A DNA stretch of 64,000 bases from Nitrospinaceae bacterium (GCA_965223665.1 OZ245011.1:1664001-1728000), one strand, 5' to 3'; positions 1 through 64,000 are shown, counted from the stretch's first letter. Notes: generated by a model not told the origin, from the letters alone. Numbers and translations: made by a program.

Positions 1-3000
1 GTCACCTCACGGAACACATGATCTCCGGAACTGCCGTTATATATATTCAAAGAAATGCTGGCAGAATCTATCGTTGCTCCGCTCGGTATCGAAGAAATGT
101 CCCAGGCGAGTACAGTTTTCAGATCGGTACCGGAACCTTCATCGGATTCTAAATTCACTTCGGTCCCATAGTTGGTGGTGGGGCTTGCTTCTTTCAGCAA
201 AGCGTCCCGTGTACCGTTGTAACTGCTATCCGGCTCAACACCTTCCTGAAACTCTATTGTCGTTTGTGTTCCCCCGCCACCGCCACCGGTGCCGCCATCG
301 AAGGTGTAGACCACATCACCGACACCTAAAGCTTTTTGCGTGCTGTAATCTTTTTGCACCAGGCGATTGAGCGCATCGTACTGGAAGTGGATTACCTGAC
401 CCTTGGCATCGGTCTGTTTGACGATGTTACCGACGTTGTCGTACTCGTAAGACCATACCCCCATGTCCGGATCGTCCATACCGATTTTTCGCGACAGCGT
501 ATTGTAAGTCAGTATCGATTCGTTGCCTTTGTCGTCAGTGGTCTTGAGCAGCTTGCCCTGAACATCGTATTCGTAAGTGGTTTCGGAATAGACGTTGGTG
601 GTACTGTTCGGATCACAAGAACTGTATGTTCCTGAGAACTCCTGGACGAGGAGTGGTTTGCCGAAGACGTTACGCACTTGCCTAGTTTTATGGCCGTTCG
701 CATCGATGGTGGCCGAGGTCCAGTCGTCATAACAATTGAGAATGAAGCTACCGTCGGGATTGGTCACTTTGGTTTTACGTCCTGCGAGATCATATTCAAT
801 CACCACCCATTTTTTGACACCACCGATGTTAAAAAACGGTAGACTGGTTTTCCACACATTTCCGCGCAGATCATAAACGGTTTCGGTGACTATTTCTTTA
901 TTGTCAGGACCGGTGCTTTTCGTTAAATACTTACGGCCCAATCCATCGAAATACACCTGCGAGGTTTGGCTCAGCGGACCATCGGTTTTCACCTGTTGTG
1001 AACTGATATTGCCGAAGTTGAGATAAGACGTGGTTGTGACGATGTCTTCCGGATCAGTAACTTTAATCACGCGACCCAGCGCATCATACTCTGTCGATAC
1101 CTTCGCACCATTGGGGTCAGTCGCCTCTTTGATCTGCCCATAAAGCCCGTTGGTCATGGACTCGCCCTCAACCCCGTAGTACTTGGTATCAACTTTATGC
1201 CCTAGAGCGTTGGTGCTGGAGATTTCGAACACTTCTTCATCATCGTACTCCATGGTCGAGGTGTTGCCGTTGGCATCGCGGGTACAAATCGGATTGCCCG
1301 CAGCATTGTACGCCAGACGCGTTTCCGGAGAGGTGCCACCGTCGAGCCAGTTCACTGAACGAGTGAGCAAACCTTTTGTAGGCAATTGATTGGTCGAAGC
1401 GGTACCACAACTGCTGGTGCCGTCGTAATACAGATCGGCATGGCTCACTTGGGTACGGCCGGTTCCAATGCCTTCATACGTGGTTTTGGATGTAGGGAAA
1501 CTGAGCAGTCGTTTAGTTAGGTTGTAATCGAACGTTTGCACTACCGTGCGATCATCGAGTGGAGTGTTGGTATCACCGTATTGTTCCTCTTCGATCACAT
1601 TGCCGTAGGCATCGTAAAAATATTTGGTTAAGGTTGTAACATTTCCGCCATGGCCGTCGTAGACCTTCACCTCCACCCATTGTGGTGGCGTGTACCAGGG
1701 TTCCTGGCCGTCGGCATCGGGAGTGTATTGCGTTTTAGTGATCGTCCAGAATGTTCCCGCAGTATCCCTGATTTCCTGGCGGTAAACCGAGCCTTTGGTG
1801 TAACCAATGGAATCGCTGGGATCGTTAGCTCCTACCGCCGTATCGTTCCCCTGATGGAAATACGAATGGTTGACGGTGCGTACACCGTTGGGTCCAGCGG
1901 GACCGGTGACTTTTGCGTGATGAAAACCACGAAACTCTTTGTCCACCAAATGAAAATACCCACCGTCGTATTCGTAATCGGTGCTGGATACATTGCCCCT
2001 GCCATCGTCGGTGGTGACTTTCGTCACCACCTGCGTCACAAACGGTAACAGCGTATTCGAAAAATCAGTGGAGGGAGAGTATTCTATTGTCGAGCTTCCG
2101 CCAAGGCCATTTTCAACCTTAGTTAGGAGGAAGGGTTTAGTATTTTTGTTCAACACACAACGCGATTCCCATCCATCAATGTCATTTGTAAGAACTATGC
2201 ATATATCCAAAAGTCCATCGCCATTAAAGTCTCCCTGGACTCGAGTCCAGGTGCCTGATCCACCATAATTTGCCGTATTATCATGCGCATTGAGAACCAT
2301 CGTTCCGAACGTGGTATCCCCATTATTCAGAACACAACGTGATTCCCAACCCCCATTAGAAGCAAGACCTGTCAACATGATACAAAAATCGGTGAGGCCA
2401 TCACCATTGTAATCCGCAGGAAGTCGTGTCCAGTATTCGGGTCCACCATAATTCACCGTACCATCATGAGTGTTAAGGATCATGGTTCCGAACGTGCCAT
2501 CACCCTTATTCATTACACAACGTGATTCCCAACCTCCATTTTGCGTGTTACCTGAATGCATAATACAAAAATCTGTGAGGCCATCGCCGTTGTAATCTGC
2601 GGGAATTCTTGTCCAGTAGGGAACTCCTCCGTAGTTTACATTTGCATTGTCATGCATCTGATTAATTACTGAACCAAAAGTTCCATCACCATCCCCCATT
2701 ACACAACTGGTTTGCCAACTGGTTGGAGAAGTTCCTGTACCTACCATGCACAGGTCAATTTTGCCATCATTGTTAAAATCGGAAAAATCTCGTGACCAGG
2801 TATTGACATCTCCATAGTTCGCAGGGTCTTGCACTTCATTTATTATCGGGCCAAAAGTTCCATCTCCATGGCCTTCCACACAACTGGTTTGCCAACTGGT
2901 TGGATAAGTGCCTGTGGCTACCATACAAAGATCAATGTCTCCATCATCATTGAAGTCAATAAAATGTCGTGTCCATGTACCCGGCCCGCCATAATTAATC

Positions 3001-3329
3001 GTGTCATGAACATTATCTACCTTTGTCCCAAAATAACCGTCACCCAGACTTGGTATACATTTTGACTTCCACCCAATAGGATTTAGTCCGGTAGCTATAA
3101 TACAAAAGTCGGTGAGACCATCGCCGTTGTAATCTGTTAAATGCCGTGTCCAAGTGCCTGCTCCCTCATAAGATCCTGTGTCGTGAGTATCGGATATTAT
3201 GTTGCCAAATTTCCCATCACCTTGGCTAAAAACACAAAGCGTTTCCCAGCCCTGATCACTGGTTTTCATGAGACAAAGATCAGTAACCGCGTCACCATTT
3301 AAATCGATCGCATGGCGGGTCCAAATACC
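1..3329 (-). CDS. RHS/YD-repeat protein, continuation after the in-frame TAG (FG-GAP-like propeller, TcdB-midN-like region, YD repeats, DNRLRE-like domain); runs off the window edge
   Basis: Manual translation in the frame of ORF 3330..4409 gave no further stop before position 1. It contains DYNGDGLTDFC repeats, LLTKVENGLGG, EFRGF, YDALGR, YDNVGNIVKQTDAKG and YDALNRL. It is absent from the ORF track, presumably because it has no stop inside the window. Confidence 0.88.
2150..3329 (-). repeat. Seven ~55-aa FG-GAP/VCBS-like coding repeats, each with two cysteines
   Basis: Unit approximately WTRxxxD(Y/F)NGDGxxD(F/L/I)C...W(E/Q)xxC, counted seven times. Confidence 0.85.
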
Positions 3330-4409
3330 CTATCCTTCAGTAATATTGGGGTCAATATTGTCTTTTTGATAAGCGAAAAACTCAGCTTCACCCTCTTGGC
3401 TATAGGTAAAATCAATCTTGGGTAAAGTAGTGCCGCCGGTGATGGTGCCGGTGCCGTCGATGGTAGCGTTATCGCCATATTGCTGAATATCAGCCAATAT
3501 TGAACGGGAGGTTTCGGCACTTTCTGTATAGGTAAGTTTGTATGCCCGTTGCAAAGTACCCGCGTTGTTGACGGTGACACTGCCGTTGGAGTTTACAGTC
3601 ACATCTGTGTTGGCACGGACTTCGACGGTTTTGAGTCGTTTCGCGGTTTTCTGTGGCGTGCCCCATTTCAGTGTGTAAATGGGATTTTTGTCATTGCGGT
3701 CTTCCAGGTGAAACACCACACTGTTGGTGGGCTTGAGTCCCAGAGCGGTGTTTCCGGTATAATCAATGCGGGAAAGATACGCCTGGCCCTGGTCATAACT
3801 GTAGTTGATCACCATGTAGTTGCCATGAACGTCTTCTACTCGGTCCAGACACCAGCGGAAAATACGGTCGGGATCATTCGGATCTACCACGCGAGTTTCC
3901 GGGTACTGGCCAAAATAATGCTTCTTGCCCATTTTATCGGTGGCCACAAAGTAAGGACGGTTATTCGAATCATTTAGCTTTTCTACTTTGGTGAAACTGC
4001 CCTCGATTTTGGAATAGTATTCGTTGCCTGTGGTATTGATCAACTCGACATTGATGCCCGAAAGGCGAAACACATAGTCGCCGCCGTTATAGTCCAACCC
4101 GTCTTTGGTCTGCCGCTCGATGACACTCTTCTCCAGTTTCCATCCCATACCGACCCAACCGTTGCCATTGGCGCTGCCATACGTCAAGGCCAACTCCGGT
4201 TGCACCGCTTGTCGCCCCGGCGGGACTTGAATAGGAATACTGGTTGTGGCTGTTCCGGTAAACAAGTCAGCGCGCACCTCTCCCCCAACAGAACCGACAG
4301 GCATGTTTTCATCTGCAAACGCATGCGGCACTGTGAATAAGGTCAGCAGGCTGAATAAAATAAATTGAATTAAAAACCGGATAGATCGGGCGGGTCGGGC
4401 AGCGATCAT
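3330..4409 (-). CDS. N-terminal part of the RHS protein: signal peptide plus SpvB/TcaC-N-like domain
   Basis: Signal peptide ending AFA-DE; motifs TGTATTSIPIQVPPGR, PELALTYGS, GNGWVGMGW, WCLDRVEDVHGNYM and YLSRIDY are typical of SpvB/TcaC N-termini; ends at TAG 3330-3332. Confidence 0.85.
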   Translation of the reverse strand: MIAARPARSIRFLIQFILFSLLTLFTVPHAFADENMPVGSVGGEVRADLFTGTATTSIPIQVPPGRQAVQPELALTYGSANGNGWVGMGWKLEKSVIERQTKDGLDYNGGDYVFRLSGINVELINTTGNEYYSKIEGSFTKVEKLNDSNNRPYFVATDKMGKKHYFGQYPETRVVDPNDPDRIFRWCLDRVEDVHGNYMVINYSYDQGQAYLSRIDYTGNTALGLKPTNSVVFHLEDRNDKNPIYTLKWGTPQKTAKRLKTVEVRANTDVTVNSNGSVTVNNAGTLQRAYKLTYTESAETSRSILADIQQYGDNATIDGTGTITGGTTLPKIDFTYSQEGEAEFFAYQKDNIDPNITEG

Positions 4410-4729
4410 GGCAGAGTCCTTCAGGAGTTAAGTTTGGATTAAAAACTAAAAGACATAAAAATGTCCCGCGATTTTTATCTCAAAACCCAATATCTGTCAA
4501 CCTTTAATTTTTTGGAATGGTAAATCTAAAGAGGCTAAAAACAACCTTTTTCTGGTGCAATTACTTGAAATTTTATGTATTATAGCGATATTTTTATTTA
4601 AGAAAATTTTCTATTAGAAAAGAGTTTGACGCCCCGATGTGATGTTTTTGGGAATGCATGGGGAGCTTGGTTTCGGTAAAAGACTGGCTGGGAGTGAGTC
4701 TATCCGGAAAGTTTCAATGAGGAGTTCAG

Positions 4730-5152
4730 TCAGGGTTTGGGGTAGGCTTTTATTTCATCGGTGAAGAATCGCTTTTGGCATTCTGCAACATTATCTTTAA
4801 CGAGAGATTTTTTGAATGCCTGATCAATGCGCAACCATCGTTCTATGAGTTCTTCAGGAACATTGCATTCCACCAGGCTATCCCGCAGCAACTGCAATCT
4901 CACTTGGAACAACTCTTCTGAGATGAACATATGTTTGTGCGCATCTTTAGGGAAACTTCCGGAATAAATCTTGCCCCCGCCCATGTTGGAAGTCATAAAA
5001 TCTGTCTGCTGACTTTCAATGATTTTTTGATCGACGTCTTTAAAAAATTGTTTTAACCAGGGATGCGCATAAATTTTGTCATAAAATATTTTATGGACCC
5101 GTTCCAACAGGGGGCGGCCTCCCAGGCTTTCAAATAAGGTACTGTCTTCCAA
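4730..5152 (-). CDS. Group I truncated haemoglobin
   Basis: LFESLGG...FYDKIYAHPWLKQFF...MGGGKIYSG...AHKHM pattern of 2/2 globins; TTG start. Confidence 0.85.
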   Translation of the reverse strand: MEDSTLFESLGGRPLLERVHKIFYDKIYAHPWLKQFFKDVDQKIIESQQTDFMTSNMGGGKIYSGSFPKDAHKHMFISEELFQVRLQLLRDSLVECNVPEELIERWLRIDQAFKKSLVKDNVAECQKRFFTDEIKAYPKP

Positions 5153-5164
5153 TAGCCGCTCCTT

Positions 5165-5515
5165 CTATTTTTTCCTGGGTTTGCCATAAACCAAAGCGAG
5201 GGAGTCCATCAGGTATCTATCGTTTACATCGATAAACTTTGCGGCGATCCCATATTGAGTGGGAGAGGTATTTTCCACGGGATCGCATCGGAGAACTTGA
5301 GCTTTCAAACGATTGCTATCCAACTTTTCATTTCCATAAAGATCAATATTTATGTTGGTTCCTTCCTGCAGGTTCTTTTGAATTTTAAAGGAGATGCCTT
5401 CCACGGTCAGATCCATGGTTTGTATGGCTATGGGATTGTCATTGGCAGTCACACTGCCCGCCATTAAAACCGTAACTCGAGGGAAATATCTTTTATCTTT
5501 GGCTTTTTCTTTCAT
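5165..5515 (-). CDS. PilZ-domain protein
   Basis: KRYFPRV (RxxxR) and DLTVEG (DxS/TxxG) motifs. Confidence 0.8.
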   Translation of the reverse strand: MKEKAKDKRYFPRVTVLMAGSVTANDNPIAIQTMDLTVEGISFKIQKNLQEGTNINIDLYGNEKLDSNRLKAQVLRCDPVENTSPTQYGIAAKFIDVNDRYLMDSLALVYGKPRKK

Positions 5516-5800
5516 AGAAAATTAGTTTAAAGTCAAAATTTTACGGATTCAATACAATTTTCATATTATCCGATACGTTTATTTTTACGGCATAAGGAAA
5601 ATAAACTGCAGGCCATCCTTTGCTTGCCCTTACCACACATCTTCCCACATGGTTTCGACTTTATAATTTGAACCTTCAACAAAGACATCTCGCCGGAATT
5701 TTCTTTTATCTTTTGATTTTTCTTTCATACCATCCAAGGGAAATAAAAATAAAAAAGTTTATAGAGCTTTTCACACTAGGATTCCAGGGTATTTGAAGAA

Positions 5801-5875
5801 AGGGTTGGCCAGGACTGGGGGAAGTCCTGGCCATTTGTGCCAAACCTTGTCCTTTGCCTAATCAAAGAACAAAGA
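5801..5875 (-). terminator. Double-hairpin element downstream of MCP gene, copy 1
   Basis: TGGCCAGGAC/GTCCTGGCCA stem plus CCTTGTCCTT/AAGAACAAAG stem; homologous to 10076-10151. Confidence 0.55.
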
Positions 5876-5979
5876 CGATAAATAGGATTTTATTTTTGAG
5901 AAATCCATCCTCTCAATAAGCTATTAAATTATGGTCTGTAACTTAACTACTCTACCTTTCTAACTCTGTTATCCACCCC

Positions 5980-7998
5980 TTAAACTTTTGCCTGATTTAC
6001 AATTTGCTGGAGTTCTGATGAAAGTTTGGACAACTCAGTCGCGGCCTGCTGCGAATCATTCGCCGCCTGAGTGGTGCCTTGAGCTGCTTCGGAAACTCCA
6101 GAAATATTTTGCGCAATTTCCTGAGATCCTTTGGCAGCGTTAGAAACGTTTCGACTCATTTCATTAGTGGTTGCCGTTTGTTCTTCCACCGCGCTGGCGA
6201 TGTTATTGGAAATATCATTGATCTGATTGATCACTTCGGAAATTTCCTGAATGGCTTCTACAGAAAGCTTGGTATCTCCCTGTATAGCCTCAATCTTCAT
6301 ACTGATTTCTTCGGTCGCTTTTGCAGTTTGATTGGCCAGTTCTTTTACTTCGTTCGCTACCACGGCAAACCCTTTTCCCGCCTCTCCGGCACGGGCCGCT
6401 TCAATCGTGGCGTTTAAGGCGAGCAAATTGGTTTGTTCCGCAATAGAGGTAATCACTTTGATCACCTGACCTATTTCCTGAGAACTTTCCCCGAGCTGGG
6501 AAACCGTGGCGTTTGTTTTTTCTGCCATTTCTACTGCCGAACGAGAAATTTTGGCAGCATCGCTGGAGCTTTTTGCAATTTCTTTTATGCTCGCAGTCAT
6601 TTCTTCGGTACCGGTGGCCACTGTTTCGACATTAATACTGACCTCCCCGGAAGATTCAGAGACCACCCGGGCCTGAGCTGCGGTTTCTTCGGCATTGCCG
6701 GCTAACTGCTGACTCACCGCTGATAATTCTTCAGAAGAACTTGCAAGTATGGTGGCCTTGTCCGTCACCTGTTTGATAATTTCCTGCATCCCTTCATTCA
6801 TTTCTTTATCCCGTTTTTCCATTTCCAATTTTTTAGTGATCACTTCCCAGGTCACCATGGGCCCCATATAATCTTGATTGTTATCATAAATAGCAGATAC
6901 CAACAGATCCAATGTTTCAGGGCCTACCTGGATTTGAGCGCGATGCGGTAAGTTTTTAGGGTCAGAAAGAATTTTTCTTTGGTGCGCGGGGTTTTTATGG
7001 AAAACATCAATCGACTGTCCCATCATAGAGTCCACCCGAACCGGAAGGTGTTTCTCTAAACCTCTTAAAGTTTCCCTGGAAGCCGGATTCATATACTGAA
7101 TATTTAATTCCATATCAGTACACATAATATTGATGGGTGCGTTTTCCATCATCGAGTTGACCCGGGCCATTCCCTTTTCATTTTCAAGTTTCTTAGTCAC
7201 CACTTCCCAGGTCACCATTGGTCCCATGTAATTTTGATTTTGATCATAAATAGGCGATACCAGCAGGTCCAATGTTTCAGGCCCCACCTGAATCTGGGCT
7301 CGGTGAGGCAAATTATTGGGATCGGCCAAAAGTCTTCTCTGATGGGATGGATTCTTGTGAAAGACATCTATACATTGACCGATCATAGAGTCCACCTGGA
7401 TGGGAAGATACTGCTCCAAACCTTTTAACGTTTTTATTGAACTAGGATTCATATACTGAATATTCAAATCCAAATCCGTACACATTACATTGACAGGTGC
7501 GTTTTCCATCATGGAGTTAATACGCGCCATGGCAGTTTCGGCTTTTATTTTTTCCGTTTCATTGGACCAGTTCACCACATAGCCCTGGCTTTGACGATTT
7601 TCATCAAATATTCCATTGATGGAAGCTTTCAACGTGACTTTTCCAAAAGTAAATTCGGCGGTATGGGGCAGTGCGTGCGGGTTATTTAAAATATTTTCTA
7701 TACGCTTCGGGTCTTTATGAAACCGGTGGATGGACCCACCAACGATTTCATTGAGAGAAACCCGGAACTCTTTGCTGATATCCTCCTGTATCCCCTTTAA
7801 AGTTTCCAAAGCCCTGGGATTGGCATAAATCAAATTATAATTCTTATCTGCAATCAGGACATTTTCCTGGAGACAGTTTAGGGAATTCAACAAATGGGAA
7901 GCAGAACTTAAAATGGAGGACTCTCCATTGTTGAATAAACTTTTAAATAAGGATGGTTTTGGTTTAGAACCTGGTAGAGTATCGTAATATTGAGTCAT
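5980..7998 (-). CDS. Soluble methyl-accepting chemotaxis protein with three Aer2-like PAS domains
   Basis: Three PAS units ([32 protein letters not shown]); MCP tip [37 protein letters not shown]; no obvious TM segment. Confidence 0.92.
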
Positions 7999-8167
7999 TC
8001 ATTTATCTCCAAGCGCTTTGCGGCTATTTGAAAAATTATTTTGTCAGGATTTTTTTGGCACAAAAATCACTTAACTGAACTCAGCATGAATTTAAATCAA
8101 AATGAAAGGAGCAATTTGTTAAGTAAACCCATTATCATTATCAAGATGAAATGATTTCCCCTGTTTT

Positions 8168-8206
8168 GTAAAGCCACAAAAAATGCATACACAACCCATA
8201 CAAAAC
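8168..8206 (-). promoter_or_regulatory. Direct-repeat regulator site plus -35-like TTTAC, upstream of the 3-PAS MCP
   Basis: Plus strand GTAAA-N13-CATACACAAC-C-CATACAAAAC; same spacing at 9818 and 13149. Confidence 0.55.
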
Positions 8207-8405
8207 CCCATAGGCAAAACCCGTCCAAAGAGATTAAACCAACGGAAAATTTTGATTCGATTTCTTTAACCGAATTTTCCAAAAAAATATTTAAATCTCT
8301 AATTTTCAGACTATTTCAAATATTGGCTGGGAAATCTTAGACTTGGAGGAACCGTTCTTTTTGGAGAATCAAATTTTTCATACAAAGTATGCACTCAGAA
8401 ATGCG

Positions 8406-9419
8406 TCAGGAAACCTTAACCTTTATACAATTTCGTCCACTCTCCTTGGCTTCGTATAAGGCCTGATCGGCTCTTTCAAAAAATTTTTCTTCCGAATCAC
8501 CTTTTGCTAACGTAGTCAACCCAAGGCTTATCGTGGTGGTCAACTTCTTTTCTTTAAATACCAGATAATCTTTTTCTACCGTGACTCGAATTTTTTCAGC
8601 AATCTTCTTTCCAATGCTTAAAGGACATTCTTTCAATAAGACAACAAACTCTTCTCCGCCATAGCGGAACACATCGTCTGATTTCCGGACACAACCCTGG
8701 AGAGTCTCTGCTACTGAACAAATCACCTTATCGCCCAGTTTATGACCATACGTGTCATTAAAATTTTTAAAATGATCGATATCACAAACGATTAGAATGG
8801 CGGGTTTTTCATATTTCCCAATTTCCTGAATGACTTGACTGACTGTAAAATTATAAGCCGATCTATTTAAGGTTTTTGTAAGTGGATCAATTACAGCGGC
8901 GGCTTTCGTCTCTTCAATTTGATTGGAAATACTTTGAATCATATTCTGGTTGGTATTTAATTCTTCTTTATAACTTTGAGTCTTCCTTTTCATATTCAAG
9001 GCATCAGTAATAATTTCATCCTTAATCGCCAAAATTTCATTTAAATCTTTAGCGGAACTAATACTGTTTGCATGATCTGTAAATCCCCTGTCAAAATCAC
9101 CCAGTTCTCCCAGGATATCTTTAAGGGTGCTTACCATTTCCAATACAATCCCTTTCGTTCCCTCTTTCTGTGAACTATGAAAATTTTTTTCCAGGTTCTG
9201 GCTTTTAAAAAAGTTTTCTATACTTTTTCCCAAATCAGTTGCTTTCCCAATCCGGGCAGCCTTTCGAATTACTTTTTCTAATTGGGTTATTGAAATGGCC
9301 AGGGCATCGGTTTCCGCAACCTGGGTTTTCATTCCATTCAAAAATACCAGTAGCAAATTACATACTCGATCCGTAAACTCCGTGGAGACGTTTCTCACTT
9401 CTGTGGTTTTAACTGCCAT
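8406..9419 (-). CDS. Diguanylate cyclase (GGDEF)
   Basis: DPLT, DIDHFKNFNDTYGH, RYGGEEF; RxxD I-site (RKSD) five residues before GGEEF. Confidence 0.93.
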   Translation of the reverse strand: MAVKTTEVRNVSTEFTDRVCNLLLVFLNGMKTQVAETDALAISITQLEKVIRKAARIGKATDLGKSIENFFKSQNLEKNFHSSQKEGTKGIVLEMVSTLKDILGELGDFDRGFTDHANSISSAKDLNEILAIKDEIITDALNMKRKTQSYKEELNTNQNMIQSISNQIEETKAAAVIDPLTKTLNRSAYNFTVSQVIQEIGKYEKPAILIVCDIDHFKNFNDTYGHKLGDKVICSVAETLQGCVRKSDDVFRYGGEEFVVLLKECPLSIGKKIAEKIRVTVEKDYLVFKEKKLTTTISLGLTTLAKGDSEEKFFERADQALYEAKESGRNCIKVKVS

Positions 9420-9517
9420 TAATTTTGTTATTTATAAAGAATGGATATGGAGGTTTTTTTTAATTTTTTCCTGGCCGTGGCAAATGACACCCTTCTGCAT
9501 AAACAAGGATGCCTAGA

Positions 9518-9721
9518 CTAATTTGAAGTCTTTTCTTTAAGTTCTTTCTCTAATTGCAAAATGTATTTATCCTTTTTCTTATTCTGTTCAATATGCGCAT
9601 TGACCACCTGTTTTAATCGTAATATTTCACCGGTTAATTCTTTATGGATTTGAGACAGTTCTTCCTCAAGCTTTCGAATCACCAACTCATCACCCTTGTC
9701 AACCATAACGAATGATTTCAT
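9518..9721 (-). CDS. Small coiled-coil protein
   Basis: 67-aa ORF with AGGT SD-like site, heptad-rich, co-oriented with neighbours. Confidence 0.6.
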   Translation of the reverse strand: MKSFVMVDKGDELVIRKLEEELSQIHKELTGEILRLKQVVNAHIEQNKKKDKYILQLEKELKEKTSN

Positions 9722-9817
9722 TTTTTACCTACGTTAGAGTAAATTCATATAACCCTGTTGGGTTTTAAAAAAAGACAATCAATCTATTTGAGTAGGTTCA
9801 GGCAAAAGGATATTTTC

Positions 9818-9856
9818 GTAAAGGCTGAATTAATGCATACAAAACGCATACAAAAC
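9818..9856 (-). promoter_or_regulatory. Direct-repeat regulator site, copy 2
   Basis: GTAAA-N13-CATACAAAAC-G-CATACAAAAC. Confidence 0.55.
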
Positions 9857-10075
9857 GCCTGCGCACGAATATCCCTAAAAATGGTGTTTTTGGGACTGAG
9901 TGGTCCCATTTGGGGGTTCCTGTTTCGCTTTCCTGCCACTCTAACTTTCCTATTTTCAACAATTTTTAAAATAGTTTTTTTAATGAACTTTAGTTGGACA
10001 ATAATTTTTTTTTGAATACTGAGCTCAAAGTATTTTATGTCCAAATTTTTGGGAGGGGGTTTGCTTATACTTTAA

Positions 10076-10151
10076 AGGGGGTTGGTCAGGACGGCGGAAC
10101 GTCCTGACCAATTGTCAAGACCTTGTCCTTGAACCATTCCAAGAACAAAGA
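10076..10151 (-). terminator. Double-hairpin element downstream of MCP gene, copy 2
   Basis: TTGGTCAGGAC/GTCCTGACCAA stem plus CCTTGTCCTT/AAGAACAAAG stem. Confidence 0.55.
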
Positions 10152-10164
10152 TAGAACTAAGATT

Positions 10165-12489
10165 TTAATTCCCTTTCGATACAACTTCTTGCAATTCGTT
10201 AGCCATTCTTGCCAACTCTTTAGATGCGTTTTGACTGTCCACCGCTCCTTGAGAAGTGTTTTCCGCAGCTTCGGCCACTCCTGCAATATTTTCTGTAATT
10301 TCAGAGGTACCCTTAGAAGCGTCGCTTACACTACGAATCATTTCGCTGGTGGTTGAGGATTGTTCCTCCACCGCACTGGCAATCGAATTAGAAATATCGT
10401 CAATTTCATTAATGAAATTACTGATTTCCCCAATTGCAGAAACCGCGCTCTGCGTATTTTCCTGAATCGATTCAATTTTCTTACTGATATCTTCCGTAGC
10501 TTGAGCGGTTTGATTGGCCAGGTCCTTTACTTCATTTGCAACCACAGCAAACCCTTTACCGGCTTCTCCTGCTCTCGCCGCCTCAATTGTGGCGTTTAGG
10601 GCCAGAAGATTGGTTTGTTCCGCAATAGATGTAATGACCTTAACAACCTCGCCAATTTCAGCGGAACTTTCATCCAATTTGCTGATAGTCTCATTAGTAT
10701 CTTTTGCCATTTTTACAGCATCATCTGTTATTTTTGCTGCTTTATTGGAACTTTTAGAAATTTCCTGGATACTTGCATTGATCTCTTCTGTTGCCGTGGC
10801 TACTAATTGAACGTTTTTATTCACTTCTTGCGATGCGCCGGAGACAACCTTTGCCTGAGCACTGGTTTCTTCAGCATTGCCGGCCATTTGTTGGCTGGTC
10901 GCTGTTAATTCTTCAGAGGCACTGGCTAAGGTTTCTGAGTTACTACGGATATGATCGATAATCTCTTGCATCTTTTCGGTATGCTTTTTTTCTATTTCTT
11001 TCATAGTTTCCATTTCAGTAATAACTTCCCAGGTTACCAATGGTCCTAAGTAGTCATTATTTGCATCAAAGAGTCCATTAACATTCAGCTCCAATATATC
11101 TTCCCCAACTTGAATTTTAGCTACATGCGGAAAGTTTGCAGGATTGGATAAAATCTTTTGTATCGCTTTCGGATTTTTATGGAAAATATCGATGGAGTTA
11201 CCAATCATATTTTCTACTTTGACGGGCATATGTTTTTCAATTTTTTTCAACGTTTGTTTAGACTTGGGATTCATATATTGAAGAATGAAATCCCTATCTG
11301 CGTACATCACATTGGTGGGTAATTGATTCATTAATGATTCAGTCCTTGCCGTTTCGGTTTTAGATATCCGCAGGTTTTTCACCATGGTGGCGAAAGAATT
11401 TCCCAAAGTTCCAGAACTGTTATCCATAAGGTTTTCGTTATTCAAATCATTATTGGCAATAATATGAGCTTGAGAAGAAAACCATTTCATTTTGTTTTTC
11501 ATCATTTCGAATGTGTCCCCCATTTCACCGCATATTCTTTCTGCAAGTAATGGGTCATCCAACTTATCGTGAGCAATAGTGTCTGCCTGGACAGCGGTTT
11601 TTCTCAATGCCATCGTCAACCCGTCCAGCGCGTTGGGAAGATCCCCTTTTGTGACCTGGTATTTTTCCTCCACATAATCGGAAGCTTTTTGAACATCCAT
11701 TCCGGACTCTAATCGTTTCTTGACTTTTTCAAGTCCGAGTTTGCCATCGGAAAGTTCATTGGCTTGTTCCACTAACAGTTTGAACGTTTTCAACATTTGA
11801 TTGTAGGCCACTCTAAGACGGCTGATTTCATCTTTCTGTCTAACCTGCAAGGAATGTTTGTTTAAAATATTACCCTTCGCCAAGTCCTCTATCTCCTGGG
11901 TGGTGTCGCTAATTCGTTTAGCCATAGTTTTTGCAATCCAATAACCAAAGGCCATAATTAGGACTGCGAAAATTCCCATAATTAAAATAAGATTATTTCG
12001 AATAGAAATAATGGGAGCATTGATGACTTTATCCGAAGTGCGGATTAAAACCGACCAATTCATTCCCGGAAACCCTAAAGCTCCCTTATGATGAGCATAA
12101 CCCCCAGCTTGTTCTATCTTTTTTCGTGCATGGACGGCATAAGAAAACCCTGTTTGTTTGTCTTTGACAGCGTTGACCGCAACATCAACTCCTTTTTCCA
12201 CTAAATTAAGATTCATCAAAACTTTGAAATCATGCATCACACTATTTGAATTACCTCTTCCCTGGGTAGGGTCATAATCTATGATGACTCTGCCTTTGTC
12301 ATCTAACAAAGTCATTTCGGTTTCCGCTAATCCTTTGCTTTGCAAAATTTGATAACTATCAACAAATATATCTTCCACTAACGAAAATTTTGCATAGTTA
12401 TTCCAAACTGCAATAATATTACCGTCTGAATCATATACCGGAGCGGCGAAGCCTACCGTAAGCCCATCATCCCCTTGGTATACTTTTTT
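10165..12489 (-). CDS. Membrane MCP, 3' part (end of Cache-like sensor, TM2, HAMP, PAS, MCP signalling domain)
   Basis: ORF 10165..12378, whose frame stays open upstream to the A6G run at 12483-12489; [34 protein letters not shown] tip motif. Confidence 0.88.
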
Positions 12490-13046
12490 ACTGACTCATT
12501 TACATGCAATGGCGTGAGGCTGGTCCCTGTAAAGGATGAATTTCCACCCACATTTCCCTCTTGGCTGGTATAAAATTTTCCTTGAATTACATTCTGAAAC
12601 CATGAAGTGTCAGAAAAATTTTTTCTATAAAAGTCACGGGTGGAGATTGCGTTACCATCCTGGTCCTTGGAATTTATAGAGATGACATTTCCTTGAAGGT
12701 CTACCAGTAAAGTGAAGTAATAAATATCGTACGTATCAACATACTTGTTCATAACTTCTTCGATGGTACTACCGGGTTTATACCAATTTCCTCGATTTTG
12801 AACAGAAGTGTTCAAACCAAAAGCTTGAACGTCCCCATAGCGTTCAAAAAGGTTTCGGTCGATCTTGTCCGCAATATTGGTCGCAACATTTTGTAGATTT
12901 TCGGCATTAATATCTTTAATTTCCTGAAAAGAAATAATGTTAAAAATCATTACGAATATTAACGGAACCAAGCCCGTTAAAAGGAATAAAATTGTTTGTT
13001 TTCCTTTTAAACCCAGATCATTCCATAAACCCATAACCTTCCTCAC
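12453..13046 (-). CDS. Membrane MCP, 5' part (TM1 and periplasmic Cache-like domain), frameshifted relative to the 3' part
   Basis: TM1 then [17 protein letters not shown]; a -1 shift at GTA AAA AAG gives [24 protein letters not shown], continuous with the 3' part. Confidence 0.82.
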
Positions 13047-13148
13047 TTTACTTTGGATGTTTAGTAATTTAATTTATCAATTATTCCTTTATTTTATATG
13101 CCTCTATTGGCGCTTAACCTTATTAGTGTCTTCGGAAAGTTCGACTAA

Positions 13149-13187
13149 GTAAACGTTAAAAATATACATATAAAACCCTTACACAAT
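13149..13187 (-). promoter_or_regulatory. Direct-repeat regulator site, copy 3 (degenerate)
   Basis: GTAAA-N13-CATATAAAAC-C-CTTACACAAT. Confidence 0.45.
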
Positions 13188-13480
13188 GCATGCAGGCGGT
13201 TCACCTAAAAACTGGTACCTTTTGGGCTAATTTTTCGAATTTCTATTCATGAAACCATTTTTTTGAACTCTAACTTTCAATTTTTCAATTTCTTTAAACC
13301 GTTTTTTTTAAAAAGCTCAGGAAAAAAAATAATTAGGATATAAAAATAAGTTCCTTATACTAATTAGGTAGTATGCATTTCTTCTGAAGTATGTTTTTTC
13401 AAACTGTCTTATTGTAAAGAGTGGGTCCGCTCCTGTTTTTTCAAAAACTCATACCATCCCACCTGTTGGTTTCGACTTAA

Positions 13481-16400
13481 ATGTCAGCTGAAAATAATTC
13501 ACAAAACAAAAAATTAAATTGGAAGGGAACTCCTTTCATTTCTTCCTTAGGGTGGATCGTCCTGGCACTGGATTTGATTGTGACTCTGGGGCTATGGTAT
13601 TTCGTCAATGAAAGCGTCATCGAAGACGCAGAAAAAAGATTTCATTTTCGCGGTCAGGAAATTGAAACTGCAATTCAAGAAAGACTCAAGGCTTATGAAC
13701 AGGTTTTGCGTGGAGGGGTCGGTTTATTTAATTCCACCAACCTCAAGGTCGACAGAAAAACCTTTAAAACTTATGTAGAAAATTTAAAAATTGAGGAACG
13801 TTACCGCGGAATTCAGGGAATCGGGTTTGCTCCTTATCTATCCAAAAATAACAAAGAATCACACATTCAAAAAATTCGTGAGGAAGGATTTTCAAATTAC
13901 ACGATCAGACCGGAAGGATCGCGAAAAAATTATGTGGTTATCACTTATTTAGAGCCCTTTTCCGGTAGAAACTTAAGAGCCTTTGGCTATGATATGTTTT
14001 CCCAACCTGTCCGGCAAAGAGCCATAGAAAGGGCAATCATTACCGGGCAACCTTCCATTACAGGAAAAGTGACTCTGGTTCAGGAAACTAATGTGGATGT
14101 TCAAAATGGTTTCCTGATGTATCTTCCTGTTTTTCAAAAGGGGTCGACTCCCAATTCCATTCAGGAACGCAGGAGTACTATCTATGGATTCGTTTATAGT
14201 CCGTTTCGTATTCTGGATTTTCTCGAAGGCGTTTTAGGTCAAAGAAAAATTCCTGATATCGCCTATGGCCTTTATGACGGTGAAGACATTCAAGAGAAGA
14301 CTCTTTTATATGCAAGTAACCCCAATCATAACAAATCGACTTCATTATTTAATCTCACCATACCTATCAGTTTTAACGGACATCAGTGGTCTTTGGTCTT
14401 AGGGTCATTAAAATCTTTTGAAGATACTTTGGAAAAAGAAAAGTCCAATGCCGTTCTCCTTGCCGGAATTGTTGTGAGCCTGATTTTTTTCTTCGTATTA
14501 TGGCTCACTCACCGGGCTCGCAATAATGCCATTAATCGAATGAAAAAAATTACAAAAGACCTGGAGGAAAATGAGCAGCGCCTGAACTATGCTCTGGAAA
14601 GTACTGAAGATGGGCTTTGGGATTGGAATATTCAGACCGGGGAAGTTTACTACAGTCCAAGGTGGATGACCATGCTTGGGTACAAGCCTTTTGAACTTGA
14701 GGGCAATTTAAGCACATGGAAAAAACTACTGCACCCGCAAGACCAGGAAAAAGTTTTGCTGGAGGTGGATAAACTTTTAAATGGAGAACTTCAACTCTAC
14801 ACAACTGAGCAGCGGCTTAAAACAAAATCCGGAGACTACAAATGGATTCTCGCTCGTGGAAAAATAATTTCTTATACTGCTAACGGAAAACCCTTAAGAG
14901 CCACAGGGCTGCATACCGACATCAGCGATAGAAAATTATTCGAAGAAGAAATTAAAACCCGTGAATCCCAATTGCAGGGTATTCTGGAACAACTTCAATT
15001 TTATATTGATCATGCTCCCGGTTTAATTTCCTATGTGGATTCTGATGAAGTTTTTCAATTTGTAAATCAAAGTTATTTGAACTGGTTTGAAATTTCAAAA
15101 GAGGAAATTGTTGGAAAGTCAGTGAAATCTGCTTTAGGTAAGTTTGCATATCAGCAAATCGAAACGCATTTAAAAGCGGCCTTATCAGGAGTTCCACAAA
15201 CTTTTGAAACAGAGGTCCCTTATAAAAAAGAGGGCACCCGATTTGTCAAAGCTTCTTATATTCCAAAATGCGACACGGAAGGCAAAGTATTAGGATTATT
15301 TGCCTTTGTTTTTGATTTAACTTCTCAGAAAAAAGTAGAAGATGAAATTCGGACCCGGGAGTCTCAGTTGCAGGGCATTCTGGATAACTCACCTGCCATC
15401 ATTTATATGAAGGATTTGTTCGGTCGATATTTAATGATCAACAAACGCTGCGAAGCCGCTTTGGATCTCAAAAATGAAGATGTGGTTGGAAAAACATCCC
15501 ATGAAATTTTACCCCAATCCGTGGCGGATCAGTTTACAGCCAATGACCGTAAAGTTTTTGAAACTCTTTCCCCCCTGGAAGTCGAGGAAACCATTCCACG
15601 GCCGGATGGAGAACGAATCTTTTTATCGGTTCAGTTTCCTCTTAAGAAAGCCAACGGAGAGCTTTACGGTATCTGTGGAATTTCCAAAGATATCACTGAA
15701 AGAAAAAATGCGGAAAAGTTACTCAAGGAATATAAAGAAAATCTTGAAAAAGAAGTGAGCCACAGAACCGAAGAGTTGCTGGAAGCGAATGAAAAACTTA
15801 AGGACGAAATTGAAAAACACAAACACACACATAAACGACTTCTCCAAATGGAAAAGTTATCTGCTCTCGGTAAACTGACAGGATCCATTGCGCATGAGTT
15901 CAACAATCCTATCTATGGCATTAAAGTGATTTTGGAGCAATTGAACGAAAACGTTCAACCCAAAGGTAATAATAAAAGAGGATTGGAATTGGCCATTCGG
16001 GAATGCGATCGTATAACCAGCCTCATTTCCCAGTTAAGAGATTTCTACAAACCCTCGTCGCACAAAATGGAGTGGTGCAATATTAACAATCTCGTCAAGG
16101 ATATGCTTTCCCTGATTCAAAAAAAGATCGACCAAAAACAAATTTATACAGAACTGCAATTAGCCCGGGACTTGCCGAAAGTTTTCGTCGTAGAGGACCA
16201 AATCAAGCAGGTTTTACTTAATATACTTCACAATGCAGAAGAATCTATTCCTGAATTTTCCTCTAGTAAAAAAATAATCATAAAAACCGAATTCGATGAC
16301 GTGGAAATCAAAATTCATATTCAGGATTTTGGAACCGGAATTTCTCAGGAAAACATCGATTCTCTATTCGATCCATTTTTCACCACCAAGTCTACCGCAA

Positions 16401-16558
16401 AAGGCACGGGACTGGGGTTGTCCGTCAGCCACGGAATTATTGAAGACCATGGAGGAACCATTCAGGTAAAAAGTTCTCCTGAAAAGGGTGCCACCTTTTC
16501 AATCATACTTCCCATAAAAAGTGAAAACTATGAGCCAGCACAAAGTTCTATTAGTTGA
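13481..16558 (+). CDS. CHASE-domain sensor histidine kinase with three PAS domains
   Basis: TM, CHASE (YLEPFSGRNLRAFGYDM, ITGKVTLVQE), TM, PAS x3, H-box IAHEFNNP, N-box QVLLNILHNA, DFGTGI, FDPFFTTK, GTGLGLSV. Confidence 0.93.
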   Translation: MSAENNSQNKKLNWKGTPFISSLGWIVLALDLIVTLGLWYFVNESVIEDAEKRFHFRGQEIETAIQERLKAYEQVLRGGVGLFNSTNLKVDRKTFKTYVENLKIEERYRGIQGIGFAPYLSKNNKESHIQKIREEGFSNYTIRPEGSRKNYVVITYLEPFSGRNLRAFGYDMFSQPVRQRAIERAIITGQPSITGKVTLVQETNVDVQNGFLMYLPVFQKGSTPNSIQERRSTIYGFVYSPFRILDFLEGVLGQRKIPDIAYGLYDGEDIQEKTLLYASNPNHNKSTSLFNLTIPISFNGHQWSLVLGSLKSFEDTLEKEKSNAVLLAGIVVSLIFFFVLWLTHRARNNAINRMKKITKDLEENEQRLNYALESTEDGLWDWNIQTGEVYYSPRWMTMLGYKPFELEGNLSTWKKLLHPQDQEKVLLEVDKLLNGELQLYTTEQRLKTKSGDYKWILARGKIISYTANGKPLRATGLHTDISDRKLFEEEIKTRESQLQGILEQLQFYIDHAPGLISYVDSDEVFQFVNQSYLNWFEISKEEIVGKSVKSALGKFAYQQIETHLKAALSGVPQTFETEVPYKKEGTRFVKASYIPKCDTEGKVLGLFAFVFDLTSQKKVEDEIRTRESQLQGILDNSPAIIYMKDLFGRYLMINKRCEAALDLKNEDVVGKTSHEILPQSVADQFTANDRKVFETLSPLEVEETIPRPDGERIFLSVQFPLKKANGELYGICGISKDITERKNAEKLLKEYKENLEKEVSHRTEELLEANEKLKDEIEKHKHTHKRLLQMEKLSALGKLTGSIAHEFNNPIYGIKVILEQLNENVQPKGNNKRGLELAIRECDRITSLISQLRDFYKPSSHKMEWCNINNLVKDMLSLIQKKIDQKQIYTELQLARDLPKVFVVEDQIKQVLLNILHNAEESIPEFSSSKKIIIKTEFDDVEIKIHIQDFGTGISQENIDSLFDPFFTTKSTAKGTGLGLSVSHGIIEDHGGTIQVKSSPEKGATFSIILPIKSENYEPAQSSIS

Positions 16559-17459
16559 TGACGAGGAATCCATTCGATTCTCACTTTCCAATGATTTAGC
16601 ATCCGCAGGATACTCTGTTGTGACCGCGGAAAACGGTGAGGCCGCAAAGGATCAGTTAACCAACCATTCTTTTGACCTGGTCATTACGGATTTGATTATG
16701 GAAAAAGTGGATGGGATTCAGGTATTAAAATGGACACGCGAATTGCAGCCGGAGGCAATGATGATATTGCTCACCGGGTATAGTGGCTTGACCTCTGCAA
16801 TCGAGGCATTTCGATTAGGAATTTTTGATTACATTGAAAAACCCTGCGAACGGAAAACCTTTCTTAAAAAAGTTCAATTGGCGCTGGAGCAATTCGACCT
16901 TAAACAAAATTTAAAAAGGAAAACGAACGAACTGGAAATTTCTCATGAAAAGTTAAGGAAAGAAATCATAGAACGAAAGCATTATGAAAATTTGCTGCAT
17001 AAGGCCAATGACCAGTTAGAAGAACAGGTACAAAAACGAACTCATGATTTAAAAGTAAAGAATCTAGCGCTCAATGAAATTTTAAGTCAATTGGAAATTG
17101 AAAAAAAGCGGATTAAAAAAGCCGTGGAATCCAATATTGAAGTCAGCATTTTTCCCATAGTGCATAAACTTCGAGAGAATGGGGACAAAGATAATACTCA
17201 ACTCCTCAATTTGCTTGAAAAAAGTTTAAACGATATTAATAATGAGTTCGGACTGAACGTTTCCAATCCTCTGAACAAACTCACTCCAAGAGAAATAGAA
17301 ATTTGCGATATGGTCAAAGGTCACCTGAGCAACAAACAAATCGCCGATTTGCTGAAAGTCTCTCCGGGAACCATCGAAAGCCATCGCCTGAAGATCCGAA
17401 AAAAACTCGGCCTCGCTCAGAAAAAAATCAACCTCACCTCGTACTTAAAAAATTTGTAG
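16530..17459 (+). CDS. Response regulator: REC, coiled coil, LuxR-type HTH
   Basis: LLVDDE, DLVITDLIM, LLTGY, YIEKP; C-terminal LTPREIEIC...NKQIADLL...TIESHRLKIRKKL; overlaps kinase end; alternative GTG start at 16521. Confidence 0.92.
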   Translation: MSQHKVLLVDDEESIRFSLSNDLASAGYSVVTAENGEAAKDQLTNHSFDLVITDLIMEKVDGIQVLKWTRELQPEAMMILLTGYSGLTSAIEAFRLGIFDYIEKPCERKTFLKKVQLALEQFDLKQNLKRKTNELEISHEKLRKEIIERKHYENLLHKANDQLEEQVQKRTHDLKVKNLALNEILSQLEIEKKRIKKAVESNIEVSIFPIVHKLRENGDKDNTQLLNLLEKSLNDINNEFGLNVSNPLNKLTPREIEICDMVKGHLSNKQIADLLKVSPGTIESHRLKIRKKLGLAQKKINLTSYLKNL

Positions 17460-17866
17460 ACCGGAAAAAGCACTGCTTCCGCGACCCTCCTTAATTGTCC
17501 TTTTGGGAAAAAAACGTCAAATGGAAATTTTTTCCCTAAATTCCACATTTTTGTAAGTAATTCGCCAATACTCAGACTAATAATTGTGTATGTTTTTCTC
17601 ATGCTAGGAGGCCTTTGTATAAGACAACAGTATTTGGCGGTACTGGAATTTTTGAAAGGGTTACTAATGTAAAGTCCCCCAACTCCTGGACCTCTCCGGG
17701 AGCCGCTTTATGTTAAATTCATCAATTCTTCATTATGCAAAGGTCTCTTTAACCAGCCCCCGGCTGGAGGGAACATTGATTTACGATGACTGGCGAGGTT
17801 CGCCGAATCAAAGAAAATTTTCTAAGGTTCATTGAACTTTAGGAGAAGATAAAAAAACGAATTAGA

Positions 17867-18014
17867 ATGTGCCCCCTCTTTTCCAACCTAGCGGTTGGAG
17901 GCAAATGGGATTTACAAGTGTCCGTGGAGAAAAAGTGTATAAACAACCCCACGAGGACAAAGATTGAGTGCAGCGTCACGCTGCAGGCTGGGGTGATTGA
18001 CCTATTGGGATTTT
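17867..18014 (+). repeat. Long form of dispersed palindromic REP/MITE-like element
   Basis: ATGTGCCCCCTCTTT-TCCAACCTAGCGGTTGGA...GTGCAGCGTCACGCTGC...GGGGTGATTGACC...GGGATTTT; matches 44446-44580 and 53050-53196. Confidence 0.75.
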
Positions 18015-18075
18015 GAAAAATAAATTAACAAGATTTGTTTTCGGCCGCGGCCCAAAGGAAATGATAAGATAAGGC

Positions 18076-19209
18076 ATGACCTGGTTAGCAGCGATATTAA
18101 TATTCGGACTTTTTTTAGCCTGGGCGAACGGCGCCAATGATAATTTCAAGGGAGTCGCCACCTTATATGGAAGTAAAACGGCGACTTATAAAACCGCGTT
18201 GATCTGGACCACTGCCGCCACCCTCCTCGGTTCCTTGACCGCACTTTTTTTTGCACAAGAACTCATTATCGTGTTCAAAGGGAAGGGGCTTGTGCCGGAT
18301 AAGGTGATGGGGTTTAAGGAATTTCCTGTGGCGGTCGGGTTCGGAGCCGCGGTGACAGTCATGCTGGCCACGCGATTGGGCCTTCCGGTTTCTACCACGC
18401 ACGCGCTCATCGGGGCGCTGGCAGGTGCGGGGTGGATGGCTTCCTCCAGCGGCATCAACACCGACAAGTTATTAGAGAAATTTTTTCTGCCGCTCATCGG
18501 CGGTCCGTTCATTTCATTTTTGTTGGTCTTGCTGCTGTATCCGATTTTTAAAAAATTACGAAAACACTTTGGCGCAGAACCTAGCACCTGTCTCTGCGTC
18601 GGCGAAAAAGTTGTCGCCACTCAACCGGGAACTCTCGCTACAGTCGCCGAGTTTACCGACGCATCGCCCTTACCGGAAGTCACACTCTCCGATGAAGCTT
18701 ACTGCCGAACCTCTTACTCGGGCAACGTAATGGGAATTTCTCTGGGAAAATTGTTAGACGTGATGCATTACTTAAGCGCAGGCCTGGTTTCCTTTGCACG
18801 AGGTTTAAACGACACACCTAAAATCGCCGCACTGCTGTTACTGGGTTCGCGGTTCTCACTGGAACTGTCGATCTTTGTGGTAGGAATTTTTATGGCAGTG
18901 GGCGGATGGATCCATTCCAAGAACATTGCGGAGACGATGGGCAAAAAGGTTACGGAAATGAATCCCGGCCAGGCCTTTTGTGCCAACCTGGTGACCGGCA
19001 TCATGGTGTTCGGTGCCTCACGAATCGGCGTTCCCGTTTCAACCACTCACGTTTCCTGCGGATCGATCTTTGGCATTGGCGCCGCCACCAAACAGGCGCG
19101 TTGGAAAATGATCAGCCAGATCCTCGTGGCCTGGATCACCACCCTCCCATTGGGAATCGCCCTCGGCATGCTCTCCATGACCTTCCTCAATTCATATTTC
19201 TTTAATTAA
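18076..19209 (+). CDS. PiT-family inorganic phosphate/anion transporter
   Basis: GANDNF, GLPVSTTH, ARGLNDTPK and GVPVSTTH signature motifs; many TM segments. Confidence 0.88.
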   Translation: MTWLAAILIFGLFLAWANGANDNFKGVATLYGSKTATYKTALIWTTAATLLGSLTALFFAQELIIVFKGKGLVPDKVMGFKEFPVAVGFGAAVTVMLATRLGLPVSTTHALIGALAGAGWMASSSGINTDKLLEKFFLPLIGGPFISFLLVLLLYPIFKKLRKHFGAEPSTCLCVGEKVVATQPGTLATVAEFTDASPLPEVTLSDEAYCRTSYSGNVMGISLGKLLDVMHYLSAGLVSFARGLNDTPKIAALLLLGSRFSLELSIFVVGIFMAVGGWIHSKNIAETMGKKVTEMNPGQAFCANLVTGIMVFGASRIGVPVSTTHVSCGSIFGIGAATKQARWKMISQILVAWITTLPLGIALGMLSMTFLNSYFFN

Positions 19210-19256
19210 GGAAAAATCCCCCCAGCCCCCTTCATAATAAAGGGGGAGCACATGGG
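19208..19256 (-). repeat. Short form of the palindromic element, between convergent genes
   Basis: AAAATCCCCCCAGCCCCCTT...AAGGGGGAGCACATGGG; reverse-complement match to 30975-31020. Confidence 0.75.
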
Positions 19257-19328
19257 ATCCCTTTTAATATTTTTTTGTGTTTTGTTGAAACTTAAAGGAT
19301 ATGAAATTTTTTCTCTGGAAAATTCTTA

Positions 19329-21338
19329 TCAAAGGTCCAAAAGATTGTCGGTGCTTTTTTCGTGGCTGAGAACGTATTGATGAGAATCGTACAACTTTTT
19401 ATAAATGGTGGAGAAAGGAGGGTATTTGTTTATCTCTTCAAGAAATTCTTTCCAGAGTTTTAGTTTATCTAAAAATTTGGTTAGAGATACATGTCTATCG
19501 TAGATCTCTTTATTTCCAAATTCAGGAATGAGAGAAATAAATTCTTTGGAAATTTCAGGATTATTTTTAAAGTCATATTTTTCGTAAGCAACGAATATTG
19601 CTAATCCCATGATTCGACTATGCTGGTCAAAATAATGAAACATCCCCCAATTTTTTTTAGCCGGTCCGACACTCATACTACCAAATCTAACATTTTGATC
19701 TTCCCCAGATAAATATAGAGTATGCCCAGAAGGAAGCTTCTCTAAGAAAAAGGATTTAGTAATTTTTTTATTGAGCAGGCTTTTGGTGACCTTATCTACG
19801 TTTAAAAATTTTTTCAGTGACGGCACTTCCAGAAACTTTTTGAATCGGTAAGGATCCACCTCTTCCAGAAACTTCAGCGTTTGCAACCAGCGGCCAAACA
19901 GTTTCTCGTTGTTTTCGATCTGTTCATAAAATTTTTCCGACGTGCTTTCCGGCACTTCGCTGATAAATTTTGCCGAATGATATTCCTGAATGCTTTTATG
20001 AATAAAGTTAATTTCGTTTCCTTCCTGCACCAGCAAACAGGTTATGGAAACCAGGTCCTCCAAGTAGTCTTCGGCAGGCGTTTCCTTTAAGTGGCACGCA
20101 TCCAGAGATTTGCTCACAATTTTTAAACAGTCGACTTCGTTGAATCGGGTCAGGTTTTCCTTTTGAGTGGTAAAACAAAAATTCCGAAATACCGTTTCGA
20201 ATTCCAGATCACCCAGTTCACTTTTCCTTTCGCGGACGTAACCGGGCTTCGTCTGGTCATGCCGTTTGAGCAACACCCAGAACAGATCGCGATACCAGTC
20301 CGACAACTGATCAGGAATTTCGTTGCCTCCCTTATAGACAATGATTAGCAGAGTTACCAACAACGGCGTGGTCAACACGTTTTGAATGTTTTTGTTGACA
20401 TCGATCGCCTTTAAAAACATTGCCGCCTTTTCCGGGTCCGGCACTAACTTTTTAATGAGGTTTTTGTTGTCGTCCGGAGTGAGTTTTACCAGCGGGAAAA
20501 TGGCAAAGTGAGGAGACTTTTGTATTTCCCCATTGGGTCGACTGGAAATAACGGTGCGAATGTTTTTATACTTTTGCGCAATTTTTTCCAGGTAACGAAT
20601 CGTTTGCATGATGTATTTGGAATTCAATTCATCGAACCCGTCGAGGATCAAAGCGATTCGACCCGCGCTGGCAAATGCGTCGAACAACTCACTGTCGAAC
20701 TTCAATCCCAGGATGGAAAGCGAGGAGAAAATCAAATCCTGCAATGAAGTTTTGTTATCGATTTGCCGCAGTTCGACAAAAATCGGAATGTATTCGCCGC
20801 GTCTCAATTCCTGAATACATAAATATTTTAAAAGAATCGATTTTCCCTGTCCGGCGGTTCCCTGAATAATAATATTCCGCAATGATTGAAAATCATCAAT
20901 GGAATTGACTTCCATTTCCAAACCGCTTTCACTTTTTCTAATCAACAAATCCTTTTCTTCATCCTGGTTCGCAAATATATCATACGCGGAGGTTTCTACA
21001 CGAGTGGGATAGTAGAAGTCGGACACTTTCACTTCTTTGTCCGTCTGCCAAATAGTTTTTACTTTTTCGACGTTGGCAATTTGCTCGACCAGGTTGGGGA
21101 TTTTCAGTTTGCTTTTGCTGAATTTGTATTTCTTTTTTTCAACAGAGGTGAGCCGTTCCAGAACCTCTTCAACTAAATCCCGGATTCCCTGCTCCAACTC
21201 AGGTTTTTGTTTGGTCAGGGAGATATTGTAGTTTTTAACAATCTTGTCGCGGCCAACTTTATCCCCGCCAACTTTATCCCCTTTGACGCTATCTCCCTCA
21301 AGTGAAGTCATTTTTTTCTTTTGTTTTTCGTTGTTCAT
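19329..21338 (-). CDS. NACHT-family (STAND) NTPase with N-terminal GDKVG repeats
   Basis: Walker A GTAGQGKS, Walker B LILDGFDEL, ISSRP, TPLLVTL, FIHKSIQEY. Confidence 0.9.
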   Translation of the reverse strand: MNNEKQKKKMTSLEGDSVKGDKVGGDKVGRDKIVKNYNISLTKQKPELEQGIRDLVEEVLERLTSVEKKKYKFSKSKLKIPNLVEQIANVEKVKTIWQTDKEVKVSDFYYPTRVETSAYDIFANQDEEKDLLIRKSESGLEMEVNSIDDFQSLRNIIIQGTAGQGKSILLKYLCIQELRRGEYIPIFVELRQIDNKTSLQDLIFSSLSILGLKFDSELFDAFASAGRIALILDGFDELNSKYIMQTIRYLEKIAQKYKNIRTVISSRPNGEIQKSPHFAIFPLVKLTPDDNKNLIKKLVPDPEKAAMFLKAIDVNKNIQNVLTTPLLVTLLIIVYKGGNEIPDQLSDWYRDLFWVLLKRHDQTKPGYVRERKSELGDLEFETVFRNFCFTTQKENLTRFNEVDCLKIVSKSLDACHLKETPAEDYLEDLVSITCLLVQEGNEINFIHKSIQEYHSAKFISEVPESTSEKFYEQIENNEKLFGRWLQTLKFLEEVDPYRFKKFLEVPSLKKFLNVDKVTKSLLNKKITKSFFLEKLPSGHTLYLSGEDQNVRFGSMSVGPAKKNWGMFHYFDQHSRIMGLAIFVAYEKYDFKNNPEISKEFISLIPEFGNKEIYDRHVSLTKFLDKLKLWKEFLEEINKYPPFSTIYKKLYDSHQYVLSHEKSTDNLLDL

Positions 21339-23063
21339 TTATTTAGATTCAGTATTGGGATCGTCTTTGAGTCGACGGGTGAAGGCAATGTTATTGAGAA
21401 CAACAGTCACGTTCGGGTGTGCTTTTCCTAAAGTCATTTGAAAAATAGGCAACGCTTTTGCAAAATAATCGATGGCTTTGTCGTAATCCCCTTTTTCTCT
21501 CCACGCGGCACCGAGGTTATTGTACCGGGTCCCCACATAATGATGATGCGGACCCCAGTTTTTGAGATCACTGGCCAGGGCCTTCTCAAAAAATTTAATC
21601 GCTTTGTCAAAATCTCCTTGCTCTTGCCAAGCGGATCCTACATTATTCCATCCGTTGGCAACATCGGGATGACCTTCTCCAAGCGTTAAAATATTTCTGG
21701 CAAGAGCTTTTTCAAAGTAGTGGATGGCTTTTTCGTTTTCACTTTTATTGTGCCAGGCCATTCCCAAACTGTTCCAATGATAGGCTAGATTCGGATGGTC
21801 TTCACCTAAAGTTTCGAGATCGCTGGCCAGGGCTTTTTCAAAATATTCGATGGCTTTATCGTACTCACCCATCGTATTCCACGCCAATCCCAGGTTGTTC
21901 CAATCTCGAGCGACACAAGGATGAACCTTTCCAAAAACTTTGAGATCACTCGCCAGTGCCTTTTCGAAATACTCAATGGCCTGGCCCGTCTCACCCAAAT
22001 TCTGCCAAGCCAATCCCAAATTATTCCACACAGTCGCAACACGGGGATGGTCTTTACCATACACCTCCTCATAAATGGGCAAACATTTTTTAAAATAGGC
22101 TATGGCTCTATCAAAATACCCTCTCGCCTTCCAAACCGTACCCACATTATGGCAACGGTGAGCCACATTCGGATGATTGGGGCCATAAGTTTTCAGGTCA
22201 CTTTGCAGAGCCTTTTCATAATATCCAATCGCTTTATCGAGTTCACCCTTATCCTGCCAAACATTTCCCAAATTACTCCATTGAATAGCCACCTCCGGAT
22301 GGTCCTGGTCATAATTTTTTAAATTAATGTCCAACGCTTTTTCTAAATACGCAAGTGCCTGATCGTATTCTCCCCTTTCTCTGCAAATCATTCCCAGATT
22401 ATTCAAATTGATAGCCACACTTGAATCTTCCTTCCCGTGATTTTGTATATTCGCATCCAATGCTTTTTCGTAGTACTCCATGGCCTTATCGTAGCGGCCA
22501 AGGGTTTTCAAAAGAATTCCAGTTTCGTTTAGATACAAACTATTTTCCGGAACCAGTTGCGTTGCACGTTCCATATATTCGAGAGCTTTGAGGTAATCGA
22601 TTTTATTTTCCGCTAGTTTTCCGAGTTGGTAGGCGGCTTCGGCGGCTTGTTCAATGGTATCTTTACTTTGATCTAAAGCTTTATGGAATAATTCTTCAGC
22701 TTTTTCAGTTTTTCCCTTTTTGAGCTGAGCTTCAGCTTCAGCTAACTGATCCTTAGTAATGGAAGGCTGGCGCTCTAAGGCTTCGGTGGCCTGGGCTAAA
22801 AGCTGTTGAGTGTTTTCTAAATCTTGTTGGACATTTTGTAGACGTGCTTCTGCATGATCCACTATTTTTTCTAAGAGAGCAATTTTTTCCTGATCCCGTT
22901 GCTGGCCTTTTTCATGCTCCCGTTTCAACTGCTCACGAACTTTGTGAACTTCCTTTTCCAATTCCGCCTTATGCCCGGCCAGCGGGATATTGTAATTATG
23001 GACGACTTTATCGCGTCCTACTTTATCGCCACCGACTTTGTCACCTTGAACATTATCGCCCAT
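21339..23063 (-). CDS. TPR protein with N-terminal GDKVG repeats and coiled coil
   Basis: Array of 42-aa units HPxVAxxWNNLGxAW...AIxYFEKAL; stop codon abuts the NACHT start. Confidence 0.92.
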   Translation of the reverse strand: MGDNVQGDKVGGDKVGRDKVVHNYNIPLAGHKAELEKEVHKVREQLKREHEKGQQRDQEKIALLEKIVDHAEARLQNVQQDLENTQQLLAQATEALERQPSITKDQLAEAEAQLKKGKTEKAEELFHKALDQSKDTIEQAAEAAYQLGKLAENKIDYLKALEYMERATQLVPENSLYLNETGILLKTLGRYDKAMEYYEKALDANIQNHGKEDSSVAINLNNLGMICRERGEYDQALAYLEKALDINLKNYDQDHPEVAIQWSNLGNVWQDKGELDKAIGYYEKALQSDLKTYGPNHPNVAHRCHNVGTVWKARGYFDRAIAYFKKCLPIYEEVYGKDHPRVATVWNNLGLAWQNLGETGQAIEYFEKALASDLKVFGKVHPCVARDWNNLGLAWNTMGEYDKAIEYFEKALASDLETLGEDHPNLAYHWNSLGMAWHNKSENEKAIHYFEKALARNILTLGEGHPDVANGWNNVGSAWQEQGDFDKAIKFFEKALASDLKNWGPHHHYVGTRYNNLGAAWREKGDYDKAIDYFAKALPIFQMTLGKAHPNVTVVLNNIAFTRRLKDDPNTESK

Positions 23064-23353
23064 CTATCCAATTCCTGCTAAATTGAAAAATGGAAAAGTT
23101 CTTATGTATTCAAACCTACTCCTTCTGCCAAAACGAATCAAGGAAAATATTGGTGAGGGGAACGGAACCGGCCAGTCTAAAAATGGGAACTCGGTTTAAA
23201 CAGGGAGTCATAGGGATTTTCCCGGTTTGTCTGTGGAAAAAAATAACGAGTTGGTTCTATATATAGGGCGTTTTCGCGGAGATTTCTATTTTACAATTTC
23301 CCCTGAAATGGTTTATTTTGTCCCCAGGTTCAACATCTAATGAGGGGTCATTT

Positions 23354-23818
23354 ATGCAAACTATACTTCCGTTTTTAAAAATTTTTGTTGCACCATCCAT
23401 CATTTTAATCGGATTGTGTTTCACCATCCGCCATTTTAAATTTGTCCGCGCCATTTCTTATCTCGAACGATTGAACAGTACCGAGATGATGAAAGTTCGT
23501 GCAGAAGTCGACGGCTGGTTAAGTTCCAAAGCAAGTGACGAAGAAAAACTGAACGCGATATTTTCGAATCCCGCACTCCATTTGCATTTAATCCTGCTCA
23601 CCAACCTGTTCACAGAGTTGGGAATCGCTTATAAATTTGGAGTGATCAACAAAAAGCTGACGTTTGAAGCGTGGGACCCGGTCCTTCCCCGATACTGGAA
23701 CCAACTGCAATTTTATTTTCAGGACAGCCGCATCAAAGGAAAACTAGGAAAACATTTCGGAAACATGGCCAAAGACATGATGGAACAATCCGACCATCCG
23801 GAAGAAAGATATATTTAG
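23354..23818 (+). CDS. Hypothetical membrane-anchored protein (DUF4760-like)
   Basis: GAGGGG SD before ATG 23354; N-terminal TM; NLFTELGIAYKFGVI pattern. Confidence 0.6.
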   Translation: MQTILPFLKIFVAPSIILIGLCFTIRHFKFVRAISYLERLNSTEMMKVRAEVDGWLSSKASDEEKLNAIFSNPALHLHLILLTNLFTELGIAYKFGVINKKLTFEAWDPVLPRYWNQLQFYFQDSRIKGKLGKHFGNMAKDMMEQSDHPEERYI

Positions 23819-23876
23819 AAACGTGCAATAGTAAGTAATCCTGGTAACTAATGGTTACAAAATTTTTACCTACACC

Positions 23877-23905
23877 TTGATTTGTACGGAAATTTTCCGT
23901 ATAAT
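23877..23905 (+). promoter_or_regulatory. Sigma-70 promoter with overlapping inverted-repeat operator of the TA operon
   Basis: TTGATT-N17-TATAAT; palindrome TACGGAAA-T-TTTCCGTA at 23885-23901. Confidence 0.7.
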
Positions 23906-23931
23906 ATGGAAATTCATTAAAGGAACTGACT

Positions 23932-24225
23932 ATGAAACCGGAAAATCCATCCACCAAATCGGCCCGTTTTGAAGCAAGAATCACGGAAGAACAAAAGGCC
24001 ATTTTCCAAAGGGCCGCGGCATTGGGGGGCCACCGGTCTCTCACGGAATTTGTCATTGAAAGCGCTCAGGAAAAAGCCAATGCCCTGATACAAGAGCATG
24101 ATATCCTTCGTTTATCGGCGAAAGACAAAAAATTGTTCGTCGAAGCACTTTTAAATCCTCCGGCCCCCAATGCCAGGTTGAAGCAAGCCGCAAAACGCTA
24201 TAAAAAACTGGCGCCGCGTGGGTGA
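23932..24225 (+). CDS. DUF1778 (TacA/AtaR-like) RHH antitoxin
   Basis: KSARFEARIT...IFQRAAAL...SLTEFVIESA...FVEALLNPPAPNARL. Confidence 0.92.
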   Translation: MKPENPSTKSARFEARITEEQKAIFQRAAALGGHRSLTEFVIESAQEKANALIQEHDILRLSAKDKKLFVEALLNPPAPNARLKQAAKRYKKLAPRG

Positions 24226-24721
24226 GTTCCTTCCTCTAACCGAAGCATTACGCGCCAAACATAAACGGGGACACTTTACCTGCGGCGAACCTGCGCTGGA
24301 TATCTATCTAAAACAATTCGCCAGGCAGGATCAAAAAAGACGTGTCGCTGCGGTGTTTGTGTTGGCCGATGCAGCGAATCGTATTCAGGGTTATTACACA
24401 CTTTCCGCAGCCCATATATCTTCCGAGATTTTGCCGGAATCTCTATCTAAAAAACTTCCGAAACATTCATTTCAACCGGCCACGTTGTTGGGTCGACTGG
24501 CGGTGGATCAAGCTTTTCAAAACCAGGGGATGGGTGAAACGTTACTCATGGATGCCTTGCATAGAAGTTTTTTACTTTCGGACCAAATCGGTTCTATCGC
24601 GGTGATTGTAGATGCTTTGAATAAAAAAGCGGCTAAATTCTATACTCCATACGGGTTCATTCCCCTGACCGGCAGCAAACGATTGTTCCTTCCCATACAA
24701 ACTATCGCTAAACTATTTTAA
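24218..24721 (+). CDS. GNAT-family toxin (TacT/AtaT-like)
   Basis: FTCGEPALDIYL, GYYTLSA, LLGRLAVD..FQNQGMG, VDALN..A..FY..YGF; overlaps the antitoxin gene. Confidence 0.92.
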   Translation: MGEFLPLTEALRAKHKRGHFTCGEPALDIYLKQFARQDQKRRVAAVFVLADAANRIQGYYTLSAAHISSEILPESLSKKLPKHSFQPATLLGRLAVDQAFQNQGMGETLLMDALHRSFLLSDQIGSIAVIVDALNKKAAKFYTPYGFIPLTGSKRLFLPIQTIAKLF

Positions 24722-24752
24722 ATTGTAATGACTATAGTTTATGGATTGCAAA

Positions 24753-25151
24753 CTAAAGACAAAATATTAAATGGAAGGGAACATTCTCTTTTCGCCATTC
24801 ATCTGAGGCAAAAAGCCAGGATGAAATAAGTTTGCCTGCGGTAAGCGTTGCATTTTTCCAAAGTACTCCGGAATTTGATAAAAGCAACACATAGCCTTTG
24901 GCAGGCCACCACTCCAAATCCCCCAAACATTCATCCAAAGCATCCCAATTGTTTCCAAAGTAATCCGGAAATTTTAAGGCTTGAGCTAAAACAGCAAATA
25001 GATCGGAGTCATTCGAAATAGAAGCGGCATTAGCTTCGATTAAAGTGAGAGAAGAGTTTTGAACTTTCTCTCGCAAAGCGTTCCATTCGTCTTGAGAAAT
25101 AAAATGAACACACTCGGCGGATGGGTTTTCGAGAATTTTGAAATGAATCAT
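24753..25151 (-). CDS. Barstar-family protein
   Basis: LKFPDYFGNNWDALDECLGDLEW barstar signature. Confidence 0.9.
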   Translation of the reverse strand: MIHFKILENPSAECVHFISQDEWNALREKVQNSSLTLIEANAASISNDSDLFAVLAQALKFPDYFGNNWDALDECLGDLEWWPAKGYVLLLSNSGVLWKNATLTAGKLISSWLFASDEWRKENVPFHLIFCL

Positions 25152-25276
25152 TGTACCTCAGAAATTTCCATGGTTTCACCATCTTTAATATGAGCGGCTT
25201 TCTTCTCATCCAAATAAATACCCAGACTCCCCACCACTTGATCGCCCGTGTCTCTGTAAATGATAAGGCTACTCAT
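25148..25276 (-). pseudogene. Truncated copy of the 26038-26481 gene
   Basis: MSSLIIYRDTGDQVVGSLGIYLDEKKAA identical to the paralog, then ends after 42 aa at the barstar start. Confidence 0.75.
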
Positions 25277-26036
25277 CGTTTGGTGGCTCTTCACTTTGAG
25301 AATCCATATAGATTCTTTCTGTATCCCCGAATCCTGCATACTTTTTTGTTTTTAGTTTACCGTCTGGATAGTAATAATATTCATACGCCCGTTTCATTTT
25401 CCCCTTATCAAAATTTTCGATGCGATATAGCTTTCCTTTCTCATCATAATAAAGGACAGAATAAAATGAATAAACTCCAGCCAGGACATCTTCCGGAAGT
25501 AATTCTCCTTTAACTCTGGGGAATAATCTAGACTTATGACTACTTTTTGCGATTCGATAGTATTTTTTTTCTTTTTTCCCGGTGGGAGTTATTTTTCGGG
25601 ATTTTATATATTTATCAACTGGCTCTCCATCCGGATCAAAACGATATCTTTTTGCAATTTTATTACCCGAATAAATTGTTCTTGCTTCTCTAAGTATTCC
25701 GTTTCCATGATACAGGTACTCATATTCTAATCGTTTTTCATCCTTAAAATATTTTTCTATTCTATGTAACTGACCTTTTTCATTGTAGTGCCCAATATAG
25801 TAGGAATCGTTGGTCGATAATGCCTCTTCTTTTGAAAAAGGTTCCACCAATTGGAAAGGTAAATATTTAGGATGCAAATGTTCCCCGGTGAATCCTGAAT
25901 AGTACAGAGCTTGCTTTTCCCCGGTAGCAGGAATTGTAGGCGCCATACGATTAGCCTTTCCGGCACAACCCACTCCAATCAGTAGAACGCAACCCAGCAC
26001 TATATAAATGAACCTGAAATTTTTCCTGGAAATCAA
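25269..26036 (-). CDS. Lipoprotein with two DUF6156-like domains
   Basis: Lipobox-like GVGC; two units of YDEKGxLxRIExF...YEYxYxxxG; paralog of 26474-26893 and 26910-27371. Confidence 0.7.
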   Translation of the reverse strand: MISRKNFRFIYIVLGCVLLIGVGCAGKANRMAPTIPATGEKQALYYSGFTGEHLHPKYLPFQLVEPFSKEEALSTNDSYYIGHYNEKGQLHRIEKYFKDEKRLEYEYLYHGNGILREARTIYSGNKIAKRYRFDPDGEPVDKYIKSRKITPTGKKEKKYYRIAKSSHKSRLFPRVKGELLPEDVLAGVYSFYSVLYYDEKGKLYRIENFDKGKMKRAYEYYYYPDGKLKTKKYAGFGDTERIYMDSQSEEPPNDE

Positions 26037-26037
26037 T

Positions 26038-26481
26038 TCAAAACTCGAAATTTAATAAATCGATTAAACCCAATATCCAAAAAATTAAAAATATGCAAAG
26101 TATAAAAACAACAAAAAGCTTATCTCTTCTGGAAATTTTTCTATCGATTCTCTCAGGGAAAGATTCTTCGCTTTCCAATTTAGACAGATAGATTGCATTT
26201 AACTTCTTGTAATGCCCATAGAAATAAAAAAGTCTTTCCACAAAATTTGTTGGCTCGTTATAGCAGTAAAACTTTAAAGACTCTCCTTTAGAGATATTAA
26301 ATGAAATCGTTTTCGTATGAGAATAACCATTATTGATTTGAAGGTCATGATCACCCGGCTGTATGGGAATTTCCACGGTTTCACCATCTTTTATAAGAGC
26401 GGCTTTCTTCTCATCCAAATAAATACCCAGACTCCCCACCACTTGATCGCCCGTGTCTCTGTAAATGATAAGGCTACTCAT
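26038..26481 (-). CDS. Hypothetical protein, beta-rich N-terminus and C-terminal TM anchor
   Basis: ATG at 26481 overlaps the upstream stop; IKDGETVEIPIQPGDHDL; hydrophobic C-terminus. Confidence 0.7.
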   Translation of the reverse strand: MSSLIIYRDTGDQVVGSLGIYLDEKKAALIKDGETVEIPIQPGDHDLQINNGYSHTKTISFNISKGESLKFYCYNEPTNFVERLFYFYGHYKKLNAIYLSKLESEESFPERIDRKISRRDKLFVVFILCIFLIFWILGLIDLLNFEF

Positions 26482-26893
26482 CGTTTGGTGGCTCTTCATT
26501 TTGTGGGAAAACATAAATTGCAATAGAGTCTCCATATGCGGCATACTCTTTCGCTTTTTTAAGTTTTCCATCTGGATAGAAATAATACTCGCGTACCCAT
26601 TTCATTTCCCCCTTATCGAATTTTTCGATGCGATACAGCATTCCTTTTCTATCATAAAATCCCACATAGTAAGGCTCACCTCTGGATAACGCTTCTTTTT
26701 TGGTAAGAGGTTTTGCTAATTCAAGAGGGAAAGTCGAAGGATCCCATTTTCGCCCAATATATCCTCCGTAATATGAAATCCGCGATTCGTCTGTCTCGTC
26801 CACCATGGAAGGTTTCTTGGTTGGAAGAAACCCACTCTGGGCAACCCACAAAACCAGTAACAACGTTAAATAAATCAGGAAATTTTTTTTCAT
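26474..26893 (-). CDS. Exported DUF6156-like protein
   Basis: Signal/TM; PLELAKPLTKKEALSR..YYVGFYDRKGMLYRIEKF. Confidence 0.7.
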   Translation of the reverse strand: MKKNFLIYLTLLLVLWVAQSGFLPTKKPSMVDETDESRISYYGGYIGRKWDPSTFPLELAKPLTKKEALSRGEPYYVGFYDRKGMLYRIEKFDKGEMKWVREYYFYPDGKLKKAKEYAAYGDSIAIYVFPQNEEPPNDE

Positions 26894-26909
26894 CTATGCA
26901 ACATCCTTT

Positions 26910-27371
26910 TCATTTCTTTTTCTGGTGTTTTCTGTAGATTCGCTCTCCACCATTAAGTGCCTCTCCATTCCGGTCAAAATAACTAGAATATTCTTCCTCC
27001 GTGTCCGGGTGAATCACAATGGCTTCTTTAAGGCTGCCATTCTCGTGGTAAAGATAGTCATGTCCCCAATGCATTTTTCCTCTATAGAATTTTTCTATCT
27101 GGTATAACTGCCCTTTTTCATCATAATACCCAATGATATAAGCAGCGTCTCTGGACAATGCCTCCTTTTTGGAAAGAGGCCCTACCAATTTTAATGGGAG
27201 GAAGTAAGGGTCAAAATTTTGCCCGGTAAATCCCGAATAATATTTAGCCTGCTTTTCTCCGGTTGCAGGAATGGTGGGCGCCATACGATTTACCTTTCCC
27301 AGGCAACCCATTCCCATCAGCAGAATGAAACACAGCACGAAATTAATGGACTTATATTTTTTCATATTCAT
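26910..27371 (-). CDS. Lipoprotein, DUF6156-like
   Basis: GMGC lipobox-like; PLKLVGPLSKKEALSR..YIIGYYDEKGQLYQIEKF. Confidence 0.72.
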   Translation of the reverse strand: MNMKKYKSINFVLCFILLMGMGCLGKVNRMAPTIPATGEKQAKYYSGFTGQNFDPYFLPLKLVGPLSKKEALSRDAAYIIGYYDEKGQLYQIEKFYRGKMHWGHDYLYHENGSLKEAIVIHPDTEEEYSSYFDRNGEALNGGERIYRKHQKKK

Positions 27372-28160
27372 TCACCGAAGAACATCCCACCGATAGTCGC
27401 AGGGGGATTTTAAGACTGGTTCAGGATCGGTTCCATCAGGCCAGCGCCTGATTCTAGAGTATAGACCCGAATAGTTTCCGGGACTGTGTATCGTCACAAA
27501 ATTTGCAATAATTCCCTTTACATCCAATCGCATATTCGCAGTGGAACAAGCCACATCAGGAGGAAGAACTGATTTTGATTTATTTTTCAAAGTCGACCTA
27601 AGGATTCCCCAGGATTTCTTAACTAAATCAGTTAACTTCTTAAACTCAGTATCAGAAGCGTAAAGCCTCAAATCACCATAGTGTATCCTTTGATCACTAT
27701 CAATATAAAGGGTTTCACTTCTTCCATCCTTCATTCTTAAAACCAATTTAATTATAAAATTTACAATTTCTGACTCAGAATCGCGGAAACCCAAAAAATG
27801 TCCGATTGACTTTTTAATCCTATAAGTTTTGCTGTTTTTTAAATAGAGTCTGCTGGTTTTAAAAATTTGATGCACAATTTTTCTGATCTCCGGAACCCAA
27901 ATTGGGCTCCTAAAGTAAGTTACGGTATAAGGGCTTTCTGATATCTTCTCCTTAGTAGCTAATCTAGCATGTCGACGACTGGGATAGTTATAGTGAACCC
28001 ATATATAGTCGATTTCCCCCTGCGTAAATTGATTGGTATCTTTTTGAAACTCGGGAGGAATTGATTTAGGCTTTCCAACACAACCCATTCCCCAAAATAG
28101 AAGAAGAATCAGTGCTAAATAAGCCAAGCCTCTTTCATTTATTTTCCTAAAAGAATTCAA
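27372..28160 (-). CDS. Hypothetical lipoprotein
   Basis: GMGCVGK signal like neighbouring lipoproteins; 262-aa ORF. Confidence 0.65.
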   Translation of the reverse strand: MNSFRKINERGLAYLALILLLFWGMGCVGKPKSIPPEFQKDTNQFTQGEIDYIWVHYNYPSRRHARLATKEKISESPYTVTYFRSPIWVPEIRKIVHQIFKTSRLYLKNSKTYRIKKSIGHFLGFRDSESEIVNFIIKLVLRMKDGRSETLYIDSDQRIHYGDLRLYASDTEFKKLTDLVKKSWGILRSTLKNKSKSVLPPDVACSTANMRLDVKGIIANFVTIHSPGNYSGLYSRIRRWPDGTDPEPVLKSPCDYRWDVLR

Positions 28161-28169
28161 TGGAAAAAG

Positions 28170-28373
28170 TTATTCACTTTTCGATGCGGAATGGAAAACG
28201 TTATCCTTATAATTCTTTTGCAGTTCTTTCTTTTTCAGGTTTTCTTTTTTCGGGTAAACGCGAGTCATGGTCCAACGACTGGAGCATCCCACTCCCACAC
28301 ACACGATAAGAACAAGCGCCCCAACGACGCGACTGAACGGTTTCATCCATCTCCCTCCCAGGTGATGATTCAA
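28170..28373 (-). CDS. Short lipoprotein or gene fragment
   Basis: GGAGG before MKPFSR; GVGC lipobox-like; very short mature part. Confidence 0.4.
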   Translation of the reverse strand: MNHHLGGRWMKPFSRVVGALVLIVCVGVGCSSRWTMTRVYPKKENLKKKELQKNYKDNVFHSASKSE

Positions 28374-28547
28374 ATGAATTTCACCCGATTATATCTCACC
28401 CTTTTAAAGAACAGGAGCTGAAAAACGCGATTAGTTAGGGGTCGGACTCAAAAAACTTAACCAAGTTTGTGAGGAAACACAGTTTTTATCGGATACAGGA
28501 TTATTTCAACCCTGCACTATAGTAATGTTGAGAGTATTTTGTCTTTA

Positions 28548-29231
28548 TTAATCCGAATTTGGTGGTGATGGATAAATAACAGCCCAATCGTAAGAAGATG
28601 TCTCGTTCTTCTTTACAAAAAACTTTTTATCTAAGTTATTTACCAATTGCGCAACATGCACATATGCCGGCCATTCTTCAATCTTAAATATCGAAACTCC
28701 TTTTGTCCTGGTAGCTAGTATCACTTTATTGCACTCTTTTCCATACATTAGGACAGTGGGTAAAATATCAACAATCATATAACCATCTTTATTCGGGCCT
28801 ATTAGCTTCTTGAACTTATAACAAGCCCGAGTCAGCCTAAATTCATCCGTACAGTCCCCATCTGCAAGATAAAAATCAGGCTTTTTTACCTGACACCCTT
28901 TCCTTGTATAAAAGGGACAACACACTTTTCGTAACTTGGTTTCTTGATCTTCTTTAATATTTATAATTTGAAGATCTCGAAAGGTGGCATCACTTTTTTC
29001 TATAACCGAATTTATTCGGTTCAAAAGGTCCTCATCCATTTCGTTGGATGAAGTCTTAAAACAAAGGGAAGTAAAAGATTCTTTTTCTACCCTCATCTGC
29101 GCTAAATAAACCCGATGAACTTCCTCTGCGTTCAAGAGCAATTCCAGCAATGCCTGCTTCAGTTTGTTTTCCTCAAGCCCAACTCGCTCTTCAACAAAAA
29201 TAATATCTTTAGGATCGCTAATGAATTTCAT
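28548..29231 (-). CDS. Hypothetical protein, N-terminus resembles SseB C-terminal domain
   Basis: 227-aa ORF; E.KLKQALLELL....VHRVYLAQ pattern. Confidence 0.55.
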   Translation of the reverse strand: MKFISDPKDIIFVEERVGLEENKLKQALLELLLNAEEVHRVYLAQMRVEKESFTSLCFKTSSNEMDEDLLNRINSVIEKSDATFRDLQIINIKEDQETKLRKVCCPFYTRKGCQVKKPDFYLADGDCTDEFRLTRACYKFKKLIGPNKDGYMIVDILPTVLMYGKECNKVILATRTKGVSIFKIEEWPAYVHVAQLVNNLDKKFFVKKNETSSYDWAVIYPSPPNSD

Positions 29232-29266
29232 TTTTTACTAGATATTCTTATTAAGAATAATGGTTT

Positions 29267-29656
29267 TCATTTCAGGTTCACCCAGCACTCTCGGTCAGTC
29301 GACCACCTTACGCCTTTCGGTTCAATGACCCAATCTCCACTTTCAGATTTTTCCTTTTCAAGCATTTTCTCAACATCCGCTTTATTGAATTTATGAATTA
29401 CTTTCCGGTTTGATAAAACTTCAATTTTTTTTATAGATGAGTTTTCTTTTCCCAGGGATTGGGATTGACACAAGTAGATGAGACCTGTCTTTTTAGTCCC
29501 ATCCTCGTAATACACATTCAATTCAATATTATGAGAATATTCATTTCTTAAACTAGGACCATAGTTAAAAACGCATCCAAATAAATTTAAAATTAAAACA
29601 AAACAAAAAATAAATTGGCTGAGTTTATTCATCACTTTCCATTGGTTTTTTCCCAA
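29267..29656 (-). CDS. Hypothetical lipoprotein
   Basis: LNLFGC lipobox. Confidence 0.65.
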   Translation of the reverse strand: MGKNQWKVMNKLSQFIFCFVLILNLFGCVFNYGPSLRNEYSHNIELNVYYEDGTKKTGLIYLCQSQSLGKENSSIKKIEVLSNRKVIHKFNKADVEKMLEKEKSESGDWVIEPKGVRWSTDRECWVNLK

Positions 29657-29680
29657 CCTTAAATTCCATAAGATTCCTTT

Positions 29681-30085
29681 CTATTCCCCACCAAAAGCCG
29701 TGAGTATTTGACCTGATTGCGCATCCACAAATACACTGAGATTTCCTCCCACCATTAATTTTTTGGGTGCTAAAAAAACCATCCAATAAACTTTCCCTTC
29801 AAGCTTTTTTTTATGAAGTACAGAATCCTTATCACCCTGCAAAGGAACTTTTGGCAAACTAGAGTTCCATGGAACAGAATGCAGAGAAGTTTTTATTTTC
29901 ATAGTTTTTACATCGAAACCCCATTTAATGGCTTCTTGTTTTGCAATTTCTATTGCATCCTCCTTACTGATGGAGGGTTTCTTAGCCATACTATTTTCGG
30001 TTTCATGAGCATCCGTATTTACCGAAGACAAAAAGCAAACAAAGAATGCCAATAAAATAATCGATTTAATTATTTCTCTTTTCAT
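29681..30085 (-). CDS. Exported PepSY-like protein
   Basis: Signal peptide; ISKEDAIEIAK...WMV...VFVDAQSGQIL. Confidence 0.6.
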   Translation of the reverse strand: MKREIIKSIILLAFFVCFLSSVNTDAHETENSMAKKPSISKEDAIEIAKQEAIKWGFDVKTMKIKTSLHSVPWNSSLPKVPLQGDKDSVLHKKKLEGKVYWMVFLAPKKLMVGGNLSVFVDAQSGQILTAFGGE

Positions 30086-30100
30086 ATTTATCTCACTGAA

Positions 30101-30655
30101 TTAAACAGCACCCTGCTCACGGGGTTGATGATGAAGGAACATCACAAGATCACGCACGGTATTCACTTTGTCGTAATAAGGATTCTGTTCGTAGTTATCC
30201 AAACTCCGTTGAGTGCGGAGTGTAAGTTGGTCCGCGACCATATATTCAAAATCCTCTTCATCAATTTCCAGATCATCAAAGATGTGATCGTCTGCTCGAA
30301 TGGGAACTATCATATCCTCATATCTTACATACATCTGTAACTGTTCATAAACCGCACGAAGGATACGGGTATCCAGTTTTCTATAGTCAAAGGAACGAGC
30401 AAAGTTGCATATGGATTCCCCCTGCCTGCTTTGGACAAGTTCTTCAATTCGCTGCTTATTTTTTCTATCGAAATACCAAAATAAAAGTGCCAATAAAAAG
30501 ACAGGAATCAACACTAAAGGGTAAGACACTATAAACACCAGAGCACAAATACCTATAAGCACCAAAAAACTATTACCGATCGAATCCACCACATTCATTT
30601 TGATTTTTTGATCGTGTTTGGAATCTTTCTCTCTTTTTCTCGAAGGTTCTTTCAT
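30101..30655 (-). CDS. Membrane protein with acyl-carrier-like C-terminal region
   Basis: GAGGAGG SD before ATG 30655; two TMs; ADDHIFDDLEIDEED...TVRDLVMFL. Confidence 0.65.
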   Translation of the reverse strand: MKEPSRKREKDSKHDQKIKMNVVDSIGNSFLVLIGICALVFIVSYPLVLIPVFLLALLFWYFDRKNKQRIEELVQSRQGESICNFARSFDYRKLDTRILRAVYEQLQMYVRYEDMIVPIRADDHIFDDLEIDEEDFEYMVADQLTLRTQRSLDNYEQNPYYDKVNTVRDLVMFLHHQPREQGAV

Positions 30656-30696
30656 AGTGGTTTCCTCCTCATTATTATCTTTTTGTGAATCCAGAG

Positions 30697-30897
30697 TTAT
30701 GCTGAGTTTTGGCGAGTGAGTGGCCAGTCGATAAAAGAGAACACCCACAGGAATATCACATTCACCAGGGGCACCAGGGTCAACAGTCCCCACCAAACCG
30801 AGAAGCCGGCTTTGCGCAATACGATCGTGGCGATGATCGACGGCGGCAACACAATTCCAAAAATCAAAAACGTTTCGGGTAATCCTAAAGGCATCAT
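30697..30897 (-). CDS. Small membrane protein
   Basis: RKAGFSVWWGLLTLVPLVNVIFLWVFSFIDWP; related to 31132-31332. Confidence 0.7.
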   Translation of the reverse strand: MMPLGLPETFLIFGIVLPPSIIATIVLRKAGFSVWWGLLTLVPLVNVIFLWVFSFIDWPLTRQNSA

Positions 30898-30974
30898 TGA
30901 TCGTTCACTTTCTTCATAATGTTATTCCCTCAATTCCACGTAACAAACAAATAACAAATTAATATGAATAGGAA

Positions 30975-31082
30975 CCCATGTGTTCCCCCTTTATGAAGGG
31001 GGCTAGGGGGATTTTTCCTTATTCTTAAAATCCCAAGCGGTCAATCACCCTAACCCTCTTTAGAAAAGAGGGTATACATTGG
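30975..31082. repeat. Two short palindromic elements in opposite orientation
   Basis: 30975-31020 CCCATGTGTTCCCCCTT..AAGGGGGCTAGGGGGATTTT and 31027-31082 AAAATCCC..GGTCAATCACCC..CCCTCTTT..AAAGAGGG. Confidence 0.75.
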
Positions 31083-31131
31083 TCTGCACTTTTATATTGT
31101 GCTTGCCTTGTTCTTAGCCCATCGCCCGTTT

Positions 31132-31332
31132 TTAATCTTTTTTTGGGTTCAGTGACTCCTGCCAGGGGAAGATGATTAAGATTAGTCCGCACACAATGAT
31201 CCCGAAGTACGGCACCAATGAAAACAGGCTGGTGACCGGAGGCAAACCGACGCGCTGAAAGATGCGCCACATGGGATATGCAAACGCAATTCCCGATAAT
31301 AGTACCGCCACTAAATAATCTTCCAATTTCAC
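31132..31332 (-). CDS. Small membrane protein
   Basis: GGAG SD, GTG start; MWRIFQRVGLPP...SLVPYFG...FPW. Confidence 0.7.
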   Translation of the reverse strand: MKLEDYLVAVLLSGIAFAYPMWRIFQRVGLPPVTSLFSLVPYFGIIVCGLILIIFPWQESLNPKKD

Positions 31333-31543
31333 TTACTCCATTAAGATTTCATAGCCTGAAACCCCTATTCTACCTCATTTTTATTGAGCTGAAAAACTTA
31401 ACCTATAATGGAAAGAGTTACTTTTCTTAAAATTAAATTTCTACTCGAAATCTTCAAAAATTATTTATTTTTCCATACGTTTCGAAAACATACGGTTTAT
31501 ACTAAACAGGAAAGTTCGTTTTAGTATTTCAGGAAAAACTTTA

Positions 31544-31828
31544 ATGGAATCCAAATTCAAGAGTGATTTAAAATATGCTGCCTTATGGGCACTTTTAAGT
31601 ATTCCCATTTCTATTATGGGTGCTTTAATGAGTTGGGCAATAGTCCACGGTGGAGAGATATTGGCTCTTCCGGTTCTTCCGGCCATTATAGTCATTAATT
31701 ATTTGGAAGAATACAAAGTATTGCCACAATGGTTTATTCTGGGAATCGCCCTTGTAGCTCAATACATTGCTTATTTTATATTTTTTTATGGATTTACAAA
31801 GTTATTCAAATATCGAGAGAAAAAATAA
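31544..31828 (+). CDS. Small membrane protein
   Basis: 94-aa hydrophobic ORF with AGGA upstream. Confidence 0.6.
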   Translation: MESKFKSDLKYAALWALLSIPISIMGALMSWAIVHGGEILALPVLPAIIVINYLEEYKVLPQWFILGIALVAQYIAYFIFFYGFTKLFKYREKK

Positions 31829-31890
31829 TTCAAACAAAACCAGAACTTGTGAATTTTATGAGAAAGAAACCATTTCTAAGTGTGGTTCCA

Positions 31891-32583
31891 TTAAAACTGA
31901 TAAGCGATTCCAAAAGTTACCTGGTTAAAGGAAGGATCGCTGTGAGTTAATATCCCGGGGAATTGAGGTGCAAAATCAATGGTGGTTTTCTTCCTGAATT
32001 CTTTGTATTGGTAATCGGCTCTTATTTTCCAATGAGGAGTCACAGAAAATTCCAAACCACCACCAAGAGTCCAACCATTAAACAGTTTGGTACTGGACCA
32101 ACGTTCTCCGCAGCAAGTATAAGTCGTTTCTATCACCGCTCCGGTATATCCACCCGCGGCATAAATAAAAATATTTTTTATAAAACCGCCTACTTTTCCT
32201 CTAAATTCCCAAGTAGAATTGATTTTATGACTCTGTTCCTGAGTGGGAGCAACTTGAACCACATCTTTCATATTGGCTCCAAGAACAGCCCCTTCCAATC
32301 CTATAACAAATGGAGTGCCAGGAAACTGCCAATGGTATCCCAAGAAGCCGCCAAAGGTTAAACCATTTGGATTCATTTCCCAAGGTGATATAGCAGTAGG
32401 AATTCCGTTGACCGTCCCTACTTCGGTAGTGATCGAATAACCATATCCTACGGCGGTCCCAAGATAAAACCCAGACAGGCCGGGAGTTTTCGCAGAGGAC
32501 GCCCCGCTTTCATCACTAGCCCATGCAGGCATAATGGAATTTAACAACAATAGTATAGCCATGAATAGTCTTTTCATAATCAA
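31891..32583 (-). CDS. Outer-membrane beta-barrel protein (Omp25/RopB-like)
   Basis: Signal peptide; SGFYLG, GGFLGYHWQ, GWTLGGGLEF, C-terminal YQF. Confidence 0.85.
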   Translation of the reverse strand: MIMKRLFMAILLLLNSIMPAWASDESGASSAKTPGLSGFYLGTAVGYGYSITTEVGTVNGIPTAISPWEMNPNGLTFGGFLGYHWQFPGTPFVIGLEGAVLGANMKDVVQVAPTQEQSHKINSTWEFRGKVGGFIKNIFIYAAGGYTGAVIETTYTCCGERWSSTKLFNGWTLGGGLEFSVTPHWKIRADYQYKEFRKKTTIDFAPQFPGILTHSDPSFNQVTFGIAYQF

Positions 32584-33197
32584 ACTTTAACGATGTTGTG
32601 GAGAGAATTCGTTCCAACGAATTAAACTGAGCAACTAACCATTTTTGGGTATGCTTTTAGTTTAAGTTAAAATTTTAAGTTGTAAACACCCTATTCATTT
32701 CTTTTTTAAATTTATTTAAAAAACCCCTACTTAACACACTTAAAAAACTTTCATCCCTCATGTAATATATTTTTGAACAGAAATCAGAATTACTTGTGTC
32801 GAAACCTATGAGTAAACAGGAGTTTAACTATAAAATTTCTTACTCAGGTTCAAATAAAAATTTACAAGACTAATGTGAATAATACTTCCCATAAGGATTA
32901 ACATGAGCCGTCGAAAAATATTTTCAAAAAAAAAGCACCTCCCCCCATGATTTCTGCGACTCGTGGATACAATATGCCTACATTTCAGCCTACCCTTTTA
33001 GTACTGAATAACTAATTATAAAAAAAGAGAATTATTGATTTTCCCTATATTAAATCTAAAACCTAAATTCCAACCACTAATTAAGGGTATTTTTCTGGCA
33101 GTTTCGTCGACCCACCGTTTATACTAAAAAGCAACCCCTGACGACTTATTGAATCGATTAGTAACTGCTTCCCAATATCAATGATTTTCAAGTCCAA

Positions 33198-33698
33198 ATG
33201 ATTAAGAAATCAAGGAAACAGAATTACAAATGGGTTCAAATCATCGATTTAACAAAAACTTTTGTTCCGATGAATACGATTAAAGCCGTGCGGGAACTGC
33301 TTCAGCATATTCCCAACAGGCACCTGGTCGGGCTGAAGTCCATTACCATCAAGGATGAGTTTAAGGATAGAAAACTGGGTTCGAAACGGGGATTGTATTT
33401 TAAGAAAACTCAATCCACTGCCGCCACCATAGAGTTGTCGCTGCATGGAATTTTTGGTTCCGACCTTCTCATCGTCTACGTCATCCCTGTACTGGGAAAA
33501 ATTTTAATGGCGCAGGTTCTTCTTAAGGAATTGGCACTCCATCGCCTGGAACAAATCGAGGAAATTTCTGCACAGGAACAAAAAGAATTTCCACAAAAAT
33601 ATACGATCGAGATCATGAAGAAAGCGTTCCATAACTTTCTTCGATTTTATAAATGGTGCGGACCTTTCCGGCGTTGGGTCCTGAAGCACGCGGATTGA
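33198..33698 (+). CDS. Hypothetical protein, paralog 1 (degenerate zincin-like)
   Basis: IPNRHLVGLKSITIKD...GLY...IEL...LLKELALHRL. Confidence 0.7.
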   Translation: MIKKSRKQNYKWVQIIDLTKTFVPMNTIKAVRELLQHIPNRHLVGLKSITIKDEFKDRKLGSKRGLYFKKTQSTAATIELSLHGIFGSDLLIVYVIPVLGKILMAQVLLKELALHRLEQIEEISAQEQKEFPQKYTIEIMKKAFHNFLRFYKWCGPFRRWVLKHAD

Positions 33699-33709
33699 AT
33701 AACTTTGGA

Positions 33710-34222
33710 ATGCAGAGCGCCAACACATTAAAACATTTACGATACAGGTCGATTGACCTCATCGATTTAACCACGCAGTGGGTTCCGATGAACATGGTAA
33801 AGTCCATGCAAAAGTTATTGCAAGCTATTCCGCATGAACAGTTAGAGGGACTGGAGTCGATCACGATAAAAGATAAATTCTCCAACCCAATACTGGACAA
33901 AACAGGCGGAATTTATTTTAAGGCAGGCAAAACCACATCAGCCAGAATTGAACTCTCTGCCAAAGGAGTGTTCGTTACAAATCCCAGAGTAGCGTGCTCC
34001 ATTCCTATAGGACGAAAAGTTCTGCTGGCTGCCACTTTATACCGTGAACTGGCACGCCATCGCTTAGAACAGGTGGAAGGTCTTTCTAAAAAAGAAAGGA
34101 ATGAATTTGTAAATAATTATTCCCGGCAGTGCATGAGGGCGGCCTTTAAAAATTTGTATCAGTTTATTCAATGGTGCGGACCCTTAAAGCGGTGGATCAA
34201 AAAGAGAAATAAATCGGGGTAA
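33710..34222 (+). CDS. Hypothetical protein, paralog 2 (degenerate zincin-like)
   Basis: IPHEQLEGLESITIKD...GIY...IEL...LYRELARHRL; aligns with paralog 1 over most of its length. Confidence 0.7.
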   Translation: MQSANTLKHLRYRSIDLIDLTTQWVPMNMVKSMQKLLQAIPHEQLEGLESITIKDKFSNPILDKTGGIYFKAGKTTSARIELSAKGVFVTNPRVACSIPIGRKVLLAATLYRELARHRLEQVEGLSKKERNEFVNNYSRQCMRAAFKNLYQFIQWCGPLKRWIKKRNKSG

Positions 34223-34236
34223 ATAAACTCAAACTT

Positions 34237-34818
34237 ATGGATGAACTCAATTCTGAAATTGAAAAACAGTTTGAACAGGCAGACCAGTTTTTAAAAGCCG
34301 AGGATTATAAATCCGCTTTTGAAGTTTACAAAACTTTGTCTGATCAAGGATGGAACGAATGCGACACCATACTGGGATGGATGTATGGATTTGGCAAAGG
34401 AACCGAAGTCGACTTTGAAGCAGCCGAAAAATATCTTTCGCGCCCAGCGCAGGCAGGAAACGAAGAAAGCCAGTTTTATCTGGGCAAACTTCATATTATA
34501 AAAGGGGATTATAGGTCCGCCACTCTCTGGCTGGAAATGGCCGCCGCTTCCAGGTATGCACCGGCGTGGCATAACCTGGGTTGCCTGTATAACAACAAAC
34601 GTTTGGAAATCCGCAACGAAGAACGCGCGTTTAATTATTTCGAACGAGCTTCGCAACTGGGTCACATCTCCGGACAAATTCGATTGGCGTATAAACTGAT
34701 CCAGGGATTTCGCGGATGGGTTCGCATTCCCAAAGGTTTTTACCTTCTAATCAAGTCTATAATTTCCGCTTTAACCATTTCCCGTCAAAACATCCACGAT
34801 GATCGGTTACACTATTAA
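34237..34818 (+). CDS. Sel1-repeat protein
   Basis: LGWMYGFGKGTEVDFEAA, SQFYLG, AWHNLGCLY, AFNYFERASQLGH. Confidence 0.85.
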   Translation: MDELNSEIEKQFEQADQFLKAEDYKSAFEVYKTLSDQGWNECDTILGWMYGFGKGTEVDFEAAEKYLSRPAQAGNEESQFYLGKLHIIKGDYRSATLWLEMAAASRYAPAWHNLGCLYNNKRLEIRNEERAFNYFERASQLGHISGQIRLAYKLIQGFRGWVRIPKGFYLLIKSIISALTISRQNIHDDRLHY

Positions 34819-34846
34819 GAATGAAAACCCAAAAAGGATATAAATC

Positions 34847-35263
34847 ATGAAAAGGAATTCAAAGCCCATCGTTGGGCTTAAGGGAATCGTTTTCATAATC
34901 GCAGCTTTCTTCCTTTTTTATGAAACTTCAAATGCTCTGGAGTTGAATGCAGCCCAGGAAAGAGAACAAAAGGATCCTCTGGAAGAACTTAAATCAGTGT
35001 CATTAGAGTTTGTAGAAGCCCAAAAATATGGTGATGGAGAAATACAAGTTTGGAATATCAGGAACATAGGGAAAAGAAACATTGAAAGTATAATCTTTAG
35101 CTACTTTTATCATCTACCCGACGAAGAAATATCTGTAGATATCGATATCACCAAAAAGATTCCTCCCGGCGGAATAAAACAGGTTTCATTTTTTATTGAT
35201 GAATTGCCCAATGACCATCATGGTGTAATCGTAGCTTTTGGTAAAGTGAAATTTTCAAAATGA
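34847..35263 (+). CDS. Hypothetical exported protein
   Basis: AAGGA SD; signal peptide. Confidence 0.6.
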   Translation: MKRNSKPIVGLKGIVFIIAAFFLFYETSNALELNAAQEREQKDPLEELKSVSLEFVEAQKYGDGEIQVWNIRNIGKRNIESIIFSYFYHLPDEEISVDIDITKKIPPGGIKQVSFFIDELPNDHHGVIVAFGKVKFSK

Positions 35264-35297
35264 CCCAACTTACTTTAATAAAATATTTAACCCATAA

Positions 35298-35744
35298 ATG
35301 AAAAACTCATCCGAGGTGTTAATTACAAGCTTCTTTCCCAAATGGTTTCTTTGGCTAATCTTCATAAGTTGGGTCGGCAGCAATTTGCTATTTGTTATTG
35401 GGATTGTTGTATTCGTTTCAAACGATCAGGAAATTTACACTAAATACTTAATAGTATTTCTTTTAATTTTTCTCGGTGGAATCTGGATGTCGGGGTTTGT
35501 TTTTTCAAAAGCGACAGCTCAGGCTGAAGGTTTGTATTTGGACAACCCCTTTAAACAAAGGGAATTTGTCGCCTGGGAAAACATTATTGAGATAAGAAAG
35601 CCTCAATTAAAAATTCCCTATGATTTTATTTATGTTATTTCTCGTTCTGGAAAAAAGATAACCCTGATTAAAAGCATGAAAAACTTCAAGCAACTTTTAG
35701 AGGTGATTCAAACCAAGGCAAAAAACATAAACCATGATCGGTAA
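35298..35744 (+). CDS. Hypothetical membrane protein (two TMs and PH-like domain)
   Basis: Two hydrophobic segments then EGLYL....VAWENIIEI. Confidence 0.6.
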   Translation: MKNSSEVLITSFFPKWFLWLIFISWVGSNLLFVIGIVVFVSNDQEIYTKYLIVFLLIFLGGIWMSGFVFSKATAQAEGLYLDNPFKQREFVAWENIIEIRKPQLKIPYDFIYVISRSGKKITLIKSMKNFKQLLEVIQTKAKNINHDR

Positions 35745-35755
35745 AATTATTAATT

Positions 35756-36745
35756 ATGAAATCTAAAAGCAAAAACAGTTTGTATGACCAGGCTTTAAAG
35801 GAAGCACTCAGGAAAATACCGGACTTTTGGCTAGTTGATAATTGGTCTAAGTTAATTTTGATAATTACCTTGTTAATAGTTTTTGATTTCAGTGGGGTTT
35901 CCCGGGCGGACAATATAAATTTAGGAGCAAAAGCTGGTCAAGAGGGGATTCGATTATTAAATCAAGGAATAAAAGCCAGGGAAGAAGGCCGGTATAATCA
36001 AGCTATAAAATTTTATGAAACGGCAATGCTTAAACTCAAGGAAGGGTTTGGAGACAAAGACCCTAAAGTGGCAATTACTTTAAACGACTTGGGTTTAGTT
36101 TGGGACAGCAAGGAAAAATACGACACTGCTCTTGAACATTATAACAAGGCATTATCTATTTTTTATAATGCATATGGCAAACAACATCCCTGGATTGCAA
36201 CCTGCTTGAATAATATGGGTTTGAGTTGGAAACATAAAGGAAACACTGATAAAGCCATTGAGTTTTATGAAAAAGCGTTGGCAATCCATATCAAAATTCA
36301 TGGAAAAGATCATCCCGCTGTTGCAACCGACTGGAACAACTTAGGGGTTGCTTGGCACAGTAAAGGAAATTTGGAAAAAGCAATTCAATTATATGAAAAA
36401 GCCTTAACCAGTGGCTTAAACACATTTGGAGAAGACCATCCCGATGTAGCAAACCGATTTAATAATTTGGGAACGGCCTGGAGAGATAAAGGTGACTACC
36501 ATTTAGCCATGCAATATTTCAATAACGCTCAAGAAAGTTTGAAAATTGTTCTTGGAGAAAATCATCCACATTTAGCTATCGTTTGGTCAAATATTGCAAA
36601 CACTTTAGAGTTACAACACAAATATGATCGTGCTTTAGATTATTACGAAAAAGCAAAATTAATGTATCAACAATTCGAAATGGGAAATAGTGAAAAAAGA
36701 ATGAGGGTAAAAATCCAAAACCTTCTAAAAAAGATTCACCACTGA
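35756..36745 (+). CDS. TPR protein with N-terminal TM/signal segment
   Basis: 42-aa HPxVAxxxNNLGxAW repeats of the same type as 21339-23063. Confidence 0.88.
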   Translation: MKSKSKNSLYDQALKEALRKIPDFWLVDNWSKLILIITLLIVFDFSGVSRADNINLGAKAGQEGIRLLNQGIKAREEGRYNQAIKFYETAMLKLKEGFGDKDPKVAITLNDLGLVWDSKEKYDTALEHYNKALSIFYNAYGKQHPWIATCLNNMGLSWKHKGNTDKAIEFYEKALAIHIKIHGKDHPAVATDWNNLGVAWHSKGNLEKAIQLYEKALTSGLNTFGEDHPDVANRFNNLGTAWRDKGDYHLAMQYFNNAQESLKIVLGENHPHLAIVWSNIANTLELQHKYDRALDYYEKAKLMYQQFEMGNSEKRMRVKIQNLLKKIHH

Positions 36746-37095
36746 AAGCAAAAAGAAACTCCTTTCTCATGATTCATTCATTTTAGAGAGCATATTTTCA
36801 TCTAGAATTAAATTCACCATTCTCACTCAGTTGGTAACGTTTTTATCAAAAATATAAGGTCCTCCCAATTCCTAATTCGGGCAAATACAAATATAATTCG
36901 GCCCTCTACCGAATATTCATTAAAAACTTTTAATGGTAAAATCACCTTATTTTTGTTATTTTCCGCTTTGACCTCTTCTGTTGATACGTTACACTTAAAA
37001 ATGAACAGAATTCCCGAAATTCCACAACCATAACTCATCCCATCCCTTAATTAGGGATCCTGTGGTCTTTTCAAAAAATACTCGTAGTCAAAGGA

Positions 37096-37764
37096 ATGGA
37101 GTCATTCATGGTGAAAGTTCTCAAGCTGGTGGTTTTCTTCTATTTTTCATTTGCCGTCACGGGATGTGCCCTCAATGAAAACATTTTTGATAAAGTGCGG
37201 CGCAATGCAAAACATGTGAAACAGGTTACCAGTGTTCCAAGCAGCTGCATTAGTCTTGGAGAGATTAAACTGCATGACTTTTACGAATCCGACAATCCGG
37301 ATTACAATCGCGACAGCTTCATTAATTATTTTGCCAACATAACAAAACGACGCGGTGGAGATACGTTTCGCGTGCTGAAAAAATATAAAAGTGAGTACGC
37401 TCCCGCAGGATTCCCCAAGGAAATTTATTTGAATGGAGTCGCGCAAGCGTACCGATGCGATAAAAAAGAAAACTTTGTGTTTGATAAAAAATGGGCGGTG
37501 CACATCACCGAGGAAGAGCCCAAAGAATGCGAGTTCATGGGGGAAACCACTGAAAGAAGTGTCTACATTGATGATGCTGAAACAAATTTAAGAGCCAGCG
37601 CCGTCACCTACAAAGCCAACACCATTTTTATTAAAGATAAAATTAAGCATTACAACATTGGCACCAAACGCGGATTCTATGATTCCGTAGAAACCGATGC
37701 CCATTTGTATTCCTGTCGCAAGTCGCAACGTCTCACCAGCACCAGCACAAACACATCCCCATAA
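37096..37764 (+). CDS. Lipoprotein with two DUF4156-like units
   Basis: AVTGC lipobox; CISLGEI...GGDT...AQAYRC and CEFMGET...KANTI...AHLYSC. Confidence 0.6.
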   Translation: MESFMVKVLKLVVFFYFSFAVTGCALNENIFDKVRRNAKHVKQVTSVPSSCISLGEIKLHDFYESDNPDYNRDSFINYFANITKRRGGDTFRVLKKYKSEYAPAGFPKEIYLNGVAQAYRCDKKENFVFDKKWAVHITEEEPKECEFMGETTERSVYIDDAETNLRASAVTYKANTIFIKDKIKHYNIGTKRGFYDSVETDAHLYSCRKSQRLTSTSTNTSP

Positions 37765-37807
37765 TAGGTTCTAACGTTACCTTCTTTGCTGTCACAAACC
37801 ATCACTC

Positions 37808-38206
37808 ATGAAAACCTATCAGAAAGTAACGCTTTGGAGCGCCGCTGGAATTTTAATCTTATCTCTGGGAGCCTGGGCATTTTTCGAAACCACATTTTCC
37901 GGATGGGGCCTCTGCGTCAATACTATTTATCAAACCGAAGTTTCTCCCGATAAGACCCATCGGGCTGTTATTTTTCAAAGAAACTGTGGTGCGACTACAG
38001 GATTCAGCACTCAGGTTTCTATACTCGGTCATGACGATGCATTGCCTGAAGGCAAAGGCAATACCTATATTGCCGCCGGCCATCCGCAAATCACGAAACT
38101 TCAATTGAATTGGCTCGATGAAATGCACCTGTCTATCAGAAATACAGACTCCGCAGCTTTCAAGTCAGAAACTCGCATTGGCTCCATACAGGTTTCCTAT
38201 AAGTAA
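37808..38206 (+). CDS. Membrane-anchored protein (DUF5412-like)
   Basis: CxN....SPD...AVIFQRNCGATTGFSTQVSI. Confidence 0.65.
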   Translation: MKTYQKVTLWSAAGILILSLGAWAFFETTFSGWGLCVNTIYQTEVSPDKTHRAVIFQRNCGATTGFSTQVSILGHDDALPEGKGNTYIAAGHPQITKLQLNWLDEMHLSIRNTDSAAFKSETRIGSIQVSYK

Positions 38207-38419
38207 AGCTAACTCATGAATCGAGGTTTAGCGCACCATCCCTCCCCACCGCTTTATTTCCTGATAGTGGAGATTCATTTTTCTGGTTATACTATTAGGT
38301 ATAATATGAAAACTGCCTATTTTCCTATTGAAAACGTATCGGTCAAAAAGTTTAAGCGTTTTAAAAGCACACACCCACCGAGGTTTGACCCAAAAATTAA
38401 TTTATAGAATTATGTTTTA

Positions 38420-39151
38420 ATGAAGAAAATACTACGCTCCATACTTCTTATTGCTACCTGCATGGTTTTACTCTTTGCGGTTTTTACCTATGGTCGTCCC
38501 ATCTGGGTTCCGGTGGTTCACAAAATAGTCGGCAAAAAAACGGTAGAGGACGCTTTAAAAAGATATGGTGCTGGGGCACGGTCTCGGCTTAGACCCTTCT
38601 TCAAAACAAACAAAGTTTCGTACCCTCCGGAAAAAATCACAATGCTGTTTATTAAAAACCAATCTTTAATGGAACTTTGGGCAGAAAATGAAACTCGTTC
38701 AAAGTTGATCCGATCCTATTCCGTTAAAGCCTGGAGCGGAAAATTGGGACCTAAACTCCAGGAGGGAGACCGGCAGGTTCCTGAGGGAATTTACAAAATT
38801 GTCGGGTTAAATCCCAACAGCGCCTACCACCTTTCTTTAAAGCTCAACTATCCAAATGATTTTGACCAGAAACATGCGAAAGAAGAAAATCGATTGCATC
38901 CCGGGTCCAACATATTTATTCACGGCAAAGCGGTGTCCATCGGTTGTTTGGCCATGGGGGACACAGCAATGGAAGAATTATTCGTCCTTGCCGCCGATGT
39001 AGGCAAATCCAACATTACCGTAGCCATCGCCCCGCACGATCCCAGACTGGAACCCTTATCCCTGAACCTTCCCCCGGCCTGGAAGGGCACCCTCTATAAA
39101 AACTTAAACGAATTTTTTCGAAAATACCGATACAGTATCCAGAGCAGTTAA
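38420..39151 (+). CDS. YkuD-family L,D-transpeptidase-like protein (YafK/DpaA-like)
   Basis: GPKLQEGDRQVPEGIY, NPNSAYHLS..LNYPN, IFIHGKAVSIGC catalytic His/Cys. Confidence 0.9.
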   Translation: MKKILRSILLIATCMVLLFAVFTYGRPIWVPVVHKIVGKKTVEDALKRYGAGARSRLRPFFKTNKVSYPPEKITMLFIKNQSLMELWAENETRSKLIRSYSVKAWSGKLGPKLQEGDRQVPEGIYKIVGLNPNSAYHLSLKLNYPNDFDQKHAKEENRLHPGSNIFIHGKAVSIGCLAMGDTAMEELFVLAADVGKSNITVAIAPHDPRLEPLSLNLPPAWKGTLYKNLNEFFRKYRYSIQSS

Positions 39152-39171
39152 ACCGAATGATAATCTAATGG

Positions 39172-39522
39172 TCAACCGCGCGAGGCGGATTGCAGATGGC
39201 GGATGTATTGGACGATGCCTTCAATTTCTTTTTTATTCACTCGATCTCTTTGCGAGGACATCACACCAGAAGCCGAGCCATTGAGAATGGTTTGTTTAAT
39301 ACGTTCATTAGGAAAGTTTTTTGAGGAGTAAGAATTTTGAGTGAGGTCGGGAGCCCTCCCGCCACCTTTTGCATCGGGTCCATGGCAGTTACCGCACACC
39401 CGATGAAAAGTTCTTTGCCCGACTTCCAGCTCCTGCGGCAATTGCGGATGAGACTCCACCGAACAAGCCAGATTCGAAACACAAATTAAAATCAATGGTA
39501 TCCAGAATTTTGAATAGTTCAC
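39172..39522 (-). CDS. Monohaem cytochrome c, probable lipoprotein
   Basis: CGNCH haem motif, APDL, distal Met; NLAC lipobox-like. Confidence 0.88.
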   Translation of the reverse strand: MNYSKFWIPLILICVSNLACSVESHPQLPQELEVGQRTFHRVCGNCHGPDAKGGGRAPDLTQNSYSSKNFPNERIKQTILNGSASGVMSSQRDRVNKKEIEGIVQYIRHLQSASRG

Positions 39523-39646
39523 TGCAAAGCTCCCTGGTTACCTATCATTCTAACTCAATTCATCTACCGAGTTCCAGTCGAATTCTTTCTTTGAACAGGG
39601 AAAGGGGCTGCAAAGAATTGCTTTTTGTCTTTGGCGAGAAATTATT

Positions 39647-40264
39647 TTATTTCAACGGATGGTCAAACCAGTCTTCTACCAACTCTTTTTGAATGCCCTT
39701 TACCTTTTGGACTTTCCAGGCGGGATTACACCCCAACGATGCAAACCAGGCTTCAGTCTGCCCGTCCTGCACGCGGTAAACCATTACGCTGCCTTTTTGA
39801 TTGCTTTCAGTGTTTGATGTAAACCAGACGAACAAACCCGAATTGGTAAAACTCGTTACACGATGTTGCAGATGAGAATTGTTTGGTTTTCTCCAGTAAA
39901 GAATGGGCCAACGCGGTTTATCAACTCCTCCATAAGTTCCATCGTCATAACGCGACCAGTATTCCATTCGCCCCATTTGCTTCGGATTGAATGGAGGAAA
40001 CGTTAAATGATCCTGATACTTTTCTTCCTTGCAAGTATCAAATTGAGGTGGAAGTTCGAGGCTGTTTGGACCTAACTGTTTTCCCAGAAAGGCTATGACT
40101 CCATACCCGGAATACCTGAGCCATTTATGATCGAACCATTTATTGATACGAAACACATACACATCTTGAGGTTTGAACTCAGGGATTGAACGGGCCACCA
40201 GCCTGTTCAATCCCGTCATAAAAACCTTGTCATCATCCTTTTTATATTCAATACTAATTATCAT
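39647..40264 (-). CDS. Hypothetical protein
   Basis: 205-aa ORF co-oriented with the SRPBCC/ArsR pair. Confidence 0.65.
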   Translation of the reverse strand: MIISIEYKKDDDKVFMTGLNRLVARSIPEFKPQDVYVFRINKWFDHKWLRYSGYGVIAFLGKQLGPNSLELPPQFDTCKEEKYQDHLTFPPFNPKQMGRMEYWSRYDDGTYGGVDKPRWPILYWRKPNNSHLQHRVTSFTNSGLFVWFTSNTESNQKGSVMVYRVQDGQTEAWFASLGCNPAWKVQKVKGIQKELVEDWFDHPLK

Positions 40265-40280
40265 TCAATTCAATTCCAAT

Positions 40281-40736
40281 CTATTCCTTATTACAATGGT
40301 TCCCGGATTCAAAGCACAAGCCATCGGTCGGACGGCCTTCGCAGATCGCCTGGAGAAGCGGCAGTGCGTGCATTTTCCAACCTTCTCCAAACGAATCGGC
40401 TGCCGGCTTTTGAGTTACATTGTAGTGACGTAATACCAGGTGCGTCCCCTTCCCTTTCGGTTGCAGTTTGATTTCCACTGTGGAGCTTCCCGGCTCAATG
40501 TTTTCCACCCCGCCCCAGGTGAACACCACCTTTTCATGCGGCACCACTTCCACATACTCGCCGCGGCAGTGAATGCCATCGTTCGTGCCAATATGAAATA
40601 CGCCGCCCGGGCGTGCCTCGGCTTCAACGATTTCTGCAAACCATTCTTTCATTTTTGAAGCATCCGTCAGGTACAGGAACACGGTTTCCGGTGTTGCTTC
40701 GATTTCAATTTCTCGTGTGAGTTCATAGGATTCCAT
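40281..40736 (-). CDS. SRPBCC/AHA1-like domain protein
   Basis: REIEIEATPETVF..LTD....EWF, GEYVEVVP.EKVVFTW, GW. Confidence 0.9.
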   Translation of the reverse strand: MESYELTREIEIEATPETVFLYLTDASKMKEWFAEIVEAEARPGGVFHIGTNDGIHCRGEYVEVVPHEKVVFTWGGVENIEPGSSTVEIKLQPKGKGTHLVLRHYNVTQKPAADSFGEGWKMHALPLLQAICEGRPTDGLCFESGNHCNKE

Positions 40737-41050
40737 TATTTTCTCCTTTTTCGTTCATGGCGTTCTGCCGCCTGTTTCAGTTTTCTCAGACGCGGATCCC
40801 AGAAGCCTTCCAAAAATGATTTCAAGGCTTCGAACCCTTCCGGCCGAACGCGATAGAGACGACGCGTGCCATCCCGCCGTTCCTCAATCAATCCATTTTT
40901 CTTTAACACCGTTAAATGCTGCGAAACCGCAGGCCGGGTAATGCCTTTAAACTTTTTAGCAATCTCCCCGGCGGACAATTCCCGGTCCCGCACCATCTTT
41001 AAAATCTGTAGCCGATTCGGCTCTGCCATCGCTTGTATGATTGTATCCAT
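40736..41050 (-). CDS. ArsR/SmtB-family transcriptional regulator
   Basis: AMAEPNRLQIL...SAGEIA....TRPAVSQHLTVL...GTRRLY; coupled to the SRPBCC gene. Confidence 0.92.
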   Translation of the reverse strand: MDTIIQAMAEPNRLQILKMVRDRELSAGEIAKKFKGITRPAVSQHLTVLKKNGLIEERRDGTRRLYRVRPEGFEALKSFLEGFWDPRLRKLKQAAERHERKRRK

Positions 41051-41225
41051 GAGCTTATGTTAGTACAAACTAACGTAAGTATCAACTAAAATTAGCAGCG
41101 TGACGCTGCACCCTAAATTTAATCTCCAATTATTCTTTGAGGAAGCCGTATATAAAAATAATTCCCCGTTATTTAATTGATCTTTTGGTCCATAAGCAAC
41201 CACAGAAAACGTTAAATGGAAATTG

Positions 41226-41279
41226 ATGTGCTCCCCCTTTCATGAAGGGGGCTGGGGGGATTTTACCTTCAGGGGTTTT
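41226..41279 (+). repeat. Short palindromic element (a GCAGCGTGACGCTGC fragment also lies at 41095-41113)
   Basis: ATGTGCTCCCCTT..AAGGGGGCTGGGGGGATTTTACC..AGGGGTTTT. Confidence 0.75.
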
Positions 41280-41295
41280 ATCGAAATAAATTTTC

Positions 41296-41769
41296 CTACA
41301 GGTTGGGATCCGAAGAATATTTTTTCCGCAACGTCCGAATCTCTAATCCATGTTCTTCAAAACTGGTGGGTTGAATGGTGACGAGTTGGATGAAGTTTTT
41401 ATCTTCCGCGCGCGCGGTTGCACGAAACTGATCGTGAGTGCCATTGTTTATGGTGTAGCTCCATTCCTGGGAAAGAGGTTTTTCGTTGAGGTAAGAATCC
41501 GGTTCTGTGAAAAGATCTTCCGCCTTCGTGAGGGTGCACACTTTGGATGAATCAATATTCTCCTTTGGTGCGAGACTTCCGTACCAATACATTCTGCAGC
41601 CATGGAAAATTTTGCGTAACTCTTCATGCCCCCTCCATGCATAAAGGCGCTCCCCATACTGAACTTCGGGGCGGGAAAAAAAGGAAGGACGCCACGGCGC
41701 GAAAACTATCCCGGCCAGCGCACAAACCAGAAGCGATAAACTGATAATGTTTTTCCTCTTTGTCATCAA
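41296..41769 (-). CDS. Hypothetical membrane-anchored protein
   Basis: N-terminal TM, 157-aa ORF. Confidence 0.6.
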   Translation of the reverse strand: MMTKRKNIISLSLLVCALAGIVFAPWRPSFFSRPEVQYGERLYAWRGHEELRKIFHGCRMYWYGSLAPKENIDSSKVCTLTKAEDLFTEPDSYLNEKPLSQEWSYTINNGTHDQFRATARAEDKNFIQLVTIQPTSFEEHGLEIRTLRKKYSSDPNL

Positions 41770-42139
41770 TCTTACGGATAAACCCTGCCTCTATCTTTTT
41801 AGATTAAATCAGGTGTGGGATAAGTACAATAATTTAAAAACCGGTTTTCTCCGGGAGCAAAACTCTGCCTTCTTTTTCCTTACCTTCAACCGCCCCTATA
41901 TATATAGAACCAACTCATAATTTTTTTTGGAAATGTCTCCATAGATAATGGCAAATACCTTTGTTTTTTGGTCCTATAATGAACCTCCGCGGTCTTTGAC
42001 TTTCCGATAAATTCGCTTTTCATCCCCAACGCCATGTGATAAGGTCTTAATAATCCAAGGCTTAGGAGATTTTAAAGGAAAAAAGCGTTGGGACCAGTGC
42101 AGATTACTACTTCCGGGCGTTGCATGATGAGGGAATAAA

Positions 42140-42373
42140 ATGTTGCAGGGGATAAAACAGATTATGGGTACGTTGCCCATCGTAATTATTTTGTCGATCA
42201 TCACCTGGGTGGTCTTCTACTATGTTTATCCCGATGCTCCGCTGGAACCGAATGAAACCATATTCATCGTTTTAGTCTGGACCTTCGTGACCCTTATTTT
42301 TAAGGCTTTCCTGAAACGAAAAACTTCGAAACCCAAGCCAACGGAAAAGGAACCGGAAAATGAATCCGCCTGA
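42140..42373 (+). CDS. Small two-TM protein
   Basis: GAGGG SD; two hydrophobic segments. Confidence 0.6.
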   Translation: MLQGIKQIMGTLPIVIILSIITWVVFYYVYPDAPLEPNETIFIVLVWTFVTLIFKAFLKRKTSKPKPTEKEPENESA

Positions 42374-42686
42374 AAATGTTTCCCGAATTCTATTGCTGGC
42401 TCTGATATCAGGAATGCTGTTGCTTTTTATTGCAGGCTGCCCCGGCCCTCAAAACGAAAAACCTACGGGTTCACCGGGCAAGGACAGCGACGGTTCCACT
42501 AACTCCGATACAAAACTACCTGATGCCAACGCCAGTGTGGATACCGGAGTCGAGGGTCACATTTTTACATTTCCGAAAGAAACGGACCCGGCCGGTCCGG
42601 ACATCCAGGAGGAACCGGATATTTTACCGGAAGCCGAGGAAGAATTGAATACTATGAGCAAGGATCAAGCCCCGGAATCAAAATAA
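42360..42686 (+). CDS. Low-complexity acidic lipoprotein
   Basis: FIAGC lipobox; P/D/E-rich tail. Confidence 0.6.
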   Translation: MNPPENVSRILLLALISGMLLLFIAGCPGPQNEKPTGSPGKDSDGSTNSDTKLPDANASVDTGVEGHIFTFPKETDPAGPDIQEEPDILPEAEEELNTMSKDQAPESK

Positions 42687-42746
42687 AGGAGACCATTCCA
42701 CAAATATATGGTTATTATACGAAACAGGTGGATTCAAAACTAAAGA

Positions 42747-42803
42747 CCCATGCGCTTCCCCTTCCATGAAGGGGGCCGGGGGGATTTTACCTCCAGGGGT
42801 TTT
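42747..42803 (+). repeat. Short palindromic element
   Basis: CCCATGCGCTTCCCCTT..AAGGGGGCCGGGGGGATTTTACC..AGGGGTTTT. Confidence 0.75.
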
Positions 42804-42861
42804 GATAAAATTTAACATTATGAAATGCCCTTCACTTGAAGGCTGTTATTCAGAAAAGCAT

Positions 42862-44355
42862 ATGTCGCAAAACAAAACAACATTCATTAAATTTTGTTTC
42901 ACGTTACTTCTTGTGATGGTTTTTTTCATAGTCGCCGGTCCACCTGTGGAATCAGCCGTTAAAAACCCTCAAGCGAATAATGAAAAAGCTTTAGACCTGA
43001 TTAAGGAATCGGCTGGAGACATTTGTAAACAAATGAAAGAGACTCCTTCCATTAAAAATCTGGAGCGAACGAAAAAGACTCAAACCCTATTAGAAAAACT
43101 CACTGTACGGTTGTCCAAGATGCAGGCGGGAGTCGCCTCTTTGTATACCGACAAATATTCCCAAGAGGAATTGCAGGACCAGTTAATCGGTGCTTTTAAA
43201 AATATAAAAACCTGTCGGCAGGAAGTGTATTACCGAATCCAGGAAACCTTGATTCCCTCTCAGTCTGCCATTGAACTGGATGAATTAATAAAAAAGCAAA
43301 AGAAAAAAGAAGTCGAAGAGGAAGATACTTTCTCCGAAGATGAATCACCGGAGGCTCCCAAACCTAAAACCAAAGGCGACATCGTTGTAAAGGGAAACAC
43401 CAAAACAAATATCAAACAGGGAGTGGTGATTCAAAATAATACCGTTATCAATAAAAACTCTACCAATTTGGGAACAATCAACAAAAACTCTCCAAATATT
43501 GGCAGCATAAAAACGAAGTCCGGATCGTACAATTCCCACAGTACGGGAACCGGTACGGGAAAAGGTTATGTGACCACGGGCAAGGTCTTGACCAAAAAAA
43601 CGAAAAAGAAAAAAAAGAAACGGAGACCTGCCAAACCCAAAATGGCTCAGAAAAAAGTAAAGCCGAAATCCACACCGGGCCCACCTCCGGTGGTGGTCGA
43701 AATTGAGCCAAAACCAGATTCACCAGTTACCGTGCGTAGTGGCGGCCAACGCTTAACCGGACGTGCCTTTCTGGTGAGAAAAGATGTAGAGCAACCCGGT
43801 TACGGACTCTACAGTTATATCGTTTTCGCCAAACCCGTGAACGCAGGCAATGCGGACCTTTACACCGCCGTATTGAAAGCCTTTTTAAAATTGGAAACCG
43901 TACAGGATTTTGAAGCGCATGGTGTAGAGCGGCAGGAACTGAACATCACTTACCTGCCCTTGGATAAGTCTTATCCTATAGGCAAGCTTCCCGCACCCAA
44001 ATGGTTTTTACAGCATTACGATTACGCCCGCGCTAAAGTCCTCCTTAGAGCTATTCCGGAAGTTAAAGGTGACGGACCTTTTATCTTTTCCTATAAAGCC
44101 CCGCTCAACAGCAAAACGGAAATCGATCCGGAAATGATGTTACGTCAGGATCTATCCGGGGTACCACCACGGTTGGCGTTTCTTTGGGTCGACGAATTTG
44201 TGAACCAGGCGCAGAAAGAAAACTATTGGGATTCCAGCATCCTCGCCAGTTTTAAATTAGGATTGCGCAAAACCATCGCCGTCGCCGCCGAAGCCTTCAC
44301 CGAAGTAAAATCCGCCCACGCCGAAGTCCTCGACTTCATGGAAAAAATAAAGTAA
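42862..44355 (+). CDS. Exported multidomain hypothetical protein
   Basis: Signal/TM after MSQNK; helical domain, N/T/I/G-rich segment, poly-K, globular C-terminus (GYGLYSYIVF, YDYARAK). Confidence 0.75.
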   Translation: MSQNKTTFIKFCFTLLLVMVFFIVAGPPVESAVKNPQANNEKALDLIKESAGDICKQMKETPSIKNLERTKKTQTLLEKLTVRLSKMQAGVASLYTDKYSQEELQDQLIGAFKNIKTCRQEVYYRIQETLIPSQSAIELDELIKKQKKKEVEEEDTFSEDESPEAPKPKTKGDIVVKGNTKTNIKQGVVIQNNTVINKNSTNLGTINKNSPNIGSIKTKSGSYNSHSTGTGTGKGYVTTGKVLTKKTKKKKKKRRPAKPKMAQKKVKPKSTPGPPPVVVEIEPKPDSPVTVRSGGQRLTGRAFLVRKDVEQPGYGLYSYIVFAKPVNAGNADLYTAVLKAFLKLETVQDFEAHGVERQELNITYLPLDKSYPIGKLPAPKWFLQHYDYARAKVLLRAIPEVKGDGPFIFSYKAPLNSKTEIDPEMMLRQDLSGVPPRLAFLWVDEFVNQAQKENYWDSSILASFKLGLRKTIAVAAEAFTEVKSAHAEVLDFMEKIK

Positions 44356-44445
44356 AAACTATTTTCCCACTTTCCATAACAGGACCAACTAGATTAAATT
44401 TATTGATCTCCTCAATCTTTAAAAAAAACATGAAGGAGTAGAACG

Positions 44446-45070
44446 ATGTATTCCCTCTTTCCAATCTAGCGATTGGAAGCAATAAGGATTCTCAAAAGTT
44501 TGTAGACAAATGATATTTTGACAAACCTGACGAATATTTATTCCGGGTGCAGCGTCACGCTGCGGCTGGGGGGATTGACATTAAGCAATTTTAGATGAGT
44601 TCTTACAAATTACGATAACCCTTGAAGTAAAATTTTAAAAAAGGCCGATGTGTTCCCCCTTTTTGAAGGAGACCTTTGCATAGCCAGGGATTATTGAACA
44701 AACAAATTCAACAAAAGAGCGGAGACCCATGTTCGCCCTCTTTTTAAAGAGGGCCGGGGTGATTGACCGCCTGGGGTTTTGCGGCGAACCGCCGCTGGCA
44801 GAATTTAATTTACGATGATCGGTGGTGAACGCAGAATCGACAGATGCTTTTCCATAGTGGAAATTTCTGTCAGAAACAATTAATAAAACGGGAGCCAATG
44901 TTCGCTCTCTTTCCCAACCTGGCAATTGGAAGCACTCACTCGCCGTGAGGGACAACTGAGATTTTAGAAACCTTTGTGACAATATAGTATTTACTTATAC
45001 TCATCGCAAATGAAATATTGGCAGCGGGGCCTACCCCGCGGGCCGGGGTGATTGACCGCTTGGGATTTTG
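44446..45070 (+). repeat. Cluster of palindromic elements: long 44446-44580, partial ~44648, short 44726-44780, long variant 44896-45070
   Basis: Shared ATGTnnnCCCTCTTT left end and GGCnGGGG(T/G)GATTGAC right end. Confidence 0.75.
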
Positions 45071-45452
45071 AGTTTTTTATAAAATTACTGGAATAAAATA
45101 TTAAAGAATAGATCCATGGGTTCTCCCTATTTGGAAAGCCCCAAGAGTAATTTTCGATTGTTGTCAACCTTCTCAAACAGGCCAATCCCTCGAGGAACCA
45201 AAACCTACCTATTTTTGATTAGAAACCATCAAAACTTTTCCCTCCAAACCTCTCATTATTTAAATACGCCCGATTTTTCCTTGATTCATGCATCAGATTC
45301 AACTAGGGTGAGGAAGAAATTTAATTAAGCCACCGCCCAACAAATATACTACTAGGAAATCCTTAACCTCCCGTGGGTGTTGGGTTATTTGAGTTCGAAT
45401 TTATTGCTCAATTTATCAATATTAATTCTATTTCTATATATTGGAGGGAAAA

Positions 45453-45794
45453 ATGAGCATAGAAGGTTTATGGTCCATTCAATTTCAAGAATCAACAAAA
45501 GGAAACACGGGAGCTGGGGTTGTAGTTTTTGAAACTCAACGCGTATTTGGAGGGGATTCGGGATATTATTATATAGGCAATTACAAGGTTGAAGGTAACA
45601 AAATGGAAATCGAAGCTAAAATAACAAAATATGGCCACGTTCCTATGGATTCAATCTTTGGACCATTAGGAGAATTTGATGTAATTATGAAAGGAGATAT
45701 AACCGAAAAAGAACTTTTATTCCAAGGTCATTTAAAAAATAATCCGAGTCTTAGTCTCCAAATCATTGGCAAAAAGTTAAGTGACCTCCCTTAA
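45453..45794 (+). CDS. GrlR-like beta-barrel protein
   Basis: EGLWSIQF....GAGVVVF....FGGDSGYYYIGNY; GGAGG SD. Confidence 0.7.
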   Translation: MSIEGLWSIQFQESTKGNTGAGVVVFETQRVFGGDSGYYYIGNYKVEGNKMEIEAKITKYGHVPMDSIFGPLGEFDVIMKGDITEKELLFQGHLKNNPSLSLQIIGKKLSDLP

Positions 45795-45960
45795 TAGATT
45801 ATTAATGTCTATTGTTTAGATAATCAAAATTTGAATATTGAGAATTACTAAGTGAGAAATTTAAGGTTAAAATTGAATTCTCTGTTTGAACAATGAAAGA
45901 TACTGACCAGGTTTAAGAACCAATTTTTTTTAACGGGGTTCAAAAACTCACTTTAAATCT

Positions 45961-47556
45961 ATGTCTGAAAATATAAACAAAATTGAAAATGAAATTGATT
46001 TATTTTTCGAAAATAACAAACTTAAAGAAAAAGGGTTTGCACAAGCCGCCTGGACATTATTATCTGTAAATGAAGATCGTTTTCTATTTGCGATTCATAA
46101 CTACTCAGAAAATGAAATAGATATTTTTGCTGACCAACATATTAATTGTTTAACTTATCCCCTTAGGTTCTTAAAAAAAGAAAATTTTTCAAATTTAAAA
46201 AAGTTTTGCAGGGAATTAATTAATGATGATTATCAATTTGCCACAGATTGGATAGAATCTGCATTAAGCTATGATCTATATTCAACGATATTTCCCCTTT
46301 ATCATAGGAACTTCGTAAACATTTCTGTGGAAGAAAATAAACTTATTCCAATTGAAAATTGGAATTCCGACAAAGACTATGAGGCATATAATAGATTAGT
46401 CCAAAGGGAAGCGAAAAATAAATTATTAAGTTTTTCCCTTGATCCAGATTTTTTTGAATTCATCTTTTCAAAAACAAAATATGGGAGAAATTGGTTCAAA
46501 ATAAATTTTGATCAGAAAATAATACATTATTTAACATCAAATGTTTATTCAATATTTGATATAAAGTTTAGTCTCCCAGAAGATTGGCACCTTGGTGACT
46601 TTACCTTTCAAGAATATAAAAATATAATTATTACAATTCAATCTATGCTTTACGCATGGTTTCAGGTCCGGATTTCATTGGTAAATAATGGGTTAGAGGA
46701 ATTGGGATATAAATCTTCTGTCTATGTAGTCAAAATAGAAACACTTATAAAATTATTAGTCAAACACTCAAATTATAATCCTGAAAAAGTTGAAAAAATT
46801 TTAAACTTAGTTACATTTGGCTCAAATGGAATAAATGATCCTGATATTGCCAATCAACCTCTCATAGATTTAAAAAATGGGCATTATGCACTTTCCCCTT
46901 TCTTATGGTTGAATGGAAATACCGAAAGAAACCTTTGTGTATTATTAAACAAAATACCAAGATACAGAAATTTATATTTATCATTCGTCAATGAAAAGGA
47001 AGAACTACAAAAAGAGGATATCCAAAATTTTTTAACTTCAAAGGGTTTTTTTATTATTAAAAGTCAACAATTGGAAAATACGGACCTCGATATCGCAATT
47101 ATCGATCATAATAACAAATCATGTCTATGTTTAGAACTAAAGTGGTTTATTGAACCAGCAGAGGTAAGGGAGATTGTTGACAAAACTGAAGAATTAAAAA
47201 AGGGAATCGATCAAGGAAAAATAATATTTGAATTATTTAAGAATAAAGACCCTCATTTTATTAATAATATTCTTAAAATTGATTTTGATTATAATTTCCT
47301 TGTAGCCGTGGCTTCACAAAATTGGATTGGGTTTTCTGATTTCCAAGATAATGAAATTCCCATAATCAAACTATGGGATTTATTATATAAAATCGAAGAA
47401 CTTAAATCGCTTTTAAAAGTGAATAAATGGTTAGCAAAAAAAGAGTATTTGCCCAAAAAAGGTATTGATTATGAAATCCATTACAGAGATATTCCTTTCG
47501 GAAAGTGGACAACTACCTGGTATGGAATCAAACCACTAATTCCTCTCCGTGGATAA
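45961..47556 (+). CDS. AT-rich hypothetical protein with C-terminal PD-(D/E)xK-like motif
   Basis: 531-aa ORF; DLDIAIID....LCLELKW. Confidence 0.65.
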   Translation: MSENINKIENEIDLFFENNKLKEKGFAQAAWTLLSVNEDRFLFAIHNYSENEIDIFADQHINCLTYPLRFLKKENFSNLKKFCRELINDDYQFATDWIESALSYDLYSTIFPLYHRNFVNISVEENKLIPIENWNSDKDYEAYNRLVQREAKNKLLSFSLDPDFFEFIFSKTKYGRNWFKINFDQKIIHYLTSNVYSIFDIKFSLPEDWHLGDFTFQEYKNIIITIQSMLYAWFQVRISLVNNGLEELGYKSSVYVVKIETLIKLLVKHSNYNPEKVEKILNLVTFGSNGINDPDIANQPLIDLKNGHYALSPFLWLNGNTERNLCVLLNKIPRYRNLYLSFVNEKEELQKEDIQNFLTSKGFFIIKSQQLENTDLDIAIIDHNNKSCLCLELKWFIEPAEVREIVDKTEELKKGIDQGKIIFELFKNKDPHFINNILKIDFDYNFLVAVASQNWIGFSDFQDNEIPIIKLWDLLYKIEELKSLLKVNKWLAKKEYLPKKGIDYEIHYRDIPFGKWTTTWYGIKPLIPLRG

Positions 47557-47635
47557 AACAAAATTTCAATTAATGGTGATAAAAACCTTTCCATTCTAAC
47601 TTTTAAATTAAAATTATTTTTGAACCCATGATAAA

Positions 47636-49339
47636 TCATTCTTGTTCCATCCCCTCCCCATCCAATACTTTCTTGATGGATTTTTTGACGTCGGCGTTGG
47701 GTTCGAGGGAGTGGGCTTGCTCCAGGGCGGGTTTCACTTCGGCCGGCCAGGCGGCTTGGCCCCATGCACTTAAGGCGTTGAGTGCCATGTTGCGGTTTCT
47801 GATGACAGAACTTTTTAAACTGGCTTCAATCAACTTCCAACCTTTGCCGGGGAAACGTTTCAGGTCTTGCACAATAAACTCCAACGCCTGATGCGCTTCA
47901 AATCCGGGGCCCAGGCCCAACTCTTCCCCTGCACCCGTCGCGACTTTTTCCAATGGCAACATCTCTTCTGCCAGGGCAACCACGTTTTCAATGCGAGCCG
48001 CATCGTCCGTTTGCATCAGGTAGTACCACTCGTTTCCGTTTCCGCTTTTCTGTCTCTTAAAATGATACTCCCAAACGTCGACGTCCAACACTTGCGCCAC
48101 CGAGGTCAAGGTATAGAATTCATGATCTTCTAAATCATCTTCGCTGTCCAATGCCTTCAACACTTCTTCTTTCCAACCGGGTCGGTCCAAAATAGAATGA
48201 CAGGCCGCGGCAATTTCCTCGCGCACTTCGAGAGTCCAGCCTATTTTTTCCAGACCCGACCAGTTGTCATCCGGGTCGTCCGACTCGTCGGACTCCACAA
48301 AGTCACGAATCACGTCGACAATTTTTAATTGATACAAATCCGGAAGTTCCGCTTCGATATGTTTTAAATAAAGCCGAGTCACTTCCACTCCATCAGCATA
48401 ATCCTTGATTCCTTCTGCCGGTCCGCCGTAAATTAAATTTTCAAGGATGTCACCCGCTCCCTGCAGTAACTCGTCGTCCGGCTCGTCCTGCTTTAAGGCG
48501 GTCAACAGGTCCCCCGTGACCGCACAGGTGTACACCAGGTATTCATAACTAATAGAATTTTTATATCCTTCACGCAGTAACCAGTCTTTAATTTCCGGAT
48601 TCGTCGTTTTCGTCAAATTCTCGACCAAATGAATTCGTCCCCATCCTTCTACCATTTTTGCACTTTCCCAAATTGTCGGTTCCGGATCATTTAGAGACGT
48701 CATCAAAGCAGTACCCGCGTATAAAGTAAACTCATCGTGACGCGCAAAGGTCATGAACAATTTCTTATGCTGCTCACCCTCAAAAATTCCAAGAATCGCC
48801 AGCGCCACTTTAATCGGTTCGCGGTCGGGCGATTCGGTAGCAATCCACCGCGCGAAATCATGAACTCGATCCACGTTCAGGTTTTTACTTTCAGTAATCA
48901 GGGTTAATAAATCATCGATAAAGCTGAGAACGTTTCCCTTTAATAGAAGTTTATAAAAGGAATCGACTTTTTGTTGGGTCGGTTGCTGGATGAGCGATTC
49001 CAATTCCTTGAATATTTTTTGGACGGCATCTTTGTTTTCCGGATCATCCATGTGGTGCGTGAAGACTCCGTCCATAGCGCCGCCAGCCCAGCGAATCTTT
49101 CCATCGGCGAAGACTACGCTATCGTCGGGCAGTTGGAGCTCTTTACGGGAACCGTTGATTTCGCTCATCAAAAAGGAACAAATAGCAACGCGGTTGGTGT
49201 CCCACGGTTTCGGCATCTCAGCCAGGTCCCACTCCAGGGGAGAGTCTTCCTCAGTTTTGCCACCCGGCCGCCAACCGGTTAGAAACAAACCAAACGCGAC
49301 AAAGATCACGATACAAATGATAATAGTTAAGGGGTTCAT
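47636..49339 (-). CDS. Acidic, probably alpha-helical membrane-anchored hypothetical protein
   Basis: 567-aa ORF, N-terminal TM; WAGGAMDG, RHDEFTLY, GWGRIHLVE, WLLREGY blocks. Confidence 0.75.
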   Translation of the reverse strand: MNPLTIIICIVIFVAFGLFLTGWRPGGKTEEDSPLEWDLAEMPKPWDTNRVAICSFLMSEINGSRKELQLPDDSVVFADGKIRWAGGAMDGVFTHHMDDPENKDAVQKIFKELESLIQQPTQQKVDSFYKLLLKGNVLSFIDDLLTLITESKNLNVDRVHDFARWIATESPDREPIKVALAILGIFEGEQHKKLFMTFARHDEFTLYAGTALMTSLNDPEPTIWESAKMVEGWGRIHLVENLTKTTNPEIKDWLLREGYKNSISYEYLVYTCAVTGDLLTALKQDEPDDELLQGAGDILENLIYGGPAEGIKDYADGVEVTRLYLKHIEAELPDLYQLKIVDVIRDFVESDESDDPDDNWSGLEKIGWTLEVREEIAAACHSILDRPGWKEEVLKALDSEDDLEDHEFYTLTSVAQVLDVDVWEYHFKRQKSGNGNEWYYLMQTDDAARIENVVALAEEMLPLEKVATGAGEELGLGPGFEAHQALEFIVQDLKRFPGKGWKLIEASLKSSVIRNRNMALNALSAWGQAAWPAEVKPALEQAHSLEPNADVKKSIKKVLDGEGMEQE

Positions 49340-49422
49340 ATAATGAATGAAGGGTTTTAAAACATTGAAATGAAATTTTACTTAGATGGATTGTCTCATT
49401 TTATTTATCAATAAACGAGAAA

Positions 49423-49462
49423 ATTCCTCCGATCCCCAAACTAAATAGGGAATGGAGGAATT
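49423..49462 (-). terminator. Hairpin after the TerD-domain gene
   Basis: AATTCCTCC...GGAGGAATT inverted repeat immediately downstream of the stop. Confidence 0.45.
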
Positions 49463-49476
49463 GGTTTGAAAAGAGT

Positions 49477-51096
49477 TTACAAATACTCTGCCAGTATGGT
49501 TTCAGTATCGTAAGGAGTGATTCCTTCTTCGATCGAAAACACAGTTTCGGCGTTTTCTTTCTCGGAAACTATCTGCCCGCGTCCCAAAGCGTGCAACTCG
49601 AACAAGTCGTACAACTTCGGCGCCTGCAAACCGGTCATGGCTTTCCCGATGAGAACAATTCCTTTCTCGTTCCCTTCCACATTGTTGTACCAATACGGAT
49701 TTCGAGTTAAAGCCAAATCGGTCCAAATGAACTGACGTTCTTTCAGATCCAGAATGACAGGAATACAAATACTGGTATTCGACGCAATATCGATTTTTTC
49801 CGATACCGTACTCGGCTCGAAAATCTCTCCGGAGTCCGGACTCTTCCGCATCATCCAACCTGCATAACACTCCGGCAGGTTGCAGTAAGGTTGTCCGGAA
49901 AAGGAGTACAAAGACATCACCACATACCGTGATTGTTGACTCAACGATTTGTTGATATCTATGTCAATAAACTCACAGGCTCCAAAAGGCGCCGAGGTAA
50001 TATCACCGCTATGAAACACACCCATCCGTTTGGATTTCAGATTGGTGTAAGAAACATGGTTTAGATATTTCCAGTTCTCATCATAAAACACCGCAGACAA
50101 GTCAATATCCACACGTCCGGTAGACACACCGTTCACAATCCCTTCTTTCCACCAAAGAAAAAACCGAATGGTGTTTTTTCCGGGCATCGGGAAACGAGAA
50201 CCTCTTGCCAGGTTGCGTAAACTTTTACTCGCCGACCGTTGTGCCAACGGCACGGTATAACTGTCCAACCGGGGATTGATGTAAACCTTACCCAACTCCG
50301 ACAGTTTGCCAAACCGATCAATGAGGGCCTGACGGATCAACTCCACCAAAGCATCGCACACTTCTCGACTCAACTCAGGCAACGCGTTAGGTATTCCATA
50401 CGCTTTAGCGACTTCTCCCTTGGGAAAAAACACCCGCAAATCACGCGGCTCCAATCGACCTTTAAAGTGTGCCAGGTTTTGTAACAAAACGTTAGTCGAC
50501 ACCTGACCGACCACCTTAGCGAAAGGTTCCAACACCGTGGACGGATCTTCCGCAGACCGCAACAGAAAATCCAACCGACGCGCAAACTCTCCCGGACGCG
50601 TTTGCAATTGTTCCACTGCCTTGGAAAATTCTTTGCGTTCCAAAGCCGCTTCCAAAATGTTATTGAAGGTTGCAAACGGTTTATCGTTACGGATCACATC
50701 AAGCGCTTCCGCCACTTTGGGATACACGTGTTGGTATTCCGTAGGATGCAACTTCTCACCCAACCGGATCCACCGCTTTTTATATCGCAGCATGTCCTCC
50801 ACAATGGCAGGCCGTTGTTCCAACAGGTTCAACAGAAACCGGCGTTCTGATCGACGGAAATTTTTGAACTTGGTGTTCGCCGCCAGGCTCACATCCCCAC
50901 CGGACAAACCCACCGCCAACCGCAATACATCGGTGGCCGTTTTAAAATGATCGGCTACCAGTTCCTGCGCGTTGTCCACATGCACCAACAGCAACCCACA
51001 CACATAAGCCAGGTTTTCCTTATTGGTAAACATTTCCGGCAAAAATCGATCGATCTCCCCGGAATAAGAACGGACAAACCAAGCCAGGTCGCTTTT
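49477..51096 (-). pseudogene. TerD-domain fusion protein, 3' part (helical domain plus C-terminal TerD-like domain)
   Basis: FKTATDVLR, RPGEFARRLD; TerD-like VDIDLSAVF, HSGDITSAP.GACEFIDID; out of frame with the 5' part. Confidence 0.75.
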
Positions 51097-51457
51097 TCTT
51101 GATAAACTCCGGCATGAACCGAACCCCAATCACATCACCTAAGTAATGAATCAGGTTTATATCAAACAATAACTCTTTCCGCATTTCCTGCACCTGCTTG
51201 GGAAAGTTGGGATACATGGGTCGAAACTTCACATGCGCACCCACCATTTCCTTCAAGTAGGAAGCCAGGTTTTCATAGAACGACTTCAATGCCTTTTCAT
51301 CCAAGGTACTCAACCGTTCAGCCAGTGTATCGGAAATTGCGTACCCGAGCGGTTTGATATTTTGATTCAACGCCACCATGTATTTAGGGTCCAGCTGACT
51401 GGTTCCCGCGGCGACTATAACTTTGTTTTTTCGTCTTAAAAATATTTTGTTCTTCAT
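51020..51457 (-). pseudogene. TerD-domain fusion protein, 5' part
   Basis: MKNKIFLRRKNKV...LGY...VGAHVKFRPMYPNFP recalled as the N-terminus of the same family; leaves frame near 51085-51096. Confidence 0.7.
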
Positions 51458-51468
51458 TGCTCTATTTA

Positions 51469-51532
51469 GAGGGAAATGGAAGCCCTATTGCCATCCCAAA
51501 TGGTTAATAGAAGGAAGGACTTCCCTAGCCTC
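51469..51532 (-). ncRNA. Structured RNA motif, copy A (11 nt before the TerD-gene ATG)
   Basis: GAGG-CUAG-GGAAGUCCU-UCCUUCU...U-AGGGCUUCC-AUUUC-CCUC. Confidence 0.7.
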
Positions 51533-51590
51533 GCACTCCGTTGTTACATGTTTCTATTAAGAAGAGACTTTACATAAGTAATCAAATTGG

Positions 51591-51646
51591 AAAACCCCTG
51601 GAGGTGAATCACCCTGACCCTCTTTAGAAAAGAGGGCAAACATGGG
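51591..51646 (-). repeat. Short palindromic element between RNA motif copies A and B
   Basis: AAAACCCC..AGGTGAATCACCC..CCCTCTTT..AAAGAGGG..ACATGGG. Confidence 0.75.
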
Positions 51647-51712
51647 TTTTCTAATTTATATTTCTTTTGTTTGTCGTGAACTCATAGTTACGCAAAGGTC
51701 TCTATATAAAAA

Positions 51713-51776
51713 GAGGAAACTGGCAACCCTAGGATCCATTCAAGGTGGTTGAAGAAGGAAGGATTGCCATAGCCTC
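51713..51776 (-). ncRNA. Structured RNA motif, copy B
   Basis: GAGG-CUA-UGGCAAUCCU-UCCUUCU...U-AGGGUUGCCA-GUUU-CCUC. Confidence 0.7.
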
Positions 51777-51806
51777 GTACTTCGTAAATCAAGTCGTATT
51801 CAAAAT

Positions 51807-51871
51807 GAGGAAAGTAGCAGCTCTATGACCAAGGTTTGAATTGGGGTAGAAGGAAGAACCGCCATAGCCTC
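51807..51871 (-). ncRNA. Structured RNA motif, copy C
   Basis: GAGG-CUA-UGGCGGUUCU-UCCUUCU...U-AGAGCUGCUA-CUUU-CCUC. Confidence 0.7.
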
Positions 51872-51962
51872 AAAATTTTTACTACTTTTCAATTTAATAT
51901 TTATTTTTCATTTAAATATTGAACTCATACTATTAGCTCTCCATTTCAGTATGCCTACAGAA

Positions 51963-52997
51963 CTATTTTCTGTCAATGGAGACTGTCCAAATTGTATCGC
52001 CTGTTTTTTGGAAATCGATGTGACAGTCGATGAACTTTTGGATCACATCGCGATTGGTCAGTGTATGCGGGGTCGGTTCCATAGTCGTGAACTTCCCCTT
52101 CCCTGCCAACGCCATCGGCAACAACAACTGATCCGCCAAATGCTCGCCCACTGCCGCGTTGCTGTTCAGATAAACTTGAGTGGCATCGCACACATTCCTC
52201 GCCACGGCTTCCGCTCGGACACCGCGCACTCCAAATCCCGCGACCACTTCCGTCACATTTTCGAAAACCAGTTTATTGAACACCACGTTGCCTGCACCGA
52301 CTGAGTCGTGAGTCTCACGTAATAACAACACCTCTTCCGGCCAGCCCATTTTTTTACCAACCACTTTCAACTCGCGTTTGGGAATGCTGACTTCCAAACC
52401 CGAGAACAACGCCTCAGCATACGCTTTTTTTTGTTTGCCGCGTGTCATCAAGTCCACCGGCTTTAACCGTTTCGCCGGGGTGATGGTAAACACCACCTTG
52501 CCCCCGCCGGCCGGATAAAACCCGTAACGGTGGATTTCTGCCTCCACACGCACGCCCATTGTCTTGAGGACCGGCAAATAACACTCTGCTAAAAAATCGA
52601 ACGGTGGCGAGGCCATGTTATGAGTTCCCCCTTCCAACGTAATGGTGGAAGGGTGCTCCGCCAACATCAACGCCGGCAATAAGGTTTGCGTCACCAAAGT
52701 GGTGCTGCCCGCCGTGCCAATGGCGAACTGATACCTGCCGCCCTGAACGGTTCCGGGAAGAAACTTTAACTCACCGGAACCCATTTCGGCCCCTGTGATT
52801 TTGGCTCCACTGATGGCCGCTGCCGCTTTGACCGATGTCAAATGCTGTCGTAACAATCCCGGCTTTTTGCGTCCCGCACGAATGTTGATCATGTGGAAGG
52901 GCTTTCCGGTGATCATCGCCAACGAGAGGGAGGTGCGCAGAATTTGTCCGCCTCCTTCTCCCTCAGACCCGTCAATTTTTATAATTTCTGTTTTCAT
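51963..52997 (-). CDS. rtcA: RNA 3'-terminal phosphate cyclase
   Basis: IDGSEGEGGGQILRTSL, NIRAGRKKPGLLRQHL, GGTHN, GFYPAGGG, VGEHLADQL, HTLTN. Confidence 0.97.
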   Translation of the reverse strand: MKTEIIKIDGSEGEGGGQILRTSLSLAMITGKPFHMINIRAGRKKPGLLRQHLTSVKAAAAISGAKITGAEMGSGELKFLPGTVQGGRYQFAIGTAGSTTLVTQTLLPALMLAEHPSTITLEGGTHNMASPPFDFLAECYLPVLKTMGVRVEAEIHRYGFYPAGGGKVVFTITPAKRLKPVDLMTRGKQKKAYAEALFSGLEVSIPKRELKVVGKKMGWPEEVLLLRETHDSVGAGNVVFNKLVFENVTEVVAGFGVRGVRAEAVARNVCDATQVYLNSNAAVGEHLADQLLLPMALAGKGKFTTMEPTPHTLTNRDVIQKFIDCHIDFQKTGDTIWTVSIDRK

Positions 52998-53049
52998 TCC
53001 TTGCTACCGTTAAATTTTGTTCTTTAAATCATTTCTCTATTTGGTTCTT

Positions 53050-53196
53050 AAAACCCTGGAGGTCAATCACTCCAGCCCGCAGCGTAACGTTAAACCCAGA
53101 ATGAACTTTCATTAGGTTGAGGTGTTTCCTCTCCTCAACAGACTTTTGAATATCCTTTTTGCCTCCAATCGCTAGATTGGAAAAGAGGGAGCACAT
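53050..53196 (-). repeat. Long form of the palindromic element
   Basis: Reverse-complement match to 17867-18014 and 44446-44580 (TCCAATCGCTAGATTGGA hairpin). Confidence 0.7.
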
Positions 53197-53235
53197 TTAC
53201 TTCTCCTTCAATATTTTCTTCTAAAGATGACATCT

Positions 53236-53382
53236 TGTATATAGAAGCAACTCAATTTCCTGAGAGCCTCCGAGGAGATGGAGTCCCAAAACCTCCCTGA
53301 AAAGTTGAATTGCTTCCCCAAACTCCTCTATACAAAAGGATGCAGGATAACTCTAAGAAAAAACTTTGAGCACCCTGCATCC
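53236..53382 (-). ncRNA. Two long hairpins between rtcB and rtcA, candidate structured RNA(s)
   Basis: GGAUGCAGG/CCUGCAUCC stem (53338-53382) and GGAAGCAAUUCAA/UUGAGUUGCUUCU stem (53243-53317); G-U pairs favour the minus strand. Confidence 0.4.
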
Positions 53383-53427
53383 CCATTGATCATCAAACAT
53401 CAATTTATCTAGTGGCGGCCACGACGT

Positions 53428-53480
53428 AAAATCCCTGAAGGTGAATCACCCTATCCCTCTTTAGAAAAGAGGGAATGCAT
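53428..53480 (-). repeat. Short palindromic element
   Basis: AAAATCCC..AGGTGAATCACCC..CCCTCTTTAGAAAAGAGGG. Confidence 0.75.
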
Positions 53481-53634
53481 CGTTCTTCTTTTCAAAAATT
53501 TTTTTCTAAAGACAAACTCTACTTTAGAATGAGATCTGTGGATTCAGCGTCCGCACCCACTCATCGAATATTAATGTCGCCCCTCACGGCCAGTGAGTCA
53601 TCGCATATAAATGTTCCCTCCGGACGGGGTCCGG

Positions 53635-54861
53635 TTAACCTTTGACGCAGACGACTTGTTTTAGAGTGTAGACCACTTCGACCAAGTCTTTTTGCGCTTC
53701 CATGACTTTATCGATGTCTTTGTAAGCGGACGGAGTTTCATCCACCACGCCGGAATCCTTCCGGCACTCGACGCCTTCCGTGGCTTTGACATGTTCATCG
53801 ACAGAGACTTTTTTCTTCGCTTCGGTACGCGACATCACCCGACCTGCTCCGTGGGAACAGCTGTGAAAGCTATCCTCGTTGCCAAGGCCGCGCACGATAA
53901 ACGACCGCGCGCCCATGCTTCCGGGAATGATTCCCATATCGCCCTGCCGCGCCCGCACCGCACCTTTGCGTGTGACAAAGACGTTCTCACCGAAGTGGTG
54001 TTCTTTGGTCACATAGTTGTGGTGACAGTTGATCGCTTCCACTTTCGCATCGAAAGGTTTATCAATCACGTGACGGGCCGCTTCCACCAAATGGGTCATC
54101 ATGATTTCGCGATTCCTTCGCGCAAAGTCCTGTGCCCATTCAACGGCAAACACATAATCTTCGAAATGTTCAGACCCTTCGGGAAAATACGACAGGTCCT
54201 TATTCGGCAGATTGATCATCCACCGTTCCATATCTTTTTTCGCCAGTTCAATGTACCGGGTACCGATCGCGTTACCGATCCCCCGGGAACCGGAATGCAG
54301 CATGAACCACACTCGATCGTTCTCATCGAGACACACTTCTACGAAGTGGTTTCCAGTTCCCAACGTCCCTAAATGATTCAGGTTGTTGCTGTTCTTTAAT
54401 CGCGGCATTCGCTCAGTAATCCGTTTGAATCCGGGTTCCAATTCTTTCCACGATTCCAAAGACCGCTCGGGTGGGTTTCCCCACGCCCCTTTATCTCGTC
54501 CACGTCGATGGCTGGATCTTCCATGCGGAATCGCTTCTTCAATGACGCACCGCAACTCGAACAAGTTATCCGGCAAATCTGCCGCTTCCAACGAAGTTCG
54601 CACGGCCATCATTCCACAGCCGATGTCCACCCCGACCGCCGCGGGAATGATGGCTCCTTTCGTAGGAACCACACTCCCGATCGTTGATCCTTTTCCCACA
54701 TGCACATCCGGCATCACCGCCAACCATTTATGGATGAACGGCAGTTGGGCAGTTTGTTTCAATTGCTCTTTCGCTTTATCGTCAACCGGCACCCCGCGTG
54801 TCCACATTTTAACCGGCGCGCCGTTTTCTTTTTGTATCACTTCATAGTTTTGAAAGTTCAT
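53635..54861 (-). CDS. rtcB: RNA ligase RtcB
   Basis: MPDVHVGKG, VGVDIGCG, LGTLGTGNHF, LHSGSRG, CHHNY, IPGSMG, SHGAGR, DETPSAYK; start placed at MNFQ (AAGGA SD) because the ATG at 54885 lies almost at the predicted transcription start. Confidence 0.97.
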   Translation of the reverse strand: MNFQNYEVIQKENGAPVKMWTRGVPVDDKAKEQLKQTAQLPFIHKWLAVMPDVHVGKGSTIGSVVPTKGAIIPAAVGVDIGCGMMAVRTSLEAADLPDNLFELRCVIEEAIPHGRSSHRRGRDKGAWGNPPERSLESWKELEPGFKRITERMPRLKNSNNLNHLGTLGTGNHFVEVCLDENDRVWFMLHSGSRGIGNAIGTRYIELAKKDMERWMINLPNKDLSYFPEGSEHFEDYVFAVEWAQDFARRNREIMMTHLVEAARHVIDKPFDAKVEAINCHHNYVTKEHHFGENVFVTRKGAVRARQGDMGIIPGSMGARSFIVRGLGNEDSFHSCSHGAGRVMSRTEAKKKVSVDEHVKATEGVECRKDSGVVDETPSAYKDIDKVMEAQKDLVEVVYTLKQVVCVKG

Positions 54862-54898
54862 CGTATCGTTCCTTTCGTTTCGCATTCACCCTAAGTAT

Positions 54899-54914
54899 AG
54901 CAACGCGCGTGCCA
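54899..54914 (-). promoter_or_regulatory. Sigma-54 -24/-12 promoter of rtcBA
   Basis: TGGCAC-GCGCG-TTGCT matches the consensus; IHF-like TAACTCATTGTTT at 54942-54954. Confidence 0.92.
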
Positions 54915-55055
54915 GTATTTTCAGAGCCCTTAAAATTTTTATAACTCATTGTTTTTAAAAGGATAAACTTTTTAGTTCCAAAAAAAGCCTTCTCCTCAAG
55001 ACTTCTTATTTTATAATATATTCTAGTCTTTTATAAATTAAGCTAGAGATTAATC

Positions 55056-56633
55056 ATGGTTGTGATCGGCTTCCTCGGCACCACTCGTGATGGTGGACTT
55101 CAAGACAAAAAGCGTTGGGACAAATGGCGACCCACGGTTAGCCTGTGCCAGCAGGAAGATATCCTCATCGATCGGCTGGATCTGCTAATCGATATTAAGT
55201 TCACCAAACTCGCCGGCATGGTCACTCGGGATATCAAACAAGTTTCCCCCGAAACCAAAGTGGTCCCACACACACTCAATTTAAAAAATCCCTGGGACTT
55301 TGAAGAAGTCTACGGAGCCCTGCACGATTTTTCAATGAACTATCCGTTCGATCCAGACCGCGAAGACTACTTCATGCACATTACCACTGGAACGCACGTT
55401 TCTCAAATCTGTATGTTCCTGCTAACCGAAGCGCGGTACTTTCCGGCAAAATTGATTCAAACCTCGCCACCAATGCGACGACAAGAGGGACCCGGCAGCT
55501 ATGCCATCATCGACCTCGATCTTTCCAAATACGATCGCATCGCCCAACGGTTTCAGGTAGAACATGAAGAAGCCACCGAGTTTTTGAAGTCTGGCATTCA
55601 AACACGCAACCGGGCGTTCAATGAAATGATCGACCAAATCGAAAAGGTCGTGATCAAAACCTGGTTCCCGGTTCTGCTCATGGGCCCGACCGGTGCAGGA
55701 AAATCGCAACTGGCGCGGCGGATATACGATCTCAAAAAAATGCGACACCAAATGGACGGTCCCTTCGTCGAAGTCAACTGCGCCACCCTGCGCGGCGACA
55801 GCGCCATGTCGACTTTGTTCGGTCACAAGAAGGGCGCGTTCACCGGTGCGGTGAGCGATCGCCCGGGTCTGCTCCTCTCTGCGAACAAAGGCGTACTGTT
55901 CCTCGACGAGATCGGCGAACTGGGTCTGGACGAACAAGCCATGATCCTGCGCGCCATCGAAGAAAAATGTTTTCTACCGGTCGGGTCCGATAAAGAAGCG
56001 CAAAGCGACTTTCAACTGCTCGCCGGAACCAATAAGGACCTCACTCAGGAAGTCGCGCAAGGACGGTTCCGCGAGGACTTGTACGCGCGGCTCAATCTGT
56101 GGACGTTTGCCATTCCCGGACTGAAGGACCGACGCGAAGACCTGGAACCCAACATCGAATACGAACTGCGCAAGTATTCAGAAGAGAATGCGCAGAACAT
56201 CACGTTCAATAAGGAAGCACGTGAGAAATATCTGAAGTTCGGGTTATCCGGTCAGGCCGTGTGGTCGGCCAACTTTCGCGACTTGTCCGCCTCCATTAAC
56301 CGCATGGCCACGTTGGCGGAAAGTGGACGCATTCGCGTGAAAGACGTCACCGCAGAGATCGAAAAGTTAAAGCTGTTGTGGCACACCGCCTCGAAAGATC
56401 CAGCGACACAAATTTTAACATCATTATTGAGTCAAAAGCAAATGGAAGCGATCGATTTATTCGACCGCGTGCAGTTGGCAAAAGTGATCGAAGTATGCCG
56501 CAGCGAACCGACGATGAGCGCGGCAGGAAGGAAATTGTTCTCCAGCACCCGCACCAAAAAGAAAGTCACCAACGACGCCGACCGCCTGAGAAAATACCTG
56601 CAGCGGTTCAACCTGACTTTTCCTCTCGATTGA
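55056..56633 (+). CDS. rtcR: Sigma-54-dependent RNA-repair activator RtcR (CARF, AAA+, HTH)
   Basis: RWDKWRPTVSLCQ, PWDFEEVY, HITTGTHV, GPTGAGKS, GAFTGA, FLDEIGEL, NDADRLRKYL; divergent from rtcB. Confidence 0.97.
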   Translation: MVVIGFLGTTRDGGLQDKKRWDKWRPTVSLCQQEDILIDRLDLLIDIKFTKLAGMVTRDIKQVSPETKVVPHTLNLKNPWDFEEVYGALHDFSMNYPFDPDREDYFMHITTGTHVSQICMFLLTEARYFPAKLIQTSPPMRRQEGPGSYAIIDLDLSKYDRIAQRFQVEHEEATEFLKSGIQTRNRAFNEMIDQIEKVVIKTWFPVLLMGPTGAGKSQLARRIYDLKKMRHQMDGPFVEVNCATLRGDSAMSTLFGHKKGAFTGAVSDRPGLLLSANKGVLFLDEIGELGLDEQAMILRAIEEKCFLPVGSDKEAQSDFQLLAGTNKDLTQEVAQGRFREDLYARLNLWTFAIPGLKDRREDLEPNIEYELRKYSEENAQNITFNKEAREKYLKFGLSGQAVWSANFRDLSASINRMATLAESGRIRVKDVTAEIEKLKLLWHTASKDPATQILTSLLSQKQMEAIDLFDRVQLAKVIEVCRSEPTMSAAGRKLFSSTRTKKKVTNDADRLRKYLQRFNLTFPLD

Positions 56634-56642
56634 TTTCAATTA

Positions 56643-58160
56643 TTATTGAAGCGGTCTAAACTTTCGCCTGAAAGACCCGGTCGCTCTTCCCCGAGGAGTC
56701 ACGCGCTTTCCAAAACCATTATGATGTTCTATATATGTCAGGTAATTGGTTTTATCTAATACCGTCCATTTCAGCAACTTGTCTCCCAATTGACCGATAA
56801 GCGCCATAGTCTTGTCTGGGAAAATGAGCCAATAAGAAAAACCTCTCATCTCCTCAGAGATCCCTATAAAAATAATGTTTTTTGAATATGGGTAATTAAG
56901 ATTCTTCCATTCGGTTTTTGTCGATTTTTTAAAACCTTTAATAAAACTTTCATATTCTTCTTCAGTGATCGAAACCCCATTTTCATATTGAATGGAAAAT
57001 AAATAATAAGGGTGTTCTTTGATATATTTACCGAGCCAGGGAACCTTTAAAACCCGGTTTCCATATTTTTTGACTTGTGTAGAAGAAAAATGATCGAGTT
57101 GAAGCTTTCCATTCTCAACCCTGGCTACAAAATTCACTGCAAGGTTTCGCGGCCAGGTTTTATAATTCAGCTTTGCTGTCCAGCGGTCTTCTGAATATGA
57201 ATTATTCTTTGAGCGCATTCCACTTTCCAGAATGTCAAAATCTTGCTTTATCGGGACCACTTCCTCTTTTAGGGCTTTCAAAGATTCAATAGTTTCAGAA
57301 ATATCAAAGTACCAGGGATTTCTTACATCTTTCCGCCATACAATTTGATTGATCATTTCCGGGAGATCTACATAAATTCTTTCAAAGTTGGCACATTGGG
57401 GATGCAGTAAGTTTCCCAAAGCTTTACTGATCTTAAGGTCATAATTAATGTAAGTTTTTCTATTTGTCTCTATGGTCCAAGGAACCATAAAAATGTGTAA
57501 TGCCTTTGAACTCACTTTAATGAATTCACCATTATTCAATTGAATCTCTATATTTATTTGAGGATGATCATGCGACCAACTGGAGTTAAAGAAATATTTT
57601 AGTTTTCTTAAGGTGAAATCCACATTGGCTAATCTATTGAGATGAAATTTTCTATAAAACTCTATTTCAGGAATGTCCTCCATGGTATAACCTTTGAATT
57701 CTGGTTCTAACTTCTTTTCTGCGACGGAAGTTAGCCACTCCTGGTTAATCCCCAATTGATTTAGATCTAACTCTTTCTTAGGAGGTGCTTTTACTACCTC
57801 TAAAAACTTTTTAATTTTTTCAATTGGAATTTTGACAGAATCTGTATTCACCGTTTTCTTTTTGTTTTTCAGAGACCACTGATAATTCTCTTCTTGATCA
57901 GGATCCAGTTTCTGTTTGTTGCGAGTGATGTCTAAAACAGCCAACCTGGTTTTATACTCATTTTCTGAGCGATATATTTCAAAATCACATTCACTTTTAC
58001 CATAATGAAATTGAAACAAAGTTGAGTTAATTTTAATCGACTCTACATTTGCACCCAATGAAGATTGAGCACAAACAATGAAAAGAAGGAACAAAAAATG
58101 CCAAATGAAGTAAATTCTCTTTATCTGGGTAATCTTCAATTTAACCTGAATATCATTCAA
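56643..58160 (-). CDS. Hypothetical exported protein
   Basis: 505-aa AT-rich ORF with N-terminal hydrophobic signal. Confidence 0.7.
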   Translation of the reverse strand: MNDIQVKLKITQIKRIYFIWHFLFLLFIVCAQSSLGANVESIKINSTLFQFHYGKSECDFEIYRSENEYKTRLAVLDITRNKQKLDPDQEENYQWSLKNKKKTVNTDSVKIPIEKIKKFLEVVKAPPKKELDLNQLGINQEWLTSVAEKKLEPEFKGYTMEDIPEIEFYRKFHLNRLANVDFTLRKLKYFFNSSWSHDHPQINIEIQLNNGEFIKVSSKALHIFMVPWTIETNRKTYINYDLKISKALGNLLHPQCANFERIYVDLPEMINQIVWRKDVRNPWYFDISETIESLKALKEEVVPIKQDFDILESGMRSKNNSYSEDRWTAKLNYKTWPRNLAVNFVARVENGKLQLDHFSSTQVKKYGNRVLKVPWLGKYIKEHPYYLFSIQYENGVSITEEEYESFIKGFKKSTKTEWKNLNYPYSKNIIFIGISEEMRGFSYWLIFPDKTMALIGQLGDKLLKWTVLDKTNYLTYIEHHNGFGKRVTPRGRATGSFRRKFRPLQ

Positions 58161-58292
58161 TTAAATTTTTCCTTTAATTCTGGATTCATCTTTATTTAGT
58201 TTCGGGCAAAATTTGTTTCAGATCAATCATTTTTGGGTAATCCCACCTTTATCTTTACTAAAGAAAACTTTCTCAAAAACTCAAAGTTCTTA

Positions 58293-58329
58293 TTGACATT
58301 TCTTCCAAATTTTTGTATTTCTAGAAATA
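58293..58329 (+). promoter_or_regulatory. ars promoter/operator
   Basis: TTGACA-N17-TATTTC; perfect palindrome TATTTCTAGAAATA 58316-58329 reaching the ATG. Confidence 0.7.
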
Positions 58330-58667
58330 TGGAAATAATGAGTGCGGTTGCAGCGTTATCGGCCCTGGCTCAGGAGAGTCGTTTGGAAATTTTCCGCTTG
58401 CTGGTGCAGGCGGGCGAAGGCGGAATGCCTGCCGGGAAAATCGGGGAAGAGTTGGAGTTGCCCTCTTCCACCCTTTCTTTTCATTTGAGTCAGCTGAAGC
58501 AGGCCGGGTTGATCGGGTGCCACCGCGAAGGGACTACTTTATTTTATTTTGCGAACTACACTTCCATGAATGCACTCATGGAATATCTTACTGAAAACTG
58601 TTGCCAGGGCGAGTCGGAAAACTGTCTGGTTCCCACCGCCTGTGGTTCCGAAAATAGAAGAAAATAA
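58329..58667 (+). CDS. arsR: Arsenic-responsive repressor ArsR (C-terminal vicinal Cys type)
   Basis: ALSALAQESRLEIFRLLVQAG..G..AG.I...STLSFHL...LTENCC. Confidence 0.9.
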   Translation: MEIMSAVAALSALAQESRLEIFRLLVQAGEGGMPAGKIGEELELPSSTLSFHLSQLKQAGLIGCHREGTTLFYFANYTSMNALMEYLTENCCQGESENCLVPTACGSENRRK

Positions 58668-58690
58668 TTCATGCACGAAAGGGCAAATCC

Positions 58691-59134
58691 ATGAAACGAC
58701 TTCATATACATGTCTCGGTGGAAGATTTAAATAAATCGATCCAGTTTTATTCCACGTTGTTCGGCAGTGAACCCAGCAAACGCAAAGACGATTACGCGAA
58801 ATGGATGCTGGAAGATCCCAAGGTCAACTTTGCGCTTTCGGCGCGGGGAGCCAAAACGGGAATCGATCATCTCGGTATACAGGTCGAGGAGCCCAACGAA
58901 CTGGAGCATCTTCGGGAAAAATTAAAAAATGCGGATCTGCAAACTTATGCTGAAGGCAATACCACTTGTTGCTATGCGGTCTCCGACAAAACCTGGGTGG
59001 AAGATCCCAGCGGCATTGCCTGGGAAACGTATCACAATATGGGTGATGCCGAGTTTTTTAACGATGCCGCTCCCGGAGAGGATTCCTGCTGCACGCCGGA
59101 AAGACCGCGAGCCGAATCGGGCGGGTGCGGTTAA
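58691..59134 (+). CDS. ArsI/CadI-family VOC metalloenzyme
   Basis: MKRLHIHVSV.DL..SI.FY, DYAKWMLEDP, TTCCYA.SDKTWVEDPSG. Confidence 0.92.
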   Translation: MKRLHIHVSVEDLNKSIQFYSTLFGSEPSKRKDDYAKWMLEDPKVNFALSARGAKTGIDHLGIQVEEPNELEHLREKLKNADLQTYAEGNTTCCYAVSDKTWVEDPSGIAWETYHNMGDAEFFNDAAPGEDSCCTPERPRAESGGCG

Positions 59135-59216
59135 TCCATAACATTTTATCTTTGTCATTTTGCCCCACAATATTCGGTGAAGGAAATTATAAGAATTTTT
59201 AGAAAGGAAAAACGTT

Positions 59217-59741
59217 ATGAACAACAAAATTTATAATGTTCTATTTCTTTGTACCGGGAATTCGGCAAGAAGCATTTTAGCAGAGTGCATCCTCAATCGA
59301 GTTGGAAAGGGAAAGTTCAAGGCCTACAGTGCAGGCAGTCAGCCGAAAGGGCAAGTGCATCCAATGTCGCTCCAGGTACTCAAGGAATACAATTTTATAA
59401 CCGATGATTTGCGCAGTAAAGATTGGAAAGAATTCTCCGCGCCCGATGCTCCAGATTTGGATTTCGTTTTCACCGTGTGCGATCAGGCGGCTCGGGAACC
59501 GTGCCCGGTGTGGCCCGGCCAACCCCTTTCGGCGCATTGGGGATTCGAAGACCCGGCGGCCTTTGAGGGTTCTGTGTCGGAACAGTTAAAACAATTCCAG
59601 AAAATTTTTAGAGAACTGACCACACGGATCAATCTTTTTGCCAATTTACCCATCGAGTCTCTCGATCGCCTGAGCCTGCAAAAGCGCCTGGACGACATGG
59701 AAAAACATGAGAAACCTTCTCCCCAAGCAAGTCAATCTTAA
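59217..59741 (+). CDS. arsC: Arsenate reductase, LMW-PTP fold
   Basis: VLFLCTGNSARS, TVCD.AA.E.CPVWPG, HWGFEDPA. Confidence 0.9.
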   Translation: MNNKIYNVLFLCTGNSARSILAECILNRVGKGKFKAYSAGSQPKGQVHPMSLQVLKEYNFITDDLRSKDWKEFSAPDAPDLDFVFTVCDQAAREPCPVWPGQPLSAHWGFEDPAAFEGSVSEQLKQFQKIFRELTTRINLFANLPIESLDRLSLQKRLDDMEKHEKPSPQASQS

Positions 59742-59778
59742 ATATCACCTTGAGCATAAAAATTCTCCATCCAGTTAT

Positions 59779-59847
59779 ACCAACGACGCCGACCGCCTTA
59801 GAAAATATTTACAGCGGTTCAACCTCACCTTGCCTGCCCACGCTTAG
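59779..59847 (+). pseudogene. Orphan alternative 3' end of rtcR (direct repeat of 56568-56633)
   Basis: Encodes TNDADRLRKYLQRFNLTLPAHA*; first 20 bp identical to 56568-56587. Confidence 0.85.
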
Positions 59848-60130
59848 AGGCAATTGGAATTAATATAATCCGGACTCAGCAACTCCGGGTTTGATTAAAT
59901 TTTTACATACTCATTTGAGGTTATTCATACATTTACGCTTTCCATCAGTCCCCGACTTTTTAAATCCTTTCCTTGATAACTCGCCTCGCCCTTACTCATT
60001 ATCTTTGGCAAACGGATCGTTAACGATTCTCTTTTGGTCTGCCCCATCCTATTCGGATGGATTGGTATCCTTTTTGCTCAATACTTTTCATGCTAACCCG
60101 TTAAATCAATTCTGTTTTTGGAGGTATAAC

Positions 60131-60898
60131 GTGCTAAAAAGGATTCGACTTATTACTACTCTATTATTTCTGGGCATTTTGGTGCCCATGACTTCTCTGG
60201 CTCAGGTGGGGAAAGGTTTGAGCGGTCCACATTATAATTTAAATATCATCGGAGTGCCCGTTGACAAAACGGCAGACATGATGGACAGCAACCGCCACAC
60301 GATCTTTGTTCCATTGGACACTTCAGGAGAAATTGACAAATCGGTAAAAATATATTTCAGTCGCAATGTGGAAAATCCGGATAAATTTCAAGTGATCGAT
60401 GGCAACGCCACGGATGACGGCAGGGCAGAAATTTTAGTTCCTTACGAATTCTGTCAGGATTTAGAGGCAGGCTGTACCGACATCACCAGTTATGATGTTT
60501 ACGCCGTCGGATTGGGAAAACCCAATGGCATGGCCATTGTCTCTGCAGAATGCACCATTGACGGAGAAGTACTGGACCCGAATGACCAGGAAGCGACCTG
60601 TACGGATTTGCTGCATTCCGGTAGTTTTGATATTAAACGAACCAAAGGAAAACCCAAACGGGAAAACATCACCGATGTGTTTCGTATTTCCGGATGTCTG
60701 GATCTCGCCACCGAAGGTGACTTCGACCTGGGCCCCAATGGGGTTTGTGATGAAGGCGACATTGCGTTTAATGACCTTTGGGTATTCAATATTGAAGAGT
60801 TGATGGAATATATGTGGAACTACTCCAACAACGATCTCAAATTAATGCAGTTGCGATTTTATCCTACTTCTTCCGGATCTATCGGTTCGGTTAAATAA
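60131..60898 (+). CDS. Exported Cys/Asp-rich hypothetical protein
   Basis: GGAGGT SD before GTG 60131; signal peptide ending SLA; six Cys in the mature part. Confidence 0.75.
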   Translation: MLKRIRLITTLLFLGILVPMTSLAQVGKGLSGPHYNLNIIGVPVDKTADMMDSNRHTIFVPLDTSGEIDKSVKIYFSRNVENPDKFQVIDGNATDDGRAEILVPYEFCQDLEAGCTDITSYDVYAVGLGKPNGMAIVSAECTIDGEVLDPNDQEATCTDLLHSGSFDIKRTKGKPKRENITDVFRISGCLDLATEGDFDLGPNGVCDEGDIAFNDLWVFNIEELMEYMWNYSNNDLKLMQLRFYPTSSGSIGSVK

Positions 60899-60911
60899 CG
60901 GGCCCCTCAAT

Positions 60912-60960
60912 TCTCTTCTGGCTTGCGGGTCATCCTGCTGGCCAGAAGAGTTGGCTTTTT
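60912..60960 (+). terminator. Hairpin after the exported-protein gene
   Basis: CTCTTCTGGC...GCCAGAAGAG followed by a T tract. Confidence 0.55.
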
Positions 60961-61467
60961 AAACGTTTTTTTAATGATCAGTGACCGAATTCCCATTCAC
61001 CTTTCGAAGCCTGGTTGAGAACAAACCTCTTACATATAAAAATATTTTCTAAAAATAAGGTCCCTGCCCTTCAATTTTTCGAGCCTACACATAAAGTTGT
61101 ATTTTTCAAAGGATTTCATTGCACACCTGGACGACATGGGAAAACGAAAGGAATCGCCCACGGAATTGAGTTACTCTCAAAAAGATTAATCTATGATCCC
61201 AGAGAAACTTTTCAATAGATGCACCCAAACCGCTTGCGCCAATATCAGCCCCGGTTTGGGTTAACCTAACCTGCCTTTTAAAATTCCTTTCATCATTTAT
61301 TAATAGTTTAGACCAAGGAGTTTTTCCGCATCCGTTTTATAAAAATATGCTAAATACCATATAGCTAATTTAGGGTGGATTTTATGATTGGCTTCTTGAT
61401 AACATGAATCAGAGTTTAACGGGATTGGACTAAAAATATTATTGAAAATTTTTTCAGGAGGTACAGA

Positions 61468-62043
61468 ATGCGCCGCTTATTTCTTATCAGTTGTGTCGGT
61501 TTATTTTTCCTGAGTTTTAACGGTAATGCATTTGCGAGCTCTATGCCAGAATCCGATTTGCTGACCGCGGGAAAGACTTCGCCTTTTCTCATGTTGGCCG
61601 ACCGGGATGATGACCGCGACGATGACCGGGACCGGGGTCGAGGGCGAGATCGAGGTAGGGATCGAGGGCGTGGACGCGTCGGAGATGATGACCGCGACGA
61701 CGATCGCAAGGATATGAGAAAGGAACGACGTAAAGCGCGCAAGGAGGCCGAGAAAGAAAGACGTAAAGCTCGCAAAGAAATGGAGAAGGAAGAACGCAAA
61801 GCCCGCAAAGAAATGAGAAAAGAACGGAGAAAAGCTCGGAGAGAAGAAGATAAAGACCGAGAAGAATTCCAGCGGGAACGCCGTAAGGACCAAGAAGAAG
61901 CCCGACGCGAAGCGCAAGAAAGACGCGATGAAAGAAGACGCGAAGCAGAAGAAAGACGGGAAGAAGCCATGGAAAAAGCCAAAGAAAAACGCGAAGAAGC
62001 TAAACAAAGAGGCGAAAATAGACGAAGAGGAAGAAGAGATTAA
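61468..62043 (+). CDS. Exported R/D/E/K-rich low-complexity protein
   Basis: AGGAGG SD; signal peptide (AFA); DRDDDR and KERRKARKE repeats. Confidence 0.8.
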   Translation: MRRLFLISCVGLFFLSFNGNAFASSMPESDLLTAGKTSPFLMLADRDDDRDDDRDRGRGRDRGRDRGRGRVGDDDRDDDRKDMRKERRKARKEAEKERRKARKEMEKEERKARKEMRKERRKARREEDKDREEFQRERRKDQEEARREAQERRDERRREAEERREEAMEKAKEKREEAKQRGENRRRGRRD

Positions 62044-62068
62044 TTTGACGATTAATTAGGAGAATTCA

Positions 62069-62461
62069 ATGAGATATTACAGCATCGCTCGGGTATGGAG
62101 CATCCTTCTATTCATTTTGATTGTATCAGGAGGCTGTGCCCAATATGGCAGAGTCATTTTAGGTGATGACGGAGGCGGCGTGGTGGATATCGAAATCGAT
62201 AAAGGACCCCAGCGGGTTCCGTATCCTCCTCCGAACAATCGCGTTTATGATTACGAAAGGGATAACAACCGTCGCTATGGTCGTGGACCGGCACGCGGTC
62301 ATTACGAAAGCCGACTGCCGAGAGTTCCTCCGGGGCATATGCCGCCTCCCGGACAATGTCGCATTTGGTATCCCGGAACACCGCCGGGCCAACAGCCCCC
62401 ACCCGGCAATTGCCGAGAACTGCGACGCAACCTTCCCCCGGGTGCCTGGCTGATTCGATAA
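62069..62461 (+). CDS. Proline-rich lipoprotein
   Basis: AGGAG SD; SGGC lipobox; VPPGHMPPPGQCRIWYPGTPPGQQPPPGNC. Confidence 0.78.
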   Translation: MRYYSIARVWSILLFILIVSGGCAQYGRVILGDDGGGVVDIEIDKGPQRVPYPPPNNRVYDYERDNNRRYGRGPARGHYESRLPRVPPGHMPPPGQCRIWYPGTPPGQQPPPGNCRELRRNLPPGAWLIR

Positions 62462-62483
62462 AGTTATCTCAGAAAAATTCAAC

Positions 62484-62517
62484 GGCTCCTGCCAAAACGC
62501 AGGAGCCATTTTTTTTT
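62484..62517 (+). terminator. Intrinsic terminator
   Basis: GGCTCCTGC-loop-GCAGGAGCC followed by a T run. Confidence 0.88.
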
Positions 62518-62567
62518 GGAGCACGCAAAATTTTTTCTTTACCTCGGTCATTTGTTTATAATGAGCT

Positions 62568-62864
62568 ATGACTCAACCAAAATTAATAAATCACAAAACA
62601 AATGATAATGCTCGCCGCTTTTTAGAATTGCCGGAAAATGTTTATTCGGAGAGACTTTTTTTGCACACACTTTATTCATGGGGGGCTCAACCCAAAGAAT
62701 TCATTTATACCGTCCTTGAATCCTGGATTATGTTTCATTACCAAAATTATGAATTCAGCATCAATAATCAATATGGTGAATACTGGTTCTTTGTCAGGGA
62801 TCCGGAGTGCCCGGAAGAAATACTTGAGAAGGTGGCGATCCACTTTGCAACGCTACTTAAATAA
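62568..62864 (+). CDS. Hypothetical protein
   Basis: 98-aa ORF; ESWIMFHY...FSINNQYGEYWFFV.DP.CPE.IL. Confidence 0.65.
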   Translation: MTQPKLINHKTNDNARRFLELPENVYSERLFLHTLYSWGAQPKEFIYTVLESWIMFHYQNYEFSINNQYGEYWFFVRDPECPEEILEKVAIHFATLLK

Positions 62865-62906
62865 TGGGTAATAATTTTCGACCGATTTAAATTTTTCTCA
62901 AAAATA

Positions 62907-63374
62907 TTATCGGCCATTCTTTAGTTGCCGCACTTCTTCCAAACAGTGTTTTACTTCTTTGACTTTTGGATGTTCGTCAGGAAGAATTGATTGGAGTATG
63001 CCCAAGGCAGCTTCATAATTCTTTTTGGCTTTTGCATTCTCGCCTTTCGCTTTCCAGGCTTCCCCAAAGTTAAACCAACCGGTTGCAACATTCATTTTAG
63101 TTTCATTATCTAATGAAGCGATAAGATCAATACATTTTTTTGAATTATTAAAGGTTTCTTCATGTTTATCTAATCCGGTTGCGTATGAAACGGGGATTAC
63201 ATGATCCGGGACTTTAAATAGATCCTGGTTTCCGAAATGAATAAAATAATTACTCAGAATCTTCATTTTAATTTTGTAGGCTTTTTTGATTTCAGCTTTT
63301 TGTTTCCACGACTCTACCCAACTTTTCAAACGCTTAACCAGCATAAAATGTTTGTCCTCTGAGACCTTATTCAT
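62907..63374 (-). CDS. Protein with one degenerate TPR
   Basis: VATGWFNFGEAWKAKGE..KAKKNYEAAL.....LPDEHP. Confidence 0.65.
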   Translation of the reverse strand: MNKVSEDKHFMLVKRLKSWVESWKQKAEIKKAYKIKMKILSNYFIHFGNQDLFKVPDHVIPVSYATGLDKHEETFNNSKKCIDLIASLDNETKMNVATGWFNFGEAWKAKGENAKAKKNYEAALGILQSILPDEHPKVKEVKHCLEEVRQLKNGR

Positions 63375-63435
63375 ACTTAAATAGTCTCATTGATTTTTTA
63401 TTTCATATTGGAGTCATTCTATCACGAAACTGTTA

Positions 63436-64000
63436 TCAATAACTGTTTTGGTCGCGGGCGAAGTTGAGGTCCTTTTGAATGGAAATTACCCTGGGATGAT
63501 TTTCTCCAAACGATTTTCTTATAATTTCCAGAGCTTTTTCCAGGTTCTCAATGGCTAAGTCGAACTGTCCACTTTTTACATACGTATTACCCAGTTCCTG
63601 ATAACTGCCTGCTACTTGAGGATGACTTTCACCAAATGTTTTTAAATTAATGATTAGAGCCTCTTTAAAAAATTTAATGGCTTTTGTGTAATCTCCTTTA
63701 CTTTTCCATACCGCCCCCAAATTCCCTAAGCTAAGTGCGCTATTCGGATGCTCTCCTCCTAAGGTTTTCCTATTATTTGCAAGTGCCTTCTCATAATAAG
63801 AAATGGCTTTGTCATAGTTTCCACTCCGGTACAATACAAAACCAAGACTATTTTGATCTATTGCTACTTTTGGGTGATTTTCACCAAATGCCCTTATATC
63901 AACTTTTAAGGCTTTCTCATAAAATTCGATAGCCTTACCATAGTTTTCTTTTGCCAACCAAGCTAGTCCTAGATTGGTATAGTTTTCAGCAACATTAGGA
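63436..64000 (-). CDS. TPR protein, 5' end outside the window
   Basis: 42-aa HPxVA..LG..Y.KAI.FYEKAL repeats; frame open to the right edge. Confidence 0.88.
   Translation of the reverse strand, partial: PNVAENYTNLGLAWLAKENYGKAIEFYEKALKVDIRAFGENHPKVAIDQNSLGFVLYRSGNYDKAISYYEKALANNRKTLGGEHPNSALSLGNLGAVWKSKGDYTKAIKFFKEALIINLKTFGESHPQVAGSYQELGNTYVKSGQFDLAIENLEKALEIIRKSFGENHPRVISIQKDLNFARDQNSY

Follow-up and report, generated by a model that had tools for sequence, protein, structure and literature searches.

A pentad-repeat segment common to the N-termini of an abutting TPR protein and NACHT NTPase in a Nitrospinaceae bacterium: a possible coupling tag

A TPR protein and a NACHT NTPase encoded by abutting genes of a Nitrospinaceae bacterium begin with a common segment, a short array of five-residue repeats that we call the tag. 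The reading we favor, and to which we give about an even chance, is that the tag is a lineage-specific means of homotypic coupling, similar in use to an effector-associated domain (EAD) or an amyloid signaling motif, which an autonomous NACHT protein has captured. The two genes lie in a window of 64,000 nucleotides (GCA_965223665.1 OZ245011.1:1664001-1728000), the whole stretch of DNA analyzed, and all positions count from its first letter.

Results

Both genes are on the minus strand. The TPR protein gene (21339..23063) is an ORF for 574 aa comprising the N-terminal tag, a helical linker and a TPR_12 array. The NACHT NTPase gene (19329..21338) is an ORF for 669 aa with a Pfam NACHT domain. 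The TAA stop codon of the TPR gene is followed directly by the ATG of the NACHT gene, and the two are probably co-transcribed. The NACHT gene sits in a variable island. In a sister species the syntenic site holds another gene together with what is left of a truncated NACHT gene. By eye, neither protein sequence has a signal peptide.

The tag spans aa 1-46 of the TPR protein (22926..23063, minus strand), delimited by BLASTP to the NACHT N-terminus, and aa 10-59 of the NACHT protein (21162..21311, minus strand), where it is an insertion in the family alignment and matches the tag profile at 2.0e-21. Residues 2-46 of the former align without gaps to residues 15-59 of the latter with 27 of 45 identical (BLASTP E 7e-14). 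The alignment and the pentads bear out a preliminary description of this DNA, in which a five-residue-periodic motif was said to be common to the two abutting proteins and N-terminal on both. In the TPR protein, G-D-K-V-x pentads (aa 2-21) are followed by N-Y-N-I-x-L and then the start of a helix. The overall consensus is G-D-K-(V/I)-x, with three to five pentads per tag. The repeat core is 40-45% charged (8-9 of 20 residues) and Lys fills the third position of 45 of 67 pentads, with Lys or Arg somewhere in almost every one; Gly, Val and Ile are enriched. As a control for chance, a loose form of the pattern was found in 17 of the 8233 ORFs of at least 80 aa in this genome and in only 2 once each ORF was shuffled. 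We found no published description of a GDKVx tag in the literature searched.

At the DNA level, the shared stretch is identical at 87 of 135 positions and was also recovered in a repeat search as a 110-nt direct repeat of 70% identity. The 48 differences include 29 at third codon positions and only five at second positions, and 17 of the 27 identical residues use different codons. By NG86, dS between the copies is saturated while dN is 0.26 for the whole segment and drops to 0.15 when only its first 35 codons are taken. Since synonymous sites are saturated, conservation of the segment is at the protein level, as had been proposed, and the substitution pattern indicates that the tag is under purifying selection.

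Of all copies in the genome, the two tags also match one another best, with a score of 143 against next-best scores of 86 and 129, and the TPR protein is the best match to the tag profile (1.0e-25). In the AF2 models, aa 1-21 of the TPR protein and aa 1-38 of the NACHT protein have a pLDDT below 50; in the former a helix begins at aa 28. The predicted disorder of both tags fits a coupling tag and equally fits a flexible tail.

The TPR protein as a whole is modeled with a mean pLDDT of 87. A helical linker (aa 28-131, 22671..22982, minus strand) holds the model helices H28-51, H58-76, H78-97, H104-114 and H120-131, is shared with TPR paralogues and is conserved in 10 paralogues and orthologues. 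The TPR array (aa 137-567, 21363..22655, minus strand) matches Pfam TPR_12, TPR_10 and TPR_1 with a 42-residue period and is modeled as helical hairpins. TPR_12 alone matches the protein at 5.1e-85 in eight stretches. In the DNA the array is a 126-nt direct repeat family of seven copies with 60-74% identity to the reference. Among the 25 of its 37 Pfam families listed, and in NCBIfam, the protein has only TPR families, with no execution or effector domain, and no amyloid-motif Pfam family matched it at E <=0.1 in that listing. It is possible that the TPR protein acts as a sensor. In the sister species, its orthologue is present with no NACHT gene beside it.

The NACHT NTPase core (aa 155-298, 20445..20876, minus strand) corresponds to the Pfam envelope of PF05729 (E 1.8e-11; its 44.6 bits exceed the curated cut-off of 26.7) and has a Walker A G-x-x-G-x-G-K-S and a Walker B D-G-F-D-E. 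The Walker residues G163, G165, K166, S167, D233, D236 and E237 do not vary across the 34 aligned family members, the window protein among them. A Foldseek search with the AF2 model (mean pLDDT 81) gave NLRC4 as the top match (8fw2_A, E 1.5e-12, TMq 0.42), with NOD2 and NLRP3 also matched. The protein is therefore predicted to have an NLR-like fold, with an NTPase and a helical and winged-helix module. The N-terminal helical region typical of the family (aa 45-110, 21009..21206, minus strand) is conserved in the family alignment, includes the V-K-T-I-W-Q block and is modeled with helices H45-61, H65-70 and H80-89. At the syntenic site in the sister species lies a 96-aa remnant of this region, without the tag.

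The C-terminal region (aa 505-669, 19332..19826, minus strand) is a candidate sensor part. Alignment columns past about aa 505 are barely conserved in the 34 members, and this variable region of about 165 aa is modeled as mixed alpha/beta with pLDDT 51-94. Of the seven Pfam families listed for the protein, none lies C-terminal of aa 298 and none is an amyloid-motif family at E <=0.1; beyond the NACHT module there is no repeat domain. The earlier statement that the NACHT protein has no C-terminal repeat sensor holds as far as repeats go, but members of the family do end in a variable region of their own. No EAD Pfam family matched either of the two proteins at E <=0.1 among the families listed. 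PADLOC had no model matching the NACHT protein, and its NCBIfam match to EruA was far under the cut-off (24.8 bits against 1000).

The NACHT family is widespread, patchily distributed and single-gene, with members of about 575-600 aa (median 600) and no fused repeats. The tag is found in none of 119 NACHT homologues and is an insertion peculiar to the window protein among the 34 aligned. At 80 family loci in other genomes, no TPR_12-like neighbor was detected (BLASTP E <=1e-5, a search that other TPR types could escape), no terminus was shared with a neighbor, and there was no conserved neighbor, with at most four of the 80 sharing any. These loci indicate that the family is autonomous.

The preliminary description had suggested a possible split NLR, a stand-alone TPR sensor coupled in trans to a NACHT module, with an amyloid-like motif on both. 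Spelled out, this reading has a NACHT protein with no sensor of its own, a TPR array that senses for it and a prion-like motif that passes activation on by templating. The adjacent, collinear and abutting genes, the terminal motif of about 25-45 aa in common, the single NLR-type NTPase and the modeled disorder of the motif in the monomer all speak for it. Such gene pairs with a common terminal motif are the genomic signature used to find bacterial amyloid signaling sequences (BASS), according to the Dyrka 2020 preprint (10.1101/2020.01.06.895854). Yet an autonomous NACHT family with its own variable C-terminal region and no TPR_12-like neighbor at any of 80 loci, together with a TPR orthologue that stands without NACHT in the sister species, argues against the NACHT protein being the sensor-less half of such a system. 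We judge the split NLR unlikely.

Could the tag on the NACHT protein instead be a neutral relic, the first 45 or so codons of a TPR gene copy fused to the NACHT gene by rearrangement and without function? The presence of the tag in only one of 120 family members and the variable island, with its truncated remnant and different gene in the sister species, are what such an accident might leave. However, 27 of 45 residues are kept despite saturated dS, with only five of 48 differences at second positions, and a functionless extension would by then have decayed or been lost. The region near aa 45 of the window protein, where other family members usually start, has no Met, and initiation at another codon would not give back the ancestral N-terminus. 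We regard the relic as highly improbable.

Other proteins in this genome carry the tag. The profile matched at 20 places, and 15 of these are in six clusters of adjacent genes. Most carriers are TPR paralogues, and tandem duplication explains why these are adjacent. Carriers have the tag at the N-terminus and include TPR_12 paralogues, the NACHT protein, an iSTAND protein (PF19995, 2.7e-5), a caspase-like protease (Peptidase_C14, 5.8e-19) and small proteins. The tag of the caspase-like protein is closest to that of the adjacent 703-aa TPR protein (86 against 69), a closeness that is not reciprocal. In the sister species (G001), the best tag match of a 184-aa protein after its orthologue is the adjacent 552-aa TPR protein. 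For the protein p180, the adjacent TPR_2196052 is outside its top three tag matches. By eye, a signal-peptide-like segment precedes the tag in both the caspase-like protein and its TPR partner. Judged in this way, partners appear to share a compartment, with NACHT and its TPR cytoplasmic-looking and the caspase-like protein and its TPR exported-looking. A MoxR-vWA ternary system was unconfirmed for the iSTAND neighborhood: the 1381-aa neighbor gave no vWA match within its first 900 aa.

Related repeats are found outside this phylum. A search of 1.84 billion representatives returned 97 matches to the repeat. Nine of 10 long proteins picked from these have EAD1-NB-ARC-TPR, nSTAND1, CHAT, caspase, PNP_UDP_1, DUF4062 or TPR domains, and in these nine the repeats adjoin a terminus or a domain boundary. 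Repeats lie between EAD1 and NB-ARC in P0148, and between esterase and DUF4062 in L123. Cyanobacteria had matches in eight of 301 genomes, and 10 of the 14 matches fell into five pairs, 0.3-2.4 kb apart. No repeat was found in 251 genomes from each of two other phyla, used as negative controls. The cyanobacterial form is GD(K/N)(V/I), carried terminally by ROCO, NLR and small proteins whose genes are paired as neighbors. The motif is common to the termini in seven of eight adjacent cyanobacterial pairs examined, with pairwise E-values that are optimistic given low-complexity sequence and no composition correction, and the likeness includes residues ahead of the first pentad. A caspase beside an EAD10-NACHT shared nothing with it (E 1.1). 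Pairs comprise LRR-Roc-COR proteins and small proteins encoded downstream, an NB-ARC-TPR and a small protein encoded upstream, and a STAND-WD40 and an esterase-DUF4062. Roc-COR proteins end in the motif, which takes up their final 15-25 residues. The NB-ARC-TPR and its small neighbor both have the tag at the N-terminus, and thus the arrangement in the window has precedent.

The distribution beyond the window also bears on the split NLR. NB-ARC-TPR proteins usually sense through a TPR_12 array, and the cyanobacterial NB-ARC-TPR with a like repeat at its N-terminus is consistent with a TPR sensor. The placement of repeats in other lineages (N-terminal of STAND NTPases, C-terminal of caspase, CHAT or Roc-COR) is usual for amyloid motifs. 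Against the reading are a tag that is not confined to the pair, the charged, Lys-rich core where BASS are described as Lys-depleted, the tag following signal-peptide-like segments in exported-looking proteins, the lack of any Pfam amyloid-motif family at E <=0.1 among the families listed for the NACHT (7 of 7) and TPR (25 of 37) proteins, and a partner without a cell-death execution domain.

The repeats might also be no more than a flexible Lys-rich linker or tail, for example a multi-site substrate, for processing or release, of the basic-residue-specific caspase- or trypsin-like peptidases of these systems, or a localization or solubility tail, with neighbors alike by descent only. Bacterial orthocaspases cleave after basic residues, and effectors are processed by peptidases in such systems (in part from Kaur 2020). 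The repeats are modeled as disordered, have Lys or Arg in nearly all pentads, sit between domains (P0148, L123) and beside caspase or CHAT domains, and are carried by both cytoplasmic-looking and exported-looking proteins. A tail of this kind does not account for a likeness between neighbors that reaches the flanks (N-Y-N-I-x-L...E-L-E here and the pre-pentad residues in the cyanobacterial pairs), nor for the mutually best matching of the NACHT and TPR tags. Cleavage at the C-terminal motif of Roc-COR proteins would free nothing. As the NACHT and TPR proteins are not paralogues, common descent of whole genes cannot explain their common tag. We find the linker or tail quite unlikely.

Discussion

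The coupling tag thus remains our preferred reading. That the motif couples products of adjacent genes, as the preliminary description proposed, is backed by the mutual best matches, the purifying selection and the pairs in the sister species and cyanobacteria. In this genus, the tag would form the mature N-terminus of proteins of the conflict-system type (TPR_12 proteins, NACHT, iSTAND, the caspase-like protease and small proteins), as a short G-D-K-(V/I)-x array, disordered while the monomer is unbound, that leads into the opening turns of a helix. An autonomous NLR-like NACHT gene may have picked up a copy of its upstream neighbor's tag. In the simplest form, the two tags would associate by strand-to-strand stacking of the pentads and packing of the helices that follow, tethering the TPR protein to the NACHT protein and coupling NACHT oligomerization to TPR-mediated binding. 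The motif is demonstrated, as are its distribution, the selection on it and how close neighboring copies are to one another; the physical tag-tag association, and which partner may sense and which may execute, we infer. Counting against a coupling tag, it is not specific to the pair (about 20 carriers), and the TPR orthologue works without a NACHT neighbor in the sister species. If the tag was captured in this way, an autonomous mobile NACHT gene can join the existing network of its host with about 45 codons from a neighbor.

A broader proposal, which we hold to be improbable, is that G-D-(K/N)-(V/I)-x arrays are undescribed cross-phylum templating tags, in which a lone rung is disordered, stacked beta-structure forms only with the rung of a partner, and NLR-, ROCO- and caspase-type hubs are wired to next-door partners. 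If true, one tag family here would link at least 10 stand-alone TPR arrays to a NACHT protein, an iSTAND protein and a caspase-like protease. The result would be a distributed NLR network, cytoplasmic as well as periplasmic, in which a few hubs serve a large set of exchangeable sensors or scaffolds. The cross-phylum pairs represent several independent systems (Roc-COR with a small protein, NB-ARC-TPR with a small protein, and STAND-WD40 with esterase-DUF4062).

Like BASS and fungal HET-s/NWD2-type systems, the pair has a short terminal motif on adjacent, collinear, near-touching genes, one of which encodes an NLR-type NTPase. Like BASS and HET-s, the tag is Gly-rich with alternating hydrophobic residues and is modeled as unstructured in the monomer. 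BASS1-11 are described in the Dyrka et al. 2020 preprint (10.1101/2020.01.06.895854) and the Bab/Agp preprint (10.1101/2024.11.07.622273), and in the former their composition is given as enriched in Gln, Asn, Gly, Val and Ile and depleted in Lys, Pro and Leu. Unlike BASS so described, the tag is strictly five-residue-periodic, 40-45% charged and Lys-rich. It is N-terminal on both proteins rather than at the effector C-terminus and NLR N-terminus, is also found after signal-peptide-like segments, and has as partner a TPR array and not a Bell-like, TIR, CHAT, hydrolase or other execution domain. The tag is set apart from BASS here by described composition and not by motif logos, and may be one of the cyanobacterial BASS7-10.

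For the EADs (EAD1-11) of NTP-dependent conflict systems, Kaur, Burroughs, Iyer and Aravind 2020 (PMC7159879) give three features: a copy on a core NTPase with others often next door, adjacent copies that are the most alike, and many lineage-specific copies. All three are seen in the tag. Like EADs, it has copies on NTPases (NACHT and iSTAND), with others on TPR, caspase-like and small proteins, and a proposed role in homotypic coupling. Adjacent copies are closest for NACHT and TPR (143), the caspase-like protein and p703, and the 184-aa protein of G001, with one exception (p180 and TPR_2196052). EADs fold into small globular domains, either alpha or alpha+beta, whereas the tag is a pentad array of 20-25 residues plus a helix start and is modeled as disordered. 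A further difference is that TPR proteins, not enzymes, make up most of its partners here.

Similar to stand-alone bNACHT proteins (Kibby et al., preprint 10.1101/2022.07.19.500537), the NACHT protein is one of a widespread family encoded as single genes; its P-loop is intact and its modeled fold resembles NLRC4, NOD2 and NLRP3. It differs from them in matching no PADLOC model and in its tag, which no other family member examined has. Pentapeptide repeat proteins, with the Rfr-type right-handed quadrilateral beta-helix, have the consensus A-(D/N)-L-x-x. The tag resembles these in its tandem five-residue period with Asp or Asn at a fixed position, but its consensus is G-D-K-V/I-x, its three to five pentads would make about one turn at most and they are modeled as disordered. 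No pentapeptide Pfam family was among the listed matches of the window proteins.

Bacterial NLR-like systems couple receptors to partners through small globular adaptors (EADs and Death-like domains) or amyloid motifs (BASS). A highly charged, strictly five-residue-periodic tag that follows this genomic grammar would add a third way of coupling, and, because current detectors are trained on Lys-poor motifs, a Lys-rich tag would widen the sequence space for signaling-motif searches.

A conserved N-terminal segment in the adjacent TPR and NACHT proteins

The TPR gene of the window (21339-23063, minus strand) codes for a 574-aa protein in which eight stretches match TPR_12 (PF13424, 5.1e-85). There is no gap between it and the NACHT gene (19329-21338, minus strand); the TAA stop codon of the TPR ORF is directly followed by the NACHT ATG. 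The 669-aa NACHT protein matches PF05729 over aa 155-298 (1.8e-11), and both its Walker A and Walker B motifs are intact in the alignment. All ORF calls are our own and take the first start codon. A promoter and terminator scan of 18900-23600 found no terminator-like site between the two genes, and its promoter and terminator counts were not above those of shuffled sequence. The terminator-free junction is weakly suggestive of co-transcription. A search for RNA sequencing runs for this DNA listed none; the four runs listed are DNA runs, all from one sample and study.

The preliminary description held that the two proteins begin with a common segment conserved at the protein level, and both points were borne out. 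TPR residues 2-46 align without gaps to NACHT residues 15-59 with 27 of 45 identical (BLASTP, E 7e-14). Between the two segments dS is saturated while dN is 0.26 (NG86), and 17 of the 27 conserved residues are encoded by different codons. The underlying DNA is identical at 87 of 135 positions, with 29 of the 48 differences at third and five at second codon positions. The possibility that the 5' ends of the two genes had recently undergone gene conversion was rejected, since the DNA is only 64% identical and synonymous sites are saturated.

The segment, hereafter the tag, consists of three to five pentads, a short cap and then the opening turns of a helix. The cap reads N-Y-N-I-x-L in both proteins. 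Across 67 pentads from 16 copies, the consensus is G (53), D (63), K (45) and V or I (57), then G or any residue. In each of the window's two proteins the 20-residue repeat core has eight or nine charged residues, five glycines and five hydrophobic residues. AlphaFold2 modeled the whole NACHT and TPR proteins with a mean pLDDT of 81 and 87, respectively. The pentads are unstructured in both models, with pLDDT below 50 at NACHT residues 1-38 and TPR residues 1-21, and the TPR helix begins at residue 28. A complex prediction for the N-terminal segments of both proteins (60 and 61 residues, 16-row alignments), run without controls, scored 0.02 against a mark of 0.32, which counts neither for nor against association. 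A protein atlas search with TPR residues 1-48 as the query returned no usable match. The TPR repeats are 60-74% identical to one another at the DNA level and do not show the hyper-conservation that the consulted part of the Dyrka 2020 preprint (10.1101/2020.01.06.895854) describes for fast-diversifying NLR repeats.

The NACHT gene belongs to an autonomous family and gained the tag

The pair had been proposed to be a possible split NLR, with the NACHT protein as its sensor-less half. We found 129 relatives of the NACHT protein among 5.8 billion clusters. Of the 120 that were listed, 119 are other proteins, and the tag motif is absent from the first 150 residues of every one of them. These relatives have Walker A near residue 95, compared with residue 160 in the window's protein. 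Alignment of 34 family members shows the tag as an insertion that only the window's protein has, placed ahead of the conserved helical region at the family's N-terminus; the C-terminal ~165 residues are poorly conserved across the family. The solved structures nearest to the NACHT model are NLRC4, NOD2 and NLRP3 (best E 1.5e-12).

We then surveyed the loci of the best 80 of 178 confirmed NACHT relatives in other genomes, whose record titles name Proteobacteria, Planctomycetes, Verrucomicrobia, Chloroflexi, Cyanobacteria and other groups. At none of these 80 loci did a flanking ORF resemble the window's TPR array (BLASTP, E up to 1e-5) or a neighbor have a terminus in common with the NACHT protein. 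The most recurrent neighbor family is present at no more than four of the 80. With no recurrent or TPR-like neighbor at these 80 loci, the NACHT gene has the look of a mobile single-gene system rather than of half a split receptor, and the proposal is not supported.

The same-genus sister species (G001) encodes an orthologue of the window's TPR protein, with 39 of 49 N-terminal residues identical (dS 1.13 and dN 0.08 over 130 codons), at another genomic position and without a NACHT neighbor. At the site syntenic with the window, it retains an N-terminal NACHT remnant of 96 aa (L028, G001:C13:2343506-2346706, at 1426-1716, minus strand; 63% identity over aa 48-114). The remnant starts at the family's usual start and therefore lacks the tag, and next to it is an unrelated 381-aa gene without a Pfam match. 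In the window the gene order is PiT transporter, NACHT, TPR, DUF4760, TacA with its GNAT toxin-antitoxin partner, and Barstar. Among named relatives, those closest to the PiT transporter come from Oligoflexia and Bacteriovoracaceae MAGs (77-78%) and from Nitrospinota (62-65%). Given the tag-free remnant and the different gene at the syntenic site, the window locus is a variable island, and the tag on NACHT is a gain.

The toxin-antitoxin, Barstar-like and DUF4760 genes, together with several small lipoprotein-like ORFs, look like a variable conflict island. The TacA-like antitoxin (PF08681, 2e-26) and GNAT acetyltransferase genes (23932-24721, plus strand) form a TacT-like toxin-antitoxin pair, alongside a Barstar-like immunity protein (24753-25151, minus strand; 1.5e-21), with the NACHT/TPR pair directly adjoining. 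Elsewhere, the window encodes an RNA-repair cluster at 51963-56633, with an RtcA cyclase (3.2e-132), an RtcB-family ligase and the activator RtcR (7e-242). A 550-aa protein with a match to the MXAN_6230/SCO0854 RING-domain family is encoded at 49477-51129 on the minus strand (NF041916, 8.2e-127, under the curated cut-off of 600 bits).

Many proteins in the genome carry the tag

A tag profile built from 13 copies matched 20 places in the genome (E up to 0.01), and 15 of these fall in six clusters of adjacent genes. A cruder pattern matched 17 ORFs versus two after shuffling. Among 41 relatives the profile was restricted to the genome itself, G001 (10 matches) and one weak match; in a sample of the phylum it was present in two of 120 genomes.

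At least 10 TPR_12 proteins carry the tag and are built alike, the tag leading into a helical linker and then a TPR array. An iSTAND protein (PF19995, 2.7e-5; 25.1 bits against a cut-off of 24) and a caspase-like protein (Peptidase_C14, 5.8e-19) also carry it, as do a 180-aa protein and small secreted-looking proteins. Several carriers have a signal-peptide-like N-terminus, judged by eye, with the tag right behind. These include the caspase-like protein and the 703-aa TPR protein that its gene adjoins (L034, G000:C1:2057052-2060854), a hint that this kind of pairing also has an extracytoplasmic form.

The 385-aa iSTAND protein is encoded in a row (L033, G000:C1:1727436-1733799) with a 351-aa AAA ATPase and with a 1381-aa protein that has TPR_12 repeats at its end. 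This three-gene row is operon-like and resembles iSTAND ternary systems. Its assignment as a MoxR-vWA-iSTAND system was rejected; the AAA protein matched generic AAA families alone (bpMoxR 8.7e-4, under its cut-off), and a search of the first 900 aa of the 1381-aa protein found no vWA domain. In PADLOC the NACHT, iSTAND and neighboring small genes went unmatched, and the TPR protein was matched by a generic TPR model only.

Two small proteins (G000:C1:1895626-1896114 and 2119281-2119868) consist largely of longer G-N/G-D pentad-like arrays. Both have signal- or anchor-like N-termini, and in both cases a TPR gene lies immediately downstream. Such arrays may reveal the role of an extended version of the same repeat.

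Tags of neighboring genes also resemble each other, to varying degrees. Those of the window's NACHT and TPR proteins are mutual best matches in the genome (score 143), the next-best scores being 86 for NACHT and 129 for TPR. The NACHT tag is equally close to that of the G001 TPR orthologue (141). The tag of the caspase-like protein is closest to its TPR neighbor's (86 versus 69), though not reciprocally. Variant repeats are common to a 184-aa protein of G001 and the 552-aa TPR protein next to it; apart from its orthologue, the 184-aa protein has its best match in this neighbor. The tags of the 180-aa protein and the TPR protein encoded beside it are not mutually closest. Closeness among tandem TPR paralogues is trivial.

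Related repeats adjoin conflict-type domains in other lineages

Among 1.84 billion representatives the profile matched 97 proteins at E up to 1e-3, and the three at 1e-10 or below are all from this genus. Leaving out the NACHT protein itself, Pfam was run on the other 96. The domains found were nSTAND1, CHAT, Peptidase_C14 and TPR_12 (three each), EAD1, EAD11 and nSTAND6 (two each) and PNP_UDP_1 (one). HC2 was matched in six simple-repeat proteins, which we take to be noise. Nine of 10 long matches inspected singly carry such conflict-type domains. One has EAD1, the repeats, NB-ARC and TPR in that order. In two, nSTAND1 comes right after the repeats, and PNP_UDP_1 and DUF4062 lie downstream of them in one protein each. 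The repeats follow CHAT or a caspase in three and are N-terminal with TPR in one. Ten further short matches added TCAD2, COR-B and DUF4926.

Eight of 301 sampled cyanobacterial genomes have matches, compared with none of 251 in each of two control phyla. Ten of the 14 cyanobacterial matches are in five pairs, 0.3-2.4 kb apart; the loci were read with simple ORF calls of our own. Two LRR-Roc-COR proteins of 949 and 1031 aa (L139, 4191-7719, and L142, 1960-5974, from genomes G408 and G213) end in the motif, which makes up their final 15-25 residues. A small gene comes after each of theirs and codes for a protein with the motif near its N-terminus. One of these small partners has DUF4926, then the motif, then a helical region without a Pfam match. 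An NB-ARC-TPR protein and the 114-aa protein adjoining it both have the motif N-terminally. An esterase-like DUF4062 protein with internal repeats is paired with a STAND-WD40 protein with N-terminal ones (L123, 5088-9927, MAG G121); the locus continues with another DUF4062-like ORF and one resembling NB-ARC/TPR. A caspase with C-terminal repeats adjoins an EAD10-NACHT-NCH2 protein, and a pairwise comparison found nothing in common between these two. The motif is common to both members in seven of eight adjacent pairs, with E-values of 1e-11 to 8e-4 that are optimistic as composition correction was off. The profile search for neighboring pairs that the preliminary description had called for finds motif-bearing neighbor pairs in cyanobacteria too, and the 20 places in the genome show that the tag is not private to the window's pair.

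Comparison with known systems

The tags may physically associate and so couple proteins encoded by neighboring genes, with the TPR protein as a putative sensor, scaffold or executor. A motif-string literature search, and term look-ups in the consulted parts of Kaur 2020 and of papers on amyloid signalling motif detection, found no published description of such a repeat.

Effector-associated domains (EADs), as described in the consulted part of Kaur (PMC7159879), occur once on a core NTPase and again on additional proteins, often the products of an adjoining gene; copies from neighboring genes resemble each other most, and a genome holds many lineage-specific copies. All three features are found in the pattern of the tag, which is not a Pfam EAD. 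The genomic grammar that defined bacterial amyloid signalling sequences (BASS) is likewise seen for the tag, as far as the consulted parts of those studies describe it (10.1101/2020.01.06.895854; Bab/Agp, 10.1101/2024.11.07.622273). The tag departs from a typical BASS in being periodic, rich in lysine and highly charged, in its N-terminal position on both partners here and in its presence in exported-looking proteins as well. This distinction draws on the text descriptions of BASS in the parts consulted, and the tag may overlap a cyanobacterial BASS family. Since the tag shows the EAD features and the BASS grammar without being a Pfam EAD or a typical BASS, we interpret it as a homotypic coupling tag of a new kind.
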